Positions 1 to 64,000 of a stretch of 64,000 nucleotides of DNA are shown here, one piece after another. Each line of letters starts with the position of its first letter. The stretch's first letter is position 1. The position numbers and the translations under genes are program-made. The notes below the pieces were generated by a model, which was not told the origin of the DNA, did no database searches, and was given only the letters and a program-made list of their open reading frames with translations. Source of the DNA: Ostrea edulis (taxonomy: Eukaryota); contig NC_079170.1 in the NCBI RefSeq assembly GCF_947568905.1, positions 17,980,001-18,044,000 on the forward strand, read 5' to 3'.

Positions 1-195
1 CATTTCTGAATTAGTTTTGAACATTATAAATTCCTTTATAGCTATTATTTTTTCCTAGGAATTTTGAATTAATATATTTTTTCATTTTGCCAATATGTGA
101 ACCATGTGAGTAATTTTATTTCCTATTTTTTGTAGCCTTTTACCACTTCATACATACACAATAAAGTACATGTTAGCACACATGTATTTGTGTTG

Positions 196-873
196 TCATT
201 GGTTTGCTAGCTGTTTGCACCAGACAGCATACTCTGGGAAGTTCATGAAATAAAATCAAAGAGGAGGATTTTTTCAATTGTATATCGATCCCTGGGTCGA
301 GGCCTCTGCTGATGGACTGTTAGTCCCCGAGGGTCTCTACAGCCCAGTAGCTAAGTACTTCGTTACTAGCTTGAAAATACGGATGTATATTTAATTGCTG
401 TTATAAAATTTAGAAATTCATTTCAAAATTAAGGATTATCTCCCTCATGCATAGCTCTTATCCTTGGACGAATTTGGCTCCACTTTTTTGGCACGCTGTT
501 TTTGGCTATATTTAGCTCCAAAACTTCATAGTTATTTCGGATTTCAAACATTTGGGTTGAGCATCACTGAAGAGACATTATTTGTCGAAATGCGCATCTG
601 GTGCTTCAAAATTGGTACCGTATAAGTTTTACATCTATATTGATCAAACAAACCTGGAACAGAGTTTATCAAAGTTTTTATCTTGGTCTCCATAGAAGTA
701 AATCTGTCCTTCATGCATTCTTCAAATTCGCCGAGTTGAAGGCCACATGAGTTGGCAGACTTCATGCAGATGTTGTAGTTTCTAATTTCATTCTTACACG
801 GACAGTGAGATCGCGACAAGGCGACTAAAGATATACAAATCAGTAGATAAACCAATTGTAACATATGTACCAT
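196..873 (-). CDS. Small secreted Cys-rich protein, about 85 aa, 2 exons (873-654, 233-196)
   Basis: ATG at 873 begins a hydrophobic leader (MVHMLQLVYLLICISLVALSRS). A phase-1 donor CCAG|GTTTGT at 654/653 joins acceptor TTCCCAG|AG at 234/233, giving ...NSVP-EYAVWCKQLANQ* with TGA at 198-196. AATAAA lies on the minus strand near 115-120. The intron contains a dispersed repeat, which explains the odd tail of track ORF 544-924. Confidence 0.55.
287..634. repeat. Dispersed repeat family R1 (other copies 12858-12952 and, inverted, 20091-20277)
   Basis: The block GATTTCAAACATT..GTTGAGCATCACTGAAGAGA..GAAATGCGCATCTGGTGC..AAAATTGGTACCGTATAAGTTTTACAT recurs at three places in the window. Confidence 0.8.
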
Positions 874-1303
874 TAGTTTGTAAACGTCCACGTGCAAATA
901 TTTCCAGTAGAAGATTGTTTTCATATATGGCTTTTATGTCTGGAAAACATCAGGTAAATTGTTTTAATCAGTTGATTTATCTCTAACATAACAATACATA
1001 TGACACTGGAAATGAGTAGTCCTCGTCAACCTTTTTCCTATTACGGTCATAATCTTTGAAATATATTCTTTGTTGACGCACTGCCATCTACACATGTAAT
1101 TGTGTTCACATGACCTAAAAACAACGTGAGCGCACTTTGTTGTTACTTGGGTATTGGAACGGAACGGAAAATGTATATATTGTAAGCCAAGTATACATAA
1201 AGGATTTATCGCACAAAACCGTTTGGAAAACCTCTGCAAATTCCGAAGTATACTTTGCCTTGAAAATAAATATTCTACCTTTACTTTTTCAATACTATAT
1301 GAA

Positions 1304-1437
1304 AAGGTGTAGATAACAAACAGTAATCAAGCTCATAACTCCTATACGGAATACAAAATAAAGAGTTGGGCAGAGGTGGAATCAGGTGCTTAGAAGACGA
1401 CAGCATCCTCTGTCGACCGGTCACACTCGCCGTGAGT
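1304..1437 (-). repeat. Partial copy of dispersed repeat family R2 (retroposon-like)
   Basis: Reverse complement of the GTGACCGGTCGACAGGGGATGC..GGAGTTATGAGATTGATCACTG..TTATCTTCACCT block seen at 5406-5680. Confidence 0.7.
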
Positions 1438-2845
1438 CCTATGCATAAGGTATTGGTATAAATTGTGCAGCTATGTAAATAGTAGTGGATTTAGAGGGGG
1501 ACATCCCCCTTCCCTTTTTTGACCAAAAATAAAAAAAGTAGTAGAACAGCAAAAGTGATTTCATTATGTAAAAGATATAGCTAGAATAACCTATAACAGT
1601 GACACAAAAAGCACCAAAAACCCGAAGTCCCCAGTCTATTGGATCACCTTTTGACCAATCATAGATACACTTTAAACTATATGAGGTGTTAACAAAGCTT
1701 TCATGCACTTGTTAGCTCCATCAGTACACAGGCTATCGACGTTTTAGATATATGTCATAAAAATGTCTTTCTGTAGACAAACTATTCACTTGTCTGTTTC
1801 AACCATGGTATTTTCAAAGTCCAAACCAACTCCAAGGAAGAAAATAATCTTCTATGTACATGTACACAAATCAAGCATAAACACCAATGTCATTGATTGG
1901 CAATTCCATTGAAATGTATGTTAATAATAGCAATATAATGATCACACTTAACAATCATTCAAAGTTTTAAACCTTTGAAATTTCCCCTTAATTCGTGTAA
2001 TATTCCTTATGTAAATCTTAAGAATATTAAAATGAACAAAGTTTGATCTACAACCGCCACTATATATCCTATTGCATATATCTGTTTACAACAATCCATT
2101 ACAGGGATTTATGCTTGAAATATATGTCTGTATTAGCCTCTTCATACACACTGATATATATTGTCTTCAACTTTAAAAGCAGGACTGAAACCCGATCGAA
2201 CACTGTGAAAATAAAATTTCACGCGTTCAAGTGCAACGCATTAACATGAAATTGTTTCCTCCTAGTTATTCGCTTCTCCAAAAGGTGTCATGTTTTTGGC
2301 GGATTTTTTCTTCCTGTCTGCACGAACTCGCTCATTCAGCTCGACACACGTAAAATTAGATTTTTTGTAACTGAAAATTTTGTGTAACAATGGTGGACAG
2401 ATGAATTTTCATTGCAATGTTATAATAGGACTGGACATGGGTGTCATTTTTGTATACAATTAAATTATGGTTGCATGTACACATTCTTTTCTAACGCCTG
2501 TACACAATTATTAAACACCCGGCACGTCCTGCTATCCACTTTACAAGCCTGTGTTTGTGTTTTCTTTTGGAGTTAGATTTTAGGTAGGAGAAAGGTTGTT
2601 TTATTCACGGACCTCGGTTTGCATAATGCATAACATCGGATATACTTGACTGCATACCGATATGTAGCTGTGAAGTATTAGATTACTGGTATTAGGTATG
2701 GGAACGATTTTTGTCACAGTTTTATAAACGTGAACTATGTGTCGATTTTAGAGGTTTATATGATAAACAATGGAGATGGATTTGTTGGTTATGAGGATTC
2801 ACATGAAGAACGTTAACTCAGGACCCAAATAACAAACCAGACAGA

Positions 2846-5800
2846 TTGGTAAATAACCGAGAATACCAGAGAAGTTGTCATATCGATCGAAAAGTTTTCA
2901 TTGAAAATTACTTTCGTTTTGAATTAGCAAGGATGCACTCTTCTATAAAGGAAGATAATTTTATGTTGTTGATCCAAGCTCTTCGATTCACGAATAGAGG
3001 ACTTAAACAATACGTTGACATTTGTCTGGAAGATATTTATCGTGGGATCATTCGAAATGTGTCCAAAGTTGTTCCAACCTGCAAGACTTATTGCAACAAT
3101 CTGCATGGGAATTCATGGTGTGCATATTGTAAGAAATGGAAGACAGAAATAGAAAGTTATGTTCGATTTTCGTCATTCAAAAAGAAACTAAGATGGCAAG
3201 ACATTGACTTTGGAAAGTTAACAGGACCGGACAGAGATCTGGCAAAAACTGAGTTATTTTCTGTCTACGTCAGACGGCATTCAAATACACCAGTAGAGTT
3301 TGATATTCAAGCAATTTTATCATTGTTTCAGAACTGTGTTTATTTTGACATCGGAAAAAACAAGACTCTTCTTGATTCTGTTCGCAACATTAGGAATAAA
3401 CATTTTGCCCACACGATAAATTTTGAAATCACTAGCAAGAGCTTGAAAGATTCAATTGATGAACTCATTCGTTTGTTTCAACATCCATCAATGTTGAATC
3501 ACGGAAATTCAAAGTCTTTCATTACCATGTTGAAGGAACTGGGGAAAAAGAATATGGAACTGGTTGAGACAAGTACACATGGACTCTGTAGACAGGTATT
3601 TGAACTCCGATACGATTCTGCCATAGCACAAAATAAAATAGATACATATTTATTGCCACAGTCTACAAGGACAGGTACCATCAGATCGATAAGGGGACAG
3701 TGTCATTACGTTCCTGTTTTCCTCCTCCTCCTCACATCCTTGATTATGGCGTATTGGTTAAAGTACGAGACAGACACTAACATGAAAGGTAAATACAAGA
3801 GTAATAATGTACCGGGTAGTTGAAGGTACATTTGTCTCCAATTCAGATTCTTGAGGTGAATTTTCTTTTATAGATGATTGGTACTCTATAATGACCAGAA
3901 ATTATCCACAAGAACCCTATAATCCAGAGGGTAAGTTCAAAGCATCAAACCTTAACAAACAAACAGTCGAAGAAAATTCTGAATTCGCTAAGTTCACATT
4001 TAAATATTACCTCTTGATTCCATTGCACGCTGGTATCTTATTATTCGACATGTGACACGTTGAGTAAACGTGAGGGTTCTTATTTCTATTTTACAAAGGT
4101 AAATCCACCAGCAGGCTTGGGGTCAATTACATAGCAATGTAAAGCATTACATTATGGTGATTTACCATTACTTAGAAAATTTGACATTTATCCTCACCAT
4201 TACATATTACGTGAGAGTGCATTACATTACGTTACATATTACCGAGTGGAGCTCGGACGGGCCGAAGCAAGGCTCGAAAGGTAACACGTATGTAAAAGGA
4301 AAAAAAATAGGAAAATCAACAAATGAATAGCGATAATCTCTACACATGTTCACTAAACATTTTGTGATCCTATGGGCGCCGCCATATTGTTTTGTTCATT
4401 AGTTGCTTCTAGAGTTATTCGTGTTTTAATTTTGAATGCCAAAAATAAAGACTGACGTGTAATTTGTAATTCAAACGTCCAGTTTGTTATAAATGAATGA
4501 CATGATTATAATTGTTAAAGTTTTTAGCCAATCATCAAATAAAAAACAATAAGACTAAATAGGTGAACGAGTTCATGAGTTTTTTAAACATAAGAATATA
4601 TGATATACTTACGGTTACTTTTTTTATCATTTTGAATTTATTGGTTAATTTTCTTTAGTTTTAATTTTAAATTGCAAACGGGATGTATTGTTGTTGTTTA
4701 TAATTATTTGATTTGAAAGAGAAAAAAGTCGAGGTTAAATGTGACATCACAATACACGGTTTCCGTCGCCTTGCGTTTTATTTCCTGCGTTAAACAAATA
4801 GGCGGATCCCGTAGAACTGTTATTCCTATACATCCCCCTTTGATATTGAGATGTTACTGGGTGTTTAGCGCAGAGAAAGTTGCATCAAAAATATTTTAAT
4901 TTTGAATGAATCATAATCTATACCGTACTTAACGGAATTATGATTATCACTTTGGACACGCCAATGACGATTTCTTGCTTTGCTCGGTCCCACGGTCACA
5001 CCGCATACATACTACATAACTTTAAAATTCTGTAGACAATTCTTATTGGTTGATTGCTCAATGTTTAATTCAAGAATGAAAACTTCACTCAGATATCAAG
5101 AGCAATTTCTGAAAACAGTTCACAATAGTTTACTCTGAATCCTTACAAATAGCCTCAGGGAAACATTCAATAAATATTTGAAGTATTTCTTATTATACCT
5201 TAGATATTAGAACTAAAATGTCCATTGAATACTGTTAACACTTAAAGACAATATACATGGAGATGGTATTTTTGTTCATAAGGTCGAAAAGCCAATCAAT
5301 AGTATAATGAATTAGTCTAAACCTCTAACATAGAGGTGCCAACAGTCTCGCTTAAAATCAGCATTTCGCAACTTCTGTGGTCATTATAACGATCTAGTTT
5401 GTCAATACAACCTATCATTGGGTCAAGTGGTGTCCGACGTGTTTCATACCGATTGTTAGGCCGTTCTTGGCACACTGATTTTGACTACGGATAACTCCGT
5501 TTATCTGATCAAAATATAGGGTTCACGACGAATGTGACCGGTCGACAAGGGATGCTTACTTCTCCTGGGCACCTGATCCCACCCTTGGTGTGTCAAAGGG
5601 TCCGTGTTTGCCCAGCTCTCTATTTTGTATTGCTTATAGGAGTCATGAGATTGATCACTGCTCGTTATCTTCACCTTTCACGATCAATTTTTTGAAGTAA
5701 TATAAATGTAAATGAATGTGATGTGCATTACAGTATATCTTCAACAAGTGATGCATTACATTACCATTAATTGTATTGCACACATGGCCCATTACACATT

Positions 5801-8800
5801 ACACTCCCATTACACTGACTTTGGGTGTCATTACATTATTATTAGACATTAATATGAGCCCAGTCCTGTCCACCAGACACAAATTCTTCAACACTATTTG
5901 AAATGTATGCGACTAGGAAGCATAGCAAGACACAGTATCTATTTTTTAAGAAAAAGAAGATATGCTAGGAAATCTAAATGTCCCACATTAATTTGGAATA
6001 AGATATATCTTAAAAACAATGGATTAAAATATGAAGAGTCAATTAATTGAATTGGAGAACCGATTAGTTTTATATCTTGAAATATAAATGTATGAATATA
6101 TATCCTCTTTCTTGCCAATAGGTTGCAAAACCGGTGAATATGAATATCCATATGCTGTTGACATCGACTTTGAATTCTATCGTTCTACACACGACACCCT
6201 AGTCGGTCGAAAATGGTTGCTTTACGAATTGGAAAATATAATGCGTTCTTCCCCTAGAGGTGTAATGCTTATAGCAGAAATGGGATATGGAAAATCTGCA
6301 ATAATGTCTCATCTCGCGTGCCAGGACGATCAACGACAAGCAGGTTATCCAATATACGAAAATATATCCGTTTTCCATATTTGTACTTTTGGATCGCAAA
6401 AAACATTGCTTCCAGGATTATTTGTCAAAAATATGGCAGGAGGATTTGCAAAGTACATACCGAAATTTAAACAGTATTTGGAGCAAAATCGAAGGTTTAA
6501 AGATTATTTTGAAGGTGGAAAATGTCTTGAGGATGCAGAAGGATGTCTAGATTTTCTAATTATCAAGACACTTCATCAACTCAAAAATGAATCAAAAACT
6601 CATATTGTCATCATAGATGCCCTGGACGAGTGCATAGAATATGATAATAGATTCAATATTGTAAGCCTGCTCCTTAGAAGAATTACAAAATTTCCAAAAT
6701 ATATCAAATTTCTAACTTCATCCCGTAATATTTCACTCATCTCTCAACTAAACCGACATTTAACTGTGTTTGAACAAAAAGCAGAGAACGATAAAAATAA
6801 CAGAGATATTGGCCTCTTTGTTAAGGAGAAACTGCGGAATGCTCAACCGAAGGACATCAGTAATCTCAAATCTGTATTCAAAAGTGTGGACGAGATCAGC
6901 GACAAAGCTGTGAAATATGGAAAAGGCAACATGCTTTTCGTATTGCATGTATTGAAACAGTGGACAGACACTGAACATTTGTCTTTCGATAACATTCCTA
7001 ATACACTTGAAACATCATTTTACGATCAATTTCTCAGAATATTTGGAAACGATGACGCTCAGTTTGGTAGTACACGAAAAATCTTAGAAATATTGTGTGC
7101 AAGCACTGAACCGCTGTCTGAGGAAGAAATTTTCGAAATTGCTAACATCCCTGAGGCTGATCAGATTAACACAATTAAGTTGATAGGAAATGAATTAAGC
7201 CATTTCATCAGACTAGTTCGTGGGAAAGTAATAATCCTTCATAGGTCGCTCTCGAAATTTCTAACAAATAACGAAAGGAGAAGAGAACAATTCTACATAT
7301 CAAAACAAAATGGTTGTGCCCATTTGTCTTACTACTTCCTACGAAGTGTGAATTCTAAACGGAGTTTCAATGATACTGATATTTTACAGTTAACAGAATA
7401 TGTATCTTGCTCGAAAAATCAATCATTGAAAGATCTCTACTTGAAATCTGGAAAAAAATTCTATTCTAGTATTCACTACAGGACTAGATTTACGCATCCT
7501 CCGATGTTCCTTCTTCACCGAGCTGCGCTGAGATTGAATTCATACTCCAGTATGTCTCTTTTTCTTGATCTGTATTTAAAATTTCCGTTGGCACATGTTG
7601 ACGAAAATGACGATGGAAATATCACTGCTTCGTACGTGGCTGCGGCCTATGGTAATCATGAAGGACTTGTGGCTCTTTTGAAATATAGAGCCAACGTGAA
7701 TTTTACCAGATTAGGACCCAGAATAATGAATACTTCTTTTAATGACATAGTCAAATTCAGCAAACATTCTGCCCAGTGGGAGTACAATCTTTTGAATATT
7801 GCCTCTCAAAATGGACATCTTAATGTCGTTCGCATTCTTCTCCGAAATAGGGTTCATATGAAACATAAAATTTCCTGTGGACTCGATTCTTTTCAACTGG
7901 CTTCCGAATTTGGACAAACTTCGGTTGTGAAATACTTTCTAATGAATTACATGAGTACATTTCATAACAGTTTAAATTTCTCTCTCTATCTGGCCTCTAA
8001 AAACGGACACGAAGATATCGTATCAATATTATTGTATCATGGAGCTGTTGACATTTGTCTTCCTTGCACAGGGAGGATGTATTGGACAAAGTTTCACCAA
8101 ACTCGTTTACAAGTTATTGACAATGATTTTGATTTGCAGCAGTTTAACTACATTTTTAAGGATGACAGACGGATGATACGATGCGAGACAGCGATAGAAG
8201 TAGCAATTCAGAATGGACACACTGAAGTTGTAAAACGTTTAATAGCACACTCCAATTCTAGTCTAGACTGTAGAGAATCTGGTGGTAGAACACGTCTTTT
8301 GACAGCAGCTAGGTTTGATCGGACAGACATTTTAGAGTTCTTTATGTCTCTCAACGTGTCGTTTGCTCATCGCTGTGTTTCTGGGTATCAGAATAAGGAG
8401 GAATTTGAACTTAGCAAGACGGAGGAATTGGAATATGATAAAAACCTGTGTTTGAATAACATGTCAGTGTTTCACCTCGTCGCTGAGTATGGAAGTTCGA
8501 AAACCGTAGTTTTGCTGTATGATAATTTTAAAAACGCTTTCTGGACAGCGCGTGATATATTTGGAGCAACACCTTTACACTACCTAGTTTGTCAAGGAAG
8601 ACTTGAATTGATCAGTAATTTCGAAAGCAATTACAACATCAGATCATACAATGGTTCTACACTATTACACTCAGCAGCCATATGTAAACAATACTCCCTT
8701 CTTGACTTCCTTCTCATCCGAATACCTGAATCTCCTTTGGATAATAGGAAACAAGGCTTTGTTCATTACCTTGCTCAGAGTGATAGTTTTAAATATGAAA

Positions 8801-10872
8801 ATGTACAATCCGTCATTGACCACACCCAACCTTTAAGAAAAACAGTTTTGGGAAGAATAAAACAAGAATTATTTTCCCGAGATGCGATGAAGAGAACCCC
8901 GCTTCACTACGCGGCTATTCACGGAAATATAAATTTTTATCTGCTTTGTTTTGAACTCGATTGGAATCACACAAATTGGAACGATCTGTTTGGGCTTCGT
9001 GACATCAACAATTTAACAGTACTAGATTTGTTGTTTAAAAATTTACCGCCATATGATAGTTTTCCAAAATCAATTTTAACACCTACAAATTCCTTTATTA
9101 TAAACCCACATCAGCATTTTATCTCTTTAATTCTCGATAGATCATTTCTAAGAAATATGATAGAAAAGAAACTTAATGTATTCTGTCAGTACAGTGTCCG
9201 ACGTGGATATCCTCGTATCCTTGAAAGACTTTTGAGAAAATACCTGGAACATGGTTATAATATTAGCCATTTTTATGAATGCGTATCATTTTTTTTCCAT
9301 ACAATCCCTACAATGGAATACATACACCCAATGTATTTTGGTCTTTTCCCCTTATCGTCTTTCTTGAAATGTAACTGTGATAGTTTGAAAACGTTTACAT
9401 TTCATAAGTTGATGGAAGACCGCAAGAGATCGTTTAGAATGTACGTTAAGACAGCACTGAATTTTAAGATGAACTGTAAATATATGAATTTTTGCTATGA
9501 TGACGAAGGATATAACCCGTTACATAGGGCTGTTATTGGGGGAAATTTTGATGGTTTCGAATATCTAATTGACAATGGAATGTCTGTGAATGTCAAAACT
9601 AAAGACGGGAGGGATATTTTGGATTTAGTAATTGAGTATGCACAATGCTCTCCAGAATATTACGGTTTTATGAAAGAAGCAATGTCTACAAACATGTCTT
9701 TTTCAAATACAATAGAAGTTGACATCCTGCGGGGGAGAAGATATAATAAAATTGCTAGCTATATAGCACAAAACACGAAACTTATCAAAAATAGGACCCC
9801 AATGCAAATATGCAACAGGAACACAAACGCTCTCAGCATATCTCATCTTGCTGCCGCTAAAGGTCTTGTGAACGTTTTAAAAGCAATTCAAATAAACTTT
9901 GGAGAAACTTATGCTGATTGCACGAATTATATTAATATTTCAACAACATATCTATTAAATTTTTTCGGTCATTTATCATTCCATACGACTGAGTCAATTG
10001 ATTTTGAATCCTCTGCTGCATTATATGTTAGATATGCGTTGGACTTCAGACCATTCCTTTATCCCAAGGGTTCTGTACTTTGGAAATGTAAGCGTAGAAT
10101 CTCAAATTTCAGAAACGCAAAATCGTTACTAAGCTGCGCTAGTAAAGCGAATGAGGAAAGGGTGGTACTTTCTATGCAAGTTATCAAGTTGAGTGGTGTA
10201 AAATCAGGAGATGATTATGACAAATTCTGTCAGTCTTGTGGATATGATAAATTTCTTTCAGACAAACCTCAATTTAATTGTATTGTTAACGACGTAAAGA
10301 AATTTTTGAAAAATCCTAAGACATATAAGTACAAGTACTTACTGGAATACAAAAGACATGAAGTTTTATTTGAAAAAGTCAATTGTAAAATGAAGAGGAA
10401 TAAAAGTAAAAAATGTCTCTCAATTATATCGCAGAAAATAAAACTGAAGCGAAAAGCTCAGAGCGTTTTCTTTAGCATAAGCGTCGGAATACCATGGATT
10501 ATTATTGGAAATTTATACGAGTATGACATAATGAAACCTTTCCAAATTTCTGTTGAAACTGAATATGTTTCTACTTCAAGCAGTACTATTACATACATTA
10601 TTGCATATGTGTCTCGATTGTATCTCCAACATCACCATGGATTTAGTTCTTTAAAGAAATATGACTACTGGGATGCTTTACGAAAAAGTGGAAACATTAG
10701 AGGAAAGACAATGGTCCGCACAATTCTGAATACTCCAATATCTGAAATTCGGAAATGGAAAGGAACTAGACAAAGCAGGCTTATGTTAAGATACATTCTT
10801 TATAACGATCATGCAAGTGATACACCTTTACGTGATTACGACATTCTCAGGAAAATGATGGATAGTCTCTGA
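2846..10872 (+). CDS. HEPN (DZIP3-type)-TM-NACHT-like NTPase-ankyrin repeat protein; exons ~2846-3788, 3874-3930, 6122-10872 (5' start uncertain)
   Basis: Exon 1 has an RxxxxxH HEPN-like motif (VRNIRNKHFAH) and a TM stretch (VPVFLLLLTSLIMAYWL). Phase-1 junctions AAAG|GTAAAT (3788), TTATAG|AT (3874), GAGG|GTAAGT (3930) and CCAATAG|GT (6122) all keep frame. Exon 3 has Walker A (IAEMGYGKSA), Walker B (IVIIDALDEC) and many ankyrin repeats (ASYVAAAYGNHE, LNIASQNGHL, TPLHYAAIHGN, NPLHRAVIGGN). Confidence 0.8.
4112..5868. mobile_element. hAT-type non-autonomous element with nested insertions, in intron 2
   Basis: Imperfect TIRs CAGGCTTGGG / CCCAGTCCTG flanked by an exact 8-bp TSD TCCACCAG (4104-4111, 5869-5876); ATTAC-rich subterminal repeats. 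Confidence 0.75.
5406..5680 (+). repeat. Dispersed repeat family R2 (other copies ~18170-18395, 27461-27724, 28688-28912, partial inverted ~28150-28210)
   Basis: Recurrent block CACACTGATTTTGACTACGGATAACTCCG..GTGACCGGTCGACA..GCACCTGATCCCACC..GAGATTGATCACTG..CACCTTTCA. Confidence 0.8.
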
Positions 10873-11051
10873 AGACGGGATCTTTTCTTGATGTTTGATA
10901 TCCAATTATGAATACCAGATAAAGTTAATGGACAGAAACGCTGTGCTAATTAAATTGTTTACCATGTTACGAAGCTGTTCATGGAAGATCATGGCGCATC
11001 TGATTTTTATATTCATGTGTGCAGACATATACCTATGATACCATTGTTGTT

Positions 11052-11057
11052 AATAAA
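11052..11057 (+). terminator. Candidate polyadenylation signal of the HEPN-NACHT-ANK gene
   Basis: AATAAA about 180 bp after the TGA at 10870-10872. Confidence 0.45.
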
Positions 11058-11519
11058 ATACAGAATCACTGACAGTTCCTTAGTATTCTTCGTAAAAGTT
11101 GCCATTCTTGACAAACAACTGTTAATATTCAATACATATTGTTATATATGATTTATACTTATTTTCTAATCAGTTAATTAAAGACGCTGTCCTCTGACTA
11201 CTCTTAACTTGTACAGTGCAATGGTAACGTAAGGAACGATAGCAGTCAACAGGAAATCAAATAGTGTGAATGAGTAGCCACTAAGGTACAATCTTTTTAA
11301 AACCGGAATGATCTGGTAGTTTTAATGCCGCAAGAAAGTCACTTTATACATAAGTTATTACTTGAATATAGGAAATATACTCGACTGAGGTTGTGTGTAA
11401 AAGCGGACGGAGTTTGCGAGGTTCGCTTTCCCGAAAAGACCATGGGCGAATATGTTTCCCAATAGCAGTTAATAACATTTGCATGCCATATTCTCAAGTT
11501 CTATGCAAACGCACCTTCG

Positions 11520-12480
11520 TTTATATTTTTATATATCCGTCTTTAGACTGGACGTATTATGGTACAGCGATGTCTGTTTGTCCTTCCGGACGTTCTGGGT
11601 TTTCTGTTTCTAATGTCATTATTCTGTCACATATCAAGTTGAAACTTGCTATATAGTTTCTTTGTGGATTATTGTAAATCATATCATAATTTTGATCCAT
11701 TTTGACTTCTGTTGCAGGAGTTGTGGCCCTTTGTTTTAAATTATTGTTATATGAAGGTTACATAAGTTGTCCAGCTAACTCCTCCTACAATTTTCAAATA
11801 AGGACTATCTTATTTTACAGAGTACTTGTATATATATTGAAGATGAGTTTGTGGCAAGGATTTTGATTTTCTTAAATTTTGGAGAAATAATAGAGGTTGT
11901 TGAATTTAGTCTGTTTTGAGGAAATAATATGAAAAGAGTACATGATTTGTATGGTGAACTCTTCCCATAGTTTTCAAGTAAGAACCTTCTTATTTTGCAG
12001 AGTGTTTATATGGGTATTGTAGGTATGCTGTGGCAAAGACTTTGATTCGTTCAAGTTTTGGAAAAGATACAGGTTATTAAACTTTTGTCAGTTTTACGGA
12101 AATATTGCATAGAGAGTACATGGTTTGTCTTTTATTTTTCCTTCTACAGTTTTCAGGTGAGGATCTAATTTTACAGAGTATTTGTATGAGTATGGAAGAT
12201 GTGAATGTGCCTAGGATTTTGATTTTCTCGAATTTTAAAGAAAATTACAGGTTGTTAATTTTAGTCCATTTTGAGGAAATATTATGTTTAATAAAGGACA
12301 TCGCTTGAAGATGTGCATAATGTTTTGGGTTGGAAGATCTGAACCTAAGGTACTCTCTCTATAATGAATATCGAAATATGCAAGAAAAACCATTCTAATA
12401 GAATTAGTTGATATAGCTATAAATCTGATTATTTGAGTCGTAATAAATGTAGTCATATCGTTCCGGAATTTTATTCCTGG
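11520..12480. mobile_element. Helentron-like non-autonomous element with internal degenerate tandem repeats
   Basis: T-rich start, then hairpin ATCCGTCTTTAGACTGGACG and a GTCY-type tract; repeated internal blocks (CTTATTTTACAGAGTA..GATTTTGATTT..GGTTGTTGAATTTAGTC). Confidence 0.55.
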
Positions 12481-13029
12481 AATTCTAAAAGTTTGGTTGG
12501 GTTGGGTTTTTCAATAATTTCATGCTTCAGCTTCCTTTGGTATTAAGGGATAGTTCCGATCTAATGGCCCGGTGTAGTTTATTAAACAATAGAGGTACCC
12601 CATTTTTATGTGATAATCCATGTGATGAAATGTAGAATTTTAAAAAGATCAGACATAGTTCTTCATTGTGTATAAAGTCTAAGTCCATCGTTTGGAATTT
12701 TGAAAACCTATTGCACATCTAAGGAACACCTTCAATCATCTCCCAAAAGATTATTTGGCTACTGCATAAAATGTAAGACTACTGGAAACCCGGTTTTTCT
12801 ATAGAAAAACCTCGTGTTTAACTCCTAATTGCCTCTCAGATTGAAAATAAGAATCATGATTTCAAACATTTCGGTTGAGCATCACTGAAGAGATATTATT
12901 TCTCGAAATGTGCATCTGGTGCATCAAAATTGATACCGTATAAGTTTTACATTACACATCTAGAGATCAATACCATTCATCTTCCAAAAGATAATTTGAC
13001 AACTGCAAAAGTATGTTGAAGTTCTGAAA

Positions 13030-13161
13030 NNNNNNNNNNNNNNNNNNNNNNNNNNNNNNNNNNNNNNNNNNNNNNNNNNNNNNNNNNNNNNNNNNNNNNN
13101 NNNNNNNNNNNNNNNNNNNNNNNNNNNNNNNNNNNNNNNNNNNNNNNNNNNNNNNNNNNNN
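13030..13161. other. Assembly gap (132 N)
   Basis: Run of N inside the satellite-like array. Confidence 1.
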
Positions 13162-13915
13162 NCCCAATTTGGCCCGAGGATGTAAATGAAAATTCCAAAA
13201 CCTTATTACACATCTACAGGACACCACCAACCATCTTCCAATGATTTAGCTGCTGCATAAAATGTAAGAGGAGTTCTGGGAACCAGATGTATTTAGAAAA
13301 ACGACGTGTTTGGTCGAAAAAATATTAATGTTTGACTTTATTTGGCCCCCCCCAAATCCAAAAATCTATTGCATACCTACAGGCCACCACCAATTATCTT
13401 CCTAAAATATGATTTGGCTATTACATAAATTGTAAGAGTTTTAAGAACCAATTTTTTGAAAACGCAAAAACTACGTTTTTCGATCTCCATGTGGGTTTCA
13501 GGGTGAAAAAGAAAAACCTTATTGCACTTCTAAAGGACACCACCAATCATCTTCCAAAAGATGATTCGTCTGCTTTGAAAAACGTAAAGGGAGTTTTAAG
13601 AACCAGGTTTTTGTAAAAATACGTCGTGTGGACCCCCATTTGTCCCCAGGATGAAAACGAAAATCCCTAAACCTTATTACACATCTACATAACATCGCCA
13701 ATCATCTCCTAAAATATAATTTGAGTAAAAATATAAGAGGAGTTCTGGGAACCAGGTTTGATTACCAAAGACATCATTTTCACCCCAATTTGGCCCCAGG
13801 GTACATTTGAATATTCTGAAAACTTACTACACATTTATGATGAAAATTCCAAAACCTTATTACACATCTACAGGACACCACATACTCTATTCAATTGCAA
13901 TTTGTTACTGCTTAA

Positions 13916-14259
13916 GGTGACTCACTACACCCTGAAATAGTTTCTCGAATCAGTACGAATTGATTTAATTATAAACGATATGATTATATACAATAAGTAT
14001 ATGTGCCAAAAAGGCAAAACATATACAAATTTGGATAAAAACATGATTTTTAATTTTTTTTTCATTTCAACACATATGAATAAAAGATTGTGATGGATTT
14101 GAACTCAAGATATGTGGTTCACCAGCCCAATGCTTTAACCACTGAGCTACAATGATAGACAAACAAATCGATCGATACAAATAATTTCACAAAACATTGA
14201 AATCGCCATCTTGTGACGTTATGTCATATAGAGTATAAGCTTTAGTGTAATGACCTATC
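13916..14259. mobile_element. TTAA-flanked MITE (Kolobok/piggyBac-like) containing a tRNA-like segment
   Basis: TTAA at 13912-13915 and 14260-14263; degenerate TIRs GGTGACTCACTACAC / GTGTAATGACCTATC; the minus strand near 14093-14151 reads GTAGCTCAGTGGTTAAAGC..GAGTTCAAATCC (A/B boxes). Confidence 0.5.
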
Positions 14260-14479
14260 TTAAAATAAAAGATATTTGAAAGAGAAGAAAGTGTGACAGA
14301 CGGACGGACGCACTAGTGTAACAACAATATATCCGAACTATCTTTAGAAAGTGCGGGAAGAATAAGACAGAAAAAGATATAGGGTTATGAAGTAGTCAAT
14401 TTTCATTATAAATTGTCGTAAAATCAATTTTTTTATACAACTTAATTTAAAAAAAAAAGCTCAAAGCTATTTTGCATGG

Positions 14480-15905
14480 GGGAATTATGAAAAGCAATTT
14501 CGAAAATATTTGAAGACAAGTTGTCGATGAAAATAAATCTATGTGGTTTTTTGTGTGGACTTCCCATCTTTGGGGAGATGTACGTGTGGATGATTCTGGA
14601 TTTTGTAGGTCAAATGTTTCTACAATGGTGACTAGATGTTGACATAAAACAGTGATACCCGCACTGTGTTTGTCTTTAGTTGCACTCTCCGTCGTACCAT
14701 ATAACATACCCAATGTTATACATTTTCTTGTTGCATATGTCAAGATTCATTGAGTATTCTATTGGGCAAGTGACCTTGGAGTCATCCCAAACCCCATTTC
14801 ATAATTGTTGAAAATATTTAAAGCAATTGAGGTACTGACCCCTAAACCATGTATTTCTGCTGCACATATCAAGATATATAAGATATATAATCTTCACCAT
14901 GCATATAATGTATTTTTATAGATCATCCGACCCCCTTCTAATTTAATTGATTAAATCTAAAATGCATAATAGTTGAGATACCAACAATTAAAATAAATAT
15001 ACTCTTGTTGCACATGACACAATGTACTAAACACCCAGGTTTTTATTCGTTGTATTCCCACCCTATTTGACCTTTGAGGTGAAATAAATATTCTGAAACC
15101 TTATTGCACATCTATATAACACCACCATATACCTCCCAACAGATGATTTTGCTACTGCGTAAAATTCAAGAGTAGTTCTAAGAACCAGGGGTAAAAAATC
15201 CCAACATAAAACCGACCAATGTTTTACCCTCTTTTGGCCATCAGAATGAAAATGAAAATTTCAAAAGCTTATTACATATCTAAAGGTTATCACAAATCAT
15301 CTTCCAAAAAAAAAAAAAAAAGAGTTTACTACCGCATAAAATGTAAGAGAAGTTTTGGGAGCCATAATATATTTTAGAGAAAACATCGTTTTTCGACCCC
15401 CATTTGGGCCCCAGGGTGAAAATGGAAATTCTGAAACATCAGTTCACATCTGCAAGACAACACCAATCATCTTTCAAAGATGATTTGTCTACTGTATAAA
15501 ATATGAGAGGAGTTCTGGGAACCAGCATTTTTGTAGAAATATGTCGTTATCTACCCCAACTGGCTTCTTGGATAATAATACAAATTACAAAACCTTTTTA
15601 CACATCTACAAGACACCACCAACTATCTTCCAAAGATGATTCAGCTACTGCGTAAAAATAGTTCTGGGAACCAGAGGTATTTAGAAAAACCGTCCCCCCC
15701 CTTTTTTTTTTTACCTCTGATTTGTCCCCTGATAAAATTGAAAATTCCAAAACTTTATTGTACATCCTCAGGACACCACTTATCATGTAATTACTTAGTA
15801 CTTAAAATAAAAGAAAAGTTTGAGGAGGAAGAAAATGTGACAGATTGACGGACGGACAAGGGTAGCAAGAATATACCTAAACTTTCTTTAGAAAGTGCAG
15901 TATAA
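14480..15905 (+). mobile_element. Second Helentron-like element of the same ~170-bp repeat family
   Basis: Same repeat unit from ~15080 to 15780; same terminal GACGGACGGAC tract and CTTTAGAAAGTGC hairpin at ~15840-15905. Left boundary approximate. Confidence 0.5.
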
Positions 15906-16629
15906 TTAACACCCGGTCCAAACGGACCTATAAGTCACTTTGACCAATAGATGTATGATAATATCTATATTTGCGAACGGAGATATAAGATTATAGATTT
16001 CTTCTTTATTTTTGCTCTCTCATTTTGAGGAATTCGATATAAAATGTTCTGTCTGTCGTGGATAATTGGTAATTACATTTAAAAAGAGGGAATCATCTAA
16101 AATTGAATTATGGTGCTCGGATACTTGTATTCTACTGAAGAAATCCTTTCTAAACAATTTTGTGTATATATTTTACCAGGCATGTAGAAATAGGGGGTTA
16201 TTTTAACTTGCAAATCCCCCATTGTAGTGAATGGTAGTTGATGTGTGACTTGTAAAATCGGTGTAGTGATTGTGAACTAACCTTTGTTCCCTCCCCTTCT
16301 TATGATTTGATTTAGGGTTTTGAGGATTGGGCAGAAGTACCCCAAATTCATAAATTCTTGCTTGTCAAGAATTCTAATGCAAGTGTGAAGTGACCTTCTA
16401 CTTAAAAAGACCGATCCTATGTGCCTGTATATCTTAATTACAGGAATGAAATGTTATACTTATGGGTTTCCTTTAATTGAAATTTTAAAAGTAGTATATA
16501 TATATATTTCATTTCCAACAATGAATTGAAGTATCAGAACCAATGTTCCTCTTGTTGTCAGTACAAAACTTTAAAATAGTTGAAATTTATGAACATTTGT
16601 AAGCTAACACTTATACCAGTAATCAATAT

Positions 16630-16633
<4 letters not shown>

Positions 16634-16682
<49 letters not shown>
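16634..16682. repeat. (CT)n microsatellite
   Basis: Perfect CT run. Confidence 0.95.
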
Positions 16683-16685
<3 letters not shown>

Positions 16686-19600
16686 CAATCAATAATTATG
16701 CAAAGTGACGGTAAATAATTGTGCTTCCCGATTAGACAACAAATTCTGAAAGCTGCACTATATTTTACGCTCTCAATTCCTTTTTACATTTTCACTCAGA
16801 TGCATATTTTCACTTACTATTCATGATTGTATGTAATCATCTATACATTAAAATGTGCATGCAATAAATCCATTCAGATGTACAGTCTACATGCATAATC
16901 AGATTCTTGATTTCTATAAACCGCAAAACAATGTGCAGTCGACTGGTGATGTCTCCCAACTAAAAACGAGTGAAGTGTGTCGCAGGAACGTATTGTAAAT
17001 GGAGTTATTTTTTATCAGAATAATGTGCTCCAACATTGTTGTAAGCGCACATCTACAGACCCGGGTAAATAGCTGTCTGCACTTGAAGTGCTTTCTAGGC
17101 AACCATGCTATGTGCATTAATTATGCATATGCACCTGTGTTTTGCAAGAATTGAATGATGTTGTATGTATATGATGCTCTTTGTGTATTTCATTCTATCG
17201 GTATACATCTCTGAATTTATTTATCCGTAGTCAAAATCAGTGTGTCACGAACGGCATAATAAAATCGGTGTACATCTTGGAGTATATTTATCATTTTGCC
17301 GTCTTTTCATCTTGAAACAAAACCCCCAAACTAAAAGACAACACATTTGGGCGCAAATCTGCGGTGCTTCTTTGTCGTCTTTTAGCATGTATTATGTCGC
17401 CTTTTTGTTTTGTCGTTTATTTCGAGGCAAAAAGTCGCTTATTTATTCGTTTATTCGTTTTGTCGTCTTTTCGCCTAGAAATAATAGATAGACAAAATGC
17501 AAAATAACACAAATGTCAGCTGTAAATCACATTGTTTCGAGATATTTTCTCTCAAATTCAGCCTTTGACTTGCATATAATATCTGTTAATAAATACCATT
17601 GATTTGTATGGTGATAGTTTATGGCGGTGTGATAATCAACAAAAAGACACCAAACGGATTTATAGTGGAAACCCCTTGTACTATAATACCTTTCGACATT
17701 AACCTAAGCTTTGTTTTTACTTTTTCCGAGAACCATGGGTCTGTTTGTAACCAAAGATAACGTAAGATAAAGCTGGATAATTCTAATTTAATAATGAAGT
17801 TTTTTTCAATTTCACTTGTCAGTTGGAGATAAGTATGAAATAAGAAAAATAAGACAGGGATAAACATTTTTCCAGAAGCCACAGAATTTGAGAGCACAAA
17901 AAATATACAAAGAATTTCTAATATGATGTAGACATAAATTTGTTAATATGAAAATCCCTAAGGTCATGAAGACACTTTAATATGGAATCTTCTCAAGAAC
18001 TAAAAAGATGCAATTCATGAGGAAAAAAACCCCATGCAACCATCCTTACGTAGTGTAAATTCCAGGTTGTACAAATAATGACCGTTAAGGACCAGAATGG
18101 ATCACAACAGGATGTGTTTTATATCGTAAATGCGTTGTACCTGTCATTAGGTGGAATATAGTCTCAAGTGTTTTATACCAAATGCTCGGTCTATCTTCCG
18201 TTTACCAGATCAAGATACAGGGGTCACGGCGAGTGTGTGATCGGTCTAAAATTAATACTTACTTTTCCTAAGCACCTCATCCAACCTCTGGTATTAGCAG
18301 GGGGTCTTTATTAGCCCTATTCCCGATTGTTGTAATGTTTATAGGATTTATAATATTTATCACTGTGACTGTCTATTATCTTCTCCCTTTTCATCGGAAT
18401 TTAAACGGGGAAATATCTAATGAAAAACATAATGTCAAAAACTTAAAATACATTCCAAAGTAGTGAGTGTTCCTTCGAGAAACATTCTGAATTTAGAGGT
18501 GACATTGGTGTAGTTTGTTGAGAGCTTAAAGACCTAGGCATTGTCAAGATAAAGCTATGACCGCCATGCTGAGGCAATTAACTTACAGCGGGTGACGTCA
18601 CAGTACAAAGGAAAAAAATAGAAAAAAACCAAACAAAAATCCTCCAGAACTTTAACGTGGTTACAGGCTGAAATATCAACATCCTAAACAGCTCCAGGCT
18701 TTCATACTATTTTATCCATATTATGTGTAAACATGCATCTAAGGCAGTAACAAGTATTGTAGATACATGCATTTTCTACATTTAATGTCCATTTGATAAA
18801 ATAGAATATACACAAGTGCATTAATCAACTTCATGAAATTTTTCTCCACCAACTGTAGCCACATGACCATGAATCAATGTAAAAAAGGATCCAGGTTGTA
18901 ACTTTCTCTCTCATCGCCTGTGTTACTCTTCCGACACATTCATCGTACGGCTGAAATATTAATGTATTAAAGCGTTATGATAGTCGAGGTCATCCCATCG
19001 TTTGTGTACATTCCTCACAAATGTCTTGGGGCTTTCTAAGCAAAGGTAACTTTTCTTCGTTAGATGTTGCTAAAACATCAAATAAATGTATGGGGATACC
19101 GTTGAAAGAAAATGCGATTCTAAAAAAAACTAGCATTTCTTGACTGAACAACATATTTTGTGAAATGTAAGAGATATATACTCTCATTTTAACGAAGATC
19201 AACCCAAGCACCACCTTTACCATACATTGTATTTGAGCTAGAAAGAGTTAAAAACATGTTTTCCGGACAAGAGATGTTCTTAACACTAAATATGTTTGAA
19301 TCCATTGGAAAATGTAGTTAAAATCGAAGACTTTATTCTAAAATCATGTCTTCTGCCTCATACATTAACATTTTGAGCTGGCCAATTAGCATTTTTATCA
19401 GATTATCGAGAAGCCACGTATTGAGATCAGGATACTATTAAAAAAGCGTCCAGACGTGTGTGGGGAGTGCACTCACACGTCGGGATGATTCAGACTAAAA
19501 AAAAACTATGAATAGCATGTCGAGTAGAGGTCCTACACGTATAGCCTGAAATGTAGGCAGCGCTGATTGAAAAAAACTATGCACAGCTTCAGCAGAATTA

Positions 19601-20532
19601 TGTCTGCTTGGATGATGAAAATCACTTGCATTAATTCACCACTTCATTTCAACAAAATCATTTTTCTTGTTTTGGATAATATGGAACATGTATAGTTAGT
19701 TTGGAAGATCAGACTGCAGCACGATATTACATACCTCAACGGCCATTCTAAAGTGCCCCAATGAATTCCTAAGGAACATTTGGCCTGGACGTCTGTGTGG
19801 ATCTGTACAGCTTCCTCGGGACTAACGTGATGGTGCCTCAAAAAGTCTCTACAAGAAATCTACGCTCCTGTGACAATGTTTCACTTATATTGAGACGTCA
19901 CCAACTGAAGGTAAAAAACTACAAATTTTGACCATACGCAATTAGATCGCTTAGGTTTATAAGCTCCATGTGTTTGTCTCTAATGTTGTTTACACAATTT
20001 CAAAAAACATATTTCGTATATATAGTAAAGGCATACGACTCTAAGTATAGGGTATGGGCATATTAGAATACAGAGTAAAATTCTATCAATATAAAACTTA
20101 TACGGTACCAATTTTGATACACCAGATGCGCATTTCAACACATAATGTCTCTTCAGTGATGTTCAACTGAAATTTTTGAAATCCGAAATACCAGTAAACT
20201 TGTAGACCATAAGAGCTAATTTAGGGGAAAACAGAGTGCCAAAAAAGTGGAGTCAAATTCGTCAAAGGATAACATTCGTTTTATCACTTTTTCAAAAGCG
20301 AACTTGGGTACCCTATATTTAGACTTGCATACCTTTACTCTTTGATAGTAAATTCCAATCCAAGCGAATAAATTGCTTGTGGTTTAGACCTTTGCTTAGC
20401 GCACAGGACCGTACCAGTGATGATTCTCTAACCTGCCGATGCTTACCGCGAGATAAGACCTTCAATTTTAATACCATATCCGATAGAATGGTAATTCTCA
20501 CGTCAGTGAGATACCGTTGCATCTGGACATTA

Positions 20533-20830
20533 AACCGGTCGCGGTGGCTCCTTGGTAGAGCGTTCGATTCGTGATCAGGAGGTCGTGAGCTCACGCCCCG
20601 CTCGTGCTATGGCCGCGTCAAACCTAAGATGTAAAAATAGGTTGTGATTGCTTCTTCACCAAACGTTCGGAATTTAGAAGTGAGAATCGCGGATTCTCTG
20701 ATATGACCTTATAAGGATAGGTCTAAATCTATGTTACTTCACCCACAACTGGTGACGTCTCAGTATAGTGAAAAATTACCAAAGAGTCGTAAAAACACCC
20801 ACAACAACATCATCAACAACAACAAAAACA
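20533..20830 (+). mobile_element. tRNA-headed SINE (internally deleted), with an inverted fragment of the same family at ~20380-20515
   Basis: Head with A box (GGTGGCTCCTTGGTAGAGC) and degenerate B box (GTGAGCTCACGCCCC); body ATGGCCGCGTCAAACCTAAG..CTGGTGACGTCTCA; (CAA)n-like tail. Confidence 0.7.
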
Positions 20831-21857
20831 ACAACATAAAAAACAACAACAATTCTCAATTATTGAGTACAGATCTATGATGTGTTTTAGACAATTATAC
20901 TTTTATCTATGGAGCGGGATACAAATATTCACACGCGTACTTGTAATAGAAAAAAACCCTCTTGTTTTTCAATACGGAATTCATTTCATACCGTGGATCA
21001 TAGGCACCTATTGGAATTGCAAGTGTTATGGGTCCGTATTTCCTTCCAATCTTTTTGAATTCTTCACAATAGCCCGTGTCTCCAGCGAAAAAGAACGTGT
21101 TGTTTTGTCCTTTCACCAGCCAACTTCCCCAAAGACTCTACAAAAGATAAAATTCTCAAAACTAAAATCAAACTGTAGTATCCCTCCAAGGATATATTAA
21201 AAAGATAAATATTATCTGACACACGACTATAAAAGAGATATTCCATTTTAACCAAAGTCTTGGTTTTTCTGCTTGCTTGATAATGGTTGACATTTTCTGT
21301 TATACCACGAAGAACACCAACAACGATTTTATCTTATTCCTGTCGAATAATGAACGACCTGACCAGTACTGGGTGGGCGTGAAAGCAATCAAAAATTCTT
21401 CCTTTTTCTCCAACTTCACTTCCTCCCACCATTAATGTTCAGTCACTTTCTGACATCCAGTACTTATCATCCATGCTTTTAATCCAACAGGTACAAACCA
21501 ATGTAAAGAATCACCAAACTTTGCATTTAGGTTTTGCACAGAGCTGTAATCTAGGTGGTCATAATGTGAATGGCTTATCAAAACAATGTCAACTTTTGGG
21601 AGCTCCTCTACTTCACATGGAAGAGGGCGGTATCGTCTGTTTCCACCAATCCAGGAAAATGGGGAACATCTTTCACTAAATACTGGATCAGTGAGTATAG
21701 AAATCCCGTCGAATTGCACGAGGACAGTAGCGTGACCAATCCAGGTGGTCTGGATTCCGGAAGTCGGGGGATTGGAAAGTTTGTTGAAATCCGGTCTCTC
21801 CACCGGCAATCGCTCATCTAAAATCTGAAATTATTGTAAACCTTGTTACACACACGC

Positions 21858-21863
21858 AGAGAG

Positions 21864-21937
<74 letters not shown>
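21858..21937. repeat. (GA)n microsatellite in NAPE-PLD intron 1
   Basis: Long GA run with one interruption. Confidence 0.95.
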
Positions 21938-21940
<3 letters not shown>

Positions 21941-23902
21941 TACGTGTACTAGTTTGGATGGTGAGAGAGACATATGTTGTTCGTAGATATATCGGCTTTA
22001 ATAAACGGTACGGGTTTCCATAATTGCTTTTGACAATCCAGAAATTTACAGGAAGAGCTTGGCTTAGCCTTAGATTACCTGTTTGCTTGGAATTTTCTCT
22101 GATGTTATATGTAGCTTCCACAGAAAGCTGAATATTTTTTTTAAGCTAGGCCACTGATAACAGTCACAAGGATTGCCATACACCCCATTCTGATATGTAG
22201 GTTTTGTTAATACTGAATCATCGCTGATAGAATCCATTTACACTTCGAAAACAAAAATAGCACATATCAGTTGTAAGTATAAAAACAAATCAATGTGTCA
22301 TGACCGTACACTGAAACAGTAATGATTTGTTCTATTTTCACTCTTACCCTTCGTACACTGATAAAAATAAACAATGGGTTTACAGTTTCACAACATATGA
22401 CTATACAGCATTTGTTCGAAAAAATCAAAACAAGGACACTTTAAACGTTGCCTTATCACAAAATTGGTATCTCAATATCTTGGTATCATGTAAGCATCTC
22501 TCTTAATGGATGTTAAATAAGTATTACCTTTAAATCAAAGCGAGTAGCGAGGCCATCATACATCAAATGGCTTCTCACTAAGGCTGTCCAGTTTTGCCAA
22601 AACGAAAGACTGTATGCATGAAATTGTAATATGTTATGTTTACACTGATGGGTACATAGATATTCCTGGTTTGTTTCCGGTTTGCACACGTTTGAACATT
22701 AGATATAGAGAAAATGTTTTCGAAACAGGAATTCGACCATGTAAGATAACGATTTAATTGATATATGACATACATGTAGTCTGTATCTAAAAAGCATTTT
22801 GTACAGTTTTTTTTTTTAAATTTAGTTTATATATAACTTACAAGCAAGGAAAACTATTATGGAACATAAGAACTATTATCCATCGTATTTACTAACTCAC
22901 AATTTCTCTCTAGTAGCATTGTATTTGTGTTTTATACACTTCAAGAACATGTATATATCATATAAATACATAACAAATTCAGAAAATTGTCTTTATTTTC
23001 CGTTAGCCTTGGGACGGTCGAACCGTTGTCATAAGCCATTGCTGAAATGTACGCCCCTCTCTCGAAAGGAGCGTACATTTTATCAGTAACTTGCGACAAT
23101 GGGGAATGACGTGTAATCTAATTTGCAGTAATTTGATTGTGAATTAATTCATTGAGATATTTTTTTTTTTTTTAGAAATTGCACAGATTCCATAACGAAT
23201 GGTCTTAGATAGGGAAGATATGCTTAATTCATCTAAATCAATAAAAATATAAGTATTAATTAAAGAATCCGCCTGATAGATAAAACCAAAAAACTGGCTG
23301 TAATAACAGTCCATGACTCATTGCAGTGAATAACAGACAGAAGCAACGTTTACCAATTTATTCATATAACAGCAATGACACATCCGGGATATACTGAAAT
23401 GGACAATATCGGCCGCATGTGAAACTTTTGTGGGGTAACTGGGGAGTCGCCCAGTGAGCCAGTTTAACTTAACTTGTAAGGGGTACGCTGGGGGGCCCGA
23501 GTAAAACATTCAGTGCCCAGACCTGAACGGACGCCAGCGTTCTAAGGAGGTAAGCGAGACCCTCCCTTCTCACCCTGTCTCCTGCAGTGCTACCTGGCAT
23601 GTACATTATCATGTTGGACATAAGCCCCAAACATGCATCAGACTGTAGCATCCCCTCACTGAAGTGCCCAACCGTCCCCGGTGGTGGCCCCACTATTAGT
23701 TTACTTGTTTTAACTTGTACGACTTTTAGTACTGTAAATTGCCCCCTGCTTTAGAAGCAGGTGGGGGAAACAACCACGTTTTGGAGCAGAAACAGTCATC
23801 ACATACCATTACCGACTCCCCAGTTCGGCCACAGACATTGGAACAATGTCCCCCACAAAAAACTTGTAGGATTAAGAACTGAGTGAAACTCAAAATACAA
23901 CA

Positions 23903-25016
23903 AGAGATGTTTGTAAAACACATATGCCCCCATGGTGCAAAATTGAAAAGGGTTATACACACACACATCATTTAATTGATAGTAGTATCATCAATTCAAA
24001 ATATTGAGCAGACAATATCTTCCTATGTCAAGAGTGAATTGACCATGTGACCTAAATAACAATATGGGTCATCTACTCCTTATGCTGTACCAGTGTACCA
24101 AGTTTGGTGTCAATCAAGCAAACAATTCTTAAAATATAGGAAACAAGATATTACTATGTCCAGTTCAACAATTTACTTTTGACCTCAAAATCAATATGGG
24201 TCGTCTTCTCCTGAAAATGTACCAGTGTACTAAGTTTGATGTCCGTCAAGCAAAAAGGTTATCAAGATATTGAGTGGACAGTATATTACTATGTTCAGTT
24301 TGACCTTTGACCATGAAAAAAAATGCCCCCCAAAAAATTGAGCAGAAATTGTATTCTTAAGTCCAGTTTGACCCTTGACCTTTGACCATGTGACCTCAAA
24401 ATCAAAGGGGTCATCTTCTCTTGAAGACGTACCAGTGTACCAAGTTTGATGTCTGTCAAGCAAAGGGTTCTCAAGATATTGAGCCGACAGTATATTCGTA
24501 TGTCTAGTTTGACCCTTGACCTTTGACCATGTGACCTCAAAATCAATGGGGGTCATCTTCTTCTGAAGATGTACTGGCGTACCAAGTTTGATGTCTGTCA
24601 AGCAAAGGGTTCTCTAGACATTGAATGGTCAGTATATTCCTATGCCCAGTTTGACCCTTGACCTTTGACCATGTGACCTCAAAATCAATTGGGGTCCTCT
24701 ACTCCTTAGGATGTACCAGTGTGCCAAGTTTGATGTCTTTCAAGCAAAGGGTTCTCAAGATATTGAGCGGACATTATATTCCTATGTCCAGAGTAGATTG
24801 ACCCTTGACCTTTGACCTTTTGACCTGAAAAACAATAGGGATCCTCTTCTACTCATAACTAACCCACATATGAAATATCATTATCATCAAGTGAATGGTT
24901 CTCAAGATATTGAGCGGACAACACGTGGTCTACAGACCGACCGACAGACAGACCGACCGACCGACTGACAGGTGCAAAACAATATGCCCCCTCTTTTTCA
25001 AAGGGGGGCAGAATAA
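23903..25016 (+). mobile_element. Helentron-like non-autonomous element with ~140-bp internal tandem repeats
   Basis: AAAACA(C/A)TATGCCCC motif near both ends; repeats GTACCAAGTTTGATGTCTGTCAAGCAAAGGGTTCTCAAGATATTGAG..TGACCTTTGACCATGTGACCTCAAAATCAA; (ACAG/ACCG)n tract; 3' hairpin GCCCCCTCTTTTTCAAAGGGGGGC. Confidence 0.75.
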
Positions 25017-25099
25017 AGAATTACATGGATAAGCATTTGAAGAAAAAGAAAGAAAAAAAAAGAGAGAAAAAATTCCAAGGCCGCTTGATATTGTTGAGA

Positions 25100-26560
25100 A
25101 ATAATTGATTTCCCAGGACCGACATACAGACGAGTGCCATCTGTTCGGAACAACTCAATCTCAGTAGCCTTGATGACATGGTTGTGTCCAATGTACAAAC
25201 CTCTAACCTGGTTAGCCATGAATTTTTATCATGCAACTATGGGCATCATGCCAATATGTTCTAGGTACTGAAAACGTGTCGTAGGAGTGCCATCCGCATG
25301 AAAAGAGCAATATATAAGTAATGGGAGGGGGGGGGGCTATAAATATGCCTTAATTAGTAGTGTTGGGCAGATAATTTGACAAACTAGGGGTTTGCCGGTT
25401 TGGTTGGTCTTGGACCTATGTGAAAATACCAACGCTTGACCTAGCTGGTTTTGAGAAACTTGTGGAATCGACGATGACAAAACTTACTGACTTCGCAAAC
25501 CGTAAAAATGCCAATGAAAAGGCTGCTGAAAATAATAAGATATAGGAAGTCTTGATATATTGAGACACCTATAAACCGCTTGACACCTTCTAGGGATGAG
25601 AGAAATTTGATTGGTTGTTTATGTACATCAACCAGAATTCGCTGTGAATTTTGCCCCAAGACATAGCAGGGTTGGAGGCCTTACGGAGTCGGAATTGGTC
25701 GTCATACTTTTGCCAATTTTGTGAACGATTAGCTGCAAGCCTTATATCTCGCATGTACTTAAGCATTTCTTGGGCCGTTTGACTATGTTGAAGTACAATG
25801 CTCATGTAAATCATGAAGGCTGATGTCCACTTTTCAATGCTCAAAAAGGAGTTAAGTTGGCGCTTGACTACGCATAGCTTGCCATTGACAAGTTGTAAAT
25901 CCCCGTGGGACTCAAACTGCTCCAATTCCGTAGCAGATTTGAGTAGGACAGACAGATCAATAAATCCCCCCTCCCATATTTTTTGCTTGAGTTTAAGCGA
26001 GACATGACTGCCGATATCATCGCATGCAGATGTAATTTGACAAGGTAAAGCCAAGGGTAAATATGCCGCTTGGTTCAACAAAAAATTGCAAGACTCACCC
26101 GGGTTATCCGGTGTACATGTATTATCGATTGGGAATCGAGGGACCTCCTCAGGGGGCTGTGGCTGCCCCTCTGCAGGGGCTAGTCGATCCGTCCAAGGTG
26201 TGGCCGTGTGATTTGGACTTCGTTCCCGGAGTTGAGCTGTTGTCCGACGATTACGTTTCATCCCGACCCCCCTGGCCGGGGATCTCTGGGTCGCTGCTCG
26301 TTTTATAGGTGGCATTCCTAATGCAGGAAAAAATTGTCAAAAAGCTATGTGTAGGGAATAAATCCAAAAAGGGGAGAGAAAAACTTCGGCCACGTGCTTG
26401 GTTTCCGCCTCTAATACAAGAACCACGTTGCTGCTTCGGTTGGAAAAAGTGTAATGAATGGGTTCGATCACAGGGAGTACCGAGTGTGATGTAGTGCATA
26501 CAAATTAACTTGTACCATCTAACCGCTAAAGTCACGTAGACCCGACCTACAGAGTGTATC
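25100..26560 (-). mobile_element. Internally deleted DIRS-type (tyrosine recombinase) retrotransposon relic
   Basis: Gag-like ORF followed directly by degraded YR-like fragments (ILLFSAAFSLAF; FHADGTPTTRFQ; RWHS); no RT or RNase H motifs seen between them. Boundaries approximate. Confidence 0.65.
25590..26315 (-). CDS. DIRS Gag-like ORF (241 aa; C-terminus probably truncated by the deletion)
   Basis: KIWEGGFIDLSVLL..SIEKWTSAFMIYMSI..YMRDIR..WQKYDDQFRLRKA..W matches the recognisable pattern of DIRS ORF1. Confidence 0.7.
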   Translation of the reverse strand: MPPIKRAATQRSPARGVGMKRNRRTTAQLRERSPNHTATPWTDRLAPAEGQPQPPEEVPRFPIDNTCTPDNPGESCNFLLNQAAYLPLALPCQITSACDDIGSHVSLKLKQKIWEGGFIDLSVLLKSATELEQFESHGDLQLVNGKLCVVKRQLNSFLSIEKWTSAFMIYMSIVLQHSQTAQEMLKYMRDIRLAANRSQNWQKYDDQFRLRKASNPAMSWGKIHSEFWLMYINNQSNFSHP

Positions 26561-39052: not shown

Positions 39053-39128
39053 ATTCCTGTGGTGTAGTGGTTAACACGCTTGTCCCATCAGCGGGCAAGA
39101 GATCTGGGTTCGAATCCCAGTGGGTTTT
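39053..39128 (+). tRNA. tRNA-like cassette inside Dada A1 (probably not a functional tRNA)
   Basis: A box TGGTGTAGTGGT; D stem GTGT/ACGC; anticodon stem TGTCC/GGGCA with loop CATCAGC; T arm CTGGG-TTCGAAT-CCCAG; poorly paired acceptor stem; T-run follows. Confidence 0.6.
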
Positions 39129-39424
39129 TCATTCTTGACACACTATGCAAGTGATTCCAACTCCAAAGTTCAAAGTAAAAACACAAATCAGATTTTTTTA
39201 TGCATTTATATAAAGTAAGAAAAAATATGTTATGTTCACAACCATTTCATTTAAAGACAACTTATTTACAATATATACAGTCTTTCCCTCTGCTTTTCAT
39301 AAGGGCTTGGGACCTTCAAAATCTATACAATGGATTCATATAAATTTAGGCAGCATTAAAAGTTTTTTTTGGTGTTTTTTGTGTTTTTAAATTTTTTTGG
39401 TTATTTTTTAAAACATTTTGGTAT

Positions 39425-42400
39425 CTAGTTCACTGGTGGTGGGGGTTCCTCTGATGGGTCATCTGGTGCCTTCCTCTTGCGACTGGTGTATCCCCTGGCA
39501 ATCATCGCTCTCATCCACTCCTCGTAGGACTGCTCGGCGGTGGCCTGGCAGAACCAGTTGCCGAAATATTGCCTGTGTGTGGGAGCGATCTTGGCTGCCC
39601 CACACTTCCCGCACTTGTTCGGTCCGACCCTGGGAGTGGAAGTCTTAACTCTCTCCCCCTCGGCTCTCTTCTTCTCCACCTTCCTCCTGTAGCTGGCCGT
39701 AGACTTGGACGGTCGCAACGGACCTATCAGCACGACTGGGACCGTGCGCTGTTGGTACGGCTGGAGGACGACGGACGGCGGCGGGAGTCTGGTCGGTGAC
39801 GGGAGTCTGGGCGGGGATGGGAGTCTGAGCGGGGACGGCATCCTGTTGGGCGACGACGGAGGAGACCGGATCCTAGTACGTGTCTGGCCGGCAGTGTTGC
39901 GAGGCAACACGTACCTGAAGGCAGGGGCGGTCTGGGACACCAAGGTGTCTGGACGGGTCAGGGCTGGCGGGACTGGCTGGGCGGCCGTCACAGGGGGGTC
40001 CGAAATCTCAATTCCCTGGGACAGGACCTGTTCCTCTCGCTTCTTCTGCCTCCTTCTGTCCCTGTAAAACACACGACACATTAGCCTCCCTAAAGCAGGT
40101 GAACTTAGTATGACTTGGCATTAAAAGAAATGTAGCCTATACAACTTACCACAGCAGGAGAGTGGTGTTGTTGATGGCCAGGAGCTGGATAGCTGTCATG
40201 GCCATTACTCTGGGGTTGTCCAGCACCACATCGCTGATCTTGGTGTAGGATGCCAGGATCAGACTCCATCTGGTGAGGGTAGGAGAATTCTGGCGTCTCT
40301 GGGGTCCCGTGTGCAACTGCATCAGCCTCCTGATGACTGCCTCCATGTAACGGTTGGCGTCCGGAAAGTTGGCCGGTCCCGAGGCACTGCCGACGAAGGA
40401 TCTACAAAGGGAAAAGGGGGACAACATGAGTCGTGGGTCGGACAATTAAAAGAATGAATCTATGTCAAGCGTCAATTGACAAATGACAGTCACCTCTTGG
40501 TCTTCTCCTCGTTGGCTTTCACCGGTCCTTTGGCTGTCTTGGCTGCCTGGAACCTGCCCTTGGGAGGGGACTTGGTCCTGGGCTGAAACACCGTAGGTCT
40601 TTTGTCCTGGGGTTCCAGTTTCTCCCGGAGGGCAATCAAGGCATCCTCCTGACTCCGAGACAGGGTCCTGCACGACCTGAGCTCATACAAGTAGTCTGCC
40701 AGGTCCTGCACTTGCTGGAGTCCGGAGGTGGGTTCCTGCAGCCGCTCCTCCTGTAATATCAGACACAAAGAGTCATATGATGGAAACAAACTCGTACAAA
40801 CACGAGAACATGTTTAGTGCCACAGTATTGTAACTCACCTGGTTCTGCTCTTCCGGTGCCGACTCTGCCTGGGATGAGAGGGGTGGAGTTCTTTCTGGTA
40901 GGGTGGAAGGTGCAGGCTCCGGCTGGGGTGGGGTCAGATGGGGGGTCTCGGGTCGAGGTGCTGGCATTGAGGCAGCGACAAGGTTAGGCTGTCCAGTGGG
41001 CCGTGCGGCTTTTCTCGGCGACCTGACAGTACTGCGAAGTTGCCGGACAGCACTAGTGCTGGATGGTGGCGGTGCAGTACTGGATGGTGGTTGCACGAGA
41101 CCGGCCACTAGCTTCCTGGACTGCATCACTGCTGCCGCTGCCTCGATGTCAGGCTCTGGAATGGTCAGGTCTTCGACGACTACCACTTCCTCGCCGAAAC
41201 CCTCGTCCATCTCCCCGTCATCCTCCTCCAGGTCCTCGTCCTCCTCCTTGATCTCCTGGAGTGCCTTGCCCGTCTGGGAATACAGGTACTCCACCCCTAT
41301 CAGTTCTCCGGTGTGGAACCGCGGGTGCTGGAAGGCGGGGTCTAAGGGGGACCCAAGGACAGTCTGTGCCAACTGGTTGACAGCGTGGCGCAGTTCCCTC
41401 TTGGTCATCCACTCCTGCTCTCGACCTTGGATGCTGACACCCTCCTCTGCGGCCTGAGTCTGCTTTGCCTCCTTCAGGGCGGTCAGGTCCTCATCGTCCC
41501 ACTGGAAGATGCAGCCGGACAGACGACGCATGAACTGGGGGTACAGGGGGTGCGATTATTCCGTGGTACAAGCACTCGCAATCCTCCTCATGAAATGCCA
41601 GATGTCCAGCCTCACCTACAATAGAAAGCATTGCGTCCTTACCAGTTGACAATGTGTCCTCAAAACATGCATTACCTAAGGGAAACAACACCTACCTGAG
41701 TGGCGAACCACTGCTCAAACTTCTTGCCTACGTAGTTCGTGCCACAGCAGTCACGATCCACGTAGACAACCTCAGGTGGGTTGACTCTGGCCTCGCTGTA
41801 CCTCCTCTGGAGTCCGTCGAACATGGCGTCCAGTCCAGCTCCCTCTCCAGCAGTGACGACAGACATCAACACCTGTCAGGACACAAAGTTCGAACAATTA
41901 TAATGTCAACATGTAGTAATATCGGGATTACAGCAATGCAAACATGAGCGTACTCACCTGGCCGTGTTCGTTCCCCACGTTGGTGGCCCACGCGGCAGTG
42001 TCGGCAGCCGTCCCCTGCAGCTTCCTCACCACTTTCTTGGTGGAGTCCACTTTCAGGATCCTCCCGTAGACGCTGGTGATGGAAGCCTTGACTTCCTCCA
42101 GTCTGGACATCACGTCTCGACAGAAGACGGAGGAAAGCCACTGGCAGGACGGGATCTTCCGGGGCGTGGGCGGGGGAGAAAACTGGGCCACAGCCAAGAG
42201 TCCCTTCTTCTGGGCGCTGGTGAAGGCCTGGCAGTCGCTGAGGTAGTGTGCCGTCCTCCTGAGCATCTCCTCGCCGTGGAGTTCCGAGAGGTTCTGCCGG
42301 AGTCTGGCGACACTGTTCCCCAGTCCCCGCTGTCTCAGCATCTTCACCACTTCCATGTCGCAAGCCATCATTCTGGTCAAGATGCAGGGAAACTGGAGGC

Positions 42401-43851
42401 GGTGTCCCACGTCGAGCTGGCTCACTATCTCCTCGTTCCAGCTGCTCAACTTCTTCTTGCATCTGGTGCACTCCAAGTACTCAGCAGCCAGATAGTAGAA
42501 GCCAGACATGGCCAACACTCTCCGCAGGGTCCGGTAGATGCCAGAGGAAATTAGCTCCTGTTTCTGGCACTTGAAGTCCGGACAAACCAGCCTCACAGCC
42601 CACAGTCTCTTAGGCATCCATAGAAAGATGGGCCTGGCAAAGTACCTGAGAAATTCAAAGACAGAATTAGGCTACCTTTTAACACCCCAATATCACTCCA
42701 AGAACACATTTATAACATCAGAGAGTCAAAGCACCTGTCAGCAATGGGCGGCTGCGTGCACACCAATGGGGGGCTAGGGGGGTGGTACCACATGTGGTCG
42801 ATGACGTCAAAACACATCTCTGGCTTTCCCTGCTGGTTGACGCGGAAGAGGGCCTTGGAGATCCACTTCAGGTCACACGGGTCCAGGACCTGTTTCCAGG
42901 TACTGTACACCACATCTACAATGTTGTAAGACAAAATAAGGCTTGTGTTGTGATTAAGCGATAGAATAATGAGCAGATGAAATATCAAAAGCATAATAAG
43001 TAAGCTTTATATCAATAGCAAAAGCAGTAAATGGAAGGCAGGTTACACGCCAAGCGCAAGTGAGTATATAGGTATTGTGTATCATTATATAATATAGGTA
43101 CCACACCAACACACCACCAGCCGAACACCATAAACTCACCGCAGGAACCGTGCTTGTAGGAAAATAGAAATAAATTCACGAATTAAGCATGATATCGTTC
43201 TCAGATTAGAAATATTACATATGAATAACACTATCGTTTTCAAATACACAGTCTATACTTACCACCCGAGAGGATCTCCATGGTCTCGATCTCCCGTACT
43301 GCGGCAGCCAGGTCTCGGTCCTCCATCACGTCGGTCTTCAGATGAGGCTCCTGGGACGGTCGGGTCGCTGTCGCCGGCATACTTACCTTCCTCGGCTTGG
43401 CATCCTCCAGAGACTTCTCCACCCTTCGCTTCGCCTCCTTCTCCTTCAGGATCTCGTGGACCATGGGGTACATCTTCACGTACTGCAGGAGACGGAACTT
43501 GTTCTGCGACAGGGGGGTACCCTCCTCCTTCTCGCCAGCACACGCGACTGTAGCCAGTACGCCAGTAACCCACCCGAGATCATTCTCCAGGACCCACTTG
43601 AACGTCTGTCCCCGGTACTTCCCGAACTGCAGGATGTGCTGGGACAGCACATTTTTGTAATTCCTCACAGCTGCGGGACCACCGAGGACCTCCACACGTT
43701 CTCTAGCATTCCTCATAACAGTCCAGCCGTCCAGTGCGGGCTTCAAAGGAAGCATGGGCAGGCTGCTAGCTTCCTTTGGGGCCCGCAGACGAAGCTCCCC
43801 CGAGTGGATTCTGGCGAACTGGGGCTCGAAAGGATTCAGGGATCTCTCCAT
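39425..43851 (-). pseudogene. Dada transposase gene, copy A1 (multi-exon; in-frame TAA at 41558-41556 and a probable internal deletion)
   Basis: Exons with GT-AG boundaries, e.g. 42645-41958, 41872-41696, 41615-40839, 40750-40494, 40401-40150, 40061-39425. Motifs LQFGKYRGQTFKW, YFARPIFLWMP..CPDFKC..EYLECTRC, DSTKK, YVDRDCC, LDIWHFMRR, GELIGVEYLYSQTG, and C-terminal CGKC..H..C. Confidence 0.8.
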
Positions 43852-44836
43852 GATTCTAAATGTAAATGTATGTCTCAAAAATTCTCACTTTTACATTAAA
43901 TGAATCAAATGCGCGCTCATATTACTGCGCCAAAAAACAACATGGGGGGTAAGTGACACATCACATAAATGTAGACACGTTTAACCTCAAATTTCCAGTA
44001 TTTTGAATGAAACTGAGTGTGCTACTGTCGAATTTAGTTTAAAATCAACTGATTTAAGCTTAAAAACAGCTATGTTTCATACAAACTATCTGAGATTGCA
44101 GTTTTCAACCAATGTAAACAGTGTGGAGGGGTCCGGTTTCGAGCAGGTAAGTTTTCGCTTAAAATGCTTATTTAAACCCTACCTACATGGTCGTGCATTA
44201 ACGGGACAATTGTTTATGATTAACTCTGTGCATTGAAGCTAAAATTCAGCACAGTTTCACTCAAAATATCTTTAAGAAAGGTTTTTCAAAATTTCTACAC
44301 ATTGTGTGTAATGACCGGCTCCGAGCAAACAAGTTTTCACTTAAAAATCACATTTAAACGTTATCTACACGGCCATGCATTTACGAGGCAATTCTACATG
44401 ATTGATTGAATTGATTTTAGGCCAAAATCCAGATGCAAATCGGTTAGAATTTAAATTCTGGGCATTTCATCGAAGGCCGCGTCCCTTCGAATTTCCTCTA
44501 TTTACAATGTTTACAACCTCCCGTTTTGCATAAATAAGCCGATTTCTCTCTGGCTACTCGCCTCAAATTAATGAAACTCATCGTGCTGAATCTTTTGATA
44601 CCAAATTCGACTTCAAACTCCCGATAAAACTCTAGTAAAGTCGATTTTTGTATTTTTCTATATAATCTACTACTTACCAAAATGGCGGTCGTCCCAATTT
44701 AGAATCTAAACGCGGCGCTCTGATTGGACGGAAGCCCAGAATTGGAACCAAGAATTGGAACTTTTGGGACAGAATTGGAACCATTCTGGGCATCTGATTG
44801 GTCCAGAAATTGGAATCTCACCACGAAGATTGCGGA

Positions 44837-44849
44837 GCAAGGATGACAC
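44837..44849 (+). ncRNA. RNU6: U6 middle fragment (about nt 67-79) between Dada A and Dada B
   Basis: GCAAGGATGACAC is an exact U6 segment. Confidence 0.75.
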
Positions 44850-47700
44850 TACTACAATCTTCGTGGTAAGCGTTCCAATTCCTGCAGCAAGAAGAGAGGA
44901 GAGAGAGAGGAAAAAGAGAGAAAAGAGGGAGAAAGGAAGGGAATTTCAGGGCCGACTTTTCGGCCCCTATTTCTAGGATATTTACTCTCACATTTCCTTC
45001 AATTTGCCTTTAATATGAGCTCATTTTTTAATATTTAGAAGCTATTTTCAGCGCTTAGAATTTCAAGATGATCAGGGAGACTCATTTCTTTCCCCTTTAT
45101 GTTAATTTTTAAGGGTTTTCTGCAAGTCTTTTTTCATTTTCTCCTAAATGTAACTCACTTCAAGGCTAATTTTGCCTCCTTTTTCAGCATTTACATTTAA
45201 ATAGCCTTTCAAATCCTTGTATTTTGTGTCATGGTCAATTCCTGTGGTGTAGTGGTTAACACGCTTGTCCCATCAGTGGGCAAGAGATCTGGGTTCGAAT
45301 CCCAGTGGGTTTTCTTTCTTGACACATTATGCAAGTGATTCCAACTCCAAATTTCAAGGAACAACAACAATCTGGTTTTATATGGATTGATATAAAGTAG
45401 AAAACAGCATTTTACATCGATACCAAAGAGCGGCAACACACAGAATACAAATACACTAGATATACAGCCTTTGTTAACTGTAAAATTGGACAAATAATAG
45501 AGCGGACAAATAAAACATTAAAATAAAGTCATTTACAATACATATCAAGCTTTCCCTCTGCTTTTATGAAGGGCTTGGGACCTTCTAAATTTATACCAAT
45601 GAATTCATATAAATTTAGGCAGCATTAAAAGCTTGTATAGTATTGTTGCTTCTTTTGTAGGTTCTGAATCTTTTTCAGGCCCTCTCTGTCTCACTGGAAG
45701 ATACAGCTGGACAGACAGCGCCTGGACTAGGGGTACATGGGGGTGTGAATGAGTTTTACAAGCACTGGAATCCTCCTCAGGAAGTGCCTTGCCTACAATG
45801 GAGAGAGAGTCATAGTTTTACTGGTTTACAGTACATCCTTAAAATTATATTTATAAATAAAGTTAATTGAATGAAGCTTGGTAAAATTTACAGTGAATAT
45901 AAAGAAATCAGATTCATGTAGTTCATTATAATTTATTTTTAATGTAATTCGTTACTAATGCAAAGTAACTGTAATTTAATCGATAACTTTTATAAATAAA
46001 GGTAATGGTGATTGTAATGGAAAAATTCCAATGTAATTGTAATTTAATGTATCACATTTCTAAATAATTGACCCCCAGCTTTGACAACACCATTTACCTC
46101 AATGGCAGCCCATCCCACAAACTTTTTGGGTACATACTGGGGACCACAACAGTCGCAGTCTATGTAGATAACCTTGAGTGGGTTGATGCTGGTGTCCAGT
46201 GATCATGGCAGCCAGTCTGATTCAGACATCAGCACCTCTCACGACATGAAATTAGAGTCGATGTACAGCCAAGTACAGTGAAATTTTATGGATAATGCAT
46301 TACAAACATGACATGTCCTCACCTGACTATGCTCAGTCCCCAAGTATCTTAACTACTTCCAGGTTGCAGCTAATGGCAGTCTCACGGTCCACAGTCTCTT
46401 GACACCCACAGAAAGATGAGCCTGGTCAAGCAGGTAAACCTACACCATAATCACACCACAGAAAGGATGCTTGTAGGAAAAGAAAAATAAAGTTGTGAAT
46501 TAAGCATGATATCGCTGTCTCGGCTACTGGCATACTTACCTTTTTTCCTCTTGGCTTCCTCCAGAGACTTTTTGGCCCTACGTTTGCCTCCTTTTCCTTC
46601 AGAATCTTGTATGCCAGTACAGTGGGGGCTTCAAAAGAGGCATGGGCAGCTGCTAGCCTCCTTAGAGACCCTCACACGAAGCTCCCCTGAGTGAATGATG
46701 GCAAACCGGGGATCGAAAGGGTTCTGGAATCTATGCATGACACTAAATGTAAATGTATGTCTCAGAATTCTCATTTTTACATTCAATGAATCAAGTGCGT
46801 GCTCATATCACTGCGCCAACAAAACAACATGGGGGGTAAGTGACACATCACATAAATGTAGACACGTTTAACCTAAAATTTCCAGTATTTTGAATGAAAC
46901 TGAGTGTGCTAATGTCGAATTTAGTTTAAAAGCAACTGATTTAAGCTTTAAAACAGCTGGGTTTCATACAAAATATCTGAGATTGCAGTTTTCAACCAAT
47001 GTAAACAATGTTGAGAGGACAGGATTCGAGCAGGTCAGTTTTCACTTAAAATACTTATTAAAACCCTATCTGCATGACCGTGCATTTACGGGACAATTAT
47101 TCATGATTAAATCTGTGCTTTAAAGCTGAAAATCAACACAGTTTCACTCAATATATCTTTGAGACACGTTTTTCAAATTTGTACACATTGTGTCAAAATA
47201 ACCGGCTCCGAGCAAACAGGTTTTCACTTAAAAATCACATTTAAACGTTATCTACACGGCCGTGCGTTTACGAGGCAATTGTACATGATTGATTGAATTG
47301 ATTTTAGGCCAAAATCCAGATGCAAATCGGTTAGAATTTAAATTCTGGGCATTTCATCGAAGACCGCGTCCCCTCGAATTTCCTCTATTTACAATGTTTA
47401 CAACCTCCCGTTTTGCATAAATAAGCCGATTTCTCTCTGGCTACCCGCCTCAAATCAATGAAACTCATCGTGCTGAATCTTTTGATACCAAATTTGACTT
47501 CAAACTCCCGATAAAACTCTAGTAAAGTCGATTTTTATATTTTTCTATATAATCAACTACTTACCAAAATGGCGGTCGTCCCAATTTAGAATCTGAACGC
47601 GGCGCTCTGATTGGACGGAAGCCCAGAATTGGAACCAAGAATTGGAACTTTTGGGACAGAATTGGAACCATTCTGGGCATCTGATTGGTCCAGAAATTGG
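44850..47700 (-). mobile_element. Dada element B1: diverged, heavily deleted non-autonomous relative of A
   Basis: Both terminal regions align with A (44855-45630 with ~38675-39360; 46780-47700 with ~43900-44812). It retains only fragments of transposase exons (~45700-45780, 46100-46450, 46500-46740) and carries an ATTAC-type hAT MITE remnant near 45940-46083. Confidence 0.8.
45238..45313 (+). tRNA. tRNA-like cassette inside Dada B1
   Basis: Same cassette as 39053-39128; loop CATCAGT. Confidence 0.6.
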
Positions 47701-47727
47701 TCGTGAAGCGTTCCATATTTTTTTTTT
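47701..47727 (+). ncRNA. RNU6: U6 snRNA 3' end with oligo-T terminator
   Basis: TCGTGAAGCGTTCCATATTTTTTTT is the canonical U6 3' end. Confidence 0.9.
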
Positions 47728-47751
47728 CTTATTTAAAAAAAAAAAAAAAAA

Positions 47752-47822
47752 ATCCCCCCCTCCCCCGGGAGGATTCGAACCTGCCGCACACTGCTGTGCG
47801 CGGAGAACATTGCCCTAGTGAA
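47752..47822 (-). other. Degenerate tRNA-like / B-box element convergent with U6
   Basis: The minus strand reads ..GCGCACAGCAGTGTGCGGCAGGTTCGAATCCTCCCGG.. followed by a long T run; no clear A box or acceptor stem. Confidence 0.4.
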
Positions 47823-48103
47823 TTCTCTTTCTTGTAACTAAAGAAATTAACAGTAATAATCATATATTTCATGTCTTTTCCAAAGAAAAATTCAAGCAAC
47901 CGAACGTTGGCTGTGGGAATTCGAACGTTCACAGTACGTCACAGTTAGAAAAACGGAGCGTTTGACAGAAAGGCGTGCGATGCGTGCTTGCAGTGTGTGA
48001 ATTTCGCTTAGGGTTGAAGAGTCGCACAGGAGCAAGTAATCTGTGAGGGGCGATGTCATTTGGGGTATGTCCGTGTAGTAGAATGTATAATGGTGATGTC
48101 TAA

Positions 48104-48124
48104 AATTTCTTAAACACTTCATTT
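48104..48124 (+). promoter_or_regulatory. Candidate PSE of the U1 gene
   Basis: AATTTCTTAAACACTTCATTT at about -69 to -49, similar to the motif at -73 to -53 of U6. Confidence 0.45.
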
Positions 48125-48172
48125 TTGTAAGGCGGCATAGAATGAAATTGTCAAGTTCAACACAGCCAAGTC

Positions 48173-48337
48173 ATACTTACCTGGTGCAGAGGGCACCCTG
48201 ATCCCCAAGGGGGTCCCTCCAGGGCGAGGCCTTTCTATTGCACTTCAGATCGGCTGAACCTTGCGATCGCCCCAAATGCGGGCGACTCGGGCACGTAATT
48301 TTTAAGTGTGGGGGTCTGCGTTCGCGCTAACCCCTGG
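48173..48337 (+). ncRNA. RNU1: U1 snRNA gene (variant)
   Basis: ATACTTACCTGG 5' end; stem-loop II loop ATTGCACT; Sm-like AATTTTTA; terminal TGCGTTCGCGC..CCCCTG; about 165 nt. Confidence 0.92.
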
Positions 48338-49562
48338 ATATGCTCAATTGAAATTCAGATTGCACACATTGACCATAGAATTTTTCTTCAAATTAATTTT
48401 TATTGCTTGTAAATATCATCACATGTTTTTATTTCTAGTCATATACATTTGAAATTGGGTTTCATCAGAGTAGTTTTTAGATCATTAAGTATGCGCACTT
48501 TCTCCATGTATTTTCCCGCAGTTTGTCACTACATTTCGCTGATTATTGTGGTATTGTTAAATGTTACTGTCACATTATAATTTAATTGTTTTCCGTCACA
48601 CAGATATCTGTATTTCGCTGATATAAATTTGCAACAGGCCAATATATTTAAAATTTATTCCAAATCTTTTAAACCCAATTCAGTCCATTTTTACATTTTA
48701 CTGCATGGAACCAAATATCGGAGTTACTCCCCTTTAACTGTGACCCTGTGTGCCTATTGTGACGTCGTATTCATGACAACGGATGTTGTGGAGATTGCCG
48801 AAACGTGTGGATTCATTTCTCTTCCCTGTTATTTTTCTTTTCTTCATGTTGTGAATTTCTTTTCGAAAAGCGCGTGCCATCGGGGTTTCTTGTGGCATTA
48901 TTCGATATTTTTTAAAAGAAGAAAGTGGACATGTAACAGTGAGAACAGAACAGAAAATGATAGGATAAAACAACACAAACACAAAAATAAGGTCAGTTTT
49001 ATTTTTACTGCAATTCAATTCAGTTTTTAGCAACGTATAACATGGTGTTTATACACTCTGTCGCATTGACTTATCATCCCGCGCGTTGTCCGGCAGGTAT
49101 ATTACATCGTTAGTTTTACTGCCCTCCAATTACACCCTCCGCAGCGAGTTTGTACTTAGAAAAAATCCTGGGAGAGAGAAATACCTCCGGTTGCTTTAGT
49201 ATGTGACTTGTTGGTGTTAAACTTGTGGTTATTTTAAACTTACTGGAACATATAGTTGTAAATGTTTAAAGCACGCACTTAGAAGTATAACCCTGGACTC
49301 GTGTTTCTTATGGTATCAATCTAAACGCCGATCATGGGCTTGTGTTTCTTGTGGTATTAATTTAAACACCAACCATGGACATATATTATACTGGGTTTGA
49401 CAAAAGTCTAAGTCCCATGTTTCTTGCGATATCTTTTATATGCGACTTGTAGTTGTTAAAGTCGTCTTTATTTTAAACCTACTGGGCCATATAGTCTCGT
49501 TAAAATTGTCACGTATTACTTCAACCGCCAACCTTAGTGTTGTGACGTAACGGATTAGTCTA

Positions 49563-50481
49563 GGGAATTCCCCAGGTCGAACGCGTTCGATTCTTTAGCT
49601 GTGGAGGTCTGCCCTCCGTGCCTCTCCAATAATATATATATATATATTATAACCCTCACTTTACTGCCCTCCACAGCGATCTTGTACTTAGAAAAAAAAA
49701 CGGGAGAAAGGCACCTTTGGTCTATTTTGCATGTGGTTTGTAGTTGTTAAACTCGTCTTTATTTAAAACTTACTGGGACATATAGTTGTAAATGTTTAAA
49801 ACACGCACTTAGCATATATAAAAGTGAACTCGTGTTTGTTATAATATCACTTAGAACACCAACCCTGGACTTGTGTTTCTTGTGGTCTCAATCTAAACGC
49901 CAACCCTAGCGTTATGTTTGGTGTGATGTATTTGAAAACGCCAACCATAGACTTGTGTTCTATATCTTAACTTTATTAAACGCCAACCATGGACTTGCAA
50001 ATTTATCAAACACCAACTATGAACTTGTGTTCTATACTTGTAAATTTATCAAACACCAACCATGAACTTGTGTTCTATACTTGCAAATTTATCAAACACC
50101 AACCATGAACTTGTGTTATATACTTGCAACTTTATCAAACAACTACACACAGCACACACAACTATACACAAGGTCTCTCAATAACACGGGTTTTAACAGC
50201 AAAATCGTCCAAAATATAACAATCGGTCGGTCAAATTGCTTCGGAGTGCAGTATGTGGAGGGCAGTAAAATTGAGGGTATAATATATATATATATTATTG
50301 GAGAGGCACGGAGGGCAGACCTCCGCAGCTAAAATATCGAACGCGTTCGACCTGGGGAATTCCCCATTTCTTAAAAATCGAAGGCGTTCGAGCTTTAGTA
50401 AACAATGGCTGCGGAGGACTGTCCTCCGTGCCTCTCCAATAATATATATATATATTATACCCTTAGTTATACTGCCCTCCA
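49563..50481. repeat. Inverted-repeat (foldback-like) module
   Basis: ~110-bp arms at 49563-49674 (+) and 50255-50364 (-); a third partial arm at 50408-50481 (+); ~43-bp tandem repeats (AAATTTATCAAACACCAACCATGAACTTGTG..) between the arms. Confidence 0.85.
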
Positions 50482-50654
50482 AACTGTCCTATACAGCACA
50501 ATACACACCAAAACTTCTCCAATACAGAAACGAACAAGTTCATGTATTAAGACATACATACCCGTGGGAGTACTGTATATTTATATTATAGCATACCATA
50601 CCAATTGCTCAATATTGCACTACAAACTACAAACCACAAACCAACTACACCAAG

Positions 50655-51128
50655 ATGGACTCAAACAATCTTTGGGAAACAGACATCGATCAAGAGTACA
50701 CCAAACAAAATGCACAAAATAAAAATCAAGCATTGGTCATAGACGAACAACTTAGCGTCAAATATAACGCACACACGGAGGAAAATAACAACAACAACGA
50801 CAGTCCCGACGTTTATCACCCAACATGGCAACCAATGGTGCGCAAGCCCACACAAATTACAAACTACGAACGCATACCGGGTCCGGACGGCGAAGGGATG
50901 ATAAATGTATACATATTTAACGAATGCTTCGAAATTGTACACATGGACGTCAACACCCCTATGTCCGCATACACAGAACCTAAAAACACACACCACCAGA
51001 ACTCCGAATGGCTAGATCAAGAACCCTTCGAAATGGTGGACATGAACTTTCAAACACCTATAAGAGTGGACACAGTCAAAGACGCAGAACAATTATTAAT
51101 CGATGCGGTTGCAGATATGGAACTATGA
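50655..51128 (+). CDS. Intronless acidic hypothetical protein, 157 aa
   Basis: ATG-initiated ORF in an otherwise stop-rich region; AATAAA at ~51237; no motif recognised. Confidence 0.4.
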   Translation: MDSNNLWETDIDQEYTKQNAQNKNQALVIDEQLSVKYNAHTEENNNNNDSPDVYHPTWQPMVRKPTQITNYERIPGPDGEGMINVYIFNECFEIVHMDVNTPMSAYTEPKNTHHQNSEWLDQEPFEMVDMNFQTPIRVDTVKDAEQLLIDAVADMEL

Positions 51129-51821
51129 TTGACTTTAAACAAAATCGCCAAATTATGTGCACATGTCTATATATTTTTGTTATTCTTTGTTATACACTGC
51201 ATATTATACTTATATATATACACACCTGATATGTTTAATAAATTTGTTGTAACTTAAATTATACATCTTGTTGTCAAACATAAGAATGCTTCAGCATTCA
51301 AAAACAAAATGAGCTCTATACAATGGAGACCCTGTACACGGCAGGCGCAGTTTGGTATATACTTGTAACTTTATCAAACCCCAACCACAAACTTGTGTTA
51401 TACACAGTTTCACAACCATAATATCGTGTTCGGTGGCAGGCATTTGAAGCGCCAACAATGAACTTGTGTTATATACTTGTAACTTTATTAAACGCCAACC
51501 ACCCACTTGGGTTATCAATCTAAATAAATTCACAACAACTTAAACATGCAGCTAAACTTAAACTTAAACATACACCTATCGCAATAACGCAAACGCAAAA
51601 TGTTGAACACGTTCCGACTCGCCAAACCAAAAAAATCGAACGCGTTCGACATACGAGCGGCCAAAATCACATAAATACCTTTTGTATATGTGAATTTTTT
51701 CCCCCACACATTTTAATATATTTACATACAATTTGTCACACATATAAACTACTCAAAATATATTATTAGTTTACTCCGTTTCTTTTTTGGATACCGGTCA
51801 CCAACTACTCGCATTTACACA

Positions 51822-52217
51822 ATGGCCCAATACATTCCTGTATTAGACTCGTTTATCATAGAGACCCTAGGATCCCGAGGGATTCCGCCACGGTCATCAG
51901 GCCAAAGATCATCAGCAACAACACCAGATCCAGTGATCAGGCCGGAGTCATCGGCCCCTCCTGTGCCACGAAGGCCAGCGCTAAGAGAATTTATGCCTCC
52001 GTTGCCTTCACCTCTCCAACCGCCACGCAAATACCCGATACCTAGTTGGGGCACATCGGCATTGAATGTGACAATTCAATGTCCCGTGTGTCGAGACGAA
52101 GGGATGAATGAGTTCTTGTGTCAGCAGTGTCTGCAAAGACCATCCTGTCATGACTGCACGCGGTCTTTAATAAAGGTCAGGAATAGTTGCCCTCTATGTC
52201 GATTTGACAGAGGGTAA
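51822..52217 (+). CDS. RING-like protein, unit 2 copy
   Basis: Translation identical to 35508-35903. Confidence 0.6.
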   Translation: MAQYIPVLDSFIIETLGSRGIPPRSSGQRSSATTPDPVIRPESSAPPVPRRPALREFMPPLPSPLQPPRKYPIPSWGTSALNVTIQCPVCRDEGMNEFLCQQCLQRPSCHDCTRSLIKVRNSCPLCRFDRG

Positions 52218-52508
52218 TGTATAGGCGACTGAGGAGGATGAAACATGAAGGGGTAGCTTACACAATAACTAGACTTCCAAGACCCGAGACTCGCTCCTTT
52301 GGCTGAACGGATGTTCGAAACAAGCTTAGCGCGATCGTGGTCAACAAGAATCGGAGTAAAGTCTTATTTGTTACCCGTGGTCTTTTGTAGATATAACACA
52401 AGTAAAAAAAATAATCAACAATATATATACCATCCCGAACATTTCAAATTATTAATACTGAATATATATCATACTGCCCGTAAACAATTTCTCATACTCT
52501 TTTGGAAT

Positions 52509-53135
52509 ATGTCGAACTTGAATTTATTTCAATTCAGTGTGCTCGCGTTGGGAATTGTTTCGTGGATGCCATTATATACCGGGATGCTGTTAGGTGTCGA
52601 TTGTAGCATGGTCAACCATGTGTGGGACAATAACTGCGGCTTGTCTATTCTCTTATTCGTCGTGGGAGATGGATTAAAGGAGGTCGTCGAAGCGACGATG
52701 AAGAAAAAGAACGAAAAGAACGAAAATCCTTACGACAAGATATTACTGACATTGTTCGCGCAAATTGCGGTGTATGGTTTTATGGCCCTAACCACTTTAA
52801 TGATCGTCCCGGAGTGCTGTGTTCTAAGATACATTCTGGAAGCCCTGCTGAAATTATGCCTCGGTCTCCTCGTGGGAATCATGACCATTGGCATGATGTC
52901 TTTAACCAACCAGATCACCGAAAAGCTGATTTTCTACATCGGCAGAGTCGTATTCGTCGTCGTGATTGGTATCCTCTTATTGAGCAGTAACATCTCATAC
53001 ACTCCATTCTTTAACGTATTCGCTTTTGTGTGGACGATAATGACAATGGTGGTTACGTGTTTCATGCGTAGAAATTACATGAAAGCGAACCATGCCGTAA
53101 TACAGAAAACACTTATGAGCGATCCTGACTTATGA
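52509..53135 (+). CDS. Multi-pass membrane protein, unit 2 copy
   Basis: Differs from unit 1 at VVF/VVL and DPDL/DPGL. Confidence 0.6.
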   Translation: MSNLNLFQFSVLALGIVSWMPLYTGMLLGVDCSMVNHVWDNNCGLSILLFVVGDGLKEVVEATMKKKNEKNENPYDKILLTLFAQIAVYGFMALTTLMIVPECCVLRYILEALLKLCLGLLVGIMTIGMMSLTNQITEKLIFYIGRVVFVVVIGILLLSSNISYTPFFNVFAFVWTIMTMVVTCFMRRNYMKANHAVIQKTLMSDPDL

Positions 53136-53299
53136 CGATACAGAGGACATCCATCCATCTAGTTCTTAAGCAGTTGGTTTGTACAATCTACACAACAAGG
53201 ATTGTTTCTACACTGTTTACATGTGCACTGTAAATCTATGTTAGTCAATAAAGATAAATTACAATGGTAGAATTGTAGAACTTTTTTCCCCCCACCCGG

Positions 53300-53542
53300 T
53301 CACCCACAAAGGTGCAACCACTTGCTGGTTATACTTGTTAAAATATTTGATACCCCATTTGCAACCGAATATTTGAAACTGGATACGTCACTAACCTTAT
53401 AATGTGTTATGGGTTTTTCGCATTTTTCACATCCGTAATAAGTATAAACAGTTCCATCGTGCCCGTATACTTGAACAGGCATAACCTTAAAACAGCGCCA
53501 TTCTTCTAATGACATATATGCTGTGTAGTCAGAGACATGCAC
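53300..53542 (-). CDS. Small Cys-containing ORF, unit 2 copy
   Basis: Translation identical to 36986-37228. Confidence 0.4.
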   Translation of the reverse strand: MHVSDYTAYMSLEEWRCFKVMPVQVYGHDGTVYTYYGCEKCEKPITHYKVSDVSSFKYSVANGVSNILTSITSKWLHLCG

Positions 53543-54906
53543 AATTTTTTTCTCATAACACCCTTTTAAAAAGCCTCATTTCTCCCTTTTTCACCAACCA
53601 ACAAGGAACCGAAGCCAAACTGTATGCACAAGATAACGACATCGGTATAAGTAACGGTAGACATGCCAAAGGAACCACAAGTGCCCCCGCCATTGTGATT
53701 ACCACAGATGCTAGTCGGTCTCGAAGTAGGGACAGAGACGTTCACATATTTATACTGTGGTGCTACCAAACCGTTACCATACACAATGCCGTATTATAGC
53801 TGCGTACGAGGCGACTTTCCCATAACGTCTTAAAGTCGCAGCCCACCAAGACGTTATGAGTCGAACATAACGTTAACCTAGTTTCGCCTCGCGGTCTTAT
53901 AATTTCTGAACAAATGCCATTCTTACTGGTTGGATGAAAAAAGAAAGTATGGACGTGCTAAAAGGACGCATTAATGGTATAATGCATAATATACGTAGTG
54001 TGATGAACATAAAGTCTTAATACATAATTAAGAACCACAATAGCAAACTAAGGTCCAAGTGAAAAAAAAAAATATCCAAGAATTTGAATTATTACTACGA
54101 CTTAATTATTGTGTTATGGTACACATACAATATACCCTACATGGACATCACACAATATCTATTCCATAACAAAATCTGTCTGCAAGTATACGTTATTGGA
54201 AGTTGGTATTGAATGCCGATGTGGTCCGAGTTTCTTCGGGAGGCATGAAATAAAACGCATGAAAACAGATAGAAGGACAGGCAATACCGATAATAACGGG
54301 GACATGCTACATAAACGCTTCCTGTCCTTAGCTAGTAGCATCGCCCTATATCGGTAACACCCTGTTGACATGCATTCATATTGGTACCTCAGATTGCCAC
54401 TACCTACACACAGTTTCCCCTAGAAAATGTTCCAACCTATCATAAAGAAGCGCCCTTTTGAAAGTTTGCCGGTCTCAAACATTTCACCGCCTGGACATTG
54501 GGGGTGAATTTGTCAAGGCGTAGTGTGAAATGGGGAATGCACTGAAACTTGTTGGACAGGAAAAATTAGGTAAAACATACAGACAGACTAACGAACTGAT
54601 AATTATTTTATTAATTTGTTTGTTTTGTTGGGTTTAGAATTTTACCATGTTATGTATATAATCTATGATGACATAAGAGAAAATGCTTTACACTGCTCTC
54701 TAAATGTGAATTTTTCATTTTATTTCATTTTTTAAAAATGACACATGTGTGAAAGGTGTATGTGTGCGTGTGTGTAGCAGTTGTCTTTCTTGTATACGCA
54801 GTAACAACGTACTTCCAGATGTTTACAGTATGCAAATTCTTAAAACGTTTATTTCATACTACTCTCCGCTCAACAGTACTTATATTTTGTAGATGATTTT
54901 GCTTGT

Positions 54907-54933
54907 GTACTTGCTTTTCGGCAGTACATATAT

Positions 54934-54965
<32 letters not shown>

Positions 54966-54972
54966 GGCCCCT
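54907..54972 (+). ncRNA. RNU6: U6 snRNA 5' part, unit 2
   Basis: Same as 38592-38657. Confidence 0.95.
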
Positions 54973-55357
54973 TGACACAGGATGGTACGCAATCTTCGTG
55001 GTAAGGGTTCCAATTCCTGCAGCAAGAAGGGGGGAGAGAAAGAGGAAAAGAGGGAGAAAAAAAGGGAATTTAGGGCCGAATTTTCGGCCCCTATTTCTAA
55101 AGCGTTTACTCTCATATTTCATTCCATTTGTCTCTAATTTGAGCTCAGTTTTCAGTATTTAAAAGCCATTTTTAATGCGAAAAATACTACAAAGTAGGGG
55201 CTCATTTCCGTCCCCTTTATGTTAATTTTTAAGGGTTTTTTGCTAGTGTTCTATCATTTTCTCCTTAATGTAACTCATTTCAAAGCTAATTTTGCCTCCT
55301 TTTTCATCATTTACATTTAAATATCCTTTCAAATCCTTGTGTTTTGTGTCATGGTCA

Positions 55358-55433
55358 ATTCCTGTGGTGTAGTGGTTAACACGCTTGTCCCATCAGCGGG
55401 CAAGAGATCTGGGTTCGAATCCCAGTGGGTTTT
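55358..55433 (+). tRNA. tRNA-like cassette in Dada A2
   Basis: Same as 39053-39128. Confidence 0.6.
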
Positions 55434-55729
55434 TCATTCTTGACACACTATGCAAGTGATTCCAACTCCAAAGTTCAAAGTAAAAACACAAATCAGATTT
55501 TTTTATGCATTTATATAAAGTAAGAAAAAATATGTTATGTTCACAACCATTTCATTTAAAGACAACTTATTTACAATATATACAGTCTTTCCCTCTGCTT
55601 TTCATAAGGGCTTGGGACCTTCAAAATCTATACAATGGATTCATATAAATTTAGGCAGCATTAAAAGTTTTTTTTGGTGTTTTTTGTGTTTTTAAATTTT
55701 TTTGGTTATTTTTTAAAACATTTTGGTAT

Positions 55730-58700
55730 CTAGTTCACTGGTGGTGGGGGTTCCTCTGATGGGTCATCTGGTGCCTTCCTCTTGCGACTGGTGTATCCCC
55801 TGGCAATCATCGCTCTCATCCACTCCTCGTAGGACTGCTCGGCGGTGGCCTGGCAGAACCAGTTGCCGAAATATTGCCTGTGTGTGGGAGCGATCTTGGC
55901 TGCCCCACACTTCCCGCACTTGTTCGGTCCGACCCTGGGAGTATAAGTCTTAACTCTCTCCCCCTCGGCTCTCTTCTTCTCCACCTTCCTCCTGTAGCTG
56001 GCCGTAGACTTGGACGGTCGCAACGGACCTATCAGCACGACTGGGACCGTGCGCTGTTGGTACGGCTGGAGGACGACGGACGGCGGCGGGAGTCTGGTCG
56101 GTGACGGGAGTCTGGGCGGGGATGGGAGTCTGAGCGGGGACGGCATCCTGTTGGGCGACGACGGAGGAGACCGGATCCTAGTACGTGTCTGGCCGGCAGT
56201 GTTGCGAGGCAACACGTACCTGAAGGCAGGGGCGGTCTGGGACACCAAGGTGTCTGGACGGGTCAGGGCTGGCGGGACTGGCTGGGCGGCCGTCACAGGG
56301 GGGTCCGAAATCTCAATTCCCTGGGACAGGACCTGTTCCTCTCGCTTCTTCTGCCTCCTTCTGTCCCTGTAAAACACACGACACATTAGCCTCCCTAAAG
56401 CAGGTGAACTTAGTATGACTTGGCATTAAAAGAAATGTAGCCTATACAACTTACCACAGCAGGAGAGTGGTGTTGTTGATGGCCAGGAGCTGGATAGCTG
56501 TCATGGCCATTACTCTGGGGTTGTCCAGCACCACATCGCTGATCTTGGTGTAGGATGCCAGGATCAGACTCCATCTGGTGAGGGTAGGAGAATTCTGGCG
56601 TCTCTGGGGTCCCGTGTGCAACTGCATCAGCCTCCTGATGACTGCCTCCATGTAACGGTTGGCGTCCGGAAAGTTGGCCGGTCCCGAGGCACTGCCGACG
56701 AAGGATCTACAAAGGGAAAAGGGGGACAACATGAGTCGTGGGTCGGACAATTAAAAGAATGAATCTATGTCAAGCGTCAATTGACAAATGACAGTCACCT
56801 CTTGGTCTTCTCCTCGTTGGCTTTCACCGGTCCTTTGGCTGTCTTGGCTGCCTGGAACCTGCCCTTGGGAGGGGACTTGGTCCTGGGCTGAAACACCGTA
56901 GGTCTTTTGTCCTGGGGTTCCAGTTTCTCCCGGAGGGCAATCAAGGCATCCTCCTGACTCCGAGACAGGGTCCTGCACGACCTGAGCTCATACAAGTAGT
57001 CTGCCAGGTCCTGCACTTGCTGGAGTCCGGAGGTGGGTTCCTGCAGCCGCTCCTCCTGTAATATCAGACACAAAGAGTCATATGATGGAAACAAACTCGT
57101 ACAAACACGAGAACATGTTTAGTGCCACAGTATTGTAACTCACCTGGTTCTGCTCTTCCGGTGCCGACTCTGCCTGGGATGAGAGGGGTGGAGTTCTTTC
57201 TGGTAGGGTGGAAGGTGCAGGCTCCGGCTGGGGTGGGGTCAGATGGGGGGTCTCGGGTCGAGGTGCTGGCATTGAGGCAGCGACAAGGTTAGGCTGTCCA
57301 GTGGGCCGTGCGGCTTTTCTCGGCGACCTGACAGTACTGCGAAGTTGCCGGACAGCACTAGTGCTGGATGGTGGCGGTGCAGTACTGGATGGTGGTTGCA
57401 CGAGACCGGCCACTAGCTTCCTGGACTGCATCACTGCTGCCGCTGCCTCGATGTCAGGCTCTGGAATGGTCAGGTCTTCGACGACTACCACTTCCTCGCC
57501 GAAACCCTCGTCCATCTCCCCGTCATCCTCCTCCAGGTCCTCGTCCTCCTCCTTGATCTCCTGGAGTGCCTTGCCCGTCTGGGAATACAGGTACTCCACC
57601 CCTATCAGTTCTCCGGTGTGGACCCGCGGGTGCTGGAAGGCGGGGTCTAAGGGGGACCCAAGGACAGTCTGTGCCAACTGGTTGACAGCGTGGCGCAGTT
57701 CCCTCTTGGTCATCCACTCCTGCTCTCGACCTTGGATGCTGACACCCTCCTCTGCGGCCTGAGTCTGCTTTGCCTCCTTCAGGGCGGTCAGGTCCTCATC
57801 GTCCCACTGGAAGATGCAGCCGGACAGACGACGCATGAACTGGGGGTACAGGGGGTGCGATTCCGTGGTACAAGCACTCGCAATCCTCCTCATGAAATGC
57901 CAGATGTCCAGCCTCACCTACAATAGAAAGCATTGCGTCCTTACCAGTTGACAATGTGTCCTCAAAACATGCATTACCTAAGGGAAACAACACCTACCTG
58001 AGTGGCGAACCACTGCTCAAACTTCTTGCCTACGTAGTTCGTGCCACAGCAGTCACGATCCACGTAGACAACCTCAGGTGGGTTGACTCTGGCCTCGCTG
58101 TACCTCCTCTGGAGTCCGTCGAACATGGCGTCCAGTCCAGCTCCCTCTCCAGCAGTGACGACAGACATCAACACCTGTCAGGACACAAAGTTCGAACAAT
58201 TATAATGTCAACATGTAGTAATATCGGGATTACAGCAATGCAAACATGAGCGTACTCACCTGGCCGTGTTCGTTCCCCACGTTGGTGGCCCACGCGGCAG
58301 TGTCGGCAGCCGTCCCCTGCAGCTTCCTCACCACTTTCTTGGTGGAGTCCACTTTCAGGATCCTCCCGTAGACGCTGGTGATGGAAGCCTTGACTTCCTC
58401 CAGTCTGGACATCACGTCTCGACAGAAGACGGAGGAAAGCCACTGGCAGGACGGGATCTTCCGGGGCGTGGGCGGGGGAGAAAACTGGGCCACAGCCAAG
58501 AGTCCCTTCTTCTGGGCGCTGGTGAAGGCCTGGCAGTCGCTGAGGTAGTGTGCCGTCCTCCTGAGCATCTCCTCGCCGTGGAGTTCCGAGAGGTTCTGCC
58601 GGAGTCTGGCGACACTGTTCCCCAGTCCCCGCTGTCTCAGCATCTTCACCACTTCCATGTCGCAAGCCATCATTCTGGTCAAGATGCAGGGAAACTGGAG

Positions 58701-60153
58701 GCGGTGTCCCACGTCGAGCTGGCTCACTATCTCCTCGTTCCAGCTGCTCAACTTCTTCTTGCATCTGGTGCACTCCAAGTACTCAGCAGCCAGATAGTAG
58801 AAGCCAGACATGGCCAACACTCTCCGCAGGGTCCGGTAGATGCCAGAGGAAATTAGCTCCTGTTTCTGGCACTTGAAGTCCGGACAAACCAGCCTCACAG
58901 CCCACAGTCTCTTAGGCATCCATAGAAAGATGGGCCTGGCAAAGTACCTGAGAAATTCAAAGACAGAATTAGGCTACCTTTTAACACCCCAATATCACTC
59001 CAAGAACACATTTATAACATCAGAGAGTCAAAGCACCTGTCAGCAATGGGCGGCTGCGTGCACACCAATGGGGGGCTAGGGGGGTGGTACCACATGTGGT
59101 CGATGACGTCAAAACACATCTCTGGCTTTCCCTGCTGGTTGACGCGGAAGAGGGCCTTGGAGATCCACTTCAGGTCACACGGGTCCAGGACCTGTTTCCA
59201 GGTACTGTACACCACATCTACAATGTTGTAAGACAAAATAAGGCTTGTGTTGTGATTAAGCGATAGAATAATGAGCAGATGAAATATCAAAAGCATAATA
59301 AGTAAGCTTTATATCAATAGCAAAAGCAGTAAATGGAAGGCAGGTTACACGCCAAGCGCAAGTGAGTATATAGGTATTGTGTATCATTATATAATATAGG
59401 TACCACACCAACACACCACCAGCCGAACACCATAAACTCACCGCAGGAACCGTGCTTGTAGGAAAATAGAAATAAATTCACGAATTAAGCATGATATCGT
59501 TCTCAGATTAGAAATATTACATATGAATAACACTATCGTTTTCAAATACACAGTCTATACTTACCACCCGAGAGGATCTCCATGGTCTCGATCTCCCGTA
59601 CTGCGGCAGCCAGGTCTCGGTCCTCCATCACGTCGGTCTTCAGATGAGGCTCCTGGGACGGTCGGGTCGCTGTCGCCGGCATACTTACCTTCCTCGGCTT
59701 GGCATCCTCCAGAGACTTCTCCACCCTTCGCTTCGCCTCCTTCTCCTTCAGGATCTCGTGGACCATGGGGTACATCTTCACGTACTGCAGGAGACGGAAC
59801 TTGTTCTGCGACAGGGGGGTACCCTCCTCCTTCTCGCCAGCACACGCGACTGTAGCCAGTACGCCAGTAACCCACCCGAGATCATTCTCCAGGACCCACT
59901 TGAACGTCTGTCCCCGGTACTTCCCGAACTGCAGGATGTGCTGGGACAGCACATTTTTGTAATTCCTCACAGCTGCGGGACCACCGAGGACCTCCACACG
60001 TTCTCTAGCATTCCTCATAACAGTCCAGCCGTCCAGTGCGGGCTTCAAAGGAAGCATGGGCAGGCTGCTAGCTTCCTTTGGGGCCCGCAGACGAAGCTCC
60101 CCCGAGTGGATTCTGGCGAACTGGGGCTCGAAAGGATTCAGGGATCTCTCCAT
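55730..60153 (-). CDS. Dada transposase gene, copy A2 (spliced frame open where checked; probable in-frame internal deletion)
   Basis: Lacks the TAA insertion of A1 and reads DIWHFMRRIASACTTESHPLYPQF; same exon structure. Confidence 0.7.
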
Positions 60154-61151
60154 GATTCTAAATGTAAATGTATGTCTCAAAAATTCTCACTTTTACATTA
60201 AATGAATCAAATGCGCGCTCATATTACTGCGCCAAAAAACAACATGGGGGGTAAGTGACACATCACATAAATGTAGACACGTTTAACCTCAAATTTCCAG
60301 TATTTTGAATGAAACTGAGTGTGCTACTGTCGAATTTAGTTTAAAATCAACTGATTTAAGCTTAAAAACAGCTATGTTTCATACAAACTATCTGAGATTG
60401 CAGTTTTCAACCAATGTAAACAGTGTGGAGGGGTCCGGTTTCGAGCAGGTAAGTTTTCGCTTAAAATGCTTATTTAAACCCTACCTACATGGTCGTGCAT
60501 TAACGGGACAATTGTTTATGATTAACTCTGTGCATTGAAGCTAAAATTCAGCACAGTTTCACTCAAAATATCTTTAAGAAAGGTTTTTCAAAATTTCTAC
60601 ACATTGTGTGTAATGACCGGCTCCGAGCAAACAAGTTTTCACTTAAAAATCACATTTAAACGTTATCTACACGGCCATGCATTTACGAGGCAATTCTACA
60701 TGATTGATTGAATTGATTTTAGGCCAAAATCCAGATGCAAATCGGTTAGAATTTAAATTCTGGGCATTTCATCGAAGGCCGCGTCCCTTCGAATTTCCTC
60801 TATTTACAATGTTTACAACCTCCCGTTTTGCATAAATAAGCCGATTTCTCTCTGGCTACTCGCCTCAAATTAATGAAACTCATCGTGCTGAATCTTTTGA
60901 TACCAAATTCGACTTCAAACTCCCGATAAAACTCTAGTAAAGTCGATTTTTGTATTTTTCTATATAATCTACTACTTACCAAAATGGCGGTCGTCCCAAT
61001 TTAGAATCTAAACGCGGCGCTCTGATTGGACGGAAGCCCAGAATTGGAACCAAGAATTGGAACTTTTGGGACAGAATTGGAACCATTCTGGGCATCTGAT
61101 TGGTCCAGAAATTGGAATCTCACCACGAAGATTGCGGAGCAAGGATGACAC

Positions 61152-64000
61152 TACTACAATCTTCGTGGTAAGCGTTCCAATTCCTGCAGCAAGAAGAGAG
61201 GAGAGAGAGAGGAAAAAGAGAGAAAAGAGGGAGAAAGGAAGGGAATTTCAGGGCCGACTTTTCGGCCCCTATTTCTAGGATATTTACTCTCACATTTCCT
61301 TCAATTTGCCTTTAATATGAGCTCATTTTTTAATATTTAGAAGCTATTTTCAGCGCTTAGAATTTCAAGATGATCAGGGAGACTCATTTCTTTCCCCTTT
61401 ATGTTAATTTTTAAGGGTTTTCTGCAAGTCTTTTTTCATTTTCTCCTAAATGTAACTCACTTCAAGGCTAATTTTGCCTCCTTTTTCAGCATTTACATTT
61501 AAATAGCCTTTCAAATCCTTGTATTTTGTGTCATGGTCAATTCCTGTGGTGTAGTGGTTAACACGCTTGTCCCATCAGTGGGCAAGAGATCTGGGTTCGA
61601 ATCCCAGTGGGTTTTCTTTCTTGACACATTATGCAAGTGATTCCAACTCCAAATTTCAAGGAACAACAACAATCTGGTTTTATATGGATTGATATAAAGT
61701 AGAAAACAGCATTTTACATCGATACCAAAGAGCGGCAACACACAGAATACAAATACACTAGATATACAGCCTTTGTTAACTGTAAAATTGGACAAATAAT
61801 AGAGCGGACAAATAAAACATTAAAATAAAGTCATTTACAATACATATCAAGCTTTCCCTCTGCTTTTATGAAGGGCTTGGGACCTTCTAAATTTATACCA
61901 ATGAATTCATATAAATTTAGGCAGCATTAAAAGCTTGTATAGTATTGTTGCTTCTTTTGTAGGTTCTGAATCTTTTTCAGGCCCTCTCTGTCTCACTGGA
62001 AGATACAGCTGGACAGACAGCGCCTGGACTAGGGGTACATGGGGGTGTGAATGAGTTTTACAAGCACTGGAATCCTCCTCAGGAAGTGCCTTGCCTACAA
62101 TGGAGAGAGAGTCATAGTTTTACTGGTTTACAGTACATCCTTAAAATTATATTTATAAATAAAGTTAATTGAATGAAGCTTGGTAAAATTTACAGTGAAT
62201 ATAAAGAAATCAGATTCATGTAGTTCATTATAATTTATTTTTAATGTAATTCGTTACTAATGCAAAGTAACTGTAATTTAATCGATAACTTTTATAAATA
62301 AAGGTAATGGTGATTGTAATGGAAAAATTCCAATGTAATTGTAATTTAATGTATCACATTTCTAAATAATTGACCCCCAGCTTTGACAACACCATTTACC
62401 TCAATGGCAGCCCATCCCACAAACTTTTTGGGTACATACTGGGGACCACAACAGTCGCAGTCTATGTAGATAACCTTGAGTGGGTTGATGCTGGTGTCCA
62501 GTGATCATGGCAGCCAGTCTGATTCAGACATCAGCACCTCTCACGACATGAAATTAGAGTCGATGTACAGCCAAGTACAGTGAAATTTTATGGATAATGC
62601 ATTACAAACATGACATGTCCTCACCTGACTATGCTCAGTCCCCAAGTATCTTAACTACTTCCAGGTTGCAGCTAATGGCAGTCTCACGGTCCACAGTCTC
62701 TTGACACCCACAGAAAGATGAGCCTGGTCAAGCAGGTAAACCTACACCATAATCACACCACAGAAAGGATGCTTGTAGGAAAAGAAAAATAAAGTTGTGA
62801 ATTAAGCATGATATCGCTGTCTCGGCTACTGGCATACTTACCTTTTTTCCTCTTGGCTTCCTCCAGAGACTTTTTGGCCCTACGTTTGCCTCCTTTTCCT
62901 TCAGAATCTTGTATGCCAGTACAGTGGGGGCTTCAAAAGAGGCATGGGCAGCTGCTAGCCTCCTTAGAGACCCTCACACGAAGCTCCCCTGAGTGAATGA
63001 TGGCAAACCGGGGATCGAAAGGGTTCTGGAATCTATGCATGACACTAAATGTAAATGTATGTCTCAGAATTCTCATTTTTACATTCAATGAATCAAGTGC
63101 GTGCTCATATCACTGCGCCAACAAAACAACATGGGGGGTAAGTGACACATCACATAAATGTAGACACGTTTAACCTAAAATTTCCAGTATTTTGAATGAA
63201 ACTGAGTGTGCTAATGTCGAATTTAGTTTAAAAGCAACTGATTTAAGCTTTAAAACAGCTGGGTTTCATACAAAATATCTGAGATTGCAGTTTTCAACCA
63301 ATGTAAACAATGTTGAGAGGACAGGATTCGAGCAGGTCAGTTTTCACTTAAAATACTTATTAAAACCCTATCTGCATGACCGTGCATTTACGGGACAATT
63401 ATTCATGATTAAATCTGTGCTTTAAAGCTGAAAATCAACACAGTTTCACTCAATATATCTTTGAGACACGTTTTTCAAATTTGTACACATTGTGTCAAAA
63501 TAACCGGCTCCGAGCAAACAGGTTTTCACTTAAAAATCACATTTAAACGTTATCTACACGGCCGTGCGTTTACGAGGCAATTCTACATGATTGATTGAAT
63601 TGATTTTAGGCCAAAATCCAGATGCAAATCGGTTAGAATTTAAATTCTGGGCATTTCATCGAAGACCGCGTCCCCTCGAATTTCCTCTATTTACAATGTT
63701 TACAACCTCCCGTTTTGCATAAATAAGCCGATTTCTCTCTGGCTACCCGCCTCAAATCAATGAAACTCATCGTGCTGAATCTTTTGATACCAAATTTGAC
63801 TTCAAACTCCCGATAAAACTCTAGTAAAGTCGATTTTTATATTTTTCTATATAATCAACTACTTACCAAAATGGCGGTCGTCCCAATTTAGAATCTGAAC
63901 GCGGCGCTCTGATTGGACGGAAGCCCAGAATTGGAACCAAGAATTGGAACTTTTGGGACAGAATTGGATCCATTCTGGGCATCTGATTGGTCCAGAAATT
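61152..64000 (-). mobile_element. Dada element B2 (ends at the window edge)
   Basis: Copy of B1; the window ends at CCAGAAATT, just before the expected U6 3' end. Confidence 0.8.
61540..61615 (+). tRNA. tRNA-like cassette in Dada B2
   Basis: Same as 45238-45313. Confidence 0.6.

What the first reader, a model, noticed from the sequence alone, without database searches (positions are those of the whole stretch)
2846..10872. HEPN - transmembrane helix - NACHT - ankyrin fusion: an NLR-like protein with the effector across a membrane from the sensor
Seen: the two apparently separate ORFs (2846-3823, 6088-10872) are joined in frame by a 57-nt exon (3874-3930), with phase-1 junctions throughout. 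The product has an RxxxxxH HEPN motif, one TM helix, Walker A/B motifs and a long ankyrin array. Known: HEPN domains with an R-x4-6-H motif are often RNases, and NACHT plus repeat proteins are NLR-type immune sensors. Inference: a single TM helix would put HEPN and the NTPase-ANK module on opposite sides of a membrane, which standard NLRs do not do. This could be a membrane receptor that activates a cytosolic RNase, a candidate undescribed bivalve immune system. The start codon is unresolved (possible acceptor at 2821, first in-frame ATG at 2936).
Basis: partly seen in the sequence, partly recalled or inferred. Interest (0 to 1): 0.72.

Follow-up and report, generated by a model that had tools for sequence, protein, structure and literature searches.

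The report
Membrane-anchored HEPN–STAND–ankyrin oyster gene
This flat-oyster gene joins a predicted RNA-cutting HEPN domain, one membrane-type helix, a switch ATPase and ankyrin repeats; such fusions are known in bivalves, but the conserved helix between effector and ATPase appears unreported and raises a topology puzzle.

Summary
The window is Ostrea edulis. All four splice sites are GT/AG and phase 1. The start ATG is at 2933, not 2936.

- **N-terminal domain:** Pfam DUF4559. This appears to be the CXorf38 family (link from memory plus matching motifs), published as a HEPN family in 2013. D124 and R154-N155-x4-H160 are invariant, and a Cys4 zinc ribbon is inserted.
- **ATPase:** an NPHP3_N/TANC-type STAND module with a winged helix, not Pfam NACHT. 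An ankyrin array follows.
- **Hydrophobic 20-mer (residues 257-276):** it recurs at the same place, with divergent sequence, in all 9 DUF4559 loci of this genome, in other oysters, mussels and clams, and more weakly in coral-like homologues. A sister group with DZIP3-type HEPN has very strong helices there.
- **Clade pattern:** every helix-bearing protein falls in one STAND-ankyrin clade.

HEPN-NACHT-ankyrin fusions and their bivalve expansions are already published. I found no mention of the helix between HEPN and ATPase, so this is a new variant of a known kind.

Topology is unresolved. No signal peptide and the flank charges favour a cytosolic HEPN. No RNA evidence could be obtained. The scan has noted other HEPN-STAND-ankyrin genes in this genome.

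The parts
2933..3788 (+). Coding exon 1 (start ATG 2933; residues 1-285 plus one base): HEPN domain plus hydrophobic helix
   Evidence: ORF; donor AAG|GT at 3788/3789; identical to P0001
2957..3592 (+). DUF4559 / CXorf38-type HEPN domain (about residues 9-220)
   Evidence: Pfam PF15112 E 5e-13, 49.6 bits against a cut-off of 27; AlphaFold2 pLDDT about 90 over residues 1-220; ESM Atlas fold neighbours are HEPN_Swt1 and HEPN_DZIP3
3080..3130 (+). Cys4 zinc-ribbon insert (C50, C54, C63, C66) between HEPN helices
   Evidence: Cysteine columns C54, C63 and C66 are invariant or nearly invariant across; PMC3710099 describes a zinc ribbon inserted in the CXorf38 HEPN
3392..3412 (+). HEPN catalytic motif R154-N155-K-H-F-A-H160 (Rx5H); partner D124 at 3302-3304
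   Evidence: R154, N155, H160 and D124 are invariant in 16 homologues from oysters to corals; they match human CXorf38 R162-N...H167 and D134 as described in bioRxiv 10.64898/2026.05.28.728550
3701..3760 (+). Hydrophobic helix, residues 257-276 (CHYVPVFLLLLTSLIMAYWL): predicted single transmembrane segment
   Evidence: Kyte-Doolittle 19-mer mean 1.71; conserved position in homologues; isolated helix between linkers with pLDDT under 50 in two AlphaFold2 models
3874..3930 (+). 57-nt micro-exon (linker residues about 286-305), phase 1 on both sides
   Evidence: Acceptor TTTTATAG| and donor G|GTAAGT; conserved in five paralogues; present in P0001, P0002 and P0003
3931..6121 (+). Intron 2 (2191 nt), filled with highly repeated elements. 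Its first 120 nt or so stay open in frame and form the tail of the short 'HEPN + helix only' isoforms predicted for paralogues
   Evidence: Contig depths of 10^4 to 10^6 at 4155-5139 and 5337-5730; short isoforms P0121 and P0123; conserved stretch after the donor
6122..10872 (+). Coding exon 3 with stop codon: linker, STAND NTPase, winged helix, ankyrin array, C-terminal region
   Evidence: ORF; acceptor CCAATAG| at 6121; identical to P0001
6250..6726 (+). NPHP3_N-type P-loop NTPase domain; Walker A 6274-6297, Walker B 6604-6633
   Evidence: Pfam PF24883 E 2.3e-11; motif coordinates; G-x-G-K-S and D-x-L-D-E-C are invariant in 15 homologues
7054..7401 (+). TANC1-like winged helix-turn-helix of the STAND module
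   Evidence: Pfam PF25521 E 8e-9; AlphaFold2 pLDDT 80-95
7621..9618 (+). Ankyrin-repeat array (about residues 805-1470); the last 400 residues have no Pfam match but ankyrin-like language-model features
   Evidence: Ank_2 E 9e-41 and other Ank families

Best explanation
This is an intact three-exon Ostrea edulis gene, already in RefSeq as LOC125656669. It belongs to a tandemly expanded family found in bivalves and in coral-like homologues. The family architecture is: N-terminal HEPN domain, disordered linker, one hydrophobic helix, a 50-80 residue linker, an NPHP3_N/TANC-type STAND NTPase with winged helix, then an ankyrin array.

Shown here: the gene structure, the domain identities, intact catalytic residues (D124 and RN-x4-H in HEPN; Walker A and B in the NTPase), and clade-wide conservation of the helix.

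Inferred: it is a conflict or innate-immunity protein of the HEPN-STAND class. The ankyrin array would recognise a ligand. NTP-dependent STAND oligomerisation would bring HEPN domains together, and HEPN dimerisation would create the composite RNase site that cuts RNA, by analogy with RNase L and Ire1.

I take the helix to be a genuine membrane anchor (about 0.7). There is no signal peptide, the 255-residue HEPN domain is synthesised before the helix emerges, and the N-side flank is richer in K/R. Type II insertion is therefore the most likely topology if the protein is inserted co-translationally: HEPN cytosolic, NTPase-ankyrin part exoplasmic (about 0.45 given a real transmembrane helix). This part is not settled. 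The confidence given is for the identity, the architecture and the membrane-anchor reading together, not for the topology.
For: - **Gene model:** (exact identity to P0001; GT/AG; phase 1). Five paralogues conserve the micro-exon and splice sites.
- **Architecture on one continuous ORF elsewhere:** the same domain order sits on a single uninterrupted ORF in P0048 (L012 95-6220, DUF4559 type) and P0127 (L010 3001-6801, DZIP3 type).
- **HEPN:** PF15112 is above threshold. D124, R154, N155 and H160 are invariant. Sub-threshold Pfam hits are HEPN_AbiU2, HEPN_Swt1 and HEPN_DZIP3. ESM Atlas fold neighbours are HEPN_Swt1 and HEPN_DZIP3. The CXorf38 family is published as a HEPN with a zinc-ribbon insert, fused to NACHT and ankyrin (PMC3710099).
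- **STAND and ankyrin:**
- **Helix:** KD 1.71 here, 1.6-2.65 in oyster, mussel and clam homologues, 1.44-1.72 in coral-like homologues, and 2.4-3.2 in the DZIP3-type clade. It always lies 43-79 residues before Walker A. All 9 DUF4559 loci of this genome have it. The background rate is 0.017 per 100 residues. It is modelled as an isolated helix in AlphaFold2. All helix-bearing rows fall in one STAND clade and none in the sister clade.
- **Topology hints:** summed over 18 proteins, the N-side flank has 58 K/R and 23 D/E, the C-side flank 39 K/R and 38 D/E. In-frame stops lie just upstream of the ATG in two paralogues.
Against: - No transcript evidence could be obtained. The four runs that hold the locus are genomic DNA, so the exon joins rest on the RefSeq prediction and on conservation.
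- The PDB fold search did not separate HEPN from other four-helix bundles. A profile search of PDB sequences found no HEPN.
- The helix in this particular protein is only just over the classical threshold (1.71 against 1.6).
- No dedicated transmembrane predictor was available.
- Type II topology would put a P-loop NTPase and ankyrin repeats, both typically cytosolic modules, in a lumen or outside the cell. The opposite topology would put a zinc-ribbon RNase there and would need a 255-residue folded N-domain to cross without a signal peptide. Either is awkward.
- The per-protein charge bias is modest, with a K/R difference of -2 to +4.
- No function has been tested for any member of the family.
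Confidence: 0.6

Rival explanations
1. The helix is not a membrane span. It is a buried, oligomerisation or autoinhibitory helix, or one that inserts into a membrane only after activation, like the N-terminal helices of plant CC-NLR resistosomes, fungal HeLo domains or MLKL. At rest the whole protein would be an ordinary cytosolic HEPN-STAND-ankyrin protein.
For: Both flanking modules are typically cytosolic: a zinc-ribbon HEPN RNase, and a P-loop NTPase with ankyrin repeats. Both keep intact catalytic motifs. The coral-like homologues have weaker segments (KD 1.44-1.72) that contain R or K. This protein's own score is marginal at 1.71.
Against: Relatives reach KD 2.4-3.2 over 19-29 uncharged residues, which is typical of true membrane spans. 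The sequence diverges freely while hydrophobicity and position are kept. AlphaFold2 does not dock the helix on either domain and leaves disordered linkers on both sides. A single helix could not insert after activation without also separating the two domains.
Confidence: 0.25
2. The fusion is a gene-prediction artefact or a minor isoform. The main products would be a short tail-anchored 'HEPN + helix' protein (exon 1, with or without the micro-exon and a read-through tail) and a separate STAND-ankyrin protein starting at the ATG at 6088.
For: No RNA evidence was obtained. RefSeq predicts short HEPN + helix isoforms of 312-352 residues for three paralogues. The first 100 nt or so of intron 2 are conserved without frame-breaking indels in four of five paralogues. 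ORF 2 has its own in-frame ATG 34 nt upstream of the acceptor.
Against: Phase-compatible canonical splice sites are conserved in five paralogues. Long fused models are predicted independently in Ostrea, Saccostrea, Mytilus and Ruditapes. The same architecture is one continuous ORF in P0048 and P0127. The conserved 'GC...F-D-F...GR-W' linker encoded at the start of exon 3 continues the frame.
Confidence: 0.1
3. The helix is a real single span but with the opposite topology. The NTPase-ankyrin module would be cytosolic and membrane-tethered, and the HEPN domain would be lumenal or extracellular, acting on RNA in endosomes, phagosomes or outside the cell.
For: This keeps the ATP-dependent switch and the ankyrin repeats in the cytosol, where such modules normally work. 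Relatives with only a short N-tail before the helix (P0036, 36 residues) could insert this way. A conserved Cys lies a few to about 30 residues after the helix (nearly invariant). It could be a cytosolic acylation site; this is a guess.
Against: There is no signal peptide, and in-frame stops lie upstream of the ATG in paralogues. From established knowledge of signal-anchor insertion, moving a folded 255-residue N-domain across the membrane without a signal peptide is disfavoured. The charge bias points the other way. Cys4 zinc ribbons are unusual in oxidising compartments.
Confidence: 0.15

Closest known systems
CXorf38-family HEPN proteins fused to NACHT, ankyrin and DEATH domains (Anantharaman et al. 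2013, PMC3710099); DUF4559-NACHT genes of the clam Corbicula fluminea (PMC8298618)
   Same: Same N-terminal family (Pfam DUF4559), zinc-ribbon insert, RN-x-H motif with an upstream Asp, and fusion to a STAND NTPase and ankyrin repeats. Lineage-specific expansion in marine invertebrates.
   Different: Neither paper mentions a transmembrane helix between HEPN and the NTPase. In 2013 the family was listed for vertebrates, hemichordates, cephalochordates, Ciona and Nematostella, not molluscs. The link between DUF4559 and CXorf38 rests on my memory of the Pfam/UniProt annotation plus matching motif positions. It was not tested directly.
DZIP3/hRUL138-like HEPN-NACHT proteins of bivalves and cnidarians (Pinctada fucata PMC9646362; cnidarians PMC8260672)
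   Same: An N-terminal HEPN RNase-like effector ahead of a STAND NTPase with C-terminal repeats. Large tandem, haplotype-variable expansions. Proposed role in antiviral or anti-transposon RNA degradation.
   Different: A different HEPN family. The main coral group has NACHT + WD40 and no helix. Only a subgroup (P0105, P0126-P0132, P0138) has the helix plus the same NPHP3_N-ankyrin module as the oyster gene.
Ire1 and RNase L (KEN-type HEPN RNases)
   Same: A HEPN RNase whose activity depends on sensor-driven dimerisation or oligomerisation. RNase L has N-terminal ankyrin repeats. Ire1 couples a sensor and a HEPN RNase across one transmembrane helix.
   Different: The domain order is reversed (HEPN is N-terminal here). 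The switch is a STAND NTPase rather than a kinase or pseudokinase. There is no sequence relationship beyond the HEPN superfamily. The resemblance is in mechanism only and is inferred.
Transmembrane NLR-like proteins of the sea cucumber Apostichopus japonicus (AjNLRC4, AjNLR-new; PMC13133943)
   Same: Invertebrate NACHT-type proteins with predicted transmembrane helices. One is claimed to have an extracellular NACHT domain that acts as a receptor for Vibrio.
   Different: Ig domains instead of HEPN; no ankyrin array; two helices in AjNLR-new. I did not test for homology to the oyster family beyond the STAND class.
TANC1/2, NPHP3 and ANKRD50-type STAND proteins
   Same: Best Pfam matches for the NTPase (NPHP3_N) and the winged helix (HTH_TANC1), followed by ankyrin repeats.
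   Different: From memory, those vertebrate proteins are cytosolic scaffolds and lack an N-terminal HEPN domain and a helix of this kind. Not tested here.

Membership tests
HEPN superfamily, CXorf38/DUF4559 family | Significant match to the family profile | tested here: met
   PF15112 at 49.6 bits against a cut-off of 27, E 5e-13; 12 of 13 aligned homologues match
HEPN superfamily, CXorf38/DUF4559 family | Conserved Rx4-6H motif, usually with N after the R | tested here: met
   R154-N155-K-H-F-A-H160 at 3392-3412; R, N and H are invariant in 16 sequences, and D124 is also invariant
HEPN superfamily, CXorf38/DUF4559 family | Four-helix up-down bundle of HEPN type | tested here: inconclusive
   AlphaFold2 gives an all-helical model with pLDDT about 90. 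ESM Atlas neighbours are HEPN_Swt1 and HEPN_DZIP3. In the PDB, HEPN chains (1wwp Z 6.3, 4pqz Z 6.3, Cas13 Z 5.8) do not stand above unrelated helical bundles, and Foldseek found nothing significant.
HEPN superfamily, CXorf38/DUF4559 family | Zinc ribbon inserted in the HEPN domain (a family trait per PMC3710099) | tested here: met
   C50-x3-C54-x8-C63-x2-C66; these columns are invariant or nearly invariant
HEPN superfamily, CXorf38/DUF4559 family | Metal-independent endoribonuclease activity | not testable with these tools
   No member of the CXorf38 family has a reported assay in the papers I read
STAND NTPase (NPHP3_N/TANC type) | P-loop domain with Walker A and Walker B, followed by a winged helix | tested here: met
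   PF24883 E 2.3e-11 and PF25521 E 8e-9; GxGKS and DALDEC are invariant; confident AlphaFold2 model
NACHT (Pfam PF05729) / NLR | Match to the NACHT profile | tested here: not met
   No PF05729 hit at E <= 0.1 for this protein. Some distant homologues carry it in precomputed lists, so it is a related STAND family, not NACHT in the strict sense.
NACHT (Pfam PF05729) / NLR | C-terminal leucine-rich repeats | tested here: not met
   Only ankyrin families were found
Single-pass membrane protein | One hydrophobic segment of about 20 residues above the Kyte-Doolittle threshold | tested here: met
   Residues 257-276, 19-mer mean 1.71 (threshold 1.6); the only such peak in 1887 residues
Single-pass membrane protein | Hydrophobicity conserved in position while the sequence diverges | tested here: met
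   present in all 9 loci of this genome and, in the sampled tree, in every protein of the clade with enough N-terminal sequence (three of them only KD 1.3-1.6); absent from the sister clade
Single-pass membrane protein | Call by a dedicated predictor (DeepTMHMM, TMHMM or the deltaG scale) and a topology prediction | not tested
   No such tool was available; only flank-charge counts were made
Single-pass membrane protein | Experimental membrane integration | not testable with these tools
   -
Ankyrin-repeat proteins | Multiple Ank profile matches | tested here: met
   Ank_2 E 9e-41 and Ank E 4e-28; repeats from about residue 805 to 1470

The most novel reading that the evidence does not exclude
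A whole clade of animal STAND proteins (bivalves, coral-like homologues and others) would be type II membrane proteins. A cytosolic HEPN RNase would be wired through one transmembrane helix to a lumenal or extracellular NTPase-ankyrin sensor. This would be an Ire1/ATF6-like trans-membrane signalling device built from NLR-type parts, able to sense material in phagosomes, endosomes or outside the cell and answer by cutting RNA in the cytosol.
Probability: 0.25. Interest if true: 0.85.

Novelty: new variant of a known kind. Interest (0 to 1): 0.55.

Why it matters
HEPN-STAND fusions are among the most expanded candidate immune genes of bivalves and corals. They have been catalogued only by domain counts and none has been tested.

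A conserved membrane-type helix between the effector and the switch ATPase changes how these proteins can be imagined to work. Either the family is membrane-tethered with effector and sensor in different compartments, which no characterised NLR-type protein does, or the helix is itself part of the output.

The question can be settled with standard topology and RNase assays. This oyster gene, with its eight paralogous loci, is an intact and compact starting point. If type II topology holds, it would be an independent invention of Ire1-like signalling across a membrane.

Tried and rejected
- **RNA evidence.** The look-up of sequencing runs listed five runs, none recorded as RNA. The four I laid cover introns and intergenic DNA evenly and show no joints at 3788/3874 or 3930/6122, so they are genomic.
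- **PDB fold search for HEPN.** Foldseek found no significant match. VIA-align listed HEPN chains among many unrelated helical bundles. A profile search of PDB sequences found nothing relevant.
- **hhalign against DZIP3.** Comparing the DUF4559 alignment with a two-sequence DZIP3 alignment failed because the second alignment was poorly built. I did not repeat it.
- **Upstream signal-peptide exon.** Rejected. The frame is open only from 2807 (in-frame TGA at 2804-2806). All paralogue models start at the same Met, and two paralogues have a stop immediately upstream.
- **Second transmembrane segment near the C-terminus (SVFFSISVGIPWIIIG).** By hand the mean is about 1.4, and it is not conserved in P0002. 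Rejected.
- **Sequon and cysteine counts as a topology clue.** There are 20 N-x-S/T sequons and 35 Cys in 1582 residues, about what composition predicts. Not informative.
- **Literature on the five LOC identifiers.** No paper found.
- **Ankyrin regular expression.** It was too strict to split proteins by repeat type. I used the tree instead.

Full report
**What is in the sequence**

The raw sequence shows a donor AAG|GTAAAT at 3788/3789. A polypyrimidine acceptor TTTTCTTTTATAG| ends at 3873. A consensus donor GAGG|GTAAGT follows at 3930/3931, and an acceptor TCTTGCCAATAG| ends at 6121. All junctions are phase 1.

A word search with ORF 2 identified the organism as Ostrea edulis. It returned a public RefSeq protein, P0001 (LOC125656669, 'uncharacterized protein', 1887 aa), at 100% identity.

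In a script I checked that the translation of 2933-3788 + 3874-3930 + 6122-10872 equals P0001 exactly, with GT/AG at all four sites. No sequence was printed. Searches used window references exon by exon, or the stored public protein and parts of it. That equality check is the only joined step.

The start codon is the ATG at 2933-2935, not 2936. The frame is closed by a TGA at 2804-2806. Two paralogues have a stop right before the same Met. An upstream coding exon, and with it a signal peptide, is therefore unlikely.

**Support for the splicing**

I could not get RNA evidence. The five runs that hold the locus are not recorded as RNA. The four I laid cover introns and flanks like exons and show no joints at the predicted junctions, so they are genomic DNA. 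Support is therefore indirect but good.

- The genome has at least nine DUF4559 exon-1 loci in two tandem clusters: five on contig 7 at 17.89-18.21 Mb, including this one, and four on contig 6 at 85.35-85.42 Mb.
- In the five contig-7 copies the micro-exon, its acceptor and both donors are conserved. The 85-nt intron 1 carries indels that are not multiples of three.
- The same architecture is encoded by one uninterrupted ORF in distant homologues. P0048 (DUF4559 type) is at L012 95-6220 and P0127 (DZIP3 type) is at L010 3001-6801.
- RefSeq also predicts short 'HEPN + helix' isoforms for three paralogues, made by reading through the donor after the micro-exon.

**The N-terminal domain**

Exon 1 matches Pfam DUF4559 above threshold (E 5e-13). 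An alignment of 16 homologues from oysters, mussels, a clam and coral-like sequences has only seven invariant columns. Among them are D124 and R154-N155...H160, an RN-x4-H motif.

The next-best Pfam hits across members are three HEPN families: AbiU2, Swt1 and DZIP3. An AlphaFold2 model is confident over residues 1-220, with pLDDT about 90. Its nearest predicted structures outside its own family are Swt1-like and DZIP3-like HEPN clusters. Against solved structures the result is not discriminating. HEPN chains appear at Z about 6 among many other helical bundles.

Anantharaman et al. 2013 defined the CXorf38 family as an active HEPN with an inserted zinc ribbon. [quoted passage not shown] The oyster protein has the Cys4 insert (C50, C54, C63, C66). 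A 2026 preprint gives R162-N-E-I-M-H167 and D134 as the predicted catalytic residues of human CXorf38, which matches the spacing here. That DUF4559 is the Pfam name for CXorf38 is from my memory plus these matches.

**The NTPase and repeats**

The best profile is NPHP3_N (E 2e-11), followed by the TANC1-type winged helix (E 8e-9). Pfam NACHT itself does not hit. Walker A (AEMGYGKS, 6274-6297) and Walker B (IVIIDALDEC, 6604-6633) are intact and invariant in homologues. Ankyrin repeats run from about residue 805 to 1470. The last 400 residues have no Pfam match but ankyrin-like features. There are no LRRs, so 'NLR' is an analogy only.

**The hydrophobic helix**

Residues 257-276 (3701-3760) are the only 19-mer window in the protein above the Kyte-Doolittle threshold, at 1.71. 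Taken alone that would be marginal. The comparative picture is what gives it weight.

- All nine DUF4559 loci of this genome end exon 1 with such a segment.
- Saccostrea (2.38), a second Ostrea cluster (2.16-2.21), Mytilus (1.84-1.93) and Ruditapes (2.65) have one at the aligned position with unrelated sequence.
- Coral-like homologues have a weaker one, 1.44-1.72.
- A group with a different HEPN family, DZIP3 type (P0105, P0126, P0127, P0129-P0132, P0138), has unmistakable membrane-type segments. They score 2.4-3.2 over 19-29 uncharged residues.
- In every case the segment lies 43-79 residues before Walker A. Two relatives have the helix with little or no recognised N-domain (P0036, P0102).
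- Elsewhere in these proteins such windows occur at 0.017 per 100 residues.
- In a tree of the NTPase domains, all helix-bearing proteins fall in one clade (SH-aLRT 98). The 'helix-less' rows in that clade are ORF calls that begin only 15-67 residues before the P-loop, so they are truncated rather than negative. The sister clade of 26 DZIP3-HEPN-NACHT-WD40 proteins has none.
- In two AlphaFold2 models the segment is an isolated helix between linkers with pLDDT under 50. It shows no sign of belonging to either the HEPN domain or the NTPase domain.

I conclude that the helix is an old, selected feature of this STAND-ankyrin clade and most likely a membrane span.

**Topology and mechanism**

With a single span, the HEPN domain and the NTPase-ankyrin module must lie on opposite sides of the membrane. 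Which side is which is open.

Three things point to a cytosolic HEPN, that is type II insertion. There is no signal peptide. The HEPN domain is complete before the helix emerges from the ribosome. The N-side flank is richer in K/R and poorer in D/E (58/23 against 39/38 over 18 proteins).

That would put an NTPase with intact Walker motifs and an ankyrin array into a lumen or outside the cell, which is unusual. The reverse topology would put a zinc-ribbon RNase there and would require moving a folded N-domain across without a signal peptide. A third option is that the helix is shielded at rest.

The likely output is oligomerisation-driven HEPN dimerisation and RNA cleavage. This is inferred from RNase L, Ire1 and the prokaryotic HEPN-STAND systems discussed in PMC3710099.

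**Comparison with what is known**

- HEPN-NACHT-ankyrin fusions were described in 2013.
- 45 of 99 NACHT genes of the clam Corbicula fluminea carry DUF4559 (PMC8298618).
- More than 50 DZIP3-HEPN-NACHT genes are reported in the pearl oyster (PMC9646362), and large numbers in cnidarians (PMC8260672).
- Transmembrane NLR-like proteins, one with a claimed extracellular NACHT domain, are reported in a sea cucumber (PMC13133943).
- None of these papers mentions a helix between HEPN and the NTPase. My full-text searches found no such description, and no paper names this gene.
- Earlier notes of this scan record other HEPN-STAND-ankyrin and Ig-HEPN-ankyrin genes in the same genome.

**Verdict**

The gene is a member of a published kind (HEPN-STAND-repeat) and is already annotated. 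The conserved membrane-type helix, shared by two HEPN families on one STAND-ankyrin clade, is a feature I could not find described, and it poses a real, testable topology problem. I score interest at 0.55.

Noticed in passing
window 3699-3763: Genomic contigs from three runs of one study join 3699 to 3763. They skip 63 nt in frame, which are almost exactly the codons of the hydrophobic helix. The shorter side of the joint is only 21 letters and the letters in between are not known. This may be a divergent allele or paralogue rather than a true deletion.
   Followed up: no
window 3931-4055: The frame stays open for about 41 codons past the micro-exon donor (G-KFKASNLNKQTVEENSEFAKFTFKYYLLIPLHAGILLFDM-stop). 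This stretch is conserved without frame-breaking indels in four of five paralogues. It forms the tail of RefSeq's short isoform of LOC125656670 (P0121) and includes a second, weakly hydrophobic stretch.
   Followed up: partly
window 4155-5139 and 5337-5730 (intron 2): These stretches have contig depths of 10^4 to 10^6 against about 10^2 for the exons. Many internal joints lie at 5400-5680. They are highly repeated elements, probably transposon or satellite-like, inside the intron.
   Followed up: no
G000 contig 7 17.887-18.211 Mb and contig 6 85.35-85.42 Mb (L001-L009): Two tandem clusters of DUF4559 exon-1 copies, all on the + strand. The contig-6 type (P0006, P0009) appears to lack the micro-exon, and P0006 has an extra strongly hydrophobic segment four residues from its C-terminus.
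   Followed up: partly
L010 (ENA ERZ26696836) and L011 (GCA_949826985.1): DZIP3-HEPN - helix - NPHP3_N - ankyrin proteins are encoded as single ORFs on contigs of unidentified origin. On L011 the gene seems split into abutting ORFs, which suggests frameshifts or introns. I did not establish the taxon.
   Followed up: no
window 35508-44000 and 51822-60200: A large duplicated block with matching ORF sets and GC-rich segments (GC 0.51-0.58). Other findings of this scan cover it as snRNA and Dada transposon material.
   Followed up: no
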